Shown piece after piece: positions 1 through 64,000 of a DNA stretch of 64,000 bases. The stretch lies in assembly GCA_964549935.1 (NCBI GenBank), contig CAZJVT010000002.1, positions 191,066 through 255,065 of the forward strand, read 5' to 3'. Every line of letters begins with the position of its first letter. Positions within the stretch are counted from its first letter, which is position 1. The notes beneath the pieces were generated by a model, which saw nothing but the letters and a program-made list of their open reading frames with translations, was not told the origin of the DNA and searched no databases. The DNA is from an uncultured Candidatus Saccharibacteria bacterium (GTDB lineage: Bacteria > Patescibacteriota > Minisyncoccia > UBA6257 > 1-14-0-10-44-23). A program made the translations under genes and the position numbers.

Positions 1-1670
1 CAGAGATCCCCTATCAGGTAAACAAGAGCGAGCTGCTGATGCGCATGGCCGAGCTCGTTACCGACAAAAAAATCGAGGGCGTCCGCGACATCCGCGACGA
101 AAGCGACAAGCACGGTATGAGCATCATCATCGAGCTCAAAAACGACGCCAACCCGCAAAAGATTTTGAACCAGTTGTTTGAATACACTGATTTGCAAAAG
201 AACTTTGCGGTCAACATGGTCGCACTTGGCGACGGCGGACTGCAGCCGCAGACGATGTCGCTTAAAGACATGCTCGTAGCCTTTATCGAACACCGTAAAC
301 TCGTCGTAAAGCGCCGCGCTGAATTTGACCTACGTAAAGCCAAAGAGCGTGAGCATATCTTAGAAGGTTTGGAGAAGGCACTCTCGAACATCGACAAAAT
401 CATCGCCCTGATTCGTAAAGCCGAAAACCGCGAGGAGGCGCACACCAACTTGATGAAGACCTTCAAGTTTAGCGACTTGCAGGCCACCGCCATTTTGGAC
501 ACCAAACTTGCAACGCTCGCCAGCCTGGAGCGCTTTAAGATTGAAGACGAATTGAAACAAAAGCGCGCACTCATCGAAGAGCTCGAGAGCCTGCTTAAGA
601 GCACGGCCAAGATTTTGACGGTCATCAAAAACGAGCTCAAAGAGGTCAAAGAAAAGTTTGGCGACGAGCGTCGCACCCGCGTAATCAGCGGCGGCATCAA
701 AGACTTCGCCGAGGAGGACTTAATCGCCAACGAAGAAACGATCATTACCCTCTCGCAGAGCGGCTACATCAAGCGTGTTCCACCGGGTAGCTTTAAAACG
801 CAGAATCGCGGAGGCAAAGGCCTTATTGGCTCCGACGTGGCCGACGACGACTTTATTTCGCACATCAAGTTCTCGCACACCCACGACAATATCTTGTTCT
901 TCACGGACCGTGGCCGCGTCTTCCAAACCAAAGTCTGGGAACTTCCGGCTGCCAGCCGTCAGAGCAAAGGTAAGCCGGTACACAACTTCCTGGAGATGCC
1001 GCTCGAGGAGCGCGTTAACGCCATCGTTACCTATCCGAACGATGTCAAAGGCAAAGATTTGACGAAGGAGTTCCTGGTGATGACGACCGTTCAGGGCATG
1101 ATCAAGAAAACCGCGCTCGCCGAGTTCCAAAACGTCCGCCGCTCCGGCATCATCGCCATTGGACTCCATAAAGACGACACCTTGCAGTGGGTTACCCGCT
1201 CAAACGGTGGCGACGAGATAATCATCACTACCCACGACGGTCAATCAATCCGCTTCCCGGAGAAGCAGGTTCGCCCGATGGGTCGTACCGCCAGCGGTGT
1301 TACCGCTATCAAGCTCAAAGGTAAAGACTTTGTCAGCTCGATGAACGTCATTACCAAAGAGCAGGCCAAGGACTTTAAGTTACTTGTCGTGATGAGCAAC
1401 GGTTACGGTAAACAAACGCCGCTTTCGCAGTACCGCGTCCAGAGCCGCTCCGGATCAGGTATTAAGACCGCCGAGGTTACTGCTAAGACCGGCGCCGTTA
1501 TGGATGCTCGCGTTATCAGCGAAGAAAAGGAGCTTATCGCCCTCTCCGCCAAAGGTCAGGTCATCCGTACCGACATCGCCTCGATTCGCATCGCCAGTCG
1601 CGCGACGCAGGGCGTCAGAATAATGAACGTAGAGAGCGGAGATCATGTCATCGGGGTAATCTGCTTCTAG
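1..1670 (+). CDS. gyrA: DNA gyrase subunit A, C-terminal portion (5' end lies outside window)
   Basis: ORF 39..1670 stays open in frame back to the window start (..IPYQVNKSELLMRMAELVTDKKIEGVRDIRDESDKHGM..), typical of GyrA after the coiled-coil, followed by C-terminal beta-pinwheel repeats. Confidence 0.9.
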   Translation, partial: EIPYQVNKSELLMRMAELVTDKKIEGVRDIRDESDKHGMSIIIELKNDANPQKILNQLFEYTDLQKNFAVNMVALGDGGLQPQTMSLKDMLVAFIEHRKLVVKRRAEFDLRKAKEREHILEGLEKALSNIDKIIALIRKAENREEAHTNLMKTFKFSDLQATAILDTKLATLASLERFKIEDELKQKRALIEELESLLKSTAKILTVIKNELKEVKEKFGDERRTRVISGGIKDFAEEDLIANEETIITLSQSGYIKRVPPGSFKTQNRGGKGLIGSDVADDDFISHIKFSHTHDNILFFTDRGRVFQTKVWELPAASRQSKGKPVHNFLEMPLEERVNAIVTYPNDVKGKDLTKEFLVMTTVQGMIKKTALAEFQNVRRSGIIAIGLHKDDTLQWVTRSNGGDEIIITTHDGQSIRFPEKQVRPMGRTASGVTAIKLKGKDFVSSMNVITKEQAKDFKLLVVMSNGYGKQTPLSQYRVQSRSGSGIKTAEVTAKTGAVMDARVISEEKELIALSAKGQVIRTDIASIRIASRATQGVRIMNVESGDHVIGVICF

Positions 1671-1695
1671 GACTTAAACCTAAAAACATACTCAC

Positions 1696-1727
1696 AAAGC
1701 CGCCTCGTTAAAAGGCGGCTTTGTGTT
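1696..1727 (+). terminator. Rho-independent terminator-like hairpin after gyrA
   Basis: aaagccgcc-tcgttaaa-aggcggcttt stem-loop followed by a T-rich run. Confidence 0.5.
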
Positions 1728-1739
1728 ATCATTAACTCT

Positions 1740-3053
1740 ATGCCTCCGCGTTTTACTCGTACGCAAATTGTTATTGCCGGCATTGTTCTGGCAATCATAC
1801 TGCTCGTCATCCTCATCGCCACCGGCATTATCCCGGGCCTTCGGCAAAAACAAACCGGTGACAAGTTAACCGGCGATCTCACCGTTTGGGGAGTTTTTGA
1901 TGATGAGGTCGCCATCAACAGCACCCTCATAACCGAATTCCGCAACAAACACCCTCAGGTAAACATCACCTATAAAAAAATTGACGAGCGCAGCTATGAA
2001 AGCGATCTCGTTAATGCGCTTGCCGCCGGCACAGGTCCGGATGTATTCATGGTTCAAAACACCTGGCTGCCGAAGCATTACAACAAGCTCTCGCCTCGTG
2101 ATCCAAAGCAGTTCAATCTGGTTAACTTCGGTGAGCTATACCCGCAGGTCGTAGTCAAAGATTTTTCGAAGGACGGCAAAGTTTATGCCATGCCGCTGTA
2201 TGTCGACACGCTTGCGTTGCTTTACAACAAAAACTTGTTTGACGCCGCCGGTATTGCCCAGGTTCCAAAGAGCTGGGACGACCTGGTAAACGCGATCCCA
2301 CTACTGCGCCGATTAGATGACGGCGGTCGGATTTCACAAGCCGCAGCGGCTATCGGTGGCAGTACTCGTACGATTAACGGCGCCAACGACTTGCTCTTCC
2401 AGCTGATGATGCAGTTCGGTTCACAGATGACCAATGAACAACACACCTCGGCTAACTTCGGCTATTCCGGCAAGCAGGCGCTGGATTACTACTTAAGCTT
2501 CGGCAACCAGCGCAGCCCGGCATACACCTGGGATTACGGCGTCCACTATTCAATCGATGCCTTCGCCGAAGAATCAGTGGCAATGCTTTTTAATTATGGG
2601 TATCAACTCCAGCAACTAAAAGAAAAAAATCCCTTCCTGCAAATTGGCGTCGCGCCGATGCTACAAAAAACGGGTACGACGAAGCCTATCACCTACGCAA
2701 ACTACTTCGGCTTGGGCGTTTCGGCGACGAGCAAAAACAAAACACTTTCTTGGCTCTTCGTCGACGAGGCAACCGTTGATCCTGCAACGAATGCAAAATA
2801 TTTAAACGCCACCCACCGATCCCCCGCGCTACGATCACTGATTGCGACTTCGATGAACGACCCGGAGGTTGGCGTGTTTGCCAGGCAGGCTCTCCAGGCC
2901 AACTCCTGGTACCAGGGCGACAGCACCGAAGTTAACAGTACGTTTACCTCTATGCTAGACTTAATCGTAAGCGGCCAATTGAGCACGAGCCGCGCCCTTG
3001 ACCAGGCGGAACAGCTCGTAACCGAGTCTTTGCGCAAAACCTCGGGCCAATAA
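1740..3053 (+). CDS. Extracellular solute-binding protein (ABC sugar-uptake type, SBP family 1)
   Basis: N-terminal transmembrane anchor followed by a solute-binding-protein-like domain (TVWGVFDDE.., GTGPDVFMVQNTWLPK, YAMPLYVDTLALLYNKNLF); 437 aa. Confidence 0.65.
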   Translation: MPPRFTRTQIVIAGIVLAIILLVILIATGIIPGLRQKQTGDKLTGDLTVWGVFDDEVAINSTLITEFRNKHPQVNITYKKIDERSYESDLVNALAAGTGPDVFMVQNTWLPKHYNKLSPRDPKQFNLVNFGELYPQVVVKDFSKDGKVYAMPLYVDTLALLYNKNLFDAAGIAQVPKSWDDLVNAIPLLRRLDDGGRISQAAAAIGGSTRTINGANDLLFQLMMQFGSQMTNEQHTSANFGYSGKQALDYYLSFGNQRSPAYTWDYGVHYSIDAFAEESVAMLFNYGYQLQQLKEKNPFLQIGVAPMLQKTGTTKPITYANYFGLGVSATSKNKTLSWLFVDEATVDPATNAKYLNATHRSPALRSLIATSMNDPEVGVFARQALQANSWYQGDSTEVNSTFTSMLDLIVSGQLSTSRALDQAEQLVTESLRKTSGQ

Positions 3054-3054
3054 T

Positions 3055-3537
3055 ATGAAACTTCGACCAGCCAAACTCTCGCTCGCGATTTTACTGCTAA
3101 GTAGTATTTTAGTGACGGCAACTCCAGCCATTGTCGCGGCGGCAGATTTAGATGTTAACCCGGCAACGACCAGCTTGGCTAACGGCATTATGCCTGCTTG
3201 CGACCCGGGTTACAGCGATTTAAAGGGTGGGACGATAGGGCCAAAGGGCCTCCCTGCCTGCGGCGTGACGCAAGCCCTTCAGCTTATCTATAACATCATA
3301 AAATACGTTACTTACATCATCATCCCTATCGCCGTATTGCTCATTGGTTACGCCGGGTTTACGATTATGACCTCCGCCGGAGAGGCTGAAAAGATAAGTC
3401 AGGCGAAACACATGATCCAGCTCCTGGCTATTGGCATCGCTATTATTCTTCTCTCGACACTTATCGTTCAGTACGTATTTAAAGCAGTTGGCGTGCAGTC
3501 GACTAATATAACTAATATCACGCCGGGTGCGAAATAA
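3055..3537 (+). CDS. TrbC/VirB2-like T4SS-type pilin, paralog 1
   Basis: signal peptide, two hydrophobic helices, conserved core YAGFTIMTSAGEAEKISQAKHMI; the mature N-terminal region carries a Cys pair. Confidence 0.6.
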   Translation: MKLRPAKLSLAILLLSSILVTATPAIVAAADLDVNPATTSLANGIMPACDPGYSDLKGGTIGPKGLPACGVTQALQLIYNIIKYVTYIIIPIAVLLIGYAGFTIMTSAGEAEKISQAKHMIQLLAIGIAIILLSTLIVQYVFKAVGVQSTNITNITPGAK

Positions 3538-3538
3538 T

Positions 3539-3886
3539 ATGAAATGGCTCACCTCGATTTTCTTGCTTCTTGGAACTAAGCTCGCTTTTGCCGCAGACAA
3601 AGTCACTCTTCCCAATCCCCTCTGCCCTGAAAATGATCCGACCTGTAAAACCTCTCTCCCGGATATCATTCACAGCGTTTTTCATTTTTTGGCAATCGAC
3701 ATTGGCCCGCTTGTGGTCATCATTTTCGTACTTGTTGGCGCCTACCAGATGATTTTTAGCGGCGGCGAAGCGGAAAAATTCACAAAAGGTAAAACTACTA
3801 TCGTTTACACCGTCGTCGGTTACGCCGTCCTCTTAATGGCCAATGGTATTGCCGCGATTATCCAAACAATCTTAACCGGTAAGTAA
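3539..3886 (+). CDS. TrbC/VirB2-like T4SS-type pilin, paralog 2
   Basis: start taken as the ATG at 3539 (the ORF-track start at 3527 is GTG); motif AYQMIFSGGEAEKFTKGKTTIVYTVVGYAVL. Confidence 0.6.
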   Translation: MKWLTSIFLLLGTKLAFAADKVTLPNPLCPENDPTCKTSLPDIIHSVFHFLAIDIGPLVVIIFVLVGAYQMIFSGGEAEKFTKGKTTIVYTVVGYAVLLMANGIAAIIQTILTGK

Positions 3887-3889
3887 TAC

Positions 3890-4234
3890 ATGCAAACTAT
3901 GAAAAGACTTGCAGCAAGACTGACTGTGCTCGCCTTGACCTCAGCCCCACTTCTTGCCTTCGCCCAAGACGTCGGCGATGACGGGTTGCCGAAAACGACG
4001 AAGGATGTTATGACCATACTCGGCCGAATCGGCGACTGGCTTTTTACCGGACTGCTCATTATAAGTGTTATAATGTTGATAGTAGCCGGATACAAGTATT
4101 TGTTCTCACAAGGAAGCGAAGAGCAGACGACCTCGGCAAAAAATACTATTGTTTATGCGGTTATTGCCCTAGCGGTGGCAATGCTAGCCGGTGGAATCCC
4201 GTATCTCGTCAAGTCAATCCTTCAAGTTAAATAA
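3890..4234 (+). CDS. TrbC/VirB2-like T4SS-type pilin, paralog 3
   Basis: signal peptide; motif GYKYLFSQGSEEQTTSAKNTIVYAVIALAVAML. Confidence 0.6.
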   Translation: MQTMKRLAARLTVLALTSAPLLAFAQDVGDDGLPKTTKDVMTILGRIGDWLFTGLLIISVIMLIVAGYKYLFSQGSEEQTTSAKNTIVYAVIALAVAMLAGGIPYLVKSILQVK

Positions 4235-4256
4235 AAATAAATAACATTAATATCGT

Positions 4257-4679
4257 ATGAAGAAATTATTGACAGCTCTCGCGCTCGCTGGAATTACGCT
4301 AAGTTTCGCCGCACCTCTCGTCCTTGCTCAACCGGCGGGATCAATTACCTGCCCTACGGGCATCTCTGTTTCGGCTGGCACGCCCTGCCCATTACCAGAC
4401 AAAATCCTTGGCGGCGACGTAACAAATCTTGGCGGTGGCAGCTTTGTTGCTTTACTTCAGACGATTACTAACTGGATGTTTACTTTCCTGCTAGTGTTCG
4501 CTGTAATCATCTTCATCTACGCAGCTTATAAGTATCTTTTCTCTGGAGGCAACGAAGAAGGCACAACTGCCGCAAAGAACTACCTCATTTATGGCGTTAT
4601 CGCTATCGCAGTTGCGATGATGGCAAAAGGTATAACCTTTATCGTCGCCGAACTCTTAGGAGCAACGACTACGAAATAG
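4257..4679 (+). CDS. TrbC/VirB2-like T4SS-type pilin, paralog 4
   Basis: signal peptide; CPTGISVSAGTPCP Cys pair; motif AYKYLFSGGNEEGTTAAKNYLIYGVIAIAVAMM. Confidence 0.6.
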   Translation: MKKLLTALALAGITLSFAAPLVLAQPAGSITCPTGISVSAGTPCPLPDKILGGDVTNLGGGSFVALLQTITNWMFTFLLVFAVIIFIYAAYKYLFSGGNEEGTTAAKNYLIYGVIAIAVAMMAKGITFIVAELLGATTTK

Positions 4680-4704
4680 TTTTTTTTCTGTAACTGTATC
4701 CACT

Positions 4705-4728
4705 AAAAACCGCCTTCGGGCGGTTTTT
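4705..4728 (+). terminator. Rho-independent terminator after pilin paralog 4
   Basis: aaaaaccgcc-ttcg-ggcggttttt perfect hairpin followed by a T-run; the high-GC block starts immediately downstream. Confidence 0.7.
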
Positions 4729-4838
4729 AGCTTGATATAAAAACGACAGAAGCCCGGCCGGTGACATCCTCCCTTTTGGGGAGGAGCACCGAACCGGGCT
4801 TCAACTGCGCGTCGCCTTACGTCGACGCGCGAACGACT

Positions 4839-5387
4839 CTACCAGGCTTCTACGCTGAAGCGCTGGTTCACGGCCCTGACCTGAACGTAGAACGTCCCGG
4901 TCGAAGTCGTATCCCAAGCTATCCCGGCCCGAGCTTCGAATGGGTTGCCGTCCCCATTCTCAAGCAGGACCTGATAGCCCAGGTTGTCCGGCGCTCGAAT
5001 CTTGAAGCGCATGCCGCCGGAGACATGCACTCTGACCCACTGCCCGGGAAGCAGTGCGTCGGGAAACGACTTTTCTCCCGGAGAGTCCAGCGTCACGCTC
5101 GCGACCGGAACTTCCGGCGGAGTGTGCGCTTTCGGTGTGTGACTCGCCGCCACACCGACTGCGGCTTCCTTCTTGACTGCCTGCTCGACCGTGAAGTCGT
5201 GCGGCAGTTCAGGTGCAGTGGGTTTCCGGCTCTGGTAGAGCAGGTAGACCGCCGCGCCAATCAGCGCCCCCCAGAGGAGAAAGTACCTCAAGAGAACGAC
5301 CGCCCCCGGAAACGGGGGTTCCATCCCCTTCGGCAGCCGCCCTGCGGACTCCGCCTCGGGCGTAGCAGCATGTGCGTCGCCGCTCAT
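4839..5387 (-). CDS. Hypothetical membrane-anchored protein (high-GC cassette A, gene 2)
   Basis: 182 aa with one transmembrane helix (VVLLRYFLLWGALIGAAVYLLY); about 65% GC; its start overlaps the stop of the upstream gene by 4 bp, suggesting translational coupling. Confidence 0.55.
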   Translation of the reverse strand: MSGDAHAATPEAESAGRLPKGMEPPFPGAVVLLRYFLLWGALIGAAVYLLYQSRKPTAPELPHDFTVEQAVKKEAAVGVAASHTPKAHTPPEVPVASVTLDSPGEKSFPDALLPGQWVRVHVSGGMRFKIRAPDNLGYQVLLENGDGNPFEARAGIAWDTTSTGTFYVQVRAVNQRFSVEAW

Positions 5388-7216
5388 CGCGTACCTCCTC
5401 TTCTGCCAGCGAGTTCGCGCAGCGTCACGATGACGTCAGCGCCGATGCCGTTCGCGGTCACGATCTCCTCGTGAACATCCCGCTTCACGACACCGTCTTC
5501 GGCCAGGACAGCCTCTCTCGCCTTCTGCTTGATCTCGTCGCTCACTCCTGCGAAGGCAGTGAGCGCCTCCAGGTCCGTCACCTTGTCCGGTGACGCCCAG
5601 CGAGCCATGCGCAGCACCCGATTATTGGTCGTAACCAGGTCGGCGCCGGCCTTGTTCTCGGCTTCCAGTCGCTTGAGATCTTTCTGGATGAGAGCGACCG
5701 AACGAGCAACAAGAATCTCAAGCCACTTCCCGGTGGGCATGAGCTTGGTCAGGTTCAACCGCGTGATGATCACGCCGAAGACCTTGACCTTGATGTGCGC
5801 CCGCCCCTGCTCGAGGGCGTCCGCCATCTGATCCCGCGCCCAGAGGTAAGCCTCGAGGCGCTGGCCAACAAACTGCTTGGCCGCGGCCAGGTCACGGTAT
5901 CCCATCCCGGCCACGACCGCGAGGATCTTGGCCTTGACGGCGTCGATCGTCTTGAAGTCGGATCCCTTGAGATCCTCCTCCTTGACGTCTTCGCGGTGCC
6001 AGAGGCGCACCAGGAACGTCGGTACGCCCGGGACGACCTCCTTGGGCTTCGCCAGGAACTTGCGCTTCGCCTTCGCGACGCGCTTCTCCTCGGCGCGAAC
6101 CTCCACGGGAGTCGTGGGTGCGACAGGCGGGACAGGCGAGACGAACACGAGGTCCGCGCCCAACTCATTCGCACCGAGATGGTGCTCGTGAGCCCAGTGC
6201 GCGATGTGCCCCGTGATGACCGGCCAGAATTGATCCGGATACAGCTCCTTGACGATCGCCAAGGCGCCGCGACGGATTGCTCCGGGGACCTCCTCGCCGT
6301 ACTGCGGCCCGCTTGTGGGCGAGCGCAGCCACCGACGATACGACTCATTGAGCTGGTCGATCAGCTTCGGCAAAACGCCGGCAATGAACCCCTCATGCTT
6401 GAACGGCAAGAGACGGTTCGAGTCAGCCATGATGCCGATGCCCAAGTTGCCCGTGAAGGTGCTGTCCTCCGGGCCGAGAATCGGTTCCTCCTTGGAACCG
6501 ATGCAGGGATTGAAGTCCCCACCACTTACGTCCACCGGCTCCGGCTTGAACAGCCACCAGAGCAGCGGAATGCGAGCGCGACCTTCGAGAGGCTTGATCG
6601 CCGAAAGCATGATCCCGTTGAAGTCCAGGAATGCCTTCGTTTCCGGGTGTGATACCGAAAACCGCGCATACCCCTCGAACTTGTACGCGTCGTACAAGAC
6701 CCAGGAGATGATCGGAGCCGCGACGAGCGCCAGAGGCAACCAAGCCCCCATCGCCAGACACAGCACGATCGCGATTACAGTCCCCACCACGAAGCAAACA
6801 GTCCGAGCCCGCGCGTCGAACTCGGCGAGAATCGGGCCGAACTCCAGATGCGGGATCACGTCGTGGTGACCTCCCCCGCCAGGATGTTCGTCGTCATCGC
6901 CGAGTTCGGCGTGAGCACAGTGCCCCCGCGAACAGTTGATCGCCTCCTGCAGATGCGTGAGTGGTGGCCAGAGCCACCCCATCGCGCGCCCGACGTTGAA
7001 GGACAGCGGTGCGCCGGGCGGCGCAGCCGTACCGCGCATCTGCCACCAGCGAACCAGAGTATAGACGTTCAGCCCGATCGCCACGAAGGCGCCGAGCAGG
7101 CACGCCAGCTTCACCCAGGGATTCATCGTTCCGCGATCGGAGATCGCAGCGTACAACGAGTACGCAGCGCCGACGAACGCAGCGACGAGACCAACGAGCT
7201 TCAGGATTCTACGCAT
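5384..7216 (-). CDS. Hypothetical multi-pass membrane protein with His/Asp-rich loop and C-terminal coiled/SPFH-like region (high-GC cassette A, gene 1)
   Basis: 610 aa; N-terminal transmembrane helices; HAELGDDDEHPGGGGHHD loop; C-terminal region with IKVKVFGVIITRLNLTKL and KDLKRLEAENKAGADL, reminiscent of band-7/SPFH; about 65% GC; spurious antisense ORFs appear across it. Confidence 0.55.
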   Translation of the reverse strand: MRRILKLVGLVAAFVGAAYSLYAAISDRGTMNPWVKLACLLGAFVAIGLNVYTLVRWWQMRGTAAPPGAPLSFNVGRAMGWLWPPLTHLQEAINCSRGHCAHAELGDDDEHPGGGGHHDVIPHLEFGPILAEFDARARTVCFVVGTVIAIVLCLAMGAWLPLALVAAPIISWVLYDAYKFEGYARFSVSHPETKAFLDFNGIMLSAIKPLEGRARIPLLWWLFKPEPVDVSGGDFNPCIGSKEEPILGPEDSTFTGNLGIGIMADSNRLLPFKHEGFIAGVLPKLIDQLNESYRRWLRSPTSGPQYGEEVPGAIRRGALAIVKELYPDQFWPVITGHIAHWAHEHHLGANELGADLVFVSPVPPVAPTTPVEVRAEEKRVAKAKRKFLAKPKEVVPGVPTFLVRLWHREDVKEEDLKGSDFKTIDAVKAKILAVVAGMGYRDLAAAKQFVGQRLEAYLWARDQMADALEQGRAHIKVKVFGVIITRLNLTKLMPTGKWLEILVARSVALIQKDLKRLEAENKAGADLVTTNNRVLRMARWASPDKVTDLEALTAFAGVSDEIKQKAREAVLAEDGVVKRDVHEEIVTANGIGADVIVTLRELAGRRGGTR

Positions 7217-7698
7217 CTCTGTCTCCTCGACCCGCCTATGGCGGGTCAGAATATCTGACCCGCACCGCGGGCCTCGGTTTGGGTCCCGAGACCCTTTACC
7301 CGCGTCACAACAAGTGACGTTAGGGTCCCTCGTCTCCTGCTACCCCGCAATGGGGCAGGCCACGAAACAGGGATTTTGGGATCGATCATCGATTTTCGAC
7401 CCCAAAACTCCTGCTTCGTGCTTCAGAACACGAGAGATCCCTCAAAACCTAAGTTTTAAGGGCTTTTTAGCCCTCCTCCAATGAGGTTAAGGCGCTGTCA
7501 AAGAGCGGTCTTTACTGAACATATAGTATAGCATACTAATACTAATTTGTCAAGTATTAGGCGCTTTTTGCACTTTTTGGTCAATCAGTAAAAATCACGA
7601 ACAAATAAGCTCAAGTTTATCCACTGCCCTGCTCAAAAATAACTTCACGTATGTTATACTGAATGTAACGAATTAATTTTTACTATTAAAAACATCGT

Positions 7699-8046
7699 AT
7701 GAAGAAAACGTTACTCGCTCTTAGCACTATCGCAATGGTCGGACTGACTCCGCTCGCCGCTTTTGCAGTTGATATTCCGGCTACCACACCTGGCCCGGGC
7801 ATCCGCAGCTTCGAAGGCATTCTTAATGTGCTCGACACCGTCATCAACTGGATGTTCACGCTCCTGCTCGTTATGGCAGTAGTTATGATCATTTACGCCG
7901 CGTTTAGCTACTTGACCGCCGGCGGTGACGAGGAGAAGGTTGGCAAGGCGCACAAGGCTATCATCTACGCCGTCGTCGCTATCGCCGTCGCCTTCCTCTC
8001 AAAGGGCATCTCGTTCGTCGTCGCACAGCTTTTGGGGCAAGGATAG
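7699..8046 (+). CDS. TrbC/VirB2-like T4SS-type pilin, paralog 5
   Basis: signal peptide; motif AFSYLTAGGDEEKVGKAHKAIIYAVVAIAVAFL; separated from paralogs 1-4 by the high-GC insert. Confidence 0.6.
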   Translation: MKKTLLALSTIAMVGLTPLAAFAVDIPATTPGPGIRSFEGILNVLDTVINWMFTLLLVMAVVMIIYAAFSYLTAGGDEEKVGKAHKAIIYAVVAIAVAFLSKGISFVVAQLLGQG

Positions 8047-8142
8047 TACGTGTAACGTTAGACGTGAAACTTGCAACTTTCAAAACCGCGACGCCAGTCG
8101 CGGTTTTGATTTTGGGGCGAAAATAAGCGATACTACAACAAT

Positions 8143-8223
8143 GCTGGGGTGGCGAAATGGCAGACGCATCAGCCTTAGGAGCTGAAGCCGCGAGGCATGT
8201 GGGTTCAAGTCCCACCCCCAGCA
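8143..8223 (+). tRNA. tRNA-Leu (anticodon TAG)
   Basis: manual fold: acceptor GCTGGGG/CCCCAGC; anticodon stem TCAGC/GCTGA with loop CTTAGGA; 13-nt variable arm; T-arm GTGGG-TTCAAGT-CCCAC; discriminator A; CCA not encoded. Confidence 0.8.
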
Positions 8224-8371
8224 CAAAAACCAAAACACGGCCTTTAGGTCGTTCTTTGGTTTTTGTGCTTAGATGGACTTGAATCGTCGGACCGGAAATT
8301 TTCAGTATAAAATTTCGGGGAGAGGGTGCCCAGACCAACTGGGCGCGACGGCGCACAGTTGAGTCGAGGGC

Positions 8372-8390
8372 AAGTCCCACCCCCAGCACC
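8372..8390 (+). repeat. 19-bp direct repeat of the tRNA-Leu 3' end (att-like)
   Basis: caagtcccacccccagcac at 8372..8390 matches tRNA positions 8205..8223 exactly; the copy is followed by cca. Confidence 0.6.
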
Positions 8391-8464
8391 AACGAAAAAG
8401 TCCGGTCTTTGCTGGTTCTTTTTTGTCTTTGAGCTGACTAACTGTCGACTGACTAACCGACAAC

Positions 8465-9385
8465 TCATCTCCTCTGCCCGTGAAATTTCTTATGCACATC
8501 TCCTAATTGTTTGTTGGTCAGGTGCGTGTAAATTTGCGTCGTCGAGATATTGCTGTGGCCCAGCAGCTCCTGCACACTGCGCAGGTCGGCGCCATTTACG
8601 AGTAGGTCGGTGGCAAACAAGTGGCGCAGCTTGTGTGGCGTAACGTGCTCCGCGATGCCGGCCTTACGAGTGTAGTAATTAACCAGACGCTGCACAGCGC
8701 GCGGCGTGATCTTACCGATAACTTTTGGCGGTTTTTGCGACTTCTTGGGAACCTTACTTAAACTCACAAACATCCACTCGAGCGCGTCCCCGCGCTTATC
8801 CAAATACTTTTTAATCGTGGCCTTGCAGCTATCTGAAAAAAACACGACGCGCAGCTTCTCTCCCTTGCCGCGCACAGTAATCTCGCCGCGACTTAAGTCG
8901 AGATAACGGCTAAGCCCGCAGAGCTCAGAGACACGCAGCCCGGTTGAAAAAAGCGTCTCTAATACCGCTCGGTCGCGCAGCGCACGCAATCCCTCCCCTT
9001 CGGGTGCGCTCATCAGGCGCTCAAAGTCGCGATACTCCGGGATAGCAATCTGCCTTTGGGCAATCTTTGGTAACTCGATCTTATCGGCAGCTAAGACTTT
9101 ATAATCATGCTTGGCCAGATACTTTAAAAAGCTACGCAGCGCAATGACGTAGTAATTTTGAGTCACCTTTTTCATCGTTCCACCCCGGCCACTATCCATT
9201 GTCGACATTTTTACACGAAATGATTTCACGGCACGCTCGGTAATGTCCGACTCTGACTTAATCCCTGCGTCCTTTAAAAACACCTTGAGATAGTGCTCGT
9301 AGTTGCGCCGTGTTTTAGGCGACCGGCCCTTTTCGACGGTCAGATAGTCTAAGTAGTCTTGCAGGAGCTCCTCAATTTTCGCCAT
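8465..9385 (-). CDS. Tyrosine recombinase, XerC/XerD-family integrase
   Basis: 306 aa; C-terminal catalytic motifs LRHLFATDLLVNGADLRSVQELLGHSNISTTQIYTHL; N-terminal SAM-like domain; lies next to the tRNA-Leu direct repeat. Confidence 0.8.
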   Translation of the reverse strand: MAKIEELLQDYLDYLTVEKGRSPKTRRNYEHYLKVFLKDAGIKSESDITERAVKSFRVKMSTMDSGRGGTMKKVTQNYYVIALRSFLKYLAKHDYKVLAADKIELPKIAQRQIAIPEYRDFERLMSAPEGEGLRALRDRAVLETLFSTGLRVSELCGLSRYLDLSRGEITVRGKGEKLRVVFFSDSCKATIKKYLDKRGDALEWMFVSLSKVPKKSQKPPKVIGKITPRAVQRLVNYYTRKAGIAEHVTPHKLRHLFATDLLVNGADLRSVQELLGHSNISTTQIYTHLTNKQLGDVHKKFHGQRR

Positions 9386-9504
9386 ACACTAAGTATACCG
9401 CAGATGTGTCGTAAAATATTCCCGGGCTTCGTGAGCGGCAAAAGACTATGTTACAGCGTACTAGTACACGGTAACATAGCAGAAAAATATTTCCGTCGCT
9501 TTAA

Positions 9505-10248
9505 TTAGTGAGTTATCTCTATCCGGACCGGATCAGGATGGAACTCCAGTTCGGTATCGGTATACACAATGAGTGGTGGCAGCACGAACTGCGCAGGCTG
9601 CTCGCCGGCGATTCGGATAACCCGCTCGGGATGCGCATGTCCACCTGTGGCGGGTAGCCCAGCCTGGATACGCTTAACCTGGTAGGCCTTAAGCTTTCGC
9701 TCGAGCGCCTCCCCTAGCCCGCCGGAAAGTAATGACTCCAAAAACTTTTTAAATGCCGAAGCGGTTTTGTGTCTGTGGCGCAGGTCGCCTTCGTAGAGAG
9801 GCTTACCGGCGAGCCAGCTTTTATTCGCCGCAAAGAACTCGGCCAGCTTAGCATCGCTGCCATACACGGGCGCAAGCCCGGCGTACATCCGCTGCCAGTA
9901 TTCATTCTTCTGCAAAGACAGCTTATACGTCGCAGGAGTGACAAAGTGGTTTAAACAAATCTTATCACTGGCCGCGACGGAGTGGTCGAGCTTGCTGCGC
10001 CGCCAGCCGAAGAGACCAAAAAGAATCGCGGCAAAGAACCTGGCTGTAAAAATCCGCCCGGCGCGCGCACCGATTAAAACGTCGAAGTCACTCTCCTCGT
10101 CCACGTTGCCTATTGCCATTGAACCGCTACCAAAAGCAAACTCAACAAACGGAATGTGTCGAAACAGCCCGGTCTTTTTTAAAAACCGCGCCCACTTTTT
10201 GTCGTACAGCAGCTGCTGGTCAACTTCATTCTTACTTTCTGCCTCCAT
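9505..10248 (-). CDS. Nucleotidyltransferase-fold (Pol-beta superfamily) protein
   Basis: GSGSMAIGNVDEESDFDVLIG matches the GS-x(9-13)-DxD nucleotidyltransferase signature; 247 aa. Confidence 0.55.
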   Translation of the reverse strand: MEAESKNEVDQQLLYDKKWARFLKKTGLFRHIPFVEFAFGSGSMAIGNVDEESDFDVLIGARAGRIFTARFFAAILFGLFGWRRSKLDHSVAASDKICLNHFVTPATYKLSLQKNEYWQRMYAGLAPVYGSDAKLAEFFAANKSWLAGKPLYEGDLRHRHKTASAFKKFLESLLSGGLGEALERKLKAYQVKRIQAGLPATGGHAHPERVIRIAGEQPAQFVLPPLIVYTDTELEFHPDPVRIEITH

Positions 10249-10660
10249 ACAAATTCAAAAATTCGTCCCTGAACATAATTGCCCAATGCACCTCACGAGC
10301 TTCATTGGGAAAAACGCGCGCCTTATCTTCTGGCGAAATTGGTCCTCGAATATGGAAACCAAACCGCTCAATCAGCTCTGGATGCTCGGCAACTATCCAT
10401 GACGTTGTTGTGACTGCTTTCGCCTCGGCGAAGGCCGGATCGTCTCTCATTTGCCCAGCTAAAATTCGCATTCCGTCGAGAACGTTAGCGATTTTTTCCT
10501 TGGTTGAGAAATCGAACATGGGAGCAAGATGGAGCGCGATACCTTTTCCTCCGTCTTTAAACTCCCGAATATGATAACCGAGCACCTCATTTAGCCGCAC
10601 AAAAGTCGGGTGTCTTTCAAAAAAGGCGTCTCTAGTTGATCCCGGCCGTGGCTCTGCCAT
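10232..10660 (-). CDS. Hypothetical protein, partner of the nucleotidyltransferase
   Basis: 142 aa; 17-bp overlap with the downstream nucleotidyltransferase gene; no recognisable motif. Confidence 0.45.
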   Translation of the reverse strand: MAEPRPGSTRDAFFERHPTFVRLNEVLGYHIREFKDGGKGIALHLAPMFDFSTKEKIANVLDGMRILAGQMRDDPAFAEAKAVTTTSWIVAEHPELIERFGFHIRGPISPEDKARVFPNEAREVHWAIMFRDEFLNLYGGRK

Positions 10661-10664
10661 ATTT

Positions 10665-11750
10665 TTATTCCTCTACTGCTGGCTTTTCTAATGCTTTAAC
10701 TTCAAAGCCGACGCCCTCGCCGGTAATGCGCATCACGTCCTTGTCTACCTTGCCGAGCTCTTTGTACGCCGCGTTGTAGTGATTGACCGTCGTACTCATC
10801 GCGTTGCCGAGCTTGAGCATATAGTCTTCGTGGGCCTTCCAGTGCTTCTGGAGCTCGCCGATACGCTTAACAATGTCCTGGGTCGCCTGTTCGATCTTAA
10901 AGGCTTTAAGGCCATACAAGACCGATTGCAGATAGGCAGCGAAGGTCGTCGGCGAGACGATAATCACCTTCTTTTCGTTATAGGCGTAATCGATAAGGTT
11001 GCGGGTGTTGACCTTAACGGCGCCAACCTCATTAACGAGCAGGTCGTAGTAAATCCCTTCGGCCGGGATAAACATAAAGGCAAACGGCAATGTCCCCTCC
11101 TCGGAGCGGATGTACTTTGCGGTCTCGTCGATGCGCTTTTTTAAATCATTTTTAAAATCTTTTTCGAGCTCCTCGCGCTGCTTGTCGTCAATTGCCTGCG
11201 TCACGCGGTTGTAGTTGTCGAGACTGAACTTTGCGTCGACAGGAATGATGCCGTCTTTCGTAATTATCGCGGCGTCGACAACCTCTCCGTTTTTAAACGG
11301 ATACTGCATTTTATACGAACCCGGCGGCAGAATGTTGCTCAAGATGAGTTCTAGAGAGGCCTCACCGAGGTTGCCGCGCTGCTTTTGGTGCTTCAAAACT
11401 TTTTCGAGGTTCGCGAGCTGCTCGGCAATCGTCATAAACTGCTTCGTCTGCTCGTTGGTCTTCGTCTGCTCACGAGTAACGTCTACCAGCGACTTGTTCA
11501 TCTGCTCGCTGATTTCACGCAGGAGTTGCTGACTCTGACTAAACTGGTGCCGCACGCTCTCGGTCATTTCTTTACGGCTCTCCCCGAGCTTGCTATCAAC
11601 CGCCTGGGTAAGTTGCATCAGCTGCTGCTGAAGCAGCAGCATGCCCTCACCCTCTTCTTTGGGCGCGGCAGAACGACGCATATATATAAGAAGGATAGCA
11701 AAGCCACCGATAAGAACGAGCAATAAAATGCCGAAATAAACAGGGGTCAT
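10665..11750 (-). CDS. rmuC: DNA recombination protein RmuC
   Basis: N-terminal transmembrane helix, long coiled coil, C-terminal RmuC nuclease-like region (VDAAIITKDGIIPVDAKF..FAFMFIPAEGIYYDLL); 361 aa. Confidence 0.7.
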   Translation of the reverse strand: MTPVYFGILLLVLIGGFAILLIYMRRSAAPKEEGEGMLLLQQQLMQLTQAVDSKLGESRKEMTESVRHQFSQSQQLLREISEQMNKSLVDVTREQTKTNEQTKQFMTIAEQLANLEKVLKHQKQRGNLGEASLELILSNILPPGSYKMQYPFKNGEVVDAAIITKDGIIPVDAKFSLDNYNRVTQAIDDKQREELEKDFKNDLKKRIDETAKYIRSEEGTLPFAFMFIPAEGIYYDLLVNEVGAVKVNTRNLIDYAYNEKKVIIVSPTTFAAYLQSVLYGLKAFKIEQATQDIVKRIGELQKHWKAHEDYMLKLGNAMSTTVNHYNAAYKELGKVDKDVMRITGEGVGFEVKALEKPAVEE

Positions 11751-12106
11751 ACTTTTAGTATAGCTCCATTTGAATAAATAAACGAAAACCCGCCTGAGCC
11801 ATGCATATCTTGACGACCTTTTTCCTTAACGACCCTGGCCGAAGTGATTTCCCCCACTTTGATATGCCTTGCCACTATTGCAGGAAATAGTGCCTGCGCA
11901 AAACATATCGCTGCGAGATGATCGAAACGGCTATTCCGAGTCGCCGGTCATGCTGATCTCCCCACCTCCTGACTACCCATAGGTCACTCGTCAAGCTTAG
12001 GAAAGGTGCGATGGCCCAAACGGGCTATCCCTATTATAAAGCTCACCGCGGAAAAGGCAAATGGCTTAAAATCGCAAACTGTTATTTAAGAGTGAATAAG
12101 TACCTC

Positions 12107-12679
12107 TTACCTTGCGAGGTAGATAATAAAGCCAACGGCGATCGTGTTGATAACGAAGGAAACGAGCATAATGTAGCGCATTCGCAGGTGCGTAAGTCCC
12201 ATCATGCTAAGGCCAAGTTCATCCGGCAGTGGTGAGGCTATAACAAGGGCGCCGAAAAAGATTGCGGCAACTCGGATGAGCCACGAGGAGGCAAATTTTT
12301 CGAATGTCCCATGTGTCCTTTTGACGAGATACTCGAAAAGCTCATCGAGCATGCTGACTTTAACGGCGGCGATTAATCCGGCGTCGCCCAGCATCGCTCC
12401 CACTCCCCCCAGGAGCGCGATACTGTAGAGTGGCAGCGCGCCATCACGGGCAAGAACGATAAAAATTGCCAACGAGAGTGGCGTCGTTGAAAACGAAGTG
12501 AAGCAAAGCCCCCCGATAAAGGCCATCAGCAGCAGCCACCCGCCGCCAAGAGCCGCCCACTTATCGAGTAATCCGGAAACGACAAGCAGGTATGATGCCG
12601 TAATTATAAACGCAACGAGCACAAAGTAGGTCATGTGCCGCAGCGTGAAAATCTTTTTAAAAATTTGCCCTGTTGTCAT
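12107..12679 (-). CDS. DedA/VTT-family-like integral membrane protein
   Basis: 190 aa with 4-5 transmembrane helices and Gly-rich membrane segments; family assignment is tentative. Confidence 0.4.
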   Translation of the reverse strand: MTTGQIFKKIFTLRHMTYFVLVAFIITASYLLVVSGLLDKWAALGGGWLLLMAFIGGLCFTSFSTTPLSLAIFIVLARDGALPLYSIALLGGVGAMLGDAGLIAAVKVSMLDELFEYLVKRTHGTFEKFASSWLIRVAAIFFGALVIASPLPDELGLSMMGLTHLRMRYIMLVSFVINTIAVGFIIYLAR

Positions 12680-12720
12680 ATCTGTTTCCTGTTAGTACAG
12701 CCGTTTGAATACCCGGTCGC

Positions 12721-14271
12721 TTACGCTTCAAGCAACGGCAACAGGCTCGTTCCGGTCATTTCGGCGGGCTTTGGGATTTTGAGCAAATCTAAAATCGTCG
12801 GCGCAACGTCAGAAAGAATACCAATGGCACCTTCGGCGGAGACCTGCGCCATCCGTGCCTCATGCTTAAACTCCGGACCGACAACGTAGATAGGCACCGG
12901 GCTCGGATCGTGGGTCGTCTCCGGGCTGCCCGTCATTGCGTCTAGCATCACCTCAACATTGCCGTGATCTGCAGTCACGACTAAGTAGCTCCCCGTCTCC
13001 TCGCAGGCTTTGACGATGCGCCCGAGCTGCTCGTCGACGGTCTGGGCGGCAATAATGGCGGCGTTAAAGTTTCCGGTATGTGCAACCATGTCGGCGTTGG
13101 CAAAGTTTAAAACGACAACGTCATACGTGTGATTAGCAATCGCATCGACAACCTGGTCGGCAATCGCCGCAGCCATCATCTGGGGTTCTAAGTCGTGCCG
13201 CTCGACGTTACGCGAAGGAATCAAAACTTTATTCTGCCCCGGGAACTGCTCGTCGCGATATCCGTTAAAAAAATACGTCACGTGGGCATACTTTTCCGTC
13301 TCGGCAATTGAAAGTTGCTTAAGTCCGGCGTCTGAAAGAACTTTGCCAAGCGGCTGACTGACGTCCTCCGGCGGAAAAGCGACCGGCACCTTAAACGTCT
13401 TTGTATATTCGGTCATCGTCGCGACAAACAGATTCTCAAACTTCTTAACTGGGAACTTGTCGAAATCCTTTTCTATAAAGGAAGCGGCGATTTGGCGGAT
13501 GCTGTCTTCACGAAAATCACAAAAAACTAACGCATCGCCGTCGACAATTGGATGCCCTATGGCAATCGGCAAAAAGTACTCATCACTTTGGTCTATCTCG
13601 TAAAACTTCCCAACCGCCTTATCAACGGGCACATCTGTCGGCGCGAGATTTCCGACCATTGCATCGTAGGCTTTCTGCGTACGATCCCAGTGACTATCGC
13701 GATCAAGCGCAAAGTGACGCCCGGTGAGACTCGCCAAGGTGCCAACGCCGGCATTAGCCGTCACCTCGCTCAACTTCGTCAAAAGCTGCAATACAGAATG
13801 CGGCCTACTGTCCTTGCCGTCAGCGAACAAATGCAAATTAACTTGTTTCACACCGTTTGCCGCCGCGACTTCAATCAGGGTCTGCAAATGCTCAAAAGCT
13901 GCATGAATAGTCCCCTCGGTCAAAAGGCTGGCGATATTTAAAGCCGAATTATTTTTCTTAACATGCTCGAAGGCCTGCAAAAAAACAGGATTCTTCTGAA
14001 ACTCCCCGCGCTGTATAGCCAGTGTGATACGCGGATAGTGTTGATACAAAACCTTCCCGGCGCCAATTGTCAGGTGGCCGACTTCAGAGTTGCCGACATC
14101 GGTCCATGGCAGCCCCACAGAGATACCGGAAGCCTGGAGTGATCCAGCTAAGTAGTGCTGGCTAAGATATGGGATAGTCGAAAGGCTCGCCTTGGCAAGC
14201 GGATTCGTAAAATCCTGTTTCCCTACTCCCCAGCCGTCTAAAATTGCTAAAACCAACATCGGTCGCTCCAT
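12721..14271 (-). CDS. gpmI: 2,3-bisphosphoglycerate-independent phosphoglycerate mutase
   Basis: 516 aa; LAILDGWGVG N-terminus and VTADHGNVEVMLD metal-binding motif. Confidence 0.85.
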   Translation of the reverse strand: MERPMLVLAILDGWGVGKQDFTNPLAKASLSTIPYLSQHYLAGSLQASGISVGLPWTDVGNSEVGHLTIGAGKVLYQHYPRITLAIQRGEFQKNPVFLQAFEHVKKNNSALNIASLLTEGTIHAAFEHLQTLIEVAAANGVKQVNLHLFADGKDSRPHSVLQLLTKLSEVTANAGVGTLASLTGRHFALDRDSHWDRTQKAYDAMVGNLAPTDVPVDKAVGKFYEIDQSDEYFLPIAIGHPIVDGDALVFCDFREDSIRQIAASFIEKDFDKFPVKKFENLFVATMTEYTKTFKVPVAFPPEDVSQPLGKVLSDAGLKQLSIAETEKYAHVTYFFNGYRDEQFPGQNKVLIPSRNVERHDLEPQMMAAAIADQVVDAIANHTYDVVVLNFANADMVAHTGNFNAAIIAAQTVDEQLGRIVKACEETGSYLVVTADHGNVEVMLDAMTGSPETTHDPSPVPIYVVGPEFKHEARMAQVSAEGAIGILSDVAPTILDLLKIPKPAEMTGTSLLPLLEA

Positions 14272-14497
14272 ATAGACTATAGTATACCCTGCCGCCCTCC
14301 CCTTTGGTAGATGTTTGTACGGAGATTCTTATACAAGACAACAAAAAATATTTTCCCGCAACGCATTTTACAAATATTCCGCTTTCGCCTATACTAACGA
14401 AGACAGTTTCTCATTAATTACTTAGTTAATTTTCTATTCCCTCAAGCTTTCATGGTCACTCTTTTGACTGCGAACATCGTGCGGGACCTTATCACTT

Positions 14498-16024
14498 ATG
14501 GAAATTCTATCCAACCCACTGGTTTGGGTCTTTTTAGTTGTCGGGGCAGCAGCAGGCTTCTTTGTCAGTAAGTCGCGTGGCTCAAAAACAGCCGCATCCG
14601 TAGATGCGGAAATTAAAGTTAAGCTCGCCGAGTCGGAAAAGAAGGCCGAGCACCTTGTCGCTGACGCCAAATTAAAGGCGGCGGAGGTCTTAAACGAAGG
14701 CCAGAAGGCGGAACGTGAGCGCAAAGAAAAGCTCGACAAAGTTGAAGAGCGTCTTTTAAAGCGCGAGGAGACCCTAGAGTCCCAGGCCGGTAGCTTAACG
14801 AGCCGTGAGAACAAGTTGCAGGAGGAGCTCAAGAAAATCGACACACTCAAAGCCGACGCTGAGGCTGCCAACGTTAAAGCCGTCGCCCACCTCGAAAAGA
14901 TTACCGGTATGAAAGCCGAGGAGGCGAAGTCGATGATCATGAAGGACATCACCGAGCGTTACAAGGCGGACATGGTCGCTACTATCCAAAAAGTTGAACA
15001 CGAGCGCCGCGATGAGATCGAGAAGAAGGCTTCAGAGATTATCACCACCTCGCTGATGCGCTACGCCCGCAGCCAGGTCGCCGACGTGACCACCTCGGTC
15101 TTCCACCTCCCGAGCGAGGACATCAAGGGCAAAATCATCGGCCGCGAAGGACGCAACATCAAAGCCCTTGAGCGAGCCACCGGCGTGGAAATCATCATTG
15201 ACGAGGCTCCGGAGTCTATCATCCTCTCTTCGTTTGACCCGCTCCGCCGCGAGATTGCCCGTATGACGCTCGATAAAATGATTAAGGACGGCCGCATCCA
15301 GCCGGCGCGTATCGAGGAGACCGTCGAGGCCTGCAAGACCGAACTCATCCGCCGCATGCAGGAAATTGGCGAACAGGCCACCCTTGAAGTCGGTATCACC
15401 GGCTTCCCGAAAGAGATTCTGCAGCTGCTTGGCCGCCTGCACTTCCGCACCAGCTACGGGCAGAACGTCTTAATGCACTCCGTGGAAATGGCACACATCG
15501 CCGGCATGGTCGCCCGCGAGCTCGGCTGTAACGTCGATATCGCCAAGAAGGGTGCGCTCGTCCACGACATCGGTAAGGCCATCAGTCACGAAGTCGAAGG
15601 CACACACGTCGAACTCGGCCGCAAGATCCTCGCCAAGTACGGTGTTGAACAGGCTGTCATTACCGCAATGGAGAGCCACCACGAGGACTACCCGTTCTCT
15701 TCTCCGGAGGCCTACATCGTTACTATGGCCGACATTCTCTCGGCAGCCCGTCCGGGAGCTCGCCGTGATACAGTTGAGCAGTACATCAAACGCCTTAAGG
15801 ACTTAGAAGAAATCACCAGCAAGTTTGATGGCGTAAAGCAGGCCTATGCCCTCTCCGCCGGCCGCGAGATCCGCGTCTTCGTTGTACCGGAGAAGATCGA
15901 CGACTTCGCAGCGCTCGAAATGGCACGCAACATCGCCAACAAGATCCAAACCGACATGAAGTACCCCGGCGAAATCAAAGTAAACGTAATCCGAGAAACC
16001 CGAGCAGTCGAATACGCAAGATAG
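14498..16024 (+). CDS. rny: Ribonuclease Y
   Basis: N-terminal transmembrane helix and coiled coil; KH domain (GREGRNIKALERATGVEIIID); HD domain (HSVEMAHIAGMVARELG..VHDIGKA); 508 aa. Confidence 0.9.
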   Translation: MEILSNPLVWVFLVVGAAAGFFVSKSRGSKTAASVDAEIKVKLAESEKKAEHLVADAKLKAAEVLNEGQKAERERKEKLDKVEERLLKREETLESQAGSLTSRENKLQEELKKIDTLKADAEAANVKAVAHLEKITGMKAEEAKSMIMKDITERYKADMVATIQKVEHERRDEIEKKASEIITTSLMRYARSQVADVTTSVFHLPSEDIKGKIIGREGRNIKALERATGVEIIIDEAPESIILSSFDPLRREIARMTLDKMIKDGRIQPARIEETVEACKTELIRRMQEIGEQATLEVGITGFPKEILQLLGRLHFRTSYGQNVLMHSVEMAHIAGMVARELGCNVDIAKKGALVHDIGKAISHEVEGTHVELGRKILAKYGVEQAVITAMESHHEDYPFSSPEAYIVTMADILSAARPGARRDTVEQYIKRLKDLEEITSKFDGVKQAYALSAGREIRVFVVPEKIDDFAALEMARNIANKIQTDMKYPGEIKVNVIRETRAVEYAR

Positions 16025-16173
16025 AATCTATACTCTCGGCCCGCACGATTTGTGCGGGCCGAGAACGTTTCCGGGTTGCATCTTATCCACATAAGCTAAA
16101 AACCTCGCTATTGCGTGTTTTCTCGACGCTCGTGTATAATTCCTGCATTAACAACTTAAAAAATAATTTCTCT

Positions 16174-16449
16174 ATGAAGAAAGACGACTTGGTTGAAGCG
16201 CTCTACAAAGGAGCTTCGCTCCCGACGAAGAAGCAGGCCGGCGAAATCGTTGACTGGTTCTTTGACACTATTACGAACGCTCTCAAGAAGGGTGACGAAG
16301 TCGGTATCACCGGCTTTGGAACTTTTAAGGCTGTGAAGCGTGCTGCTCGCCAGGGTCGCAACCCTAAGACCGGTGAGAAGATGCAGATCAAGGCCTCGGT
16401 TGTTCCTAAGTTCAAGGCTGGCAAGCTCCTCAAGGACGCCGTTAAGTAA
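16174..16449 (+). CDS. hup: DNA-binding protein HU
   Basis: MKKDDLVEALYK..GFGTFKAVKRAARQGRNPKTGEKMQIKASVVPKFKAGKLLKDAV; the ORF-track start at 16111 is an upstream in-frame extension. Confidence 0.85.
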   Translation: MKKDDLVEALYKGASLPTKKQAGEIVDWFFDTITNALKKGDEVGITGFGTFKAVKRAARQGRNPKTGEKMQIKASVVPKFKAGKLLKDAVK

Positions 16450-16500
16450 GAAGGACTTATTCACACTTTTGGCTTCAAAACCAAAACTGTGGTATACTAG

Positions 16501-16546
16501 AAATCAGTCAAGGACCTGCTCTGTGAGGGAGCAGGTTTTTGATTTC
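16501..16546 (+). terminator. Rho-independent terminator after hup
   Basis: cctgctc-tgtgagg-gagcagg followed by ttttt, nested inside an outer aaatcag..tgatttct inverted repeat. Confidence 0.65.
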
Positions 16547-16573
16547 TAGTCCCCTTTTACGTATACTTACCTT

Positions 16574-16795
16574 ATGACAATTACACATGGCACTAAAAAG
16601 TTTTTGAAAGGCACGCTTATCTTTATCATCGCTGCTAGCATGGTACTCCTCTACCTCGCCCCTATCTTTAGCGGACCGGTAGCGGCACCGCAGCAGCAGC
16701 TCCCCACCCAGCCAACGCAGGCTCCGACCGGCTTTATCGGACCAATGGGCTCACCAAGCGTCAAGGGGCCAACCGCTCCCCCGTCTTTGAAATAA
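16574..16795 (+). CDS. Small hypothetical membrane protein (Pro/Gln-rich C-terminus)
   Basis: 73 aa with one transmembrane helix; weak support. Confidence 0.3.
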   Translation: MTITHGTKKFLKGTLIFIIAASMVLLYLAPIFSGPVAAPQQQLPTQPTQAPTGFIGPMGSPSVKGPTAPPSLK

Positions 16796-16942
16796 GCTTG
16801 CAAGAGTCGCCAAATCTGATAGAATATCTCCTATGTCGCCCTTGTTAGTGAAGCGGGGTTGACCAAGCTGAAACAGTTGCCGACCCAGCCTCTGCTGTCT
16901 CCTGCGGGCCTCGCCCGCCGTAGCCAGCTACTGCTGGCGAAG

Positions 16943-17013
16943 GCGGGTATCATATAACGGTATTATGTGACCTTGCCAAGGTCAAAACACGGGTTCGACT
17001 CCCGTTACCCGCT
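16943..17013 (+). tRNA. tRNA-Gly (anticodon GCC)
   Basis: acceptor GCGGGTA/TACCCGC; anticodon stem TGACC/GGTCA with loop TTGCCAA; T-arm ACGGG-TTCGACT-CCCGT; discriminator T. Confidence 0.8.
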
Positions 17014-17032
17014 CAATTAAAAATAAACAAAT

Positions 17033-17872
17033 ATGACTCAAGAACTTCCGACTGCAACCGTGCGTCCGATGCTTGAAAATCCTACGACCCTTCTTAAGAA
17101 GGCTTGGCAGCTGATGCTTGCTAATGCCGGCGTTCTTTTTACATTAAGTCTTGCTCCGTTAGTTTTTGCTTTTTTCGTCGGTCTTTTAGCGGCCGGCTCA
17201 AAGCCTGCTACGGTTATCGGCGGGATCATTGCGGGCATCGTCCACGTTCTGACGGCAATTGCTGTCATAGCGGTACTCAATGCTCGATCAACCGGCGAGA
17301 CGAAAACTATTAGCCAAGCCTATAAAGTCGCTCTCGAACGGTTCCTCCCGCTTGTTTTGACGGGCCTACTCATTGGCCTAGCTAGCTTCGGCGGCATGCT
17401 CATCTTTCTTCTCCCGGGAATACTTATAGTTATTTGGGCTTCGTTTGCTACTTACATCGTCGTACTCGAGGAAATCTCCGGTCTCAAGGCATTCGTAAGA
17501 AGCGCTGCATACGTTAAAGACTACTGGGCTGCAATTTTTGGCCGCAATCTCTTCGTTGGTTTTCTGGCGATGCTGCCAATGATTGCTTTTTTCATCGTTA
17601 AGTTGATTGTGATCGGCGCGCAGACAAAAACCCCTGGGATGGATGCAGTCTTTAACTCGCTATACAGTTTTGCTATTACCCCGCTGCTCGCCTGCTACAG
17701 TTACCTCCTATATCGCAACATTATCCAAATCAAAGGTACTGAGCCGGTAGCACCGGCAAAGGCGCGTGGCGTAGTCATCACCTTCGCAATCATTGGCATT
17801 GTACTCGTAATCGCATTCGTCGGCCTAGCCGTCTCCGGACTAGGCACGCAACCGGCGATGCCGCTGCAATAG
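17033..17872 (+). CDS. Hypothetical integral membrane protein
   Basis: 279 aa with about 7 transmembrane helices. Confidence 0.5.
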   Translation: MTQELPTATVRPMLENPTTLLKKAWQLMLANAGVLFTLSLAPLVFAFFVGLLAAGSKPATVIGGIIAGIVHVLTAIAVIAVLNARSTGETKTISQAYKVALERFLPLVLTGLLIGLASFGGMLIFLLPGILIVIWASFATYIVVLEEISGLKAFVRSAAYVKDYWAAIFGRNLFVGFLAMLPMIAFFIVKLIVIGAQTKTPGMDAVFNSLYSFAITPLLACYSYLLYRNIIQIKGTEPVAPAKARGVVITFAIIGIVLVIAFVGLAVSGLGTQPAMPLQ

Positions 17873-17880
17873 CCCGATCT

Positions 17881-19128
17881 ATGCGTTTTTTGTTCGACGC
17901 AGTATCAACTGAAATCGCACATTACAAATCGTTTGCCTCTAAAAGTAAATCCCTGCTGATTTCAGTCTTGCTACGTGCACTTGCCCAGCCTTTTTTTGCC
18001 GTCTTCCTAAACGCCTTCCTCTGGAAAGAAAGCAAAACGTTTCTTGCTTTAGCGACCTACAATATTGCCTTCTTTATTGGCATCCCATTCGGCTTCCTAC
18101 TTAACGGACTGCTACTGCGTCGCATCGCTCCGGCAAAACTCTATGCCTTTAGCATGATTGCCGAAAGCCTGATTATCGGCACGCTGATTTTTTCCCACGA
18201 GACCAGCCTCCCATTCCTACTGCTCTTCGGCGTACTTTACGGAGTGATGGCCGGTCTTTACTGGGCCAACCGCAATACGATAGAACTCCAGTTTGTCGAT
18301 AACAATGACCGCCACTACTTTAACTCTTTCCAAAGCGCCGCGGCATCAATTATTGGCATCGTTTTGCCGTTTGCGATTGGCTGGCTCCTAGTACTCGGAG
18401 AAAAAACTGGCCTCTACACAACGCATCACGCCTATGAATTTCTAGTCTTAATCGCCGTCGTCATCCTGCTCTTTGCCGGCAAGGTCCTGCTGCGACGCGA
18501 TGGCGAGATAACTCGTTCCAGTAGGATATTCATGAGCGAACGCAGTCACCTTTGGAAGAAAATGGAGCTCACCTGCTTTTTAATCGGTTTTAGTGACGCA
18601 GTCACCTCGTTTATGCCGGCGCTGATGATTTTGTATCTTGTCGGCAACGAGAGTGCGCTCGGCACCATAACCTCAATCTCCGCGATTGTCGGAGCCATTG
18701 GCATTTATATTATTGGCAGGGTTACGCTGCCGTCACACCGGCCAATGCTGGCAAAAACTGCTATCGTCGTACTTATCGCAAGCTCAATTATGTTTGCCGT
18801 CTTCTACTCCCCGCTCGCGGCGATCCTCTTTAATATCGGCATCGCAATCTATGAACTTTTCTTCTCAAATAGTCACAATACAATCGTGTTCCGCACCATT
18901 GAATATGATCAAAAAGACGCAACACTACATTACGCGCACCTCGTTGATCGCGAGTTCTTTTTAAACGCCGGCCGGGTTGCAGGAGGTATTATTTTCGTCG
19001 CCCTTGTTCTTGCCTTTTCGCCAGACACCGCGTTGCGCTTTAGCCCAATTATTCTGGCTCTGACCCAGCTACCGCTCATCTACCTGTTCCCGTACATCTT
19101 TAACCACCACAAGCAGGGTTCAAAGTAG
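17881..19128 (+). CDS. Multi-pass membrane transporter (MFS-like)
   Basis: 415 aa with about 12 transmembrane helices; family assignment tentative. Confidence 0.45.
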   Translation: MRFLFDAVSTEIAHYKSFASKSKSLLISVLLRALAQPFFAVFLNAFLWKESKTFLALATYNIAFFIGIPFGFLLNGLLLRRIAPAKLYAFSMIAESLIIGTLIFSHETSLPFLLLFGVLYGVMAGLYWANRNTIELQFVDNNDRHYFNSFQSAAASIIGIVLPFAIGWLLVLGEKTGLYTTHHAYEFLVLIAVVILLFAGKVLLRRDGEITRSSRIFMSERSHLWKKMELTCFLIGFSDAVTSFMPALMILYLVGNESALGTITSISAIVGAIGIYIIGRVTLPSHRPMLAKTAIVVLIASSIMFAVFYSPLAAILFNIGIAIYELFFSNSHNTIVFRTIEYDQKDATLHYAHLVDREFFLNAGRVAGGIIFVALVLAFSPDTALRFSPIILALTQLPLIYLFPYIFNHHKQGSK

Positions 19129-19136
19129 CCCGGACG

Positions 19137-19180
19137 GTATACCCCCACACCAACCTATCGGTTGGTGTGGGGGTATACTT
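19137..19180. repeat. Perfect 19-bp-stem hairpin GTATACCCCCACACCAACC/GGTTGGTGTGGGGGTATAC (copy 1)
   Basis: inverted repeat with a 4-nt loop between the transporter stop and the pilin-like gene start; the arm sequence recurs at 27626..27712. Confidence 0.7.
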
Positions 19181-19186
19181 ATCTAT

Positions 19187-20914
19187 ATGCAGAAACTCTC
19201 TAGCCGGCGGGGCTTTACCCTGCTCGAGCTTCTTATAACCATCGGGATTATCGCCGGACTCGCAACTGTGACTATCGTGGCCATTAATCCGAAGCGCAAC
19301 TTCAGCCAAGCTCAAAATACCGCTCGCCAAGGAGATTTACAAAAGATTCTGGGCGCCTTAAATCAATATGCGATAGAAAAAAACGGCTCCTTCCCTGCAG
19401 GGGTTACAACTACACTGCAAATGTTGGGCACGGCGACCTCGAGCTGCAATGTTGTTTGCGGACCGGATGCGCTGGTTACAATTGTAAGTAACTTTATCGA
19501 CAATAGCCTGCAAACCTTTGCCTCCGGAACACTTGCTAACACGCAGTGGAATCCCGCAACGAATGCCCTCGAACTTACGAATGCCGGGCTAACCGCCAAA
19601 ACCGGAACTTATACCAGCTCAATAAAAGATGCGAACGCTAGCCAAAACTGGACTACCCTTACCTGGACGCCGTATGCGCCATATAACAAAGAGTTACCGA
19701 ATGCCGCCGCGACAGAGACCGGCTACGTCACCGGTAATGCGGCAATGCCCGGCAATAAATTGCTGATGCATATGAACGAATCAAGCGGTGCCATCGTAGA
19801 CTCGTCCGGAAACAATCTTAACGGAACCGTAAACGGGGGCATCACCTACAACGTGACGGGGAAATTAAAAACTGCTCTCTCCTGGTCAGGCAGCAACAAC
19901 AACTATGTCTCCATAGCCAATAACGCCAATCTCAACCTGCCAAACACCGGCGGCAGCGTTGTCTTGTGGATGCAGCCAACTATCAACCTGGCTGCCAACA
20001 CCGGTATGGGCGTCATCCGCAAGCCTGACTATGGCGGCAACCTCAATACTCCCGGCGGCTACGGCATCGAAATCTTCCGCGCAGTCAGCAACGGGCCCCA
20101 AAACATAAAAGCACACCTCGGCTGGAACAACGGAGGGGCGAACTCGCAGCAAACGCTGGTTGGTGCGACGAATCTTGTAAGCGGTAGCTGGTATCACGTT
20201 GCGCTCACCTGGAATGCAACTACTATGACAATCTACGTCAACGGTGCGCAAGACACTTCGGCAGCTAGGGTTAACGGCCAACTCAACTGGGCCAGCAACA
20301 CCGCCAACCTGGACATAGCCCGCAACTCCAACTCCATCAGCAGTAACCGCGCCTGGTACGCCGGTGCGCTCGACGAAATAGCGCTCTTTAACCGCATGCT
20401 TACGGCGACGGAGGTGAACGATTTCTATAAACGTGGCTCGCTAAAGCTTCGGCAGCAGGTGCGCTCTTGCGACGACGCGCTCTGCGCCGGTGAGATTTTC
20501 ATCGGTCCCGGCGGAACCGGCGCCACATATTATGATGACCTGAACAACACGACAAATGCCCCGCCGAGCATGACGCTTTCTAATCTTGCCACCAACCGCT
20601 ATTTCCAATACAAAACTTACTTTGACACAGACACCGCCTCCTACGGCCCCGGGCTTTCAAGCATCAGCGGGGCTAATAATGGCAGCGGCACTATGAATAC
20701 AACCTCGACAGCGACGACCGCCAACAGCTGCCTCAACCTCGCACCAACCTTTGTGCCGAGCTACCTCCCCTCAATGCCGTTTGACCCGCTCGTCGGCTCG
20801 CTAGCAAAAACATATTACGCTGTTCAGAGCATCGATAACGGAGCAAATGGCATAGGCCTGATCATTCGCGCCTGTTATCCTGAACTCGGTCAACCGATAG
20901 AGACTAGACAATAA
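19187..20914 (+). CDS. Type IV pilin-like protein with prepilin N-methylation motif and LamG/ConA-like domain
   Basis: N-terminus RRGFTLLELLITIGIIAGLA (class III signal peptide); central region ..SGSWYHVALTWNATTMTIYVNGAQ.. lectin/LamG-like; 575 aa. Confidence 0.7.
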   Translation: MQKLSSRRGFTLLELLITIGIIAGLATVTIVAINPKRNFSQAQNTARQGDLQKILGALNQYAIEKNGSFPAGVTTTLQMLGTATSSCNVVCGPDALVTIVSNFIDNSLQTFASGTLANTQWNPATNALELTNAGLTAKTGTYTSSIKDANASQNWTTLTWTPYAPYNKELPNAAATETGYVTGNAAMPGNKLLMHMNESSGAIVDSSGNNLNGTVNGGITYNVTGKLKTALSWSGSNNNYVSIANNANLNLPNTGGSVVLWMQPTINLAANTGMGVIRKPDYGGNLNTPGGYGIEIFRAVSNGPQNIKAHLGWNNGGANSQQTLVGATNLVSGSWYHVALTWNATTMTIYVNGAQDTSAARVNGQLNWASNTANLDIARNSNSISSNRAWYAGALDEIALFNRMLTATEVNDFYKRGSLKLRQQVRSCDDALCAGEIFIGPGGTGATYYDDLNNTTNAPPSMTLSNLATNRYFQYKTYFDTDTASYGPGLSSISGANNGSGTMNTTSTATTANSCLNLAPTFVPSYLPSMPFDPLVGSLAKTYYAVQSIDNGANGIGLIIRACYPELGQPIETRQ

Positions 20915-20943
20915 ATAACTTTGACAGCGCTCTCGAGCCAAGC

Positions 20944-21075
20944 CTAGGTCAGCAGATTAACAATGACGAGAATGAGCGCGATGACAATCAGCGCGTGTAT
21001 TAAGCCACCGCCGACATTAAAACTGAAGCCAAGGAGCCAGAGAATAAATAAGATAACAATAATCGTCCAAAGCAT
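20944..21075 (-). CDS. Small membrane protein of the GGGLIH-motif family (below ORF-track cutoff)
   Basis: hand-translated 43 aa MLWTIIVILFILWLLGFSFNVGGGLIHALIVIALILVIVNLLT; resembles lmo0937/DUF5670-type small hydrophobic proteins. Confidence 0.4.
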   Translation of the reverse strand: MLWTIIVILFILWLLGFSFNVGGGLIHALIVIALILVIVNLLT

Positions 21076-21086
21076 AGATTTATTTA

Positions 21087-21620
21087 CTAAGCTGCAACAA
21101 CCGGCGTGGTCCGATTGTAGAGTTGTTTTAATTTTTCTAATCCGCGATGCACCTGAACAGCCATCGCATTTCTTGTCTGCCCGGTAAGTAATGCCATCTC
21201 TGCGAGCGATAAGTCTTGGATATAACGCATTCGAATCACCTTGCCATACTTTTCCGGCAGCTGCTTAATCAGCTCCATGGCGTCTTTGCCGTCGATTTGG
21301 TCAAAAATATTTCCTGTATTTTTTGCGGCCGGCTCGAAACCTTTCTCGAGTAAACCATCCAGCGAAACTGTTTTACGCTTGCGATACTCGTCAACAATCA
21401 GATTGTTGAGCACGTGGTACAAGAACGCCTTCATAACTTCTATCTTCCCTCCCTTAACTAGGTAGGTCCAGGTTTTTACAAAAGTCTCCTGGACAAGGTC
21501 TCCGCCGAGCGCTTGATCGTGCAGCTTGAAGAATGAGTGCTGATTGAGCGCCTTCTGATGATCGGTGTGCGCCGTGGCCAGCAAAGCGCGCTGCTCTATC
21601 TCCTGTAGGTGATTCATCAT
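21087..21620 (-). CDS. ECF-type RNA polymerase sigma factor (sigma-70 family)
   Basis: region 2 (FVKTWTYLV..VLNNLIVDEYRKRK) and region 4 (IQDLSLAEMALLTGQTRNAMAVQVHRGLEKLK); 177 aa. Confidence 0.75.
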   Translation of the reverse strand: MMNHLQEIEQRALLATAHTDHQKALNQHSFFKLHDQALGGDLVQETFVKTWTYLVKGGKIEVMKAFLYHVLNNLIVDEYRKRKTVSLDGLLEKGFEPAAKNTGNIFDQIDGKDAMELIKQLPEKYGKVIRMRYIQDLSLAEMALLTGQTRNAMAVQVHRGLEKLKQLYNRTTPVVAA

Positions 21621-21872
21621 AGTGGTAACACTTAGGCCGTACTAGAAGAGGTTCTATTACAGCGTCATTACAGGTATATGGCGGACGAAGCCATATGTCG
21701 GAGGTTGATAGCGGCCAGAAAGCCTTCTATCGCTAGGCTGCAACCATAGCACGCATACTAGAAACCTCCTAATCCAGACGAAAAGAACTCATTACAAAAA
21801 CGTTGCAGAATTGCCGGGGCAGACCGGCTCTATTCCCTCGTAATAGTATGAATCTCTAAACGGCTTATAAGT

Positions 21873-22451
21873 ATGAACAAAAATATCAGAAAAGCAGCGG
21901 GCGAAAAAGATCTGCATGGCACGGAATTTGCCGAAAAAGTCTGGAAAGAGAGCTGGGCTTACATCCGGACGGTTGTAGACACAGTGCGCGAGCCATTTTT
22001 AATCTTAGATAAGGACCTACGCGTTATGGCCGCGAACGAGTCTTTCTATAGAACCTTTCAAGTCGATCTCAAGGATACCGAAGATAAACTCGTATATGAG
22101 CTTGGTAATGGGCAATGGGACATCCCGGCGCTGCGCAAACTACTCGAGGACATCCTTCCAAAGAACACCTTCTTTAAGGGGTTCGAGGTTTCGCATGAGT
22201 TTCCGCATATCGGCCGCAAAGTGATGATTCTCAATGCTCGTCGGACATATCGCGACGACTCAACTTCTACTTTCTTCCCTCCTATTATTCTTTTGGCGAT
22301 GGAAGACGTCACGGAGATGATGGCTGTCGCAGAAAAGCTAGCGGTACATGCAGCTCACTTCGAGACATTGATGCTTGATAGAACTCAAAATCTAGACATT
22401 CAAATGCGCGGACTAGAACGCCAGATTAACGAACTCAAACGTAAAGCGTAA
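21873..22451 (+). CDS. PAS domain protein
   Basis: REPFLILDKDLRVMAANESFYRTFQV..GQW.. PAS fold; C-terminal coiled coil; divergently transcribed from the sigma factor gene. Confidence 0.55.
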   Translation: MNKNIRKAAGEKDLHGTEFAEKVWKESWAYIRTVVDTVREPFLILDKDLRVMAANESFYRTFQVDLKDTEDKLVYELGNGQWDIPALRKLLEDILPKNTFFKGFEVSHEFPHIGRKVMILNARRTYRDDSTSTFFPPIILLAMEDVTEMMAVAEKLAVHAAHFETLMLDRTQNLDIQMRGLERQINELKRKA

Positions 22452-22704
22452 TATCAAACGCTGCTCATCGGCACTACTAGCGGTAGGGGTTGGTTGTTTA
22501 TATAGCAAACATTTTCTCAACACAAACTCTAAATAAACAGCCCCTACCAATTAGGTTCATGACGAAGAAGTTTTGTAATAAAAAAGAAGCGCCTTCGTCT
22601 TCGCTTGTAGAGGTTAAACCCGTTTGTAGTCTCCCCAGAAAAAAGTAATGAGATTAATAAAAGTCGAAGGTTTAACCGATATAAACAATTAAAGCAAACA
22701 TATT

Positions 22705-23388
22705 ATGATAAAAAAAATAAACTTTAAACGCATCGGTTTGCTTTCGTCTATCCCGGTCCTTGCCATCGTCACATCTCTCGCAAGCATCGGCATTGCGAAT
22801 GCAGCAATTACTTCTACCCTTGATTTGGGCGCGAGCGGCTCACAGGTTACCGAACTCCAGCAGTTCTTAGCGACAGACGTCAACATCTACCCGTCGGGAC
22901 TCGTAACCGGCTACTTCGGACCGCTTACGCAGGCTGGCGTGAAACGTTTCCAGGCGGCACAAGGCATCGTTTCCTCCGGATCTCCATCAACGACCGGCTA
23001 TGGTCGCGTTGGACCGAGCACGATGGCCCGCATTAACAGCCTGCTTGGCGTAGGCAACCAGTACTCATGGGACCCGGCGCCGTCTCTTTCGAACCCAGTG
23101 ATTCAGGTTACTAACAGCAGTGTGACCATTAGCTGGACGACTAATGAGGCAACAATCGGCGAAGTCTTCTACAGTGCAACCCCGCTTCAGTCTGATGAGG
23201 CAACCGGCCCGCACCAGAAGCCATATGTAAGTGGCACTCGTGTTACCGAAAACGGCGGCTACCAAATCACTCACATGGTCAACATCCAGGGCTTGCAGTC
23301 AGGCACAACCTACTACTTCTTAACTCGTGGAGTTGATAGTGGCGACAATCTGAGCATGACCTGGCCGAGCAGCTTCCGTACCAACTAA
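22705..23388 (+). CDS. Secreted protein with peptidoglycan-binding domain and FN3-like domain
   Basis: signal peptide; LQQFLA..GYFGPLTQAGVKRFQAAQGI PG_binding_1-like; C-terminal beta-rich region. Confidence 0.55.
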   Translation: MIKKINFKRIGLLSSIPVLAIVTSLASIGIANAAITSTLDLGASGSQVTELQQFLATDVNIYPSGLVTGYFGPLTQAGVKRFQAAQGIVSSGSPSTTGYGRVGPSTMARINSLLGVGNQYSWDPAPSLSNPVIQVTNSSVTISWTTNEATIGEVFYSATPLQSDEATGPHQKPYVSGTRVTENGGYQITHMVNIQGLQSGTTYYFLTRGVDSGDNLSMTWPSSFRTN

Positions 23389-23648
23389 ACGGAATCAGTA
23401 AAAGCCTGGGGAGGCAAACACCAAAAACTACCGATTAAATCGGTAGTTTTTGTTTGATAAAATCTGGGGAGGAACCCTTCGACGGACTCAGGGCAAGTCG
23501 CCCTCGACTCTTGGCCGCGTCGTCACGCGGCCAAGGTCTGGGCACCGTCTCCCTCTTTTTTCTTACTAGAAAAACGAGGTCCGACGATTCGATTCCTTCC
23601 GCGAAAATTACAAAACAAAAACACGGCTAAAGCCGGTTTTTTGTTTTG

Positions 23649-23720
23649 TGCTCTCGGAAGGAATCGAACCTTCATTTGCCACTTCGCAGGCGGCTGTCCT
23701 ATCCATTGAACGACAAGAGC
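23649..23720 (-). tRNA. tRNA-Arg (anticodon GCG)
   Basis: reverse complement GCTCTTGTCGTTCAATGGATAGGACAGCCGCCTGCGAAGTGGCAAATGAAGGTTCGATTCCTTCCGAGAGC(A); anticodon loop CTGCGAA. Confidence 0.75.
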
Positions 23721-23897
23721 ATGTATTACTATCACTAACTATGTAAAAACGCCGCACTCCTGCCCGCCACTACTCGCACCCGACAACAAGACATACAAAC
23801 AAGAGGGTGTCCATTGAACGACAAGAGCTTTCCTAACTGAGCCGATAAAGGCGCAGTAATGGTTTTTAATTTTATACGAAAAGCGTCAAAAAGGCAA

Positions 23898-24407
23898 CTA
23901 TAACCCGAACAAACGCATAAAGAACTCGACGGGGCCTATCTGGTACTCAAATTCAGGAGTTTGCCACTGGTCCGCCAAAAAATCCCGTACCTTCCTGCCC
24001 TGTTCGTGTGGCATCAGGATGCGGCGAAACCGTGGGCGAGTTTTACGAAATACCAGCACGAGCTCACACCACGGAACAACGTCCTGTGATTCGCCGTGAT
24101 CGGTGATGTCAAATTTAGCCAACTCCTGCGGCCGACAAATGAGCTCATCACTGACCCAGAGGCCGGAGATATCGACGCGGTACTTTGCCGTGAGAGAACG
24201 ACTACGTTTTGTACCAACCAAAATAAAGAACTCAACCAAAAGGACGAAAATAAAAAACGGGATGTCGCGCCTTACAAATGCAACGATCCCGAGTATAAAA
24301 GCAGCAAAAAGAGTGAAACTGTGCCAAGCGGCTCTGCGGCCGGCTTTCCTAAAGTCCGGCGCCAGCCAGTGGATTTCCTGAACTTGCATGATGCTTAAGC
24401 ATAGCAA
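23898..24407 (-). CDS. Hypothetical membrane protein, tandem paralog 1 (two transmembrane helices plus PH-like soluble domain)
   Basis: 169 aa; shares architecture and ELVLVFRK..ILMP segment with the adjacent 179-aa protein. Confidence 0.5.
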   Translation of the reverse strand: MLCLSIMQVQEIHWLAPDFRKAGRRAAWHSFTLFAAFILGIVAFVRRDIPFFIFVLLVEFFILVGTKRSRSLTAKYRVDISGLWVSDELICRPQELAKFDITDHGESQDVVPWCELVLVFRKTRPRFRRILMPHEQGRKVRDFLADQWQTPEFEYQIGPVEFFMRLFGL

Positions 24408-24445
24408 GAGAAGCCCGGCAAGGCAATATCTACGGGCTTAAAACG

Positions 24446-24985
24446 CTACAGTCCAATTCGCCTGAGCAAGATTTCCGAAAGCCGCTCTTCGTACGCAAAC
24501 TCCGGGAGCTTAGATCCGATTGCGCGATCTACTTCAACAGCAATTGAACGCGGCATTAATATTTTTATATACTGCGCTGCTTTCTTTTTAGGCCTCAAAA
24601 CAAGCTCAACAAATCCCGTAGTTCGGTCATCAAGAACAGCAAAGGCAGCCAGATCAGAAAATCGATATACCAAACGATCATCAACGCTCACACCCTCATT
24701 CGTGATTTCATAACCGTAGAGCCTGGGCTTCTGCCTAGCAATAAAAAGTACCGTCACCTCCCCAATCGCAACAAATAAGAGAAACAAAAAATTCCGAACG
24801 TACAGCGCAAATAGCGCTACGACAATTGCAACGCCCAAGCTGACGAGGTACCACTTTGCGCTGCGCTCAACATAGTGGAACTCGGGCGAGGACCAGACGA
24901 GTTCTTGTTCGTTCGTAGTAGGCTCCATACCAAAAGTATACTCTATCTCCACTGCAAGAGGTACCTTTTGAGATGCGCCCTGCAA
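24446..24985 (-). CDS. Hypothetical membrane protein, tandem paralog 2
   Basis: 179 aa; ..ELVLRPKKKAAQYIKILMP..; paralog of 23898..24407. Confidence 0.5.
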   Translation of the reverse strand: MQGASQKVPLAVEIEYTFGMEPTTNEQELVWSSPEFHYVERSAKWYLVSLGVAIVVALFALYVRNFLFLLFVAIGEVTVLFIARQKPRLYGYEITNEGVSVDDRLVYRFSDLAAFAVLDDRTTGFVELVLRPKKKAAQYIKILMPRSIAVEVDRAIGSKLPEFAYEERLSEILLRRIGL

Positions 24986-25002
24986 TGGTGTATCATACCC
25001 CT

Positions 25003-26172
25003 ATGAGTAAGTGTTACTACTGCGGCAACAATCCGATTCCGCACCAATTTGCCAAAGCCAATGATGCAATGGCCAGCATCGTTGAGCCGTTCGACCGTTT
25101 CGCTCACCTGATCGGTCTTCACCGCTTAGTTGATTCACAATTCGTTCGAGTGATCGGGCCGATTATGTCCGGACTGACAAAAATTGGCATCGTAAAATTC
25201 AATGATGACGTCAGCAAGGCGAAGTCCTCGCGTTCAAAAGTAATTTGGGAGGAGGCGCAGCGGCGTGGAATCCCGATGCAACAACTGGTGATTTTTGGCA
25301 GCCACAGCGACTTCTACCGGGCGACCATAAACGGGACTCTCTACTACTTCGAAAGCCTACCCATCCCTCCGTCAGCCGACACGAGTGCGAACCAGTGGCT
25401 GGACGACAAAATGAAACTCAAAGAACGCCTTTTGGCGGCCGGTTTGCCGGCGGCGCGAGGCGGCGGCTTCCGCACATGGGCGGATATGAAACGCGTGTTC
25501 AAGATGCTGAAAAAGCCCGTTATTATCAAGCCGGCGCTGGGTTCTCGCGGTAGACACACAACTACATACATTTATGACGAAAAGCAGCTTAAAAAGGCGT
25601 TTAGGGTCGGCAAACAGATAACCGAGAAGCTGGTCATGGAGGAGCACCTGATTGGCAGCGTCTACCGGGCAACTATCGTGGATGGCCAGCTCGTTGGCGT
25701 GCTGCGAGGCGACCCACCGCGAATTACCGGCGACGGCAAACACACCATCGAGGAACTTGTTGAGCTCAAAAATCAAGCTAAACATGAGCTGGTTAAACCG
25801 GTAGAAATCACTCCGTATATCGAAGAATTTTTGAGCCGCAATAACTACGCCTTGGAGACAGTTTTGCCGAAGGGCAAGGCGATAGACCTGATGGAAAAAA
25901 TCGGCATTGGCTACGGCGGATACAAGGCCGAAGAAATTACTATCACACACCCCGAGACCAAGCGGATTCTTGAGGAAGCCGGCAAAGTTGTCAACTTCCC
26001 CGTGATGGGCTTTGACTTCATCATTCCGGACATCACCCGCCACCCGGACGAACAAGACTGGGGCATTATCGAATGCAACTCTCTCCCCTTTATCGACCTC
26101 CACCACTTCCCTCTCGAGGGCGCGCCGGTTAATGTCGCTGGCTACGTCTGGGATCTTTGGGCCAAATACTAA
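25003..26172 (+). CDS. ATP-grasp domain protein with N-terminal Cys motif
   Basis: VIIKPALGSRGRHTTTYIYDEKQLKKAF and EEHLIGSVYRATIVDGQLVGV are typical ATP-grasp segments; N-terminus MSKCYYCG; start chosen at 25003 to avoid overlapping the divergent neighbour (ORF track gives 24973). Confidence 0.55.
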   Translation: MSKCYYCGNNPIPHQFAKANDAMASIVEPFDRFAHLIGLHRLVDSQFVRVIGPIMSGLTKIGIVKFNDDVSKAKSSRSKVIWEEAQRRGIPMQQLVIFGSHSDFYRATINGTLYYFESLPIPPSADTSANQWLDDKMKLKERLLAAGLPAARGGGFRTWADMKRVFKMLKKPVIIKPALGSRGRHTTTYIYDEKQLKKAFRVGKQITEKLVMEEHLIGSVYRATIVDGQLVGVLRGDPPRITGDGKHTIEELVELKNQAKHELVKPVEITPYIEEFLSRNNYALETVLPKGKAIDLMEKIGIGYGGYKAEEITITHPETKRILEEAGKVVNFPVMGFDFIIPDITRHPDEQDWGIIECNSLPFIDLHHFPLEGAPVNVAGYVWDLWAKY

Positions 26173-26259
26173 GTAAGTATTGAACGGGAAGGAAAAGTGG
26201 TACCATTGTGTAGTAATGTACACACGGTAGATTATTAACATTTTTATACTTATTACTTT

Positions 26260-27534
26260 ATGAAACGAGGCCTCATCGTCTTAGTATCAGCCACTGCGGC
26301 TCTTCTGTGCGCAGCATCCACTGCCCTTGCAGCGCCAGCGCTTAGTCAATCATCCGTCACTGTTGGCATAGGTCAGTCAACGGTTATAACCGCCCAGAAC
26401 CCAGTTACCCAAATTTACCGACTTAGCAACTCCAATCCGGATATTGCCGACCTACTCATAAACGAGTCTCAAATCACAATAACCGGCCGACAGTCCGGTT
26501 CAACTGCAATGAGCATCTGCTACGTTACGAGCAGCTCTGATTGCGCGGCACTTTCGGTCACTGTTACCACCGGACAGACAACTAATACTACGAACAATAG
26601 CGGAGGTCTTTCGTTCAATCCCCAAAATCCGACCATTATGCCCGGGCAGACGCTCCCGGTTACTATCTCCGGAGGCTCCGGCTACTTTGTGAGCAGTAAT
26701 TCAAACCCGGATATGGTCCCGGCATCAATCAACGGCAACCAAGTAAGTGTTTCCGGAAACCAAGTCGGCGCCTCAACAATTACGATTTGTTCGTCGACGA
26801 ATGTCTGCAGTGCGCTCAAAGTAACCGTAAGTACAAGTGCCGGCAGCACAACCGGAGTGACATTTAGTCCAACAAATCCCACCCTTGCTGTCGGCCAAAC
26901 GCTGAGCGTAAGCATCGGCGGACAAAGCTCGACCTACTTCATCTCGCTTAATTCAGCCCCGAGCCTCGTGCAAGCAACCATTAATGCAAACAACGTAAAC
27001 ACCTTAGTCCTCTACGGACTTGGCACAGGCTCGGCCTCAATCACCGTCTGCGGAAATTCAGGAGGATGCACCACGCTGCCGATTACAATAACCGGGACAG
27101 CCGCGACAACCCCAATCGCCCCAACCCCTACTCCTGTAACCACGCCGCCGGTAAACACAGGCGTCTCTTTACTCTCGGTGATTCAGGCGATGCAGGTTCA
27201 ACTCGCCCAGCTTCTGGCCCAGGTCCAGACAATGGCAACTGCTCTTAACCAGCTCGCAGCAAGCACAGGCGCAACTGTCTCTCCTAGTACAAATGCCGGC
27301 AGCGCTACAATAACTAAATTTACCTTCACTCAACTTCTCGATATCAATTCAGAAGGTGCCGAAGTCACCGCTCTACAGAAGAGATTGACCGAGCTTGGTC
27401 TTTACTCGGGTCCAATCACCGGCCGCTTCGGTGCGCTCACTCAGGCTGCGGTTAAGAAATTCCAGACACTTCACGGTATCGACGCCAAAGGCTTCGTAGG
27501 ACCGGAAACGCGCGCGACACTGAACGCACAGTAA
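26260..27534 (+). CDS. Secreted protein with four tandem Ig-like repeats and C-terminal peptidoglycan-binding domain
   Basis: signal peptide; about 90-aa repeats (SNSNPD..I.G.Q.G..TI..C.......C.AL.VTV) x4; Pro/Thr linker; C-terminal LQKRLTELGLYSGPITGRFGALTQAAVKKFQ. Confidence 0.6.
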   Translation: MKRGLIVLVSATAALLCAASTALAAPALSQSSVTVGIGQSTVITAQNPVTQIYRLSNSNPDIADLLINESQITITGRQSGSTAMSICYVTSSSDCAALSVTVTTGQTTNTTNNSGGLSFNPQNPTIMPGQTLPVTISGGSGYFVSSNSNPDMVPASINGNQVSVSGNQVGASTITICSSTNVCSALKVTVSTSAGSTTGVTFSPTNPTLAVGQTLSVSIGGQSSTYFISLNSAPSLVQATINANNVNTLVLYGLGTGSASITVCGNSGGCTTLPITITGTAATTPIAPTPTPVTTPPVNTGVSLLSVIQAMQVQLAQLLAQVQTMATALNQLAASTGATVSPSTNAGSATITKFTFTQLLDINSEGAEVTALQKRLTELGLYSGPITGRFGALTQAAVKKFQTLHGIDAKGFVGPETRATLNAQ

Positions 27535-27557
27535 CCTGTAGATTTTTGCTGATTAAA

Positions 27558-27585
27558 TAAAAACAGCCCGCAAGGGCTGTTTTTA
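27558..27585 (+). terminator. Rho-independent terminator
   Basis: aaaaacagccc-gcaa-gggctgttttt. Confidence 0.65.
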
Positions 27586-27625
27586 GTGGGCCTAGTGGCC
27601 TTTTAAGTGTCCAGTCATAGATTTA

Positions 27626-27712
27626 GTATACCCCCACACCAACAAACGCGCGAATGGTTTATCCACAGCACAATATAACCCAACAAAACCGCCTTGTTGG
27701 TGTGGAGGTATA
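27626..27712. repeat. GTATACCCCCACACCAACA ... TGTTGGTGTGGAGGTATAC inverted repeat (copy 2, 48-nt spacer)
   Basis: same arm sequence as the 19137..19180 hairpin; lies between convergent genes. Confidence 0.65.
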
Positions 27713-27736
27713 CCACTTCTTTCAGGGGCCTGTGGA

Positions 27737-28669
27737 TTACTTCAGCCGACAGAGCGTCTTAACGGCGGCGATATCAGTCGCAGTCAGCTTCTCATTGGTC
27801 CCGGCGTTTAAACGATACATAATAGCTTTCGGGTCCTCCACGTGCTCAAGGCCAAGCGCGTGCCCCAGCTCATGCGCCAAAACACGAACGAGTTTTGTCT
27901 GATTATCATACTGATAAATATCAATCTCTGTTCCCGTAGCATCACGCTTATATATCCCCTCGTTGAAAACCTCACCCCGGGTTGCGCCTATCTCATTGTA
28001 CTGCTCAACATGTAAATTCAGATTAGCCGCCACCTGATTGAGCGAAACCACTAAAGCATTAATGTCTGCAACCTCCGCATTAAGAGCCACCTGCTTAGCC
28101 TTAAGTTGCGCAGACTCTGCCTGCAGGGCCTGTTGTTGGGCTTGTAGTTGCTCGTACGCCCCCTTCGGTGCTCCACCTTTTTTGTTCCACTGCTCAACCT
28201 GCTGATTAAAGGCCTCCTGCTTTTGGTTGAAAGCATCGAGCATAGCCGTGAAAGCCGCTTTATCAATTTGATACTGCGCATTAAGCTTTGTATATTCTGC
28301 CTTCATAGCCTCATAAGACACCTTCGTGTCTTTGACCGTTCCACCAATCGTCTGCAGCTGCTGCGTTACCTGCTGGCGATTGTCGTAGACCAAATTGATT
28401 TTTAAGGCACCGCCATCTTTGTACTCGAATAAAGGCTTGCCGACCGGCTTCTCCCAGATAGCCTCCGCCTGACTAACGGCAGACAAAAATGCTTCTCTCG
28501 AAATCCCAAATTTTGTGTCGAACTGCCCGAGACTGTACTCAATCGGCGCCGAACACGGCGCAAACTCATTTTGCAGCTGACGTAAAAATACGCCGAGCGG
28601 CGTACGGAAGTAGTATCCGACCCCCCCAACAACAATGACCATTGCAAGTACATTAAAAAACTTTTTCAT
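27737..28669 (-). CDS. Matrixin-like zinc metalloprotease, membrane-anchored or secreted
   Basis: HExxHxxGxxH motif AHELGHALGLEH; start taken at MKKFFNVLAMVIVVGG (ATG at 28669); the ORF-track N-terminal extension to 28882 is rejected; central Gln-rich coiled coil. Confidence 0.7.
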   Translation of the reverse strand: MKKFFNVLAMVIVVGGVGYYFRTPLGVFLRQLQNEFAPCSAPIEYSLGQFDTKFGISREAFLSAVSQAEAIWEKPVGKPLFEYKDGGALKINLVYDNRQQVTQQLQTIGGTVKDTKVSYEAMKAEYTKLNAQYQIDKAAFTAMLDAFNQKQEAFNQQVEQWNKKGGAPKGAYEQLQAQQQALQAESAQLKAKQVALNAEVADINALVVSLNQVAANLNLHVEQYNEIGATRGEVFNEGIYKRDATGTEIDIYQYDNQTKLVRVLAHELGHALGLEHVEDPKAIMYRLNAGTNEKLTATDIAAVKTLCRLK

Positions 28670-28673
28670 AGCC

Positions 28674-29534
28674 TTATTCTTCGCTCTCCCTAATACGAAC
28701 CGAAAACTTAGGGTCATCGGCGTACTTCTCCGCCCGAGCATTGATTCGATACTTATCGCGCATCTCAGCAAGCGGTAGCGAGGAATCGATAAGGCCGATC
28801 TTTTGTGCAAGCTCGTCCGAATAAGCAGGCATGAGGACTTTAAAACTAAATGGAATGCGACCCGGCACGATCTCGTTGGCATGCGTGACGATATTAGTCG
28901 TGCAGGTGTTTGTCAGCGTGTTATAAAACTCCGGCTCGGTCGCCAGCTTGTTCGCGCGGCTGAGCATCGAGACAAAGAGCTTGCGCATATTCTCTTTCGT
29001 CGTCTTAACAGGATACAAAAATACCTGGTCCTTTCGGTAATTTGAGCGCAGTTTAATAACGTCATTCTCATCGGCAATGACATAGACTAACTCATACTGA
29101 CGTAGTAGTCCTTTAACCGCATCAAACATCTCCCCTTTCTCCTTGCGAATCTCAACCGAAATCGCCACGTACTGGTCGCCGGCGAAACCGAACGAGAGCA
29201 GCGTGTGCGCTGCGCCGGCACCGTGACCGGAAAACGGCTCCACCATAAACCAGACCGACTCCAGTTTATTTAAATCAAATGTTTTGTCGTAATAGCGAAC
29301 ATCGTAGTCGCTCGTCGTGCGGTACTTAATGTTGCGAATATTGGTAATCGCTACCTTATCGCCGTCAAAAGTCGCCCGAGCAAGCACCTGCTCATCATTG
29401 GTCCAGTCACGGTTGAGTGAAGGTCGTACAATCAGCGAAAAAACAAAATACAAAAAAGCGATGCCGAGAACCGGCAACCCTACCCATTTCCCCACCCAAC
29501 ACAAGAATCGATATAGTCTTCTAACTGCGGCCAT
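28674..29534 (-). CDS. Hypothetical membrane-anchored protein (DUF4105/Lnb-like?)
   Basis: 286 aa; N-terminal transmembrane helix; FSGHGAGAAHTLLSF segment; family assignment tentative. Confidence 0.4.
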   Translation of the reverse strand: MAAVRRLYRFLCWVGKWVGLPVLGIAFLYFVFSLIVRPSLNRDWTNDEQVLARATFDGDKVAITNIRNIKYRTTSDYDVRYYDKTFDLNKLESVWFMVEPFSGHGAGAAHTLLSFGFAGDQYVAISVEIRKEKGEMFDAVKGLLRQYELVYVIADENDVIKLRSNYRKDQVFLYPVKTTKENMRKLFVSMLSRANKLATEPEFYNTLTNTCTTNIVTHANEIVPGRIPFSFKVLMPAYSDELAQKIGLIDSSLPLAEMRDKYRINARAEKYADDPKFSVRIRESEE

Positions 29535-29567
29535 TTAGTAACGATACCACAAGGTTTCCCGCTTGAC

Positions 29568-29585
29568 ATACCCCCAGGGGGGTAT
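29568..29585. promoter_or_regulatory. CsoR-type operator palindrome ATACCCCCAGGGGGGTAT within the csoR promoter
   Basis: GC-rich palindrome flanked by TTGACA (29564..29569) and TATACT (29585..29590), 12 bp upstream of the csoR start codon. Confidence 0.6.
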
Positions 29586-29596
29586 ATACTCCGGAT

Positions 29597-29860
29597 ATGA
29601 CTATTCAAAAACAAAAATTGATTCGCCGACTAAAAATCGTCGAGGGCCAGATCCGTGGGTTACAGAAAATGATTTCTGAAGACAAGTACTGCATAGACGT
29701 TATTACCCAAACCTCTGCCGTGAAACAGGCGCTTTCCAACATCGAAGACGCCCTCATGGAAAGCCACCTCGGCCACTGCGCTATCAACCAAATTAAAAGC
29801 GGACAAACAGACAAAGCTGTCCGTGAAATTCTGAAAGTTTATACTTTAAAACGTAAATAA
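29597..29860 (+). CDS. csoR: CsoR/RcnR-family copper-sensing transcriptional repressor
   Basis: 87 aa; the metal-ligand pattern ..YC..H..HC.. (YCIDVITQ, HLGHC) is typical of the DUF156/CsoR family. Confidence 0.8.
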   Translation: MTIQKQKLIRRLKIVEGQIRGLQKMISEDKYCIDVITQTSAVKQALSNIEDALMESHLGHCAINQIKSGQTDKAVREILKVYTLKRK

Positions 29861-29915
29861 TTAATTTGATGACGGTCAAATTATCCTGAGTCACCAGACG
29901 AAGGATCTACCTACT

Positions 29916-32228
29916 ATGAATCACGACCAAACTTTTGATATCAAAGGAATGCATTGTGCGTCGTGCTCTGCCATTATCGAAAAAACGCTCAAGAAACAAC
30001 CCGGCGTTATTTCTGCGCAGGCAAATTACGGCACCGAAAAGGCAAAGGTTTCGTTTGACGACGGCAAGATAAGCGCAGAGCAGCTATCAAAGAGCGTTGA
30101 GCCACTCGGATACTCGCTCGTCATGCCGAAGATGCCAACGCCGGGCTCGGCGTCCTCAATGGGCATGTCGGAAGACGAGCACGCGGCACACCTCGGGCTC
30201 AACCAATCCAAAGATGAGAAGTTGCTCGAACTAAAGGCCGTAAAACGCAAAGTTCAGTCAGTTATCCCGCTGGCGGCCTTTAGTATTTTTATCATGGCCT
30301 GGGATGCGCTGGCGCAGTTCAAGGTGGTCCTCCCTCCCCCGGAGATATGGGAAACCTTTTTCCACCATCTGCTACCAATCTTCGCAACCTATACCCTCTT
30401 TGTCGTAGGCACCCCCTACCTGATGGGTGTTTACCGCTTCCTCCGTTACCGTAAAGCAAATATGGATACCTTGATTGGTATCGGCACGCTGGCCGCCTTT
30501 CTGTACAGCTTTGTTCTTACTGCCTTCGAGAATGCCCTACGCCCCTTCTTGGACGTGGGCCAGACTTATTACGACGTCGCCATCGTGGTCATCGCGTTTA
30601 TTACGCTCGGTAAATACCTGGAGATGCGATCGAAAATTAAAACCGGAGATGCTATAGAAAAACTCTTAAACCTTCAGGCCAAAACGGCTCTCGTTATCCG
30701 CGACGGGCACGAAATCGAATTACCTATCGGCGCAGTCAAGCACGGCGACCTGCTGATAGTTAAATCCGGCACAAAAATCCCGGTTGATGGCGTCATCACA
30801 GAAGGCTCCTCGTTTGTCGACGAATCAATGATGACCGGCGAGCCAATGCCGGTTGAGAAGAAATCCGGCGATTCAGTCGTGGCTGGCACACTCAACACCT
30901 CCGGAAGCTTTACGTTTAAGGCAACGAAGGTCGGCTCCGAGACTCTCCTCTCGCACATCATCAAAATGGTGGAGGAGGCCCAAAGCAGCAAAGCACCGAT
31001 TCAGGCGCTTGCCGACAAAATCTCGGCTATCTTCGTACCCATCGTTATCGCTATCGCCTTTTTAACCCTCATACTCTGGATTATTATCGGCAGCCAGTCG
31101 TTCGGCTTTGCTCAAGCACTCTCCTACGGGCTGACCTCATTCGTTGGAATTCTCGTCATTGCCTGTCCCTGCGCTCTTGGCTTAGCAACACCAACAGCGA
31201 TTATCGTCGGCGTCGGTAAAGGCGCGCGAGAAGGTATCCTTATTAAGGATGCGGCGACGCTGCAGGAACTCCACAAAGTAACTGTACTCGTCGTCGACAA
31301 AACCGGCACGATTACCAAGGGCAAACCGGAACTCACCGCGCTTGAACCACTTGGTGATCTTTCTGAAGAAAAAATACTCGCTCTCCTTGCGGCGCTGGAA
31401 AGTCGCTCTGAACACCCGATTGCCCACGCCATCCTCTCTGCTGCTAAAGCACGCGGTATTGCATCAGCAAGTGTAGAAAACTTTGAAATGCTCAAAGGCA
31501 AAGGCGTGAAGGCAACGATTGGAGGTGTCGAGTACTTCGCTGGCAATGCACTCCTCATAAAAGAACTTGGGCTTACCTTTACTACCACCTCGCTCGATCG
31601 CGGCGCTAAAGAGGGCAAAACGCCTATCATCCTCGCAACTGCAAAGCAGGTTATTGGAGTAGCTCTCGTGAGCGATGCAATTAAGCCGGAGGCCAAAGAG
31701 GCGGTCGCCAAACTCCACAAGCTTGGCGTTAAGGTTATTATGGCCACTGGTGATAACGACGATACCGCCCGCTTTATTGCCAAGCAGGTTGGGATTGATG
31801 AGGTTATCGCGCATGCTCTGCCACAAGATAAGTTGGCTAAGATTAAAGAGCTCCAAAGTCAGGGTTTTGTCGTGGCTATGGCCGGTGACGGCGTCAACGA
31901 CGCTCCGGCGCTTGCGCAGGCCAATGTGGGCATTGCAATGGCAACCGGCACAGACGCGGCCATTGAGTCTGCGGGCATCACTCTGCTTAACGGCGATCTT
32001 TCTCGCCTCGCGAAAGCCATTCGGCTTTCGAAGCTGACGATGCGCGGTATAAAACAAAATCTTTTTTGGGCGTTTATTTATAACGTCGTCGGGATTCCTC
32101 TCGCCAGCGGCTTGTTTTTCCCCTTCTTCGGCTGGCTGCTCTCCCCTGTCTTTGCCGGCGCGGCGATGGCCTTCTCGAGCGTCTCAGTTGTCGCCAACTC
32201 ATTACGATTAAAAACTAAGAAATTATAG
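29916..32228 (+). CDS. copA: Copper-translocating P1B-type ATPase
   Basis: N-terminal HMA domain ([11 protein letters not shown]), CPC motif ([11 protein letters not shown]), DKTGTIT phosphorylation site, [10 protein letters not shown]; 770 aa. Confidence 0.9.
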
Positions 32229-32230
32229 TT

Positions 32231-33241
32231 ATGCAAACCTATACCTTCCATGTTCACGGTATGCATTGTAACGCGTGTGTACTGCTTACTGAAGAAAATT
32301 TAAAGGAGGCTCTCGGCGTCTCGGCAGTCAAAGCCAATCTTGCAAATCACACCGTCATCGTAACCGGAGAATTTACAGAACCAGCCGTAGAAATAGCTAA
32401 GCGGCTTTCGAAGTTGATGCCCGAGGGCTACTCTATCTCACTTGAAAAGCAAATCATCAAACCGAAGTGGCAGGAGTTTACCTATGCCCTGCCGATAGCA
32501 GTGGTGCTTATCGCCGGATTTTATTTCCTCCAAAAAGCTAATCTGGTCAACCTTATAGGTAGCGGCACCGTAAGTTACGGCACGGCGCTCCTGGTCGGCC
32601 TCATCGCCTCGGTATCGAGCTGCCTGGCAATTGTGGGTGGGCTCGTCCTCTCACTTTCCGCGAATTACGCCAAAGATGGTTCGCGCGTAAAACCGCAACT
32701 CCTTTTCCACATTGGGAGACTTGGCGGCTTCTTCGTCCTTGGTGGTCTGATCGGCCTCCTCGGTAAGTCTTTCGCGCTTGGAGCAACCGGTTCGGTCATT
32801 CTCGGCATCATCGTCGCCGTCGTGATGCTCATTCTCGGCATTAACCTACTCGATGTCTGGCACGGGGCCAAACGTCTTCAGCTTGCGATGCCTAAGGCCT
32901 TCACGCGCCGAGCCTTTGGCAGCAAGGCAACACAGGTATACGCCCCGCTCCTGCTCGGTCTTGCCACTTTCTTCCTCCCCTGTGGGTTCACCCAGTCAAT
33001 GCAGGTGTATACGCTTTCGACAGGAGGCTTCCTCGCCGGCGGACTGACAATGCTCGTCTTCGCACTTGGCACACTACCGATGCTCGCCCTGCTTTCATTC
33101 AGCTCGATGAATATTATGCAAAAGTCCTGGAATGGCGTCTTCTTTAAAACTGCCGGCCTTATCGTCATCGCCCTCGCAGTGTTTAATCTGATTAACTCAT
33201 TAGTGGTTGCCGGCATTATCGATCCCGTGTTTAACTTTTAA
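32231..33241 (+). CDS. HMA-domain fusion to a multi-pass permease (TauE/SafE- or CcdA-like)
   Basis: N-terminal HVHGMHCNACV HMA domain followed by about 6-7 transmembrane helices; 336 aa. Confidence 0.55.
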   Translation: MQTYTFHVHGMHCNACVLLTEENLKEALGVSAVKANLANHTVIVTGEFTEPAVEIAKRLSKLMPEGYSISLEKQIIKPKWQEFTYALPIAVVLIAGFYFLQKANLVNLIGSGTVSYGTALLVGLIASVSSCLAIVGGLVLSLSANYAKDGSRVKPQLLFHIGRLGGFFVLGGLIGLLGKSFALGATGSVILGIIVAVVMLILGINLLDVWHGAKRLQLAMPKAFTRRAFGSKATQVYAPLLLGLATFFLPCGFTQSMQVYTLSTGGFLAGGLTMLVFALGTLPMLALLSFSSMNIMQKSWNGVFFKTAGLIVIALAVFNLINSLVVAGIIDPVFNF

Positions 33242-33263
33242 CAGAGAACCTATTAATAATCTA

Positions 33264-33662
33264 AATATGGTTGATAAAAAAATTGGAGCCTCAATAATCA
33301 TCAGTGTCGCTATCATAGCTGGAGCGCTATTTCTCGCCGGTGGCAGCTCGCGCCAAGACGCCGGGGTTCAGGCGCAGCAAGCGACGATAGTAGACGGCAA
33401 ACAAATTGTCGACATCACCGCCCGCGGCGGCTACTCCCCTCGTCTTGTGAAAGCGAAGGCCGGCGTGCCGACCACGATTCGAGTAACAACTAAAGATACC
33501 TACGACTGTTCCGTCAGCCTCGTCATCCCGAAGTTAAGCTACAAGAAATTCCTCGGCCCAACCGGCACAGAAGAAATCGCAATTTCACCGGACCAAGCAA
33601 AAGGGACCTACAACGGCTTGTGCAGCATGGGAATGTATTCGTTTAAGGTAGTTTTTGAGTAA
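33264..33662 (+). CDS. Membrane-anchored cupredoxin-like protein
   Basis: signal/anchor then beta-rich domain ending GTYNGLCSMGMYSFKVVFE; last gene of the copper operon; start at MVDKK (ORF track starts at 33207). Confidence 0.45.
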   Translation, partial: NMVDKKIGASIIISVAIIAGALFLAGGSSRQDAGVQAQQATIVDGKQIVDITARGGYSPRLVKAKAGVPTTIRVTTKDTYDCSVSLVIPKLSYKKFLGPTGTEEIAISPDQAKGTYNGLCSMGMYSFKVVFE

Positions 33663-33672
33663 CCACACGGGA

Positions 33673-33915
33673 CTACTCTCCTTCCATCGCTTTAAGTTTG
33701 GTGTAATAATCCGGGATTTCTTTGAGATGAGCCCAGGCGATTTTGCCGGTCATCATCAAGTTGTCATTCGTGACATTGGTAACCGGATCTTTAAGCCCGT
33801 GTTCCAGCTCGACGGCAAGCCCCATTCGAAACTGCTCGATGTTAACGTCTGTCCACTTGATACCAAGTTGCTCGCCTATTTGCCGCGCTTCATCTAGCGT
33901 AAATTCTCTTTTCAT
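33673..33915 (-). CDS. Hypothetical small protein
   Basis: 80 aa, no recognisable motif. Confidence 0.4.
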   Translation of the reverse strand: MKREFTLDEARQIGEQLGIKWTDVNIEQFRMGLAVELEHGLKDPVTNVTNDNLMMTGKIAWAHLKEIPDYYTKLKAMEGE

Positions 33916-33972
33916 AGAGAGGACTTCGCCGCGCCCGACAGAGTGCCGGGCGCGGATTAACGACCTTTAAAA

Positions 33973-34251
33973 CTACTGCCCGTGCGACATCTTGTGCACC
34001 TTGTTCCAGAGCCAGCCAAACGCGCAACCCATTATGTAACCAATGATGCCGGTAATGATGAGTAACATCAGCGCTGAGCCGAAGTTAAACGGCATTACCT
34101 GGTACACCGGCGTAATCATATGCAGGTTGAAGATCCAGTCCATAAACGGCTGGGCAAGCCCGATGAGAATCATCACCGCCCAGGTCGCATGAAACAGAAT
34201 CATAAAACCAGAAAACACCAATCCCACCTTGTGTGGACGAATCGGAGTCAT
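33973..34251 (-). CDS. Hypothetical small membrane protein
   Basis: 92 aa with 2-3 transmembrane helices. Confidence 0.45.
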   Translation of the reverse strand: MTPIRPHKVGLVFSGFMILFHATWAVMILIGLAQPFMDWIFNLHMITPVYQVMPFNFGSALMLLIITGIIGYIMGCAFGWLWNKVHKMSHGQ

Positions 34252-34336
34252 GTAATTATATGAGAGAAATTAGTTCGACCTTTAGATCGAGGCCTCAACC
34301 AATCTAAGCACTTTCAGTATACTCCCGCTTTTACTG

Positions 34337-34654
34337 CTAGACAATTTGCAGCGAAACAGTGATTGTATCCCCGTTCATCACGCCCTCCTTTTTGCGTACG
34401 CTGGCTTTAATTGGCAGGATGTACGTTTCTGATTGTTTGTGCGGGAACATCGAGGTATCCCAACTGGTGCCGACTTGTCCTGAGCCCGGCCGAAGGATCG
34501 TCGCCCTCACCCGCACAGCGCCCCACCCCCTGCGTTCCTTACCCTGTTGCGCCTTTGCGACGAGCGCCGCCTCTTTTTTAGGCAACGAAACAAAATGCCA
34601 GGCGGCATCACCAGGATAGAGCCAAACTTTTGCTTTGAAACTTAGTTTTCGCAT
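34337..34654 (-). CDS. DUF1905-family protein
   Basis: KVWLYPGDAAWHFVSLPK is the characteristic N-terminus of DUF1905; 105 aa. Confidence 0.55.
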   Translation of the reverse strand: MRKLSFKAKVWLYPGDAAWHFVSLPKKEAALVAKAQQGKERRGWGAVRVRATILRPGSGQVGTSWDTSMFPHKQSETYILPIKASVRKKEGVMNGDTITVSLQIV

Positions 34655-35061
34655 TACGCCTTCATCTCCGCACGGTGCAGTCCAAAGAGGTTGCCGTCCA
34701 AGTCTTTGCAGTAGGCCATCTCGCCAACACCCGGAATTGCAAACTTTGGCAACGCAATCGTCGCGCCGGCGGCTACCGCCTTTTTTAAAGTCTCATCAAC
34801 GTCTGCAACTACCATCGTGCAAACAAAGCCGTTAACCGGCGCATCAGCCGCCGGCGCCGGACCGCGGCGCTTTACGAGCCCGCCGTTAATCCCGTCCGTT
34901 CCCTTTTCGCCGGTAATAATGCCCCAGTAAATCTCGGCCGGCTTGTCGCCCATTGCCGGAATCGGCCACTCGCTAAAGGTCCAGCCAAAGACTGCTTTAT
35001 AAAAGGCCATCGCGCGCTGCTCATCGGCAACGTGAATCTCGAAATGTGCAGGTCGGTTCAT
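34654..35061 (-). CDS. VOC/glyoxalase-family protein
   Basis: HFEIHVADEQRAMAFYKAVFGW..CKDLDGNLFGLH; 135 aa. Confidence 0.7.
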   Translation of the reverse strand: MNRPAHFEIHVADEQRAMAFYKAVFGWTFSEWPIPAMGDKPAEIYWGIITGEKGTDGINGGLVKRRGPAPAADAPVNGFVCTMVVADVDETLKKAVAAGATIALPKFAIPGVGEMAYCKDLDGNLFGLHRAEMKA

Positions 35062-35140
35062 AGTGTTTATAGGGTTAATTTCTTTTAGTATACACTAAAT
35101 GCCTTTGAGCGAGATCGGCTCCTTCCGCGCGGCCTCTTTC

Positions 35141-35968
35141 CTACGAAAAACCGAGCAGCTTCCCAAGACTATTCTTACCTTTTGCTTCGAGGAGCTCCTT
35201 GAGACGAGGGATTTCTTCCTGCATCAACGCTTCGCCGGTCAAAATTTTGTCTTGCCCATTCACGAAGTCATACCACTTGTTAGACCTTGAATCCAAATTG
35301 ACGACAATGTCAGCCTCTTTCGACTGATACAGAGCTAAGTAGTGACGCATGATATTCATAGAGTCATTCGCGATACCCACCAAGCCCGAACTCGAATCAT
35401 CATGAGCATTGTGATTATCAAGATTTACGGCAATAACAATATCTGCCCCCATCTTTCTCGCACTTCCCACTGGAACTGGCGCCCCAACTCCTCCGTCAAC
35501 TAAAAGTTTGCCGTCTATTTCGACCGGCTGAAAAACTAAGGGTAAAGAGATACTCGCTCGAATAGCACTTGCCATGTCCCCTTTATCCAAAACAACGACC
35601 TCGCCTGTTTTAATATCAATAGCAGTTGCAGAAAATGGGATTCGACAATCCTTAAAATCTGCTACTGCTAAGTTACTTTCAACAAAAGATTTTATCTTGT
35701 CTCCTTTCATAAACCCTTGCCCAACGCGAGGGTCGAGCAAAGCAAGCATATCTCTGCTGGTCATTTTCAAAACAATTTCTTCGATTTTTCCTATGGCGAG
35801 TCCGGATGCGTAAAGACCGCCGATTATCGCGCCGATACTCGAACCGGCGATATAGTCGATAGGAATGTTATTCTTTTCGAGCGCTTTAATAACGCCAATA
35901 TGAGCTAGCCCCCTAGCTGCTCCGCTGCCAAGAGCCAATCCAATTTTTGGCCGATCTCCTTTTCGCAT
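35141..35968 (-). CDS. Patatin-like phospholipase
   Basis: GSGAARG oxyanion motif, GSSIG nucleophile elbow, DGG catalytic Asp; 275 aa. Confidence 0.8.
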   Translation of the reverse strand: MRKGDRPKIGLALGSGAARGLAHIGVIKALEKNNIPIDYIAGSSIGAIIGGLYASGLAIGKIEEIVLKMTSRDMLALLDPRVGQGFMKGDKIKSFVESNLAVADFKDCRIPFSATAIDIKTGEVVVLDKGDMASAIRASISLPLVFQPVEIDGKLLVDGGVGAPVPVGSARKMGADIVIAVNLDNHNAHDDSSSGLVGIANDSMNIMRHYLALYQSKEADIVVNLDSRSNKWYDFVNGQDKILTGEALMQEEIPRLKELLEAKGKNSLGKLLGFS

Positions 35969-36009
35969 AAAGTGCTTTCAATCCGCTATGTCCCGAATCA
36001 AGTTAAAAT

Positions 36010-36099
36010 TGGCGGAGGCGGGAGGATTCGAACCTCCGGAACGGTTTCCCGTTCAACTTCTTAGCAGGAAGCTGCATTCGACCGCTCTGCCACGCCTCC
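36010..36099 (-). tRNA. tRNA-Ser (anticodon GCT), CCA encoded
   Basis: reverse complement GGAGGCGTGGCAGAGCGGTCGAATGCAGCTTCCTGCTAAGAAGTTGAACGGGAAACCGTTCCGGAGGTTCGAATCCTCCCGCCTCCGCCA; long variable arm; anticodon loop CTGCTAA. Confidence 0.8.
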
Positions 36100-36149
36100 G
36101 TGTAGAGCAAAGTAAGAATACTTGATTGTTCGCTTATGGTCAATCAATC

Positions 36150-36177
36150 AAAAATATATCATATATGATATATTTTT
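36150..36177. repeat. Perfect 28-bp AT-rich palindrome AAAAATATATCATATATGATATATTTTT (copy 1)
   Basis: about 50 bp upstream of tRNA-Ser and 165 bp upstream of the ABC exporter; near-identical copy at 53390..53418. Confidence 0.7.
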
Positions 36178-36341
36178 AGGCATTCAAAAAACCCGACTCC
36201 GCGAAAATCTGTAACTCTTCCCCTCTTCTGCCGGCTCTTGATTGATACCTACCGGACCCCTCTGGCACGAGAAGCAATAAACATTTATACTTGTTGAGCT
36301 TAAATTTTCTGCCCCTCTTCTAATAAATACTACTTCTAGCT

Positions 36342-37319
36342 ATGTCCAAACCAATCATCGAAATCAAAAATCTGAAGCAGTCCTTTGGCGAGGTCGCGGT
36401 TTTAGGCGGCATAAGCCTGTCGGTAGAAAAAGGCACAATGCTGGCCCTTCTCGGCCCAAACGGCGCCGGCAAAACGACGACTGTCCGCATCTTGAGTACG
36501 CTCTTGAAACCGGACTCCGGCGAGGTGCTAGTAAACGGTTTTGATGTCGTCAAACAAGCCAATGAGGTGCGCCACACTATTGGACTAACCGGTCAGTACG
36601 CTGCGCTCGACGAGCTGCTCTCCGGTCGCGAAAACTTAGAAATGATGGGACGACTCTACCACCTCGGGAAACAAAAAAGTGCCGAGCGCGCCGTCGAGCT
36701 CCTCACTCGTTTCGAACTTACTGACGCCGCGGACCGTTCTGTCAAAACCTACTCTGGTGGTATGCGCCGTCGACTCGACCTGGCGGTCAGTTTAATCGCT
36801 GCTCCCCCGGTTCTTTTCTTGGATGAGCCGACGACGGGGTTAGATCCGCGCAGCCGCCTGACGATGTGGGCAATTATTGATGAGCTGAAGAAAAAAGGCA
36901 CGACAATTCTTTTAACCACGCAGTACTTAGAAGAGGCCGACAAACTGGCGGACAAAATTGCCGTGCTCGACAAGGGCGCGATTATCGCCCTCGGCACCGC
37001 CAACGAATTAAAAGCGAAAGTAGGTAACGAGCGTACGGAGATTGTCATCAAAACTCTGGCGGACTTCCCTCGTGCGAAAAAGCTCTTTACTACCGAAGGC
37101 GTTATCCACGACGAGGCGCGCCGCAGTATCAGCATCCCTTCAGACGGCAGCGTCAGCTCCATCAAAAACATTTTAGATGTACTTAGCCGCGAAACTATCG
37201 AAATCGATACGATGTCTGTACACAAACCGACGCTCGACGACGTCTTCTTAGAACTCACGGGTCACGGCGCACAAGCACCCGAAGGCAGTGACGCGACTGA
37301 AAGTACTAAAACTCTCTAG
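36342..37319 (+). CDS. ABC transporter ATP-binding protein (ABC-2 / DrrA-like)
   Basis: Walker A GPNGAGKTT, signature YSGGMRRRL, Walker B LLFLDEPTTGLD; 325 aa. Confidence 0.85.
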   Translation: MSKPIIEIKNLKQSFGEVAVLGGISLSVEKGTMLALLGPNGAGKTTTVRILSTLLKPDSGEVLVNGFDVVKQANEVRHTIGLTGQYAALDELLSGRENLEMMGRLYHLGKQKSAERAVELLTRFELTDAADRSVKTYSGGMRRRLDLAVSLIAAPPVLFLDEPTTGLDPRSRLTMWAIIDELKKKGTTILLTTQYLEEADKLADKIAVLDKGAIIALGTANELKAKVGNERTEIVIKTLADFPRAKKLFTTEGVIHDEARRSISIPSDGSVSSIKNILDVLSRETIEIDTMSVHKPTLDDVFLELTGHGAQAPEGSDATESTKTL

Positions 37320-37322
37320 CTT

Positions 37323-38114
37323 ATGAATACTCCTACCACGCACTCAAACGTCTACTGGTTGCTCTCCGACACCTGGGTACTTATCCGCCGCAGCTTGAAG
37401 CACATTACCAAAAATCCGGACCAGCTTTTCGGCCTGACGATTCAGCCGATTATGTTTATGCTCCTCTTCCGTTACGTCTTTGGCGGTGCGATTCAAACCA
37501 GCGGCACCTCATACGTCAACTTCCTCGTCGCGGGTATTCTTATCCAAATGGCGGCCTTCGGCGCGCTGACCACCTCCCTCTCCGTCGCGACAGACATCCG
37601 CCGCGGCATCGTCGACCGTTTTAAGTCACTGCCAATCGCCAGCTTCGCCGTCGTCTTCGGCCACGTCGTCGGTGACCTGTTCCGCAACATACTCTCCGCG
37701 ATAGTGATGATCACCGTCGCCTTCTTTGTCGGCTTCCGCCCGGAGGCCTCGTTTACGGACTGGCTGCTTATCGTCGGCATCCTTATGCTCTTTACCTTCG
37801 CCTTTAGCTGGATAGCCGCTATTATGGGTCTTCTGGCTAAAAGCGTAGAGGCGGTGCAGTGGCTTGGCTTCCTCGTCGTCTTCCCGCTGACCTTTGCTAG
37901 TGCCGCCTTCGTACCAACCAGCACGATGCCGACGGTCTTACGCGTCTTCGCCGAAAACCAACCGGTTACTCAAGTTATCGAAGCCATCCGCGCGCTAATG
38001 GTCGGCACGCCAATTGGTAATTACGGACTCCTCGCCGCTCTCTGGTGTATTGGCATCATTATCGTGGCGATGCCGCTTGCCGCCTATATCTTCAAGAACC
38101 GCGTCGTGAAGTAG
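37323..38114 (+). CDS. ABC-2 family transporter permease
   Basis: 263 aa, 6 transmembrane helices, directly downstream of the ATPase. Confidence 0.75.
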   Translation: MNTPTTHSNVYWLLSDTWVLIRRSLKHITKNPDQLFGLTIQPIMFMLLFRYVFGGAIQTSGTSYVNFLVAGILIQMAAFGALTTSLSVATDIRRGIVDRFKSLPIASFAVVFGHVVGDLFRNILSAIVMITVAFFVGFRPEASFTDWLLIVGILMLFTFAFSWIAAIMGLLAKSVEAVQWLGFLVVFPLTFASAAFVPTSTMPTVLRVFAENQPVTQVIEAIRALMVGTPIGNYGLLAALWCIGIIIVAMPLAAYIFKNRVVK

Positions 38115-38187
38115 CAGCAAGTAAAAAAATATTATCTTAAAACCACCTCGCCCTCGGATCCGAAGACCCGAGGGCGAGAGTGCGGCG

Positions 38188-38451
38188 TCAGTTGCCGTTC
38201 CAGTTACGCGGAAATCGCTTCTTGACCCTTACGACCGAGACGCGCGTTCGTCCTCCTGGCAGCGTGCCCTTGGCGTCGAACTGCCGGATTCCCGCGGAAA
38301 CGGCCAGCGTAATGCCGGAGCGCTCGCCCACGAGGTCCACGATCAGACCGCCAGGCTTCACTCCTGCTTCGAGAGCGCCCCACCCTTCGCCGTAGCGACG
38401 AAGTTGCTCTGCTCCCTCTCTGGAGATGTACACCTTAGGCAGGTCTGTCAT
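38188..38451 (-). CDS. Hypothetical small protein (high-GC cassette B)
   Basis: 87 aa; about 62% GC; AGGAGG ribosome-binding site 5 nt upstream of the ATG; flanked by a GC-rich hairpin ctcgccctcgg..ccgagggcgag. Confidence 0.45.
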   Translation of the reverse strand: MTDLPKVYISREGAEQLRRYGEGWGALEAGVKPGGLIVDLVGERSGITLAVSAGIRQFDAKGTLPGGRTRVSVVRVKKRFPRNWNGN

Positions 38452-38558
38452 CGGCTCCTCCTGGTTTTGTGACGCATTGGCAGAATACTAAAATAAGCAG
38501 ACTGCGTCAATAAATTTGATATTTTATCGATTTTCTGGTATTTTTAGTACATTCTGAT

Positions 38559-40007
38559 ATGTCGGCAACTACTCCAAAACTTGAAAAGCGCTCTCCTGTC
38601 GTCGTTGTGATGGGTCACGTAGACCACGGCAAAACCACGCTCTTAGACACCATCCGCAAGAGCAACGTCGCAGCTAAGGAGGCCGGGGGTATTACCCAGG
38701 CCGTTGGTGCCTACGAAATCATCCACTCCGGCAACCGCATCACCTTTATCGACACCCCGGGACACGAGGCGTTTACAAAGATGCGTAGCCGCGGTGCCTC
38801 AATCGCCGATATCGCCATTCTCGTCGTCGCCGCTGACGATGGCGTGAGCGAACAGACCAAAGACGCTATCCGCATCATCAAGGAGACCAAGCTCCCCTAC
38901 GTCGTTGCGATTAACAAGATTGATAAGGAGGGAGCGGATGTTTTGAAAGTTAAAAACGGACTCGCGCAAGAAGAAATCTTCGTCGAAGGCTTTGGCGGCG
39001 ACGTCTCCTGTCAGGAGATCTCGGCCAAAACCGGCCAGGGTATCACCGACCTGCTCGACATCATTACGCTCACCGCCGAAGTCGAGGGTTTGACCTACGA
39101 CCCGGCTGCGCCGGCCACCGGATTTGTCCTCGAGGCCTTTATGAACGCCCAGACCGGTATCACCGCCAGCGTCGTGCTTAAAAACGGCACCCTCAAGGCG
39201 GGTGAGGAAATCGGTACCGCCACCACGCGCGGCAAGGTCCGCGGTTTGCGCACCTTCGCCGGTAAGGCTGAAAAAGAAATGACTCCGAGCGCACCGGCCG
39301 TCATCTTAGGCTTTGAAACTATCCCCCGCGCCGGCGAGGCTTTTGGTACCGGAGCCGCAATGCCGAAACTTGTTGCCCAGGCCGGCAAAGAAATGCCGAC
39401 GCAGGCCGAATACGAACAGAAGCGCTTGTCCTTCGTCGTCAAAGCAGACGTCGCCGGTTCACTCGAGGCCTTAATGGACCAGATTAAAAAGATTAAGACG
39501 CCGGATCACACCACGCGCGTAACTATTCTTGGCGAAGGCGTTGGCGACATTACCGATGGCGATGCGAAGCTCGCCGGCTCAACCGGTTCCTTCATCGTCG
39601 GCTTTAACGTCAAGCAAACCCCGGCGGCTAAAACCTTAATCAGCTCACAAAAAATCAAAGTCTTCTCGTCCAAAATTATTTACGAGCTCTTAAAAGAAAT
39701 CGAAGAGGAGTTTAGCGGACGCAAGAAGCAAATAGTCGTCGGTGACCTGGACATCCTCAAGGTCTTTGATCAGAAAAACAACGGTGCTCAAATTATCGGT
39801 GGCAAAGTCGTCGCCGGCCTCATCAAGAATCAAAGCACCGTCGAGGTACACCGCGGCGACAAAGAGCTCGGCACCGGCCGTATTGCCAACCTCCAGCAGA
39901 GTAAAAAAGACGTCGAATCAGTCGCTATGGGCCTGGAGTGCGGTATGCTCTTTAGCTCACAGGTTATGATCGAAAAGGGAGACCATCTCATTTCTCGTCC
40001 GGACTAG
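38559..40007 (+). CDS. infB: Translation initiation factor IF-2 (short form lacking N-terminal domains)
   Basis: GTPase motifs [28 protein letters not shown]; 482 aa. Confidence 0.9.
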
Positions 40008-40101
40008 GACGAGAAATGAATTTCCAATTATCAATTTCCAATTTCTAATTAATTTTGGAATTGACCAATTGAACACTTAATTGAAAATTGTAAATTAAGA
40101 A

Positions 40102-40494
40102 TTGAAAATTAATGAACCTATGCAGTATCCTCCAAAGCCCTACAAGCGTAATGTCCGCGTCAACGAACTCATCCAGCAGGAGCTGGGTAAACTTATTTTG
40201 CGCGATATCGAGCTTACCGGCGGCATCATGACGATTACCGGCGTGGATGTCACCGAAAAGCTGGATTACGCTCGCGTCAAAGTCAGCGTCCTCCCCGCTT
40301 CACTCGAACGAAAGGCTCTTGGCTTGCTCCAAGACAACGTCGGCCGCCTGCAACACACCTTACTGCGCGTCATCAACATCAAGCCGATGCCGCACTTACA
40401 GTTTGAGATTGATAAAGGCGCCGAGGTAGCAGCAAAGATGGAAAAAGTATTCATGGAGGGAGAGGCCAGTGGTGAGATTGAAAAAGAAGCGTAA
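40102..40494 (+). CDS. rbfA: Ribosome-binding factor A
   Basis: RVNELIQQELGKLIL..VTEKLDYARVKVSVL..KPMPHLQFEID; start may be the internal Met at 40120. Confidence 0.8.
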   Translation: MKINEPMQYPPKPYKRNVRVNELIQQELGKLILRDIELTGGIMTITGVDVTEKLDYARVKVSVLPASLERKALGLLQDNVGRLQHTLLRVINIKPMPHLQFEIDKGAEVAAKMEKVFMEGEASGEIEKEA

Positions 40495-40516
40495 AACCGC
40501 TACTCTATACTCTATT

Positions 40517-40590
40517 GGCGCAGTGGTGAAGTAGTCTAACACCGCGGTCTGCAAAACCGCTATTCGTGGGTGCAAATCCCACCTGCGCCT
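40517..40590 (+). tRNA. tRNA-Cys (anticodon GCA)
   Basis: GGCGCAG acceptor; anticodon stem GCGGT/ACCGC with loop CTGCAAA; T-arm GTGGG-TGCAAAT-CCCAC; discriminator T. Confidence 0.8.
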
Positions 40591-40630
40591 CCCTTGCCTC
40601 GCTGCAGTATTTCGCGTTGGCAGGACACCC

Positions 40631-40714
40631 GCCCGGGTGGCGGAACTGGCAGACGCAGAGGACTTAAGATCCTCCGGTATTTATACCTTGTGGGTTCGAT
40701 TCCCACCCCGGGCA
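40631..40714 (+). tRNA. tRNA-Leu (anticodon TAA)
   Basis: GCCCGGG acceptor; anticodon stem GAGGA/TCCTC with loop CTTAAGA; long variable arm; T-arm GTGGG-TTCGATT-CCCAC; discriminator A. Confidence 0.8.
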
Positions 40715-40717
40715 CAT

Positions 40718-41098
40718 ATGAACCAAGGAAGCGCAGTCGGAATTTTATATAAAGATGGCAAGGTGCTTGTTGAGCGTCGCCAGGCACACGAAAAGTTCTA
40801 CCCGGGTGCTGTCATGTTCCCGGGCGGGAGCATTGAAGACGACGAAACCCCGGAGCAGGGTCTTTTGCGCGAGATGCATGAGGAGCTTGGCATCACTATC
40901 AAAGCCTATCGCCCAGTTGGCATTTTTTATCACGCCGATGGACACAAGATAAATACCTTTCTCGTAACTGACTGGGAAGGCTCCCCTACAGCGCTCGAAG
41001 CCGCAGAAGTTTTTTGGATCTCCGACCCGGCAGAGATAACCGACGAAAAAAATCAAGAAATGTACCAGGCTGCCATTGAAAAAGCAGATATGCTATAG
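40718..41098 (+). CDS. NUDIX hydrolase
   Basis: Nudix box GGSIEDDETPEQGLLREMHEELGI; start at MNQGSAVG (ATG 40718) just after tRNA-Leu; the ORF-track extension to 40637 overlaps the tRNA and is rejected. Confidence 0.75.
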   Translation: MNQGSAVGILYKDGKVLVERRQAHEKFYPGAVMFPGGSIEDDETPEQGLLREMHEELGITIKAYRPVGIFYHADGHKINTFLVTDWEGSPTALEAAEVFWISDPAEITDEKNQEMYQAAIEKADML

Positions 41099-41213
41099 TT
41101 CCCCTACTATGTGGTTAGCACTTGGTCAGCTCAAAGGCGATTTTCCTAAGTAGGCAGTTTCCGCTGTCTCCGGCCGTTACCAAACGGCTTATTAAGCCTA
41201 CTTACTAATCACT

Positions 41214-41936
41214 ATGACTAAACTACTCTATTTAGAAAACTGGAACACGCTCACCTCACAAGCACTCATTACTGAAATCACGACCTATCAAGACAAACCG
41301 GCGCTCGTCCTCGACCAAACCGTCTTCTATCCACAAGGCGGCGGTCAGCCCTGGGACACGGGCACCATTGCCGGGCCACAGGGCACCTTTGACGTTCAAG
41401 CAGTGCGATTTGATAATGGCATCGTCTACCACCTTGGCGCCTTTACCTCCGGCACAATGCAAGCCGGCGAAACCGTTACCTGCAGTGTCGACCCGGACCG
41501 ACGCAACCTTAATAACAGACTGCACTCCGGCGGTCACGTCTTGGATATGGGCGTGCTCCTGCTCAAACTCAACTGGATTCCGGGTAAGGGCTACCACTTC
41601 CCCGACGGTCCGTACGTTGAGTACGCCGGGAGCCTGAATGGGCTGGATAAAGAAAAATTAAAAGTTGATCTCGAGACGGCAGCCAACAAATTCGTAACTG
41701 AAAACCGGCCTACGAGCATCCGCTTTATGCCGAAAGAAAAAATGCACGAGGTCTGCCACCACGTGCCTGATTATCTGCCGGAGGGCAAGCCGGCCCGCGT
41801 CGTGATGTACGGCGATTTCGGCGTACCGTGCGGCGGCACACACGTGAATGCGCTTGGCGAAATTGGCCACCTGACTATTCGTAAAATTAAACAGGAAGGC
41901 GATAAAATCAGGGTCGGCTACGACGTGAGTCGGTAG
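41214..41936 (+). CDS. alaX: AlaX-type alanyl-tRNA editing protein (Ser-tRNA(Ala) deacylase-like)
   Basis: FYPQGGGQPWDTG plus HxxxH (HSGGH) and CGGTH zinc motifs of the AlaRS editing/second-additional domain; 240 aa. Confidence 0.75.
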   Translation: MTKLLYLENWNTLTSQALITEITTYQDKPALVLDQTVFYPQGGGQPWDTGTIAGPQGTFDVQAVRFDNGIVYHLGAFTSGTMQAGETVTCSVDPDRRNLNNRLHSGGHVLDMGVLLLKLNWIPGKGYHFPDGPYVEYAGSLNGLDKEKLKVDLETAANKFVTENRPTSIRFMPKEKMHEVCHHVPDYLPEGKPARVVMYGDFGVPCGGTHVNALGEIGHLTIRKIKQEGDKIRVGYDVSR

Positions 41937-42001
41937 CGTTGCGCTCCGGCCAGGCTTTTGGTAGGGTCAGGGAGTCCCTGGGCACCGACAAGGAGGTCAC
42001 G

Positions 42002-42754
42002 TTGCGCGTTATCAAGAAAGGCCCGCTGCTTCGAGTCGCCGCAGTGGCGACCGGCGGCGGATCAACCGTGAAGGCGGTCCTCGAGCAGTGTCTCCCCGGC
42101 GGTAGACTGCACGGCCTCGTGGAGGTCGCAGTCATCGTCGGGACCAGGCCTGGCATCGAGGCGCTGGAACGCCCGAAGCAGGTCGTCGGAATGGAACACG
42201 TCCCGACTCGCGTTGTCGAGCGCAAGCTCGGCACGAAGACGGAGGTCCGGTTCGGCAAAGAGCTGATGAAGGTCTTCAATCAGTTCGACGTCGACATGTT
42301 CGCGCTCCTGGGATGCATCCCGACGATCCCAGGAAACGTCCTGGAAAAGTTCGTCGGAACCAACCAGCACCCTGCCCCACCGCAGCGCTTCGGCGGGAAG
42401 GGCTGGCACGGCATCCTGCCCTACGCTGCACAGCTCTACTACGTCCAGGACCTGGGTGCCAAGCACCCTGCGATCGTGGTGTCGCAGTGGGTCGCACCCG
42501 AAGTGGACGGTGGCAGCGTGATCCACTACGGGGAGGTCCCCATCCTCGACGGGGACACCCCGGAAGCGCTCCGCGACCGAGGACTGCCTGTCGAATGGGC
42601 GGTTCAGGTCGAGACGCTTCGGCGTCTCGCGACGGACACGGCCGAAGAAACGCCGTGCCCCTACAGTTGCACCCCGATGTCAGGAACCCGGGCGGGGGTC
42701 GCACTCGAGAATGCCAAGGCGCGTGCCTTGGCCGAGTACGGCCACCACAAGTAA
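42002..42754 (+). CDS. Formyltransferase-family protein (PurN/Fmt-like), high-GC cassette C
   Basis: VAAVATGGGSTVKAVLEQ plus NQHPAPPQRFGGKGWHGI resemble the PurN GS-N-LQAL and N-HPSLLP-F-G motifs; about 65% GC; AAGGAGG ribosome-binding site then TTG at 42002 (the ORF track opens at 41939, 2 bp after the alaX stop). Confidence 0.5.
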   Translation: MRVIKKGPLLRVAAVATGGGSTVKAVLEQCLPGGRLHGLVEVAVIVGTRPGIEALERPKQVVGMEHVPTRVVERKLGTKTEVRFGKELMKVFNQFDVDMFALLGCIPTIPGNVLEKFVGTNQHPAPPQRFGGKGWHGILPYAAQLYYVQDLGAKHPAIVVSQWVAPEVDGGSVIHYGEVPILDGDTPEALRDRGLPVEWAVQVETLRRLATDTAEETPCPYSCTPMSGTRAGVALENAKARALAEYGHHK

Positions 42755-42823
42755 CGGAGGAGAGCCTCGAGCTCCGGGGCGCCGACAGGCGCCCCGGAGA
42801 CTCACTTCAAAAAGATTTAAACA

Positions 42824-42856
42824 CAAAACCCGCCTTTCGGCGGGTTTTGTGTTTTC
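42824..42856. terminator. Bidirectional Rho-independent terminator
   Basis: aaacccgcc-tttc-ggcgggttttgtgtttt. Confidence 0.65.
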
Positions 42857-42860
42857 TTAC

Positions 42861-43337
42861 CTAATCAACGTTGTACTTAACGGTTACCTCCACTACCCGC
42901 TTACCCCAGGCAAGCGCAGCAGAGTGACTAGTCATCCAGATATCGAAGTGCGGCTTATCCATCGTGAGGTTAGTAGCATGGTCAAACTTACGAGCCATAC
43001 GGTCACCACACGTGTAATCACGGCCGTTAATCGTCACCTTCGTACCGAACGCATACTCACGACTGCAAGCAACCATACCATCGTACACCTCATGACCGTT
43101 AGCGGCGATAAACGGATCACGGTCGGTCTGACCAATCTCCGAGTTATAAGCAGTAACAGTAGCGGTGAAATGCTCAACGACGGTCTTCGGCATCACCTTC
43201 TCAACGATAGCGGAAACCGCCTTGTTGATGGAGTCCGGTCCATACATACCGATTGAGGGCTGCGCAACCGCGGCCGGAATCGGGAGCATGGCAACGAGAG
43301 CCACTGCGACGAGAACCTTTGCGATTGTGTTTTTCAT
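42861..43337 (-). CDS. Secreted 3D-domain protein (MltA/YuiC-like cell-wall-binding)
   Basis: signal peptide; VTAYNSEIGQTDRDPFIAANG..DYTCGDRMARKFD..FDIWM conserved Asp triad; 158 aa. Confidence 0.65.
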   Translation of the reverse strand: MKNTIAKVLVAVALVAMLPIPAAVAQPSIGMYGPDSINKAVSAIVEKVMPKTVVEHFTATVTAYNSEIGQTDRDPFIAANGHEVYDGMVACSREYAFGTKVTINGRDYTCGDRMARKFDHATNLTMDKPHFDIWMTSHSAALAWGKRVVEVTVKYNVD

Positions 43338-43569
43338 AGTGTTTATAAGGGTTCCCGGGCCGAAAGGGCCCTTTCCCCCTCAAAATAAAAACCCCCACTT
43401 CTAGAGGCTTTATAGGTTCATTATAGCACCCTTTCCTGGTTTTGTCAATACCCCACAATATCTAGCAGAATCTGTCAACCTGATAGCCTAAAAAGCCTTA
43501 TAAAATAAGGGTTTTTGACACTCCCGGTAAAACCGGCCACTTAAGGACCCGAAAAACGCGCCTCGTCAG

Positions 43570-43983
43570 CTACTCCTCGTCTCTCAAAGAAACCCGTACT
43601 GGCCGGGAGGCCAGGATGGGCATTTTTATGCGTAAAACACCGTTTTTTATGGTTGCCTCGGCCTTATCGGCATCAATCTCAATCGGTAGACTAATCTCCC
43701 GCGCAAATGAGCCCCAGTGGCACTCGTCAATGACATAGTCATGCTTCTTAGTCCGGTGTTCGCGGTGTCGCTTCCCTTCAATCGTCACTATCGTCGGAGT
43801 AATTTCGATGTTGATGTCCTCGCTCCGCACACCACCAATCGGCGCCTCTAAAACGAGGGTTTTGTCGGTCTGGAATAGATCAATAGCCAGCTGCCCAACG
43901 GCATCGGCATCCTCCTCCACGTGCGCATAGATATGCGGTTCACGGGCAAGCTCATGTAAGAATTGTTTTACGTCGTCGGCCAT
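43570..43983 (-). CDS. Hsp20/alpha-crystallin-family small heat-shock protein
   Basis: alpha-crystallin domain ..FAREISLP..A.IKNGVLRIKMP; 137 aa. Confidence 0.8.
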   Translation of the reverse strand: MADDVKQFLHELAREPHIYAHVEEDADAVGQLAIDLFQTDKTLVLEAPIGGVRSEDINIEITPTIVTIEGKRHREHRTKKHDYVIDECHWGSFAREISLPIEIDADKAEATIKNGVLRIKMPILASRPVRVSLRDEE

Positions 43984-44001
43984 ACGTTTAGTATACCACT
44001 G

Positions 44002-44727
44002 CTATCCAGTTTTTGTTTTCACAATCCCATCCCGCTCTTCTTCTGTCCGCAACTCCTCAAAGTCTACTAGCAGGAAGAAAGCGATGATGGCCACAAAGAC
44101 CAGCGCCCAGCCGGCGGGCCCGTAAGCGAGCACGAGATAGTTAAATGCCGAGTGTAGGACGGTCGAGATGATAATACCGGCGATGATGTGCACGCCGAGC
44201 AGCTTGTTACGGATCCAGCCAACCGCCCAGTGGAATCCGATGATACCAGAAGCGACCGAGTGGAGCAGCGTTGCCCCCAAAAAGCGCAGCGCGACGACTT
44301 CGAAGGCTTTCAGACTTACAAACGCCGCCTGAACTCCCCCGCTATTAATCAGCGAGGCGATATTTTCAACTGCGGCAAACCCAAGCGCAGCGGTGATCAT
44401 AAAAATCATCGCATCGAGTGGCTGATTAAACGACTTCAGGCGACGAACGAGCAGAAACACGCCCAGAAACTTCAGCGTCTCCTCTACCCCCGCAAAAGCA
44501 ATGATCGCTCCGGTGGTGCGCGTCGAAAGACCGATGGAACCGAAGTACTTCGCTAAAAGCACCTGCACAAAAAGCGCAGCGAAGGTACAAATCGCACCAA
44601 CTAAAAACGCAAAAATAATATCAGAAAGGCGCTCCGCCTTTTCTTTTTCTTCCTGTTCAAAAAACGTCAGCCAAATAAGGCTCGGGGCAAGCCCAAGAGC
44701 AAACGCCAGTACGTAGCGTAAATCCAT
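44002..44727 (-). CDS. prsW: PrsW-family intramembrane metalloprotease
   Basis: motifs AGVEETLKF (EExxK), AAVENIAS (FxxxE) and HSAFNY (HxxxN) across about 8 transmembrane helices; 241 aa. Confidence 0.7.
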   Translation of the reverse strand: MDLRYVLAFALGLAPSLIWLTFFEQEEKEKAERLSDIIFAFLVGAICTFAALFVQVLLAKYFGSIGLSTRTTGAIIAFAGVEETLKFLGVFLLVRRLKSFNQPLDAMIFMITAALGFAAVENIASLINSGGVQAAFVSLKAFEVVALRFLGATLLHSVASGIIGFHWAVGWIRNKLLGVHIIAGIIISTVLHSAFNYLVLAYGPAGWALVFVAIIAFFLLVDFEELRTEEERDGIVKTKTG

Positions 44728-44832
44728 ACTTTTATTGTACCATTCGCGCCCTATTCTCCTTCAAATCAAAAAGGAGCGGTTTTGGTTTATTCTTCCTCGG
44801 GGTCTACGGAAGGATAAGCCAAAGCCACGACG

Positions 44833-47073
44833 CTAGCTCCACTCTTCAACCATCAAAAGCTCGCTCTTGCCGGGCCAAGTGGGCAGCTTGCTCCAAATCT
44901 CTTCGGTGACGTAAGGCATAAACGGGTGCAGCATCTTTAAGCACTCCTCAAAGACCTTCGTGAGCGTGGTGGCGGCCATATCCCTGTCTCCTTCGTCGGC
45001 ACCGGCCAGACGGGTTTTGTACTCCTCGATAAGCTTGTCAGCCACGGTGTGCCAGGTGTAGTGGTAGGCCGCCTCGGAGGCCAGGTGGAGCTTATACTCG
45101 TCTAAATCGCGAGCGACCTCGGCCTTCACTTTTTCGAGCTCGTGCAGTACCTCCTGGTCGCGGGCGGTTACGCCGGCGTTTGGATCAACCGAGTCGGTGT
45201 ACTGCAGAATGAACTTACCCATATTCCAGAGCTTAGTCGTAAAGTTGCGGTAGCCGCGGATTTTGTCTTCAGAAATAACCGGGTCGGTGCCGGCGGCGTT
45301 ACCGGAGACAAGCGCCATACGCACCGCGTCGGTACCGTACTCAGCAGAAACGCCGAGCGGGTCGATGACGTTGCCTTTGGACTTACTCATCTTTTGGCGT
45401 TCTTTGTCGCGCACGAGTCCGTGCAAATAGACCGTCTTAAACGGCACGCGACCAGTGCGGTAAATGCCCAGCATCGTCATGCGTGCCACCCAGAAGAACA
45501 AAATGTCCCAGCCGGTCTCCATGACGTCGGTCGGGTAAAACGAATCAAAATCACGCGAGACGGTTCCCATGCTCGTACCCTGCACGTGCTTTTTGCCTTC
45601 GGCATTGGCCGAAGCCATCAGCGTCGCAAACGGCCACTGGCCAGAACTAAACCAGGTATCAAACACGTCGGTCTCCGGCTCCCAGCCAATACCGTCTGGC
45701 TTCTGCTCGCCGACGTGAATCTGCTCACCCTTGTACCAGACCGGAATGCGGATACCCCACACTATCTGACGGCTGACGTTCCAGTCGCGCAGGTTTTCCA
45801 TCCAGCGAAGAAACTCAGTTTTAAAGCGATCGCTCACAAAACTAACCTCCCCTTTCTCGACTGCTGCGACAGCTAAATCACGCAGCGACTTACCAAGACG
45901 ATTGCTCGGCTTCGTCATAGCCACAAACCACTGCGGACGAATCTGCGGTTCAATCGCGGTATTACATTTGTAACAAACCGGCACGGCGTGCTTGCGCTGC
46001 TCGACGTTAACAAGTAGCCCTTTTTTGTTAAGCTTTTCGACGATAAGCGCGCGTGCCTTGCTGATGTGCTGCCCGGTAAACTCGCCAGCGATTGGCAGTA
46101 ACTTGCCCTGCCAGTCGATAATCTGCTCCTTCGGCAGATTGTGCCGCTGCGCGATTTCAAAGTCGGCGGCACTGTGCCAGGGCGTAATCGTCATCGCGCC
46201 GGTACCGAGCTCCATATCCATTGCCGCGTCCTTAATGAGGGTTGCTCGAATCGGGCCATTAATCCATTCCAGTTCAAATTCCTGGCCGTCTTTGTACTGC
46301 GCGTAGCGCTCATCGTCCGGATGCACCACGACGTACTTATCGCCAAACTTAGTCTCTGGGCGCGCAGTCGCAATAGTAAAAGGACCGTACTTGAGATAAT
46401 AAAACGGATCGGTCACCTCCGGCTGGGCGATTTCGAGTTCAGAGAGCGAGGTTTGGTGGCGAGCGCACCAGTTGATGATGCGGCTGCCACGGTAAATAAG
46501 GCCGTCGTCATAGAGCATCTTAAACGTCTCGTATACCACGCCGCGGATATCGTCATCTAAAGTAAACTTTTCGCGTGACCAGTCACACGAGGCACCGAGT
46601 GCGCGAATTTGACCTTCCATGTGAGCCTTGTTGGCGATAGTAAAATCTTTGATCTCCCCGTAGAGCTGATCGCGCGGAATCTCCCAAAACTTCCTCCCCT
46701 CCTTCTCCAACTTCTTTGTATACACCACCTGCGTTTCGAACCCGGCGTGATCGGCACCCGGAAGCCAAAGCGTCTTAAAGCCGCGCATACGCTTGTAGCG
46801 GATCATAATGTCCTGCGTGGTCACAAACAGCGCGTGCCCGATGTGTAGTGAGCCGTTCGCATTTGGCGGCGGCATGATAATCGTGAAACGTGGAGCGTCT
46901 GACGTGTAACGTTCAGAGGGCAGATTGTCCGGATTAAAGTAACCCGAATCCTCCCACTTTTGGTAGATTTCCGGCTCACGGTCCTTATATTCAAAATGCT
47001 TCGGGAGTTCCATGGCAGTAGATAGTGATGAGGCAATTTTAGCGGAAAATCGTTGGTTTTTATATATTGACAA
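44833..47073 (-). CDS. valS: Valine--tRNA ligase (short form)
   Basis: class I HIGH region PPPNANGSLHIGHAL, KMSKS region KMSKSKGNVIDP, ValRS-type TWFSSGQWPF; 746 aa; the true start may be the internal Met at 47013. Confidence 0.8.
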   Translation of the reverse strand: MSIYKNQRFSAKIASSLSTAMELPKHFEYKDREPEIYQKWEDSGYFNPDNLPSERYTSDAPRFTIIMPPPNANGSLHIGHALFVTTQDIMIRYKRMRGFKTLWLPGADHAGFETQVVYTKKLEKEGRKFWEIPRDQLYGEIKDFTIANKAHMEGQIRALGASCDWSREKFTLDDDIRGVVYETFKMLYDDGLIYRGSRIINWCARHQTSLSELEIAQPEVTDPFYYLKYGPFTIATARPETKFGDKYVVVHPDDERYAQYKDGQEFELEWINGPIRATLIKDAAMDMELGTGAMTITPWHSAADFEIAQRHNLPKEQIIDWQGKLLPIAGEFTGQHISKARALIVEKLNKKGLLVNVEQRKHAVPVCYKCNTAIEPQIRPQWFVAMTKPSNRLGKSLRDLAVAAVEKGEVSFVSDRFKTEFLRWMENLRDWNVSRQIVWGIRIPVWYKGEQIHVGEQKPDGIGWEPETDVFDTWFSSGQWPFATLMASANAEGKKHVQGTSMGTVSRDFDSFYPTDVMETGWDILFFWVARMTMLGIYRTGRVPFKTVYLHGLVRDKERQKMSKSKGNVIDPLGVSAEYGTDAVRMALVSGNAAGTDPVISEDKIRGYRNFTTKLWNMGKFILQYTDSVDPNAGVTARDQEVLHELEKVKAEVARDLDEYKLHLASEAAYHYTWHTVADKLIEEYKTRLAGADEGDRDMAATTLTKVFEECLKMLHPFMPYVTEEIWSKLPTWPGKSELLMVEEWS

Positions 47074-47167
47074 AGATAGTTTTTTTAATTAAAATACTTT
47101 CACGCGTTTTCGACGCGCCACCAAACTTCTCGCGACAACGCGATCGAAGCAACGAAGGGAGCCCTGA

Positions 47168-47527
47168 ATGCGTAACGGAAAGAAAGTCGTCCTGCACGTC
47201 GAGGACAAACTCCTGTATCAGGATCTGCTCGCGGCAGATCTTCGACGGTTCGCCGAGGTGATCAGGGCGTCATCAATCATCGAGGCGGAGGCCAAGTTCG
47301 CGGCCAACCAGGGCGTGATCGACGTCATCGTGATGGACGCCTGCGTCCCAGGCGAGACGCCAAACACGCTGCCCCTCGTGGCGCTCATCCGGCAGACCTT
47401 CAAGGGGCCGATGATCGCCTCCTCCGGTTTCCCCGGGTTCAGGAAGGACCTGATGGCTGTCGGATGTGACTCTGAATCTCCCAAGGAGGAGGTCGGAGCG
47501 GCAGTCCTCAGCGCTCTCGGCCTGTGA
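47168..47527 (+). CDS. Stand-alone receiver (REC/CheY-like) domain protein, high-GC cassette D
   Basis: KKVVLHVEDKLLYQDLL ... VIDVIVMDACVPGETP ... LPLVALIRQTF; about 62% GC; AAGGGAG ribosome-binding site; GC-rich terminator hairpins abut the tsaD stop. Confidence 0.55.
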   Translation: MRNGKKVVLHVEDKLLYQDLLAADLRRFAEVIRASSIIEAEAKFAANQGVIDVIVMDACVPGETPNTLPLVALIRQTFKGPMIASSGFPGFRKDLMAVGCDSESPKEEVGAAVLSALGL

Positions 47528-47597
47528 TAGGCCGGAGCCACCCAGCAACATAACGACTGGAGCAAGCGACTGGAGTCGCAGCTCCGGTCGTTCGCTT

Positions 47598-48626
47598 TTA
47601 CAACGTCATCGTTGAATCTGCTACAAACTTATACTTCTTTTTGCGGAGCTTGCCCATATAGGCTGCGGCGGCGATCATCGCGGCGTTGTCGGTGTTGTAC
47701 TCATTTTCCGGCGCGGCAAAGTTAATCCCCCACTTCGTGCAGTCGGCGGCGAGCTGTTTGCGCAACTCTTTGTTTGCGGCGACGCCACCACAAACAAACA
47801 CGGTGCGGGCGCCAAACTCACGAGCGGCACGCATCGTTTTTTTCACGAGCACATCTAACACGGCCTGCTGGAAACTGGCGGCGATGTTTTCTTTCTTCGT
47901 ATTCTTATGATCGCGGAGGTAATACAAAACCGAGGTTTTGATACCAGAAAAACTGAACTCGTAGTTCTTGTCTTTGAGCATCGGACGCGGAAACTCAATC
48001 GCCTTTGCGTCACCCTTAACGGCTAATTTTGAAATCTCCGGCCCACCCGGGTATGGCAACTTGAGCAGTCTCGCAACCTTGTCAAAAGCCTCACCTGCGG
48101 CGTCATCGCGCGTCTCCCCCAAATTAGTCCACTTCGTATATGAATCCATTTTTACTAAAATTGTGTGCCCCCCGCTCACTACTAATCCAATTGCGGGGAA
48201 GTCCAACTGTCTACTGTCTACTGACTGCTGTCTACTGTCTTTAGCGTTTAGTAAAACGCTAAAGACATGCCCCTCCATGTGATTAGCGCCAAGCAGCGGC
48301 TTCTTAAGGGTCTTGCTAAGCTCCTGCGCGAAGGTAATGCCCGCCCAGAGTGCCGGCTCAAGACCTGGACCGACGGTGACGGCGATAGCGTCAATCTCTT
48401 TAGCGGTTTTTGAAAGCCTGAGCTCGCTCAAAAGCTTTGGCAGGTTGGCAATGTGTTCGCGCTTGGCGATATTGGGCACTACCCCGCCCCACTCACGGTG
48501 CAACTCGATTTGCGAGTTAACCAGATTTTTTAAAACTTTAAACTGCGGATTTTTTATCCCGCCGGAGCACTCGACTATCGAGAGCGCTGTTTCATCGCAA
48601 CTTGTTTCAATTGATAGGATTTTCAT
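47598..48626 (-). CDS. tsaD: tRNA N6-adenosine threonylcarbamoyltransferase TsaD (Kae1/Gcp)
   Basis: MKILSIETSCDETALSIVE.., HMEGH.., VVSGGHT..; contains an 11-aa in-frame insertion DSRQQSVDSRQ encoded by a TAG-rich repeat. Confidence 0.85.
   Translation of the reverse strand: MKILSIETSCDETALSIVECSGGIKNPQFKVLKNLVNSQIELHREWGGVVPNIAKREHIANLPKLLSELRLSKTAKEIDAIAVTVGPGLEPALWAGITFAQELSKTLKKPLLGANHMEGHVFSVLLNAKDSRQQSVDSRQLDFPAIGLVVSGGHTILVKMDSYTKWTNLGETRDDAAGEAFDKVARLLKLPYPGGPEISKLAVKGDAKAIEFPRPMLKDKNYEFSFSGIKTSVLYYLRDHKNTKKENIAASFQQAVLDVLVKKTMRAAREFGARTVFVCGGVAANKELRKQLAADCTKWGINFAAPENEYNTDNAAMIAAAAYMGKLRKKKYKFVADSTMTL
48207..48264. repeat. TAG-rich repeat (gacagtagacagcagtcagtagacagtagacag on the coding strand) plus adjacent perfect 11-bp-stem hairpin, both inside the tsaD coding region
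   Basis: ctgtctactgtctactgactgctgtctactgtc followed by ctttagcgttt-agta-aaacgctaaag; same motif family as 51366..51402 and 52251..52355. Confidence 0.65.
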
Positions 48627-48634
48627 ACTGAACC

Positions 48635-48662
48635 AAAAACCCGGCACAGGGCCGGGTTTTTG
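48635..48662 (-). terminator. Rho-independent terminator after rpsI
   Basis: minus strand aacccggccc-tgtg-ccgggtttttggtt. Confidence 0.6.
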
Positions 48663-48674
48663 TTAAGACATTCT

Positions 48675-49133
48675 TTAACGCTTGGCCCACTGCGGAGCAC
48701 GTCGTGCCTTCTTGAGTCCGTACTTCTTACGCTCAACGTGGCGCGGATCGCGGGTCATGTGACCATCACGGCGGAGCGCTTTGCGGAGAGTTTCATCGTG
48801 AGAAACGAGCGCGCGAGCGATACCGTTGCGGATAGCGTCGGCCTGGGCCATAACGCCACCACCGCGAACGTGAGCCGAGACACCAAAAGCGTCAGTCATC
48901 TCAACAGTCTTAAGCGGGCCCATGATGACAGCCTGCAAGCGCGGCATCGGGAAGTACTTAGCGATATCCTTGCCGTTGACGGTAACTCCCGAGCTCTTCG
49001 GGAAGATACGAACGCTGGCGGTAGCGGTCTTGCGACCACCAACACCCTGTTTGTAGCGACCCTCAAAAGCACCGTTCTTTGTTACGTGGGTCTTCTCTGC
49101 TTTCTCTACTGTTTTTGTTTGTTTTGTAACCAT
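48675..49133 (-). CDS. rpsI: 30S ribosomal protein S9
   Basis: ..GGGVMAQADAIRNGIARAL.. and C-terminal KKYGLKKARRAPQWAKR. Confidence 0.9.
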   Translation of the reverse strand: MVTKQTKTVEKAEKTHVTKNGAFEGRYKQGVGGRKTATASVRIFPKSSGVTVNGKDIAKYFPMPRLQAVIMGPLKTVEMTDAFGVSAHVRGGGVMAQADAIRNGIARALVSHDETLRKALRRDGHMTRDPRHVERKKYGLKKARRAPQWAKR

Positions 49134-49183
49134 ATTTTTTCGATCGTAAATCGTGTAACGTTAAACGTTTTAAGTTTCACGTT

Positions 49184-49549
49184 CTACGCCTCTATCTTAA
49201 GACGGTTCATACGAAGCTGACGGAGCTTGTTTTTCGGAAGCATGTTAAAGACTGCGTACTCAACAATGCGCTCCGGAGTGCTCTTACGCATATCGGCAAC
49301 GTTCTTGGCGCGGAGGTGACCCTGGTAGCTCGTGTGGTGGTAGTACTCTTTCTGGAGCTCCTTGTTACCCGAGAACTTAACCTTGGCGGCGTTTTTGACG
49401 ACGACACGGTTCGTGCCAGAAAGGCGCGGCTCGTAGGCAGCTGAGGTCTTGCCCTGCAAGATAGCGGCAATCTTCGTCGCGAGACGACCAACGATCTGGC
49501 CCTCTCCGTCGATAACGTATTCAGTTTGCTTCACTTTAGCTTCGGTCAT
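49184..49549 (-). CDS. rplM: 50S ribosomal protein L13
   Basis: YVIDGEGQIVGRLATKIA..LQGK.. L13 signature. Confidence 0.9.
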   Translation of the reverse strand: MTEAKVKQTEYVIDGEGQIVGRLATKIAAILQGKTSAAYEPRLSGTNRVVVKNAAKVKFSGNKELQKEYYHHTSYQGHLRAKNVADMRKSTPERIVEYAVFNMLPKNKLRQLRMNRLKIEA

Positions 49550-49550
49550 A

Positions 49551-49895
49551 TTACTTTACAAATTTAATGGTCGCCATCTTGGTTCCATCGCGCATACGCT
49601 GGACAGCGTGCTTGCTGATAGACAAGTAACCACCGGTACGGTCCTTATACTTCGGAGCAATTTCGTAAAAAAGCTTTTCTGCAGCCTGCTTCGGAAGCAC
49701 CGCAAGCAAAGCACGCAGCTTGGCAACCTGGCCGGTTTTAGCGTAGGTGATGTAGCGCTCAACGAGCGGACGGATGTCCTTGGCGCGAGCCTCGGTTGTA
49801 ACCATCTCGCCGTACATAATCAAGCTCTGAGCGAGCTGCTTACGGAAAGCGCGGCGGCGGCCGGTTGTACGGGCAAATTTACGTTTGGAAATCAT
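49551..49895 (-). CDS. rplQ: 50S ribosomal protein L17
   Basis: KRKFARTTGRRRAFRKQLAQSLIMYGEM..T..AKDIRPLVE. Confidence 0.9.
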   Translation of the reverse strand: MISKRKFARTTGRRRAFRKQLAQSLIMYGEMVTTEARAKDIRPLVERYITYAKTGQVAKLRALLAVLPKQAAEKLFYEIAPKYKDRTGGYLSISKHAVQRMRDGTKMATIKFVK

Positions 49896-49927
49896 ACAGA
49901 GTGAAATGAGAAATAACGGATAAGGGA

Positions 49928-50725
49928 TTAGGCTTTCTTTTTAGCAGCTTTCTTTTTCGGCTTCTTGTCCTCCTCCCCTTCAGCCTCCGGAGCGGCAACT
50001 TCAGCAGTTGAAGCACCACCGAGCTGCTCGAGAGCCTTTGAGAAGTGCTCAGAAAGAATCGCCAAACCGTTGCGCAAAGCAGTCGCCGGAGCAACGCCAC
50101 CGTCGGTTTCGATCATCAAACGAACACGGTTGAAGTCGGTCTTGTCGCCGACACGCATGTTCTCGTTGGTCATGGTTACCTTCGTAACCGGTGAGAACAA
50201 AGCATCGAGCTGGATAACACCAACCGGCACAGTACCACCCGCCTTCAAAGTCTCAACCGGAACGTAACCGAGACCCTTCTCGATAGTCAGCTCCATTTCG
50301 AGCTCAACACCCTTCTTGGTGATAGTGGCGATCTTCTGGTCCTTGTTGACGACGGTCACGCGACCGGTCTCCTCGATATCAGCGGCGGTAACCTCGCCCT
50401 CCCCTTTGGCCTTCAAGACCAAAGTCTCCGGCTCGGTGAAACCTGACTCACCCGGGAATTCAAAGCGGACCTTCTTGAGGTTCAAGCAGATTTCAACAAC
50501 GTCTTGCATCACGCCCTCGATAGTCGAGAACTCGTGACCAACGCCTTTGATCTTCACAGAGGTGATAGCGGCACCAGGAAGTGAAGAAAGCAAAACGCGG
50601 CGGAGTGCGTTACCAATCGTCAAACCATAGCCACGGTAAAGACCCTCGATGTCAAAGACACCAACCTTCTCGTCTTCTGAGATCGTAACAACCTTCAAAT
50701 TCTCCGCCAAAGAAATTTTTTCCAT
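49928..50725 (-). CDS. rpoA: DNA-directed RNA polymerase subunit alpha (N-terminal domain only, Lys-rich tail)
   Basis: alpha-NTD motifs GYGLTIGNALRRVLLSSLPGAAITSVKIKGV.HEFSTIEGV; 265 aa ending in EEDKKPKKKAAKKKA with no alpha-CTD. Confidence 0.85.
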   Translation of the reverse strand: MEKISLAENLKVVTISEDEKVGVFDIEGLYRGYGLTIGNALRRVLLSSLPGAAITSVKIKGVGHEFSTIEGVMQDVVEICLNLKKVRFEFPGESGFTEPETLVLKAKGEGEVTAADIEETGRVTVVNKDQKIATITKKGVELEMELTIEKGLGYVPVETLKAGGTVPVGVIQLDALFSPVTKVTMTNENMRVGDKTDFNRVRLMIETDGGVAPATALRNGLAILSEHFSKALEQLGGASTAEVAAPEAEGEEDKKPKKKAAKKKA

Positions 50726-50741
50726 GTGTTTGGTTTAAGGT

Positions 50742-51365
50742 TTACTTGACAATCTTAGAATAATAATCTACAACCAGCGAAATGTCAAAGCCGGCGTCGA
50801 CATCCTTCGGAAGCATCTTGATAGTCCCCTCTAAGGTCTGCGGGTTGATAGTAAGCCAAACTGGGGTCTGAGCTTTCGTAGCACGCTCGGCAACGTCTTT
50901 GAAAATAGCCATATCCTTTGACTGCGGGCGAATCGTGATGACGTCACCGGCGCGCAGACGGGCTGACGGAGCACTGACGCGCTTGCCGTTAACGAAAATG
51001 TGACCGTGACCAACTGCCTGACGAGCAACGGAACGGCTCGGAGCGATACCAAGGCGGTAGACAACGTTGTCCAAGCGGCGCTCGAGCAGGTTGATGAGCG
51101 TCATACCGATACCGGTCTGGCTCTTCTTAGCGTCTTTAAAAGCGTTGCGGAGCTGGGTTTCGCGAAGACCGTAGGTGTAACGAACCTTTTGCTTCTCGGC
51201 GAGCTGCTTGCTGAATTCGCTACCGGCACGGCGGCGTGAAGCACCATGCTGACCCGGCTTGCTCGGACGGCGAGTGATGGCGGACTTCCCTGTTACCGAA
51301 CGGTTCGGCTTTAAGAACAGTGGCATCCCGAGGCGGCGTTCTTTTCGTGCGCGTGTATCAAACAT
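50742..51365 (-). CDS. rpsD: 30S ribosomal protein S4
   Basis: ..RLDNVVYRLGIAPSRSVARQAVGHGHIFVNGKRV.. Confidence 0.9.
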   Translation of the reverse strand: MFDTRARKERRLGMPLFLKPNRSVTGKSAITRRPSKPGQHGASRRRAGSEFSKQLAEKQKVRYTYGLRETQLRNAFKDAKKSQTGIGMTLINLLERRLDNVVYRLGIAPSRSVARQAVGHGHIFVNGKRVSAPSARLRAGDVITIRPQSKDMAIFKDVAERATKAQTPVWLTINPQTLEGTIKMLPKDVDAGFDISLVVDYYSKIVK

Positions 51366-51402
51366 ACTGGTAGTAGATAGTAGTTAGTAGACAGTAGTCA
51401 GG
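51366..51402. repeat. TAG-rich repeat copy in the rpsK-rpsD spacer
   Basis: tagtagatagtagttagtagacagtagtcagg. Confidence 0.6.
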
Positions 51403-51855
51403 TTAGATACGGCGAACTTTCTTTGGTTTCGGACCGTTGTGCGGGATCGGCGTAACGTCGTGGATAGAAAGAACATCGAAACCTTGGTTGACGAATGAGC
51501 GGACGGACGAGTCGCGGCCACCACCGATGCCATTGAGGAAGATGCTGACCTTCTGCAAGCCGGCCTTGCGGAGCTTTTCAGTGAGTGCGGCAACAACTTT
51601 ACTGGCGGCAAACGGAGTCGCCTTCTTCGGACCGCGGAAACCGAGTGAACCGGCGGTGCTCCAAGCAACGAGGTTACCCTTTTCGTCGGTGACGGAGATG
51701 ATCGTGTTGTTGTAGCTGGCCTTAACGTAGACGTTTCCCTTTTCGAACTTCTTCTTAACGTCTTTTGCGGAGGCCGCAACGACAGCACCCTCGATGGCGC
51801 TCGCCTGGTTAATTGCCTCTGCTTCAGTTTGTGTACCGACTTTCTTTTTACCCAT
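51403..51855 (-). CDS. rpsK: 30S ribosomal protein S11
   Basis: ..NNTIISVTDEKGNLVAWSTAGSLGFRG.KK.TPFAA.. Confidence 0.9.
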   Translation of the reverse strand: MGKKKVGTQTEAEAINQASAIEGAVVAASAKDVKKKFEKGNVYVKASYNNTIISVTDEKGNLVAWSTAGSLGFRGPKKATPFAASKVVAALTEKLRKAGLQKVSIFLNGIGGGRDSSVRSFVNQGFDVLSIHDVTPIPHNGPKPKKVRRI

Positions 51856-51866
51856 AGTACTAATTT

Positions 51867-52250
51867 TTACTTGAGTTCAACCTTACGCTTACCAGAACCG
51901 GCGGTCTTACGAGTGTTACCACGGACGGTACGCGAGTTGGTCTTGGTGCGCTGACCACGAACCGGAAGGTGGCGGGCGTGACGACTACCGCGGTAGGCGC
52001 CCATGTCTTTAAGCAATGAAATGTTCTGCTTGATAACGGAACGGAGCTCTCCTTCGATCTTCCAGTTCTTTTCGATGTACTCCTTAACCTTGTTAACCTC
52101 GGTCTGGTCAAGATCCTTGGCCTTCTTCCCCATCGGGATACCGACGGCTTCGATGATTTCAATGGCGCGAGCCGGGCCTACGCCGTAAATGTAGCGAAGT
52201 GCGACTTCGATTTTCTTGTTGTCAGGAATTGTAATACCGGCGATACGCAT
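51867..52250 (-). CDS. rpsM: 30S ribosomal protein S13
   Basis: MRIAGITIPDNKKIEVALRYIYGVGPARAIEI.. Confidence 0.9.
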   Translation of the reverse strand: MRIAGITIPDNKKIEVALRYIYGVGPARAIEIIEAVGIPMGKKAKDLDQTEVNKVKEYIEKNWKIEGELRSVIKQNISLLKDMGAYRGSRHARHLPVRGQRTKTNSRTVRGNTRKTAGSGKRKVELK

Positions 52251-52355
52251 GTTGGGTAGTAGTTAGTAGAAAGTAGACAGTAGTTAGGGTTGGTTATGCT
52301 AGTTTTTAGTAGTCTTTCCTGCTATCTACTGACTACTATCTACTAGCTCCTGCTT
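52251..52355. repeat. Two inverted TAG-rich repeat copies forming a long imperfect hairpin in the rpmJ-rpsM spacer
   Basis: tagtagttagtagaaagtagacagtagttag ... ctatctactgactactatctactag. Confidence 0.6.
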
Positions 52356-52469
52356 CTAGCCTTGGCGCTGTTTGTGCTTAGGAATCGAGCAAATAACGAA
52401 AATTCGACCGCGACGGCGGACGGTTTTACACTTCTGACACACTTTTTTGACCGATGAACGGACCTTCAT
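52356..52469 (-). CDS. rpmJ: 50S ribosomal protein L36
   Basis: [37 protein letters not shown] (37 aa); the ORF-track N-terminal extension is rejected. Confidence 0.9.
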
Positions 52470-52473
52470 ATAA

Positions 52474-52692
52474 TTAGAGTCTTCGAGATATTCTGCCACG
52501 CGTTTTATCGTATGGCGTAAATTCAATGACAACCCGGTCCCCAAGGGTGATTTTGATGTGGTACATCTTCATCTTCCCCGAGAGATGGCCTAAGGCCAAT
52601 GTGTTATCCGGTAGTTTGACGCGAAACATGGCACCAGGGAGAGCTTCTTCTACAATTCCCTCCACTGCGCGTACTGCTTTAGTGTCTGCCAT
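52474..52692 (-). CDS. infA: Translation initiation factor IF-1
   Basis: ..[54 protein letters not shown]. Confidence 0.9.
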
Positions 52693-52835
52693 TGATTGAG
52701 AGAGTATACACGAGAGCTAAAAAAGTGTCAACAGGAATCGAATAAGGAATAATGAATTAGGAATTAGGTTACAAACAACAGAGGCGGCACGGGACGTGCC
52801 GTCCTGTTGCCGCCCCAAGATGCTGAGCCGAAGTC

Positions 52836-53336
52836 CTACAACTGGCGGATCCGAATCGCGACGCCGAAGCAGATCGCAAGTCCGAACATGAGCGATGCCA
52901 GCGACAGCACAGGCTTACGGCTTACGCGGTCGTGCACCCAGTCGTGCCAGACATAGTCGACCAGCCTGTACCCGATTCCTGCCTGCACGATGAGCGCCGA
53001 CACGAGCACGATGGCTTCTTCGAGGTTCGGCATACGCTTCTCGTGCCAGGCGGCCCAGAGGGCCACGATGAACATGATGTAGCCTACGGGCATCATGAGC
53101 ACCCGGAACGTAGCGAAGAACTGCTCTCTGTGCTCCGCGACCTGGTGCTGGGTGAGCAGCAAGATCTCGAATCCCAGCAGCACGAACAGCATCGAGACGT
53201 TCTGCGCAACGAGCGCGCAGGCGGCGGCCAGAGCCACCATCCCGATGAAGTGCATCCAGTTACGCAGAAACACGTGCAGCGCCGAGACGTGCTTCACGTC
53301 AACGATGATCGGCCTACCGTCAATTTCAACCTGCAT
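52836..53336 (-). CDS. Hypothetical 4-transmembrane-helix membrane protein (high-GC cassette E)
   Basis: 166 aa; about 61% GC; AAGGGAG ribosome-binding site; GC-rich hairpin downstream (52780..52820); host-type AT palindrome upstream. Confidence 0.5.
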   Translation of the reverse strand: MQVEIDGRPIIVDVKHVSALHVFLRNWMHFIGMVALAAACALVAQNVSMLFVLLGFEILLLTQHQVAEHREQFFATFRVLMMPVGYIMFIVALWAAWHEKRMPNLEEAIVLVSALIVQAGIGYRLVDYVWHDWVHDRVSRKPVLSLASLMFGLAICFGVAIRIRQL

Positions 53337-53389
53337 CTCCCTTGCCCTCCCCTTGAAAGCCAGACGCCGCCGGACCTCCCGACGAACGG

Positions 53390-53418
53390 AAAATAATATA
53401 TCACATATGATATATTTT
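53390..53418. repeat. AT-rich palindrome AAAATAATATATCACATATGATATATTTT (copy 2)
   Basis: near-identical to the 36150..36177 palindrome; about 55 bp upstream of the cassette E start. Confidence 0.7.
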
Positions 53419-53494
53419 GTCCAATCGTAAAAAGACCCTTTAGCAGTCGGGCCTCTCCCTACGTTACACGCTACACGTTTTACATTAAACGAAT

Positions 53495-55186
53495 CTACTG
53501 TACTACCACCGTAATCTTTTCGGGTGCACTTGGGACGGTGTGAACGTAAAATGGCCAGAGCTCAACCTTCCCGCCGGTAATACCCGGGATTGCAAATATA
53601 AGCGTATTGAGTTGATCGTCCGGCTTACCGGCGAGTTGCTGACTAACTGCTTCCGGCGTGACAATACGCGAGAGCGAAACATTGTATTTTGCAACTACGA
53701 GCATTTTACCGGAAGCCAAAGCAACTGCTTTTGGATTTAAGGCGCCGTAGGTAAGCGTCTCTGTGTCAACTTTAAAATCGGGACCAACCGCGGTCGTCAC
53801 CCTATCCTGTAACAAACTTTTTACATCCGCATCGCGGAAGGCAAGAATCGAGAGCTGTGCCTCCGTCACGACACCGACGGTCCCCGCCGCATCAGCAACC
53901 GACTCAATAGTTTGCTTTGTGACGGAAACTCGGCTGGCACCGGCAAGCACAGTAAAACCGGCTGGGACGCTCGATGAAACTTTAGTATTTAAAGAAGCTG
54001 TAATTGTGTCGGCGCTTTCTTTCTTGGCAGCTGCGACATCCTTATCGGTCGGCACAGAGGTCTCGCCACTGAACCCGCCACTCGCCCCCTCCTTAAGTTC
54101 ACCGTAAAAACCATCATATTTGGGAGTTTTGGCAAAACCGGGAATCGATAAGCGCGGCGTCGGCCCAACGTTACCGGCGACTCCCGGTTTATCGGCGGCG
54201 ACTGCCACCTCTATGCTCGAGGGGGTAATTTTGCCGTTCGTGATTTGCGCACCCGGGATTGTCAGTCCGGAAGTGATGCGAAAAATAACGCCACCCGGAG
54301 TCACGAAACGGGTGTTGGCAACGATTGTCTGCGGCTGTGAGCTGTAAGCATTATAGACAGTCATTGTCCCGGTTGCCTTTCGATTGACAAACTGCTTACC
54401 GCTAACCGGTACGCGCTTTGTTACAGAATCTTTAATGACAAAAACTTGCCCCGGCACCCGCGCGCCAATCGGATCAACTTTCGCGAGCGCCTTGTCGACG
54501 CTCACGTTCCCATCAAAATTCCATGTCTTCTTTTCGGTCACGACCGTAATAGTCGCCTTCGGTAAAACAGCGGCAGCGACATACCAGACAACGCCGATGC
54601 CAATGACCGCGGCAATGCTAACCCACAATAAAAGCCCGCGGTGTTTCTTCTTGGCAGGGCGCTGCGGCTCGCCACGACGAACACGTTCCGGTACCTCTCC
54701 CGGAAACACCGGCTCTGCTCCATCGCCATCCGGTACTTCTTCGGCCTCGCTCTCCTCATCCGGCTCAGGACGGGCAGCCTTCTTGGCGCGAGACGGACGG
54801 CGGGCTGCGGTCTCTTCATCGTCAACAACGGAAACTTTTACCGAACGCTTCCCTGCCGGTCGGCGCGTTTTAGCGACAGGCACGGCACCGTCATCCTGTG
54901 AAACAGCTGCCTCTAAAATACCGAGTCCTGCTTTAGCGGCTCGCTCCCGAATAGCTAGATCTGCAGTTTCTACGACAACTTCACGACGCAACAAACTGGC
55001 CTCTCGTTTAACAAGTTTGAAATTTGTAACCGTCTGCCCAAAAAGTGCTCCTGGTGCAATCGCAAAAACAACGCTGTCCCCTTCAGCATCAATAAGCTGC
55101 TCTACGACGGAGGCAACGTCATCACCGCGCTTTACGATAATTCGTTTTGGTTCTGCCATGGCTATGAAAGTGTCCCGCTGATCCAA
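53495..55186 (-). CDS. Hypothetical bitopic membrane protein with large extracytoplasmic domain
   Basis: 563 aa; N-terminal cytoplasmic region about 190 aa (acidic, Lys/Arg-rich), one transmembrane helix (LLLWVSIAAVIGIGVVWYVAAAV), beta-rich C-terminal region. Confidence 0.5.
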   Translation of the reverse strand: MDQRDTFIAMAEPKRIIVKRGDDVASVVEQLIDAEGDSVVFAIAPGALFGQTVTNFKLVKREASLLRREVVVETADLAIRERAAKAGLGILEAAVSQDDGAVPVAKTRRPAGKRSVKVSVVDDEETAARRPSRAKKAARPEPDEESEAEEVPDGDGAEPVFPGEVPERVRRGEPQRPAKKKHRGLLLWVSIAAVIGIGVVWYVAAAVLPKATITVVTEKKTWNFDGNVSVDKALAKVDPIGARVPGQVFVIKDSVTKRVPVSGKQFVNRKATGTMTVYNAYSSQPQTIVANTRFVTPGGVIFRITSGLTIPGAQITNGKITPSSIEVAVAADKPGVAGNVGPTPRLSIPGFAKTPKYDGFYGELKEGASGGFSGETSVPTDKDVAAAKKESADTITASLNTKVSSSVPAGFTVLAGASRVSVTKQTIESVADAAGTVGVVTEAQLSILAFRDADVKSLLQDRVTTAVGPDFKVDTETLTYGALNPKAVALASGKMLVVAKYNVSLSRIVTPEAVSQQLAGKPDDQLNTLIFAIPGITGGKVELWPFYVHTVPSAPEKITVVVQ

Positions 55187-56409
55187 CGAGCTCGCTGCTT
55201 TGCTGTTTTAGTAACCAACGCAACATGCAGTCCGGCGACCACCTGCACGGCAGTCGTAATCGCTGTATCGTATGAAGCGGCAAGACCGCCCCGCGGTACG
55301 TTCTTGTTATAGTGTACCACAGGAATTGCATCAGTGAGTACGATATACGGAGAAGTAATGCCGAGCGTTCGCATCAATTTATCTTGGCTTAATAGTGGCG
55401 GAAGCGGAACGACGCTGTGCAAATACACAGGCATATTTTTCTTTGTTCGCCGCGCTTCTATTGTATGCATCAGCACGGCAAACTCCGCGTGCAGTGCCTC
55501 TTCAATGGCATGCGCGACGACAGCCGAAACCTGCCGCATCGCATATCGATTTATGATTTCCGGAGCCGTCTCAATAGGAACTCCGAATTGCTTGGCGACA
55601 CTACCAAAAACTCCAGCCGTTCCCCAAAGCACAGTATCAATGAACGTGACAACGCCCTCGGCGACTGAATAAATTCCGGTTTGTACTGGCCCGACGTCGA
55701 GAAATAGCGCCGGCTCTTTTGCAATGAGAGCAGCCTGCCCAGCCCAAAATCCGGAACGCTCGACGACGGAGATAATCCGTTCCGGAGTCAGTACCCCGAC
55801 AACTTGCTGCCATGGCTCACTTCGTACAAAAGTTTCCCGCAGCAAGCAACTAATAACATGCGAACGAAAGCCAATAGGACTTATAACCTTGTGGTTATCG
55901 AGCTTGAGCTGCATCACATCGACGTCGGCAAGCTTCAATTGCGAATCCTGGACCTTCAAAAATCTGGCCGCGATGAGCCGGTCTTGCTGAAAAAGCTGCC
56001 ATACGCCATGGCGTACGGCGTTCTCGAGTTCCGGCATGGTAATCTCCGCATTCCAGTCAGCACGCTGCAGCGAAACAATCCCCTGCATCAGCACGGCTTC
56101 GTGAGTATCAAAAATAACAATCGCTTGGGATTCTTCCGGAATATCAAGTGCTTCAATGAGTGCTTCTACGACTTGCGCATATGCCCCTGCGCTGAAACGA
56201 GCCGGAGCGGACATTATTTTTGTCCGTTCGACCGAGCAGGTGCTGTCGCTGGCAACACCCACTAACGTAACGCGGGCAAACTCTGCGTAAAGCTCAAAAA
56301 CTGCGTAACGCGAATGAGAAGAACCTTGATCTTCTTTTTCCTTTGATTCTTTTTTCTCTTCCTTTGTAGACATAAGCGTTCGCCTTTGCGGTATAACACC
56401 AACGAGCAT
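55162..56409 (-). CDS. Actin-fold ATPase-like protein (FtsA/PilM-like?)
   Basis: FLDVGPVQTGIYSV resembles the phosphate-2 DxGxxxT motif; 25-bp overlap with the downstream membrane protein; family assignment weak. Confidence 0.35.
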   Translation of the reverse strand: MLVGVIPQRRTLMSTKEEKKESKEKEDQGSSHSRYAVFELYAEFARVTLVGVASDSTCSVERTKIMSAPARFSAGAYAQVVEALIEALDIPEESQAIVIFDTHEAVLMQGIVSLQRADWNAEITMPELENAVRHGVWQLFQQDRLIAARFLKVQDSQLKLADVDVMQLKLDNHKVISPIGFRSHVISCLLRETFVRSEPWQQVVGVLTPERIISVVERSGFWAGQAALIAKEPALFLDVGPVQTGIYSVAEGVVTFIDTVLWGTAGVFGSVAKQFGVPIETAPEIINRYAMRQVSAVVAHAIEEALHAEFAVLMHTIEARRTKKNMPVYLHSVVPLPPLLSQDKLMRTLGITSPYIVLTDAIPVVHYNKNVPRGGLAASYDTAITTAVQVVAGLHVALVTKTAKQRARWISGTLS

Positions 56410-56441
56410 ATACTATCTCTATCAACAATACACCTTTACCT

Positions 56442-58406
56442 ATGCTTCTTAAAATATCACGCTTCTGCCTCATCGCCTCGCTTGCAGCCGTCCTGCTCGT
56501 AAACAAATCATTCTTTTTCCCGTTCATTACCGGCAAACAGGTTTTCTTCCGCTTCTGGGTTGAGCTTGCACTCGCCTTTTTTATTTTCCATCTCATTCGA
56601 GCTCTCCTCGCGAAACACCAATCTCATGCCCGTGAAACCTTAAAGGCAATAAGTAGACACCTCAAACACCCAATTGTGATTTGTTTGGCGATTCTTGGTA
56701 TCGCGCTCATTATCAGCGCGGTATTTAGCCCGACACCGAGCATGGCCTTCTGGTCAAACTATGAACGTGGCGATGGAACATTCCAGATTTTGCACTACAT
56801 ACTATTTGCAATCTTGCTCAAGCTACTCTTCGTTGACGACAAAAAATGGCACCAGCTCCTTGCCGCAAACATCATCATCAGCATCCCGGTGTGTTTTTAC
56901 GCCTTTGGCCAAATGTTCTCTAGCCCAAACTCGACAACGTTTGTCGCCGCCGGCAGCCGCGTGTCCGGCACGCTCGGCAACCCCTCCTACCTGGCCGCTT
57001 ACCTGATTTTCAATCTCGCTTTTATAACCTACTTCCTCCTGAAATCAAAAGACTCCTTCGTACGCCTGGGGTTGATTATGCTTGGCGCGGTACAAATTTT
57101 CCTAATGATCAAAGCTCAAACGCTTGGTGCCGCACTTGGAGTTTTCGTGGGTCTCGTCGTCTTCGCCGTACACCTCACATTCACGACTGATAATAAAAAA
57201 ATCTACAAAGCAGGACTTGCGGTCGGTGGTTTTGTTTTAGGACTTTCGCTACTGTTTATCGGGACCAGACAGTTTTCTTTCTGGCAACACATCCCCCTCT
57301 TCAACCGCATCACGGATATTAGCAAGGCATATGAAAACATCCAGCCACGCCTTTGGACGTGGAGCTCAGCGGTAAGCGGCGTTGCCGACCGGCCGCTGAC
57401 CGGCTGGGGTCCGGAAAATTTTGCAATCCCTTTTGACAGGCACTATGACCCGCTGCACTACGGGCAAGAGTCATTCTTCGATCGTACACACAACGTCTTT
57501 CTGCAATACCTCATCGACGGAGGCGTCCTTGCCTTCATCCCTTGGCTACTACTTTTCTATTTTTACTACCGTGGACTTCGTAAACGCGAGGCTTCAATAT
57601 GGAAAAGCGTGCTTATTGCTTTACCGGTTATGTACTTAGTCCAGGGCTTCTTCCTCTTTGACGTGCTGGCTATCTATCTTCCATTTTTTGTTCTGTTACT
57701 ATTCGCCATAAACACTAATCCCCCGCCAGATGACCGCCCGGCGCTTCCGGAGACACTACACGATATAACTCCTTTCTCCTACGTACTCATTGCGGCAACC
57801 GGCGTTGTCTTTTGCGTGCTCATCTACAAAACGGCCTATGCTCCCCTGCACCGCAACCGAATGATTATTGGCGCGCTCAACGATGGAGGCCAGCTCATTG
57901 CTGAACTGACAACCAAACACGAGGGCGGATTAAGCAAATCGCCTTCTGATGTATTTAACGAGCTGCATGCCGCTATTGAATATCCGTCACCAATCGGTCG
58001 CGGCGAGGCTGTCGAAATGTATCAAAAGTTCGCAGTTGATTTTCTCGGCTTGATGGCACAGGTTCCTGACGCTGCAAAAAATAAAAATATCCGAAACGAT
58101 GTTGCGACCATCATGACTGACCTCAATGCGACGATGGACAATAACGCGGGGCTAGTACCCGGCGTTAAAGATCGTTACGTTAATGCAACAGTTAATATTC
58201 GCGCTGGCGCTATTTTCAACATACCGGAATATATTCAGCGCGGCAGGAAAATGATCGAAGACGATCTTGCGGCGGCACCGAAGCGAATCGAACTAGTGAA
58301 AGTCCTGCTTGATCTTGGCGCGGCGACCAACGACAAGGCTCTTCTGGCAACATGGCAACCGGTTGCGGCGCAGCTTCGCCCGGACCTGTTCCGCGCAACG
58401 AAGTAG
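56442..58406 (+). CDS. O-antigen-ligase/Wzy-like polytopic membrane protein with C-terminal soluble domain
   Basis: about 12 transmembrane helices in the first 430 aa, then a 220-aa soluble tail; 654 aa. Confidence 0.4.
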   Translation: MLLKISRFCLIASLAAVLLVNKSFFFPFITGKQVFFRFWVELALAFFIFHLIRALLAKHQSHARETLKAISRHLKHPIVICLAILGIALIISAVFSPTPSMAFWSNYERGDGTFQILHYILFAILLKLLFVDDKKWHQLLAANIIISIPVCFYAFGQMFSSPNSTTFVAAGSRVSGTLGNPSYLAAYLIFNLAFITYFLLKSKDSFVRLGLIMLGAVQIFLMIKAQTLGAALGVFVGLVVFAVHLTFTTDNKKIYKAGLAVGGFVLGLSLLFIGTRQFSFWQHIPLFNRITDISKAYENIQPRLWTWSSAVSGVADRPLTGWGPENFAIPFDRHYDPLHYGQESFFDRTHNVFLQYLIDGGVLAFIPWLLLFYFYYRGLRKREASIWKSVLIALPVMYLVQGFFLFDVLAIYLPFFVLLLFAINTNPPPDDRPALPETLHDITPFSYVLIAATGVVFCVLIYKTAYAPLHRNRMIIGALNDGGQLIAELTTKHEGGLSKSPSDVFNELHAAIEYPSPIGRGEAVEMYQKFAVDFLGLMAQVPDAAKNKNIRNDVATIMTDLNATMDNNAGLVPGVKDRYVNATVNIRAGAIFNIPEYIQRGRKMIEDDLAAAPKRIELVKVLLDLGAATNDKALLATWQPVAAQLRPDLFRATK

Positions 58407-58417
58407 CCACTCGAGAA

Positions 58418-59218
58418 CTAAATAATCCAGCGGGAAAACATTGCTATAACCACCGCGGTCGCAAGAACAACAATAACGCTGTACCGCAAAAACGGACCTC
58501 GAAGCGTCCCGTGCAGATACTGCTCACTGGCCGAAGTTCCAATGACAGCGATCAAAGCAAGGATAGCTGCTACGTAGCCTACTGAAATCGGTAAAAGCCT
58601 TAAGGCCCAGGCCACTTCCACGAATTGCGTCGCAATAAGTGCGCTTGCAAATCGGACCAGCTTTTTATCGGCTTCGCCGTGCATCTTAAAGTATTCGGTT
58701 GAAAGCAAATACAAAAGTACGGCACCGATTATTGTCGCGCGAATTGGATGCGCACCGGATTGCCCGGCGACGAATAAGAGGCTAATCCCCCACACTAAGC
58801 CGGCGTGCAGCCCTTGGTACCAGCGGGAAACTTTTGCGACCAAGTTTTGCGCGACACATAAAAAGATGTAGCAAAGCACGGCAAAGATAAGCGCAAACAA
58901 GTGCTCCGGCAGGACGTGGTGTGGCGCCCAATGAGGTGTGACCAGGGTGAATCGAGACGGCATCAGTAAACCCAGCGATACAAGTGTTGTCCAGGCAATC
59001 GGCCCAACGAATGGCCGGGAAACCGGCGTGAAGAAAACGTAGATTGACCAAGATACAAAGAGTAGCAGCGAAAAAACAGAAAACGCCTGCGCCTGCACAT
59101 TAAGCAGTAGCAATCCGAAGGCCAGCGTCTTAATGCCGGCTCGCACCGGCGGACGACGCAAAAAAGTACGCAGCGGCAACGTCGCAGTAATAAATCTCTG
59201 TATCCGGGCCTGCCACAT
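58418..59218 (-). CDS. Hypothetical polytopic membrane protein
   Basis: 266 aa with 7-8 transmembrane helices. Confidence 0.5.
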   Translation of the reverse strand: MWQARIQRFITATLPLRTFLRRPPVRAGIKTLAFGLLLLNVQAQAFSVFSLLLFVSWSIYVFFTPVSRPFVGPIAWTTLVSLGLLMPSRFTLVTPHWAPHHVLPEHLFALIFAVLCYIFLCVAQNLVAKVSRWYQGLHAGLVWGISLLFVAGQSGAHPIRATIIGAVLLYLLSTEYFKMHGEADKKLVRFASALIATQFVEVAWALRLLPISVGYVAAILALIAVIGTSASEQYLHGTLRGPFLRYSVIVVLATAVVIAMFSRWII

Positions 59219-59224
59219 ACTCGC

Positions 59225-61921
59225 CTAAGCGACGCTGATCACCGGCTTGGCGTTACTAAATGCGATCTTCACCTTGTCTCCGTCTTTAATCTGACCGCGA
59301 ATCATTTTATCGGCCATGGCGTCTAAGATTGTTTTTTGAATCAACCGAGCAATCGGGCGTGCACCAAAGTCCGGATCAAATCCGTGTTCGACGATGTAAT
59401 CGCGGGCCGAGGCGTCGATAGCGACGTTGATACTGCGCTTCGCAAGCTTTTCTTTAATCAAAGCGAGCTGGATGTCGACGATTTTTTCGATATCCGTGCG
59501 GCGCAGACCGTTAAAGACGATGATTTCGTCAATGCGGTTTAAGAACTCCGGTTTAAAGCTGCTCTTGAGAGAGTCCTTCACGCGGTCCTTGAAACTCTCC
59601 TCTTGGCGGTCTATTTCTTTTTTCGCGCTCGTGCTAAAACCAAGCGTCGCCATATCCTTGAAGTAGTGGCTGCCGACGTTGCTCGTCAGAATAATGATCG
59701 TGTTCTTGAAGTTAACCGTTTTGCCGTGCGCATCAGTGAGACGACCATTGTCTAAGATTTGCAGCAATACATTGAACACCTCCGGGTGCGCCTTTTCAAT
59801 CTCATCAAACAGGATGAGGCTATACGGACGATGACGGATTGTTTCAGTGAGCTGTCCTCCCTCTTCGAAGCCGACGTAGCCCGGCGGGCTGCCAATAAGA
59901 CGGGAGACCGCGTGCTTTTCCATATACTCGCTCATATCCACGCGCACAATTGCCTTCTCGTCGTTAAACATCAAGCCGGCGAGACTACGGGCAAGCTCGG
60001 TTTTACCAACACCGGTCGGACCAAGGAACATAAAGCTGCCCAGCGGTCTGTCTTCGTGCGCAAGTCCAGCACGGGCGCGACGCAAAGCACCGGCAACGGC
60101 GGTAACCGCTTCGTCCTGGCCGACAACACGCTGATGCAACACCTCTTCAAGCTTAAGCATCTTCTCGGTATCACTTTCAAGCATCTTGGTAATCGGAATA
60201 CCGGTCCAGCGCGCAACGACGGCGGCGATGTCCTCTTCGTCGACGACCTCTTTAACAAAGGTCTCACCACTCACGCGCTTTTTCTTTTTTACATCAGCAT
60301 CCTCGCTGAAGTGCTTGTTTTCAAACGCCTTATACTCCTTTTCAGACTGCGGAAGCTCGCCATACAAAATCTGAGCAACGCGCTCCAGGTCTCCTCCGCG
60401 CTCCGCCTTCTCGGCTTCTTTCTTGAGCTGATCAATCCGCTTACGAAGATTGTGAAAGTTTTCAAGCGTCATCGTCTCGGCGCGCCACGAACCGGAGAGG
60501 TCGTCGTTACGCAACTTGAGCTTAGTAAGCTCGGTCTCAATCTCGGCTAAGCGCTTTTCCGGGCCGGTTGCCTTAACCGCCTTACTCTTGCGCTTCGTCG
60601 GTGTCACCTCGTTTGTTAATGCCTTTTTCTCGATTTCCAGACGCGTAATTTCGCGGCGAATCTTTTCTATTTCCGCCGGTGTACTCTCGGTCTCCATCTT
60701 TAAAGCCGCAGCCGCCTCGTCGATTAAATCAACGGCCTTGTCGGGTAGAAAGCGGTCGGTAATGTAGCGAGTCGACAAATTAACTGCAGCCACAATCGCC
60801 CGGTCGCTGATACGCAGCCCGTGGTGAATCTCATACTTTTCTTTGAGGCCGCGCAAAATCGAGATTGAATCCTCGATAGACGGCTCCTCTACCATAATCG
60901 GTGCAAAGCGGCGCTCAAGCGCTGAATCTTTTTCGATGTGCCGCTGATACTCACGAATCGTGGTCGCACCAATCGCGTGCAACTCACCGCGCGCCAAAGC
61001 CGGCTTTAAAAGATTCGAAGCATCGATAGCACCTTCGGCGGCACCGGCGCCGACAATCATATGAATCTCGTCGATAAACAAAATAATGCGGCCGGCGGAG
61101 TTTTGAACCTCCTTAATAAACGCTTTCAAGCGGTCTTCGAACTCGCCGCGGAACTTTGTGCCGGCGATCAGGCTACCCAAGTCGAGCGAAAGCACCTCCT
61201 TGCCTTTCAAAGTCTCCGGAACCTCTCCGGCGATAATCTTTTGCGCGAGGCCTTCAACGATGGCTGTTTTACCAACACCCGGTTCACCGATTAAGACCGG
61301 ATTATTCTTTGTGCGACGCGAAAGCACCTGAATCACGCGGCGCAGCTCCTCTTCGCGGCCGATAACCGGGTCGAGCTTCCCCTCCTTCGCCTTGGTTGTT
61401 AAATTCACGGCGTACTTTTCTAAAACCTGGAACTTACTCTCTGGTGTTTCATCCGTAACCCGCGTGCTGCCGCGTAGCTGTGCGAGGATTTTGATAAGCG
61501 CATCACGACGAACCCCGGCGCGCTCCAAAATAGCGCGGGCAGTCGTATCAACCTCCAACATCGCGAGTAACAAATGTTCACAAGAGACGAACTCGTCCTT
61601 CTGCGTGGCGGCAATTTTAGCGGCCTTCTCCAAAAGTCCCATCAGCTCCTGACTTAAGTAAAGCTGTCCGACGCCGCTGCCAAAAATCTTCGGCATCTCC
61701 TGCAACATCCGACGAACCTCGGCATCCAGCGCCTGGACATCGATGCCGGTTTTTTCAAGCATCGGGACAACCAGCGACTGCTGATCGTTTATCAGCGAAA
61801 CAAGTAAATGGATAGCCTTAAACTCACCGTGGTTATAGCTCCCGGCGAGTTCCTGGGCATTCTGAAGCGCCTCCTGCGCCTTTACAGTAAATCGATTGAA
61901 ATTCTTGTTATTCATTGCCAT
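59225..61921 (-). CDS. clpB: ATP-dependent chaperone ClpB
   Basis: N-domain, two AAA+ modules ([15 protein letters not shown]; [15 protein letters not shown]) separated by a long coiled-coil M-domain; 898 aa. Confidence 0.9.
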
Positions 61922-62013
61922 ATAGTGAGATTATACCATCCGTGTCAATAGTTTCTGCCGCGGGCACGCCACCGAATGATGGCGCGCCCGCAACAGTTGC
62001 GGCGGAGGTCGGA

Positions 62014-62337
62014 CTACAGTTCCTCGATGGCCAAGATGATCCGGGCGATCACCTCTTCTTTCGTGACCTCTCGAGTCCGCCCGTGCTGCCTGTGTGACTT
62101 CAGGGCAACGTGACCGTTGAATCCCGGGAAGTCGAGAACGCCTGCCGCACCCTCGAACATCCGAAGCTTCGGGCTTTCAGCAATCCTGAGTGCGGTCTGT
62201 CCGTCCTTGCAGACCAGGCCGATATCCAGGATGTTGCCGGCGATGATCTGGGCGGAAAGCACGACATCGTACCCTTGCTCACTGATCAGTCGCAGATACT
62301 GCTGCCAGCTAGGCTGGCTTCTTTTCACGACCTTCAT
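62014..62337 (-). CDS. Hypothetical small protein, possibly degenerate receiver-like (high-GC cassette F)
   Basis: 107 aa; about 58% GC; AAGGAGGTG ribosome-binding site directly upstream of the ATG. Confidence 0.4.
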   Translation of the reverse strand: MKVVKRSQPSWQQYLRLISEQGYDVVLSAQIIAGNILDIGLVCKDGQTALRIAESPKLRMFEGAAGVLDFPGFNGHVALKSHRQHGRTREVTKEEVIARIILAIEEL

Positions 62338-62394
62338 TGCGCACCTCCTTGTGCCGCGTTATATTAACACAGGAAACTGTTTTTGTCCAGAGCG

Positions 62395-63606
62395 TTACTT
62401 CCTCTCTTCTAACACAACGTTCAGGCTCAAGACTCTATCTCCTCGCTGCACAGTCAACGCTACCTTATCTCCGACGTTGTAGCGCTGGATTAGTGACACG
62501 AGCGAGTGACTACTATCAATTTTGACACCGTTTACATGTGTTATGACGTCTTCAGCGAGCACCCCCGCTTTGTCCGCCGGGGAACCCTTGATAACCGCCG
62601 GTCCACTCTCGTCACCGCGGATCAAGGCACCTTCCGTGACTTTGATATTGTCGCGCTTAGCGATTTCCTCGGTGAGCAGTATGTAGTGAACTCCAAGATA
62701 CGAAGCAGTTATCTTGCCACTCATCTTCACGGAGTTGATATCGCGCTTCACATTATTAATCGGCAGCGCAAACCCGATACTGTTAGCCCCGGAAACGACG
62801 GCGCTGTTAATACCGATGACCTCTCCGCGCAGATTGACGAGCGGACCGCCCGAATTGCCCGGATTGATAGCGGCATCAGTTTGAATAACGCCTTCTAAGT
62901 CCTCGCTGACGGCGTTGCCACCGGATGCGGTGATGTTACGCGCAAGACCGGAGACTATGCCAACCGAAACCGTATTACGGAACTCACCAAGCGCGTTACC
63001 GATTGCGATAACGGTCTGTCCGAGCCGAATTCCGTCAGAATCAGCGAGCGGGAGTGTCGGGAAGCTGCTCCCTTCTATCTTAATGATGGCTAAATCCTGA
63101 AGCGGGTCACGCGCTAAAACTTTTGCTTTGTATTTTTTCCCATCATTCGTAAAGACGGTGTAGCTCGCATCCTTGTCTGAAACGACATGCTTATTAGTTA
63201 CAATCATACCGTCGGCTGAAACGATAAAGCCGGAGCCACCCCCAATATCCTGCATCTTAGTCCCCTTTTGGCAGGGCTGATTGAACTGGAAGTTATCACC
63301 GCCAAAAAACTGCTGAAACTCCGGCGGTAAATTTGCGAACGGGTTAACCGGACAGTTTTCGATAACCGGAACATTTTTGCTGATCGTAATAGAAACAATC
63401 GCCGGCGAGACCTTATCAACGGTATCGATAATCGCCTGCTCGTATCCGACTTGAGACTGATACTTGGCAACCGCCTGGGTACTTGTAGCGGTCTGGCTAC
63501 CGCTCAAAAACTGCGCCCCGCGATTACCCTGCTGCGTTAGAATAACTCCACCAAAAACAATGAGTGCAATCGCCGCGAAAATATACGAAAAATGTATTTT
63601 TTTCAT
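62395..63606 (-). CDS. htrA: HtrA/DegP-family serine protease with PDZ domain
   Basis: signal/anchor; catalytic GSGFIV..TNKHVV.., D.A.IKI, GNSGGPLVNLRGEVIGINSAVVS; C-terminal PDZ; 403 aa. Confidence 0.85.
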   Translation of the reverse strand: MKKIHFSYIFAAIALIVFGGVILTQQGNRGAQFLSGSQTATSTQAVAKYQSQVGYEQAIIDTVDKVSPAIVSITISKNVPVIENCPVNPFANLPPEFQQFFGGDNFQFNQPCQKGTKMQDIGGGSGFIVSADGMIVTNKHVVSDKDASYTVFTNDGKKYKAKVLARDPLQDLAIIKIEGSSFPTLPLADSDGIRLGQTVIAIGNALGEFRNTVSVGIVSGLARNITASGGNAVSEDLEGVIQTDAAINPGNSGGPLVNLRGEVIGINSAVVSGANSIGFALPINNVKRDINSVKMSGKITASYLGVHYILLTEEIAKRDNIKVTEGALIRGDESGPAVIKGSPADKAGVLAEDVITHVNGVKIDSSHSLVSLIQRYNVGDKVALTVQRGDRVLSLNVVLEERK

Positions 63607-63747
63607 CCCAACAGAAATAAAAAATGTTTATAATGTTTTATTTACAAGCAAACCCTCGCGATAGACAAAACCCTGCAACATGAGAAAGGACCCATTTCTA
63701 ACGGGCAAGTAGTTTTTGTATCTATAGTATACAACCGAAGCCAAAAA

Positions 63748-64000
63748 TTATTTCAAGCCTTGTTTCTTGATTTCGCTAAGCACCTTCAGCGTCGCAGCAA
63801 TCTCGGCTTTGGTGGTCATTCTGCCTAAGCTAAACCGCAAACTGTTTTTTGCGCGCACGGTGTCGCAACCCATAGCCGAGAGCACGTGTGAAGGATCAAT
63901 GGAGCGAGCCGCGCAGGCCGAGCCTGAGGAAACCGCGATGCCTTGTAAATCAAGCGCGACGATAAGCTGCTCGCCGGAAACGCCCGGGAAGTAAACATTC
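63748..64000 (-). CDS. Cysteine desulfurase (IscS/NifS-like), C-terminal end only (gene continues beyond window)
   Basis: hand translation of minus strand ..DLQGIAVSSGSACAARSIDPSHVLSAMGCDTVRAKNSLRFSLGRMTTKAEIAATLKVLSEIKKQGLK*. Confidence 0.7.
   Translation of the reverse strand, partial: NVYFPGVSGEQLIVALDLQGIAVSSGSACAARSIDPSHVLSAMGCDTVRAKNSLRFSLGRMTTKAEIAATLKVLSEIKKQGLK

Follow-up and report, generated by a model that had tools for sequence, protein, structure and literature searches.

Short CTACTNN tandem arrays in ribosomal operon spacers and in tsaD of a Parcubacteria (Patescibacteria) genome

Heptamer arrays in the operon spacers and in tsaD

The window analyzed here, a 64-kb stretch of DNA, possesses a ribosomal operon in which infA, rpmJ, rpsM, rpsK and rpsD follow one another on the minus strand (Table 1). 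The names of the context genes were based, among other evidence, on Pfam labels on syntenic loci. An infA-rpmJ-rpsM-rpsK-rpsD-rpoA-rplQ transcription unit probably starts at the promoter-like site upstream of infA. A heptamer array of another type (CCTAATT) is flanked by a terminator-like hairpin and this promoter-like site. Four arrays of the type CTACTNN were found in the window, three of which are intergenic. Scanning with TRF gave a period of 7 with 3.4-5.0 copies at 48206-48240, 51371-51397, 52257-52287 and 52322-52345, and the heptamer register was confirmed by a unit scan. CTACTGT, CTACTAA, CTACTAT, CTACTGA and similar variants make up the arrays. The initial annotation had described TAG-rich repeats of about 27 nt in the operon spacers. 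The spacers are indeed filled, as TAGTAGNNAGTAG with at most one mismatch showed 9 matches against 0.38 expected and none of 100 shuffles reached 9. The unit itself proved to be a tandem heptamer, four of which stand head to tail. Period 7 accounts for 11 of the 23 TRF rows of the window, and chance low complexity was rejected from the shuffle statistics together with the period-7 excess across Patescibacteria loci described below. Arrays a and d are not assembly artefacts, because both are 100% identical to the window in independent assemblies from two sequencing runs.

Table 1. Positions of genes, spacers, repeat arrays and associated features in the window.
Feature	Position	Strand	Details
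infA	52474-52692	minus	
rpmJ	52356-52469	minus	
rpsM	51867-52250	minus	
rpsK	51403-51855	minus	
rpsD	50742-51365	minus	
rpsK-rpsD spacer	51366-51402		37 nt
rpmJ-rpsM spacer	52251-52355		105 nt
Array a	51370..51397	minus	4 tandem heptamers; contains tagtagatagtagttagtagacagtag at 51371-51397
Array b	52256..52287	minus	4 tandem heptamers; 3' arm of rpmJ-rpsM hairpin
Array c	52319..52353	minus	inverted copy; 5' arm of rpmJ-rpsM hairpin
Predicted imperfect hairpin	52254..52350	minus	26 pairs, loop ~35 nt; nearly whole rpmJ-rpsM spacer
Array d	48204..48238	minus	5 heptamers within tsaD ORF, in frame as DSRQQSVDSRQ
Perfect inverted repeat	48237..48266	not assigned	13-nt arms, GTCTTTAGCGTTT AGTA AAACGCTAAAGAC; directly adjoins array d
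Promoter-like site	52703..52731	minus	TTGACA-N17-TATACT, 11/12 consensus matches, consensus match only; upstream of infA
CCTAATT-type array	52740..52768	minus	CCTAATT on minus strand, 4.1 copies
Arrays (AATTTCC)x4.6 and (AATTGAA)x4.6	40019..40110	plus	infB-rbfA gap, 113 nt

Array a fills the rpsK-rpsD spacer, where the presence of a repeat had been recorded correctly. On the mRNA it reads CUACUGU CUACUAA CUACUAU CUACUAC, with 4 nt between its end and the rpsD AUG, and it is predicted to be unstructured (fold against shuffles, z = 0.16). Array b reads CUACUGU CUACUUU CUACUAA CUACUAC and ends 5 nt from the rpsM AUG. Arrays a and b share 88% identity over 34 nt. Array c begins about 10 nt past the rpmJ stop codon and reads UAGUAGA UAGUAGU CAGUAGA UAGCAG, with the CTACT form on the plus strand. 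The pyrimidine-rich character on the mRNA strand, earlier assigned to the repeats as a whole, holds for the arrays 5' of rpsD and rpsM (CUACU) and fails for the copy 3' of rpmJ, which reads UAGUAG. A HutP-type NAG-repeat binding site is composed of UAG triplets with 4-nt spacers on the transcript. Of the four arrays, only c and d carry such a UAG-N4 pattern on the mRNA; arrays a and b show the complementary CUA strand.

Arrays b and c were earlier described as inverted copies forming a hairpin in the rpmJ-rpsM gap. A hairpin is predicted at this position with an MFE of -28.5 to -29.8 kcal/mol, as an imperfect 26-pair stem. Compared with dinucleotide shuffles its advantage is modest (z = -1.83), and 9 of 200 shuffles reach an equally good fold. 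An intrinsic terminator at the hairpin was considered and rejected, as the 3' arm is followed by CCCAACAUG and no U run, and the terminator scan lists nothing at 52254-52350. The infB-rbfA gap shows an arrangement of the same kind as the CTACTNN arrays, built from a different unit. Its two arrays look inverted, but they fold no better than shuffles (z = -0.34), and no structure is claimed for this gap for that reason.

The fourth CTACTNN copy, array d, had been missed by the initial annotation and lies within the tsaD ORF. It represents a 10-residue insertion compared with Thermotoga TsaD, situated in the loop after the HMEGH motif, and this region is variable among TsaD homologues. Its single in-frame TAG is replaced by CAG. 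Stop triplets which would fall in frame were substituted in 5 of 5 units, a count that covers the window, site A of the relative L202 and the hairpin inside tsaD of the relative L204, while out-of-frame units retain the consensus. The TsaD loop carrying array d is permissive, with in-frame stop triplets removed. The 27-nt sequence AGACAGCAGT(C/T)AGTAGACAGTAGACAG was found at two different TsaD sites in two genomes, and in L204 a whole hairpin is inserted within tsaD. The in-frame insertion, the substituted stop triplets and the recurring 27-nt sequence are taken as evidence of an origin at the DNA level. The perfect inverted repeat next to array d encodes VFSVLLNAKD, and the orthologous stretch is not palindromic in L202 and L203.

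Comparison with related genomes

Four close relatives (L202-L205) were collected through TsaD homologues; tsaD was not found in 80 metagenome loci. The rpsK-rpsD spacer of 37 nt corresponds to spacers of 5, 8, 12 and 5 nt in L202-L205, and the array is absent from the orthologous spacer in all four. An orthologous rpmJ-rpsM hairpin with a common loop motif was found only in L202. Two lineages keep the hairpin, and one U-A to C-G change in it appears to be compensatory. L203 possesses a GTAGCTN hairpin in the infA-rpmJ spacer instead. The infB-rbfA gap measures 113 nt here versus 2 nt in L202 and L205. In 80 further, more distant relatives, the operon spacers showed medians of 13-28 nt. The arrays are shown to be recent, lineage-specific gains in otherwise minimal spacers. 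Both orientations are seen, as are inverted pairs, and related genomes carry equivalent arrays made from other heptamers at other spacers.

Analysis of 85 Patescibacteria loci (808 kb) revealed 111 period-7 TRF rows compared with 1 in block-shuffled sequence, and period 7 was the dominant short tandem repeat period across these loci. At least 17/21 self-matches at lag 7 were seen in 26 of the 164 operon spacers that measure 45 nt or more; lags 8 and 9 gave 8 and 3 such spacers, and the remaining lags none. In the related loci, 90 of 100 period-7 arrays were situated outside long ORFs. The heptamer unit differs by lineage, and inverted pairs are frequent and fill operon spacers up to the start codon. 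Units carrying TAG/CTA made up 56% in the Patescibacteria loci versus 13% of random 7-mers. At least 120 loci from many phyla carry (CTACTNN)x4; many cyanobacteria are among them, with (CTACTCC)n as one of the forms. The repeat family is clearly non-random and dispersed, so the possibility that these are random low-complexity stretches, absent from relatives and found nowhere else, does not hold.

The initial annotation had offered two explanations. One was an autoregulatory structure, with S4 and L4 binding sites as examples, and the other an invading mini-repeat. The position of the repeats agrees with the first one, that they are conserved ribosomal-protein operators comparable to the leader bound by S4 in the E. 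coli alpha operon. Immediately downstream of the repeats lie rpsM, with which the alpha operon of E. coli begins and at which its S4 operator is situated, and rpsD, the gene for S4; the stable predicted stem would also sequester the rpsM initiation region. Against it, Rfam returned only an unrelated weak match at E <= 1 (47000-54000) and only tRNAs at gathering score over the whole window. The arrays are not kept in close relatives (the rpsK-rpsD array in 0 of 4 and the hairpin in 1 of 4), and most of the 80 more distant relatives have the short spacer medians given above. The same repeat occurs within tsaD, similar arrays flank unrelated genes, and no structure is predicted for the array in the rpsD leader. 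The arrays do not constitute a conserved operator for ribosomal-protein autoregulation, neither for S4 nor for L4; as a reading of the comparative data, the operator explanation appears close to refuted and is extremely improbable. The second explanation fits, as the gains are lineage-specific, both orientations occur and other heptamers are present at other spacers in related genomes.

The context of the start codons was analyzed in 377 gene starts. An SD core was present at 5% of them, which equals the shuffled expectation, and the G content between positions -20 and -1 is 13%. Across Patescibacteria spacers the array-to-start-codon gap has a median of 4.5 nt. The CTA, G-poor strand is the sense strand beside start codons in about 18 versus about 9 cases, which is not significant, and a strong orientation rule in Patescibacteria spacers was rejected on this basis. 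Across phyla, the polarity was 31 versus 10 at gene starts and 41 versus 12 at gene ends, which is a hint only, as crude ORF calls were used and the forward count equals the random-position baseline.

These features bear on the possibility that the arrays are rows of 7-nt sites for an RNA-binding protein, for example S1 or a cold-shock-domain protein, which would recruit or block ribosomes at SD-less genes in a regulon including rpsM and rpsD. Between the arrays and the rpsD and rpsM starts there are only 4-5 nt, close to the median gap, and the genes lack SD sites. The orientation is biased such that the G-poor strand is sense beside start codons, and TAG/CTA is enriched at the 7-nt period. 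The same role has been proposed for the TAACTGA repeats that precede S4, L3 and S1 in Beggiatoaceae (PMC4679880). On the other side, adjacency to the start codon is expected for any insertion into a 5-15-nt spacer, and the orientation bias in Patescibacteria is weak, about 2:1. Close relatives carry no arrays at the same spacers, and copies occur in both orientations and within the tsaD ORF. The heptamer also differs between related genomes, which argues against one conserved binding specificity. No cold-shock protein gene was found by motif within the 64-kb window, a result that is uninformative at this length. Rows of protein-binding sites are considered an unlikely explanation. The orientation bias along with the TAG/CTA enrichment hints at selection or function at the RNA level beyond tolerance.

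Proposed origin, spread and tolerance of the arrays

The repeats are most readily explained, with a probability of roughly 0.6, as short CTACTNN tandem arrays of a lineage-specific family whose origin and spread in this Parcubacteria (Patescibacteria) genome take place at the DNA level. Replication slippage would lengthen the arrays, heptamers being the favoured slippage unit in many bacteria. The arrays may then be copied to new sites, possibly by recombination or template switching, and selection would filter the sites where they persist. Slippage alone does not account for one heptamer family at several loci per genome. Further points count against this explanation, which draws on 64 kb of the genome. 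Neither a transposase among the ORFs scanned nor a target-site duplication came to light, the rpmJ-rpsM hairpin persists in two lineages, and the orientation bias and the TAG/CTA enrichment hint at more than tolerance.

The arrays are best read as being tolerated between genes, either as G-poor leaders or as a hairpin. The G-poor CUACU array 5' of rpsD would be harmless because these genes lack Shine-Dalgarno sites and have G-poor leaders. The inverted pair between rpmJ and rpsM may fold into a stem which keeps the rpmJ stop codon close to the rpsM start codon, so that translational coupling could persist. The same stem may incidentally serve as a stability or processing element between the two genes.

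Copy number changes by slippage could also switch the expression of neighbouring genes, as in phase-variable contingency repeats. Repeats of 7 nt drive phase variation in Haemophilus, and one array lies just upstream of the promoter-like site and another within an ORF. But the units differ within each array and the copies number only 4-5, which disfavours slippage of this kind. The neighbours are essential housekeeping genes, and assemblies from two runs show no sequence difference. Phase variation is hardly probable here.

Mobilisation in trans is a further alternative, in which the inverted pairs would be REPIN- or MITE-like hairpin doublets moved by a transposase from another part of the genome. 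Spacers filled by inverted doublets are found in many relatives as well as other phyla, and an entire hairpin is inserted in tsaD of L204. Similarity within the genome goes beyond heptamer periodicity, as seen between arrays a and b. The unit also contains GTAG, the tetranucleotide conserved in REP sequences. Against these points stand the internal tandem-heptamer build, which is unlike REP or REPIN, and the presence of single arms alone (arrays a and d). No Y1 transposase/RAYT domain was detected in the 50 of 63 ORF-map ORFs (at least 90 aa) that were scanned against Pfam, nor in the gene lists of the syntenic loci L202-L205, and no target-site duplication was recognised at the rpsK-rpsD insertion. 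REPs are extragenic, and the arrays here are found in ORFs also. Taken together, doublets of this class are distinctly unlikely.

Of similarly low probability is a further possibility, that the arrays are a self-propagating mini-insertion class with one stop triplet (TAG/CTA here) per 7 nt and dedicated machinery that makes or reads them, serving as operon punctuation. It would be spread over Patescibacteria and other phyla which rarely use Shine-Dalgarno sites, and one candidate for the machinery would be an RNA-binding protein with a 7-nt footprint. One arm, directly behind a gene, would hold stops in every frame, a G-poor landing pad would closely precede the next gene, and whole hairpins would occasionally be inserted in frame into proteins.

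The excess of 7-nt tandem repeats in bacteria is a long-known phenomenon for which cause and function are not established. This Patescibacteria clade shows many independent recent gains at exactly equivalent positions, namely in the same operon spacers and TsaD loop. Its heptamers differ by lineage and bear clear marks of selection, with in-frame stops purged and a possible orientation bias. As a natural experiment, these gains could serve to tell mutational origin apart from function. They are also relevant to the way in which inserted leaders are tolerated or used by genes that lack Shine-Dalgarno sites, and they caution annotators that repeat-built stems in r-protein operons are not to be taken as conserved regulators.

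Comparison with known repeat systems

The arrays are best placed in a poorly understood repeat class, like the cyanobacterial STRRs and the TAACTGA repeats of Beggiatoaceae. TAACTGA repeats are known from marine Beggiatoaceae and some Cyanobacteria and Bacteroidetes (MacGregor 2015, PMC4679880). They are located just upstream of start codons, among them that of S4, where SD sites are scarce, and some ORFs contain them in reverse orientation (PMC4679880). Both families are composed of tandem 7-nt units, in sets of 2-6 for TAACTGA, and both are mostly intergenic, positioned few nt upstream of start codons where SD sites are rare (PMC4679880). Both occur in ribosomal-protein operons, S4 being one of the genes they precede, with occasional copies in ORFs (PMC4679880). 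In both, stop codons recur at a 7-nt period on one strand and therefore fall in all three frames. CTACTGA shares 5 of 7 positions with TAACTGA in the same orientation relative to the downstream gene; this is the best match, the unit here being CTACTNN with variable last positions. Unlike TAACTGA, the family here belongs to Patescibacteria and changes its heptamer between closely related genomes. Hairpin-forming inverted pairs are common here, compared with one indirect repeat in the Beggiatoaceae genome (PMC4679880), and in-ORF copies are situated in internal loops with in-frame stops removed.

Heptameric SSRs are in excess in bacteria, and the cyanobacterial STRRs are among them (Mazel 1990, Mrazek 2007, as cited in PMC4692102). 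The STRRs share with the CTACTNN arrays an intergenic excess of tandem heptanucleotides, lineage-specific families and the lack of an established function. STRR arrays are often long and near-perfect, whereas those here are short, with 4-5 heterogeneous units. The genome here is also small and compact, with arrays packed tightly next to start and stop codons. The GGGAATC heptamers of Xanthomonas are intergenic, with some inverted pairs able to form stem-loops (Rehm 2015, PMC4692102), and like the present arrays they vary in length and sequence between close relatives (PMC4692102). GGGAATC is G-rich with proposed G-quadruplexes (PMC4692102), while CTACTNN has no such potential.

REP/REPIN elements resemble the arrays as short dispersed hairpin doublets in intergenic spacers, often within operons (PMC3116915), and contain GTAG as do the units here. 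They have no tandem-heptamer substructure and are strictly extragenic, while in-ORF copies occur here and no RAYT gene was seen among the scanned ORFs. The predicted hairpin may also be set beside the E. coli alpha-operon S4 translational operator (Rfam Alpha_RBS), a conserved pseudoknot bound by S4. Both are RNA structures overlapping the rpsM initiation region, within the same gene cluster or at its head. Unlike the S4 operator, the structure here is a stem built from repeats and absent from most relatives.

Tandem heptamers in the ribosomal spacers

The initial annotation had described TAG-rich repeats of about 27 nt between the first base of the 37-nt rpsK-rpsD spacer and the last base of the 105-nt rpmJ-rpsM spacer, and the repeat sequences it quoted were found in both. 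The motif TAGTAGNNAGTAG, allowing up to one mismatch, showed 9 matches in the window against 0.38 expected, and none of 100 shuffles reached 9. The repeats were thus confirmed with corrections: the 27-nt repeat exists, but its unit is a heptamer, CTACTNN on the mRNA strand, arranged head-to-tail four times (period 7 in tandem repeat finder, TRF). TRF gave 23 rows for the window, 11 of them with period 7. In mRNA sense, the rpsD leader reads CUACUGU CUACUAA CUACUAU CUACUAC and ends 4 nt from the AUG, and the rpsM leader reads CUACUGU CUACUUU CUACUAA CUACUAC and ends 5 nt from it. A fourth array lies within tsaD, which follows rpsD after rpoA, rplQ, rplM, rpsI and a terminator-like hairpin. The rpsK-rpsD and tsaD arrays are 100% identical between the window and independently assembled contigs from two sequencing runs; for these two arrays, therefore, an assembly artefact was excluded.

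Features of the window
Feature	Position	Strand	Remark
Pilin-domain genes	3055-4679		four tandem paralogues
tRNA gene	8143-8223
Repeat of tRNA 3' end	8371-8410
Tyrosine recombinase gene	8465-9385		Phage_integrase domains
Palindrome, first site	36154-36173		intergenic
(AATTTCC)n and (AATTGAA)n heptamer arrays	40019-40110		infB-rbfA gap
tsaD	47598-48626
Fourth array	48204-48238		within tsaD
Inverted repeat	48237-48266		within tsaD
rpsD	50742-51365	minus
rpsK-rpsD spacer	51366-51402
rpsK	51403-51855	minus
rpsM	51867-52250	minus
rpmJ-rpsM spacer	52251-52355
rpmJ	52356-52469	minus
infA	52474-52692	minus
Heptamer array of another unit	52740-52768		directly upstream of TTGACA-N17-TATACT site preceding infA
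Palindrome, second site	53396-53415		intergenic

The third copy, UAGUAGA UAGUAGU CAGUAGA UAGCAG in mRNA, is inverted and begins about 10 nt past the rpmJ stop codon. It is predicted to pair with the rpsM leader (minimum free energy -28.5 to -29.8 kcal/mol), leaving about 35 nt as the loop. The hairpin proposed initially from two inverted copies is retained as a prediction, with an imperfect stem of 26 pairs, a z score of only -1.83 against dinucleotide shuffles and 9 of 200 shuffles folding equally well. No structure was predicted by folding for the rpsD leader array. The rpsD and rpsM leader copies share 88% identity over 34 nt, exceeding the level from periodicity alone, and the inverted arm complements the distant rpsD copy better (-32.9 kcal/mol) than it does the neighbouring rpsM copy (-26.8 kcal/mol). 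The predicted stem pairs the rpsM leader to 3 nt short of the AUG, and its base juxtaposes the rpmJ stop codon and the rpsM start codon. Translation of rpsM would stay coupled to rpmJ termination, as in relatives with 4-25-nt spacers, and the stem may be an incidental processing or stability element. The window also contains an RNase Y gene.

Apart from the arrays, a 20-nt perfect palindrome, ATATATCATATATGATATAT, was observed at two intergenic sites with 0 and 1 mismatch, none being expected by chance. Its second site overlaps a promoter-like sequence, TGGACA-N17-TATATT, that precedes a gene for a 166-residue membrane protein, and the palindrome resembles an operator bound by a dimeric DNA-binding protein. 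A tRNA gene has its 3' end repeated directly over 40 nt (78% identity) at a distance of 165 nt, and the tyrosine recombinase gene comes after this repeat, an arrangement suggestive of an attachment-site remnant of an integrated element. The tandem paralogues encode small proteins with PF18895, a type IV secretion system pilin domain, and one of them also matches TrbC/VirB2.

Spacers of related genomes

Judging by the names on TsaD homologues, the organism is a member of the Patescibacteria, in the Parcubacteria group. Four fully syntenic close relatives (L202-L205) were retrieved via TsaD homologues of 80-83% identity. Their rpsK-rpsD spacers are 5, 8, 12 and 5 nt long against 37 nt in the window, and the array is absent from all four. 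An orthologous CTACT hairpin in the rpmJ-rpsM spacer, with the loop motif AAACUAGCAU in common, was found in L202 only; in L203-L205 this spacer measures 25, 11 and 4 nt. L203 instead carries a GTAGCTN-heptamer hairpin in the infA-rpmJ spacer, which is 4 nt in the window. The infB-rbfA gap measures 113 nt in the window and 2 nt in L202 and L205, and in L204 infB and rbfA are separated by a gene with 23S_rRNA_IVP/bAvd domains.

The gene order is also unchanged in 80 relatives at greater distance, with S11 identities of 52-69% and, for one partial match, 86%; their spacer medians are 13-28 nt. Self-matching was scored in the 164 spacers of at least 45 nt, and at least 17/21 matches were reached by 26 spacers at lag 7, by 8 at lag 8, by 3 at lag 9 and by no spacer at the other lags (4-6 and 10-12). 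The lag-7 spacers mostly fold into stems with a heptamer array in each arm, and the units vary between genomes (CTAAACC, CTAACAG, CTAAATC, CTAACAC, CTAACCG, CTAAAAC, TTCTAAA, CTACTNN, AGCTNNT). Over 808 kb of Patescibacteria loci, TRF returned 111 rows of period 7 against 1 in block-shuffled sequence, 58 against 4 for period 8 and 50 against 7 for period 9. TAG or CTA occurs in 56 of 100 period-7 units against 13% of random genomic 7-mers, a baseline that rises to about 25% by our own estimate if A/T-rich intergenic composition is assumed. Since spacers differ and units vary among relatives, the heptamer structures are frequent, lineage-specific gains and not conserved operators. Of the two readings offered initially, an invading mini-repeat is supported and an autoregulatory structure is not. 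No RAYT/IS200-type transposase was found in the 50 of 63 ORFs of the window's ORF map that were scanned.

Arrays inside genes

The array coincides exactly with ten residues, SRQQSVDSRQ, that are inserted in the window protein relative to Thermotoga TsaD. Among TsaD homologues of 71-85% identity, the array-bearing loop and three other loops vary greatly in length. The array codons are GAC AGT AGA CAG CAG TCA GTA GAC AGT AGA CAG, and the sole unit deviating from AGTAG is the one whose TAG would be in frame, which reads CAG. The same rule holds in L202, where an almost identical 27-mer is positioned at another TsaD loop. In L204, the loop corresponding to that of the window holds an entire heptamer hairpin (ACTAAAA/GTTTAGA), with TTA, TCA and TCA at the positions of two in-frame TAA and one TAG. 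In-frame stop positions are substituted in 5 of 5 cases across the three genes, while out-of-frame units retain the consensus. This is the pattern expected of DNA-born repeats filtered by selection, not of an RNA operator.

In the TsaD proteins of the clade (alignment A1, homologues P0001-P0066), hypervariable insertion sites were observed after LPKLL, HMEGHxxSxLL, PRPML and YYLRD. The inserts reach about 40 residues, differ among proteins about 80% identical and are in some cases visibly repeat-encoded, e.g. SYKLEAKSYKLP and NPSAGSGR. A perfect inverted repeat with 13-nt arms adjoins the heptamer array in tsaD; its NAKD codons exactly reverse-complement the conserved VFSV codons upstream, and its counterpart in L202 and L203 is not palindromic, which suggests that fold-back or template switching took place where the insertion lies.

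Of the 100 period-7 arrays from Patescibacteria, 10 lie in long ORFs, and two genomes each carry one of these at the same position of an SMC-like protein. Both are in-frame arrays after FRLMFGGG (AAAATCA at L171 10964-11002; CAAAACT at L191 4471-4509), a second case of repeated colonisation of one protein loop. In an AT-rich Patescibacteria MAG (L077), CTACTNN arrays at 1000-1034 and 1613-1640 encode LLTTNYCLLATLL and TTYYLLLTTF in transmembrane segments of a large membrane protein; they may be insertions, or may have arisen by chance from coding sequence rich in L, T and Y.

Translation starts and known heptamer repeats

Starts of infA, r-protein genes and rpoA could be placed with confidence in 377 cases in the window and L122-L205; 5% of them have a Shine-Dalgarno core, equal to shuffled leaders, and positions -20 to -1 contain 13% G and 41% A. 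In this clade, translation of these highly expressed genes appears to begin without Shine-Dalgarno pairing, and as the leaders are normally G-poor, a G-poor CUACU array is compatible with the usual leader type. The median distance from array end to start codon is 4.5 nt. Within 10 nt of starts, the sense strand is CTA/G-poor in about 18 cases against about 9 TAG/G-rich, a weak orientation bias in Patescibacteria spacers.

An exact (CTACTNN)x4 scan of one genome per bacterial and archaeal species returned at least 120 loci against about 1 expected by our estimate for 20 specified bases at uniform composition. The matches listed include Cyanobacteria, Bacteroidota, Acidobacteriota, Planctomycetota, Chloroflexota, Patescibacteria and others; near-perfect microsatellites occur among them, as do inverted pairs 60-110 nt apart. 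This shows breadth across phyla, not that CTACT is special. For 158 arrays among the matches listed, a crude ORF-based count gave 31 against 10 gene starts after the CTACT strand and 41 against 12 gene ends before the AGTAG strand; this polarity is a hint only, because the forward count equals the random-position baseline.

The arrays belong to the STRR/TAACTGA type of tandem heptanucleotide repeat, a class already known though unexplained; new here are the phylum, the unit, the frequency of hairpin-forming inverted pairs and the repeated colonisation of one protein loop. Heptameric SSRs are over-represented in many bacteria, including tandem heptamers in Calothrix and GGGAATC arrays, some inverted, in Xanthomonas, none with an established function (PMC4692102). 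The closest published case is the TAACTGA repeat (MacGregor 2015), located mostly a few nt upstream of start codons lacking a Shine-Dalgarno site, including those of S4, L3 and S1 in r-protein operons; its forward strand has stops in all three frames, reverse copies occur inside ORFs, and S1, Csp or CsrA were proposed, though not tested, as binding proteins there (PMC4679880). CTACTGA and TAACTGA agree at five of seven positions and have the same orientation relative to the downstream gene.
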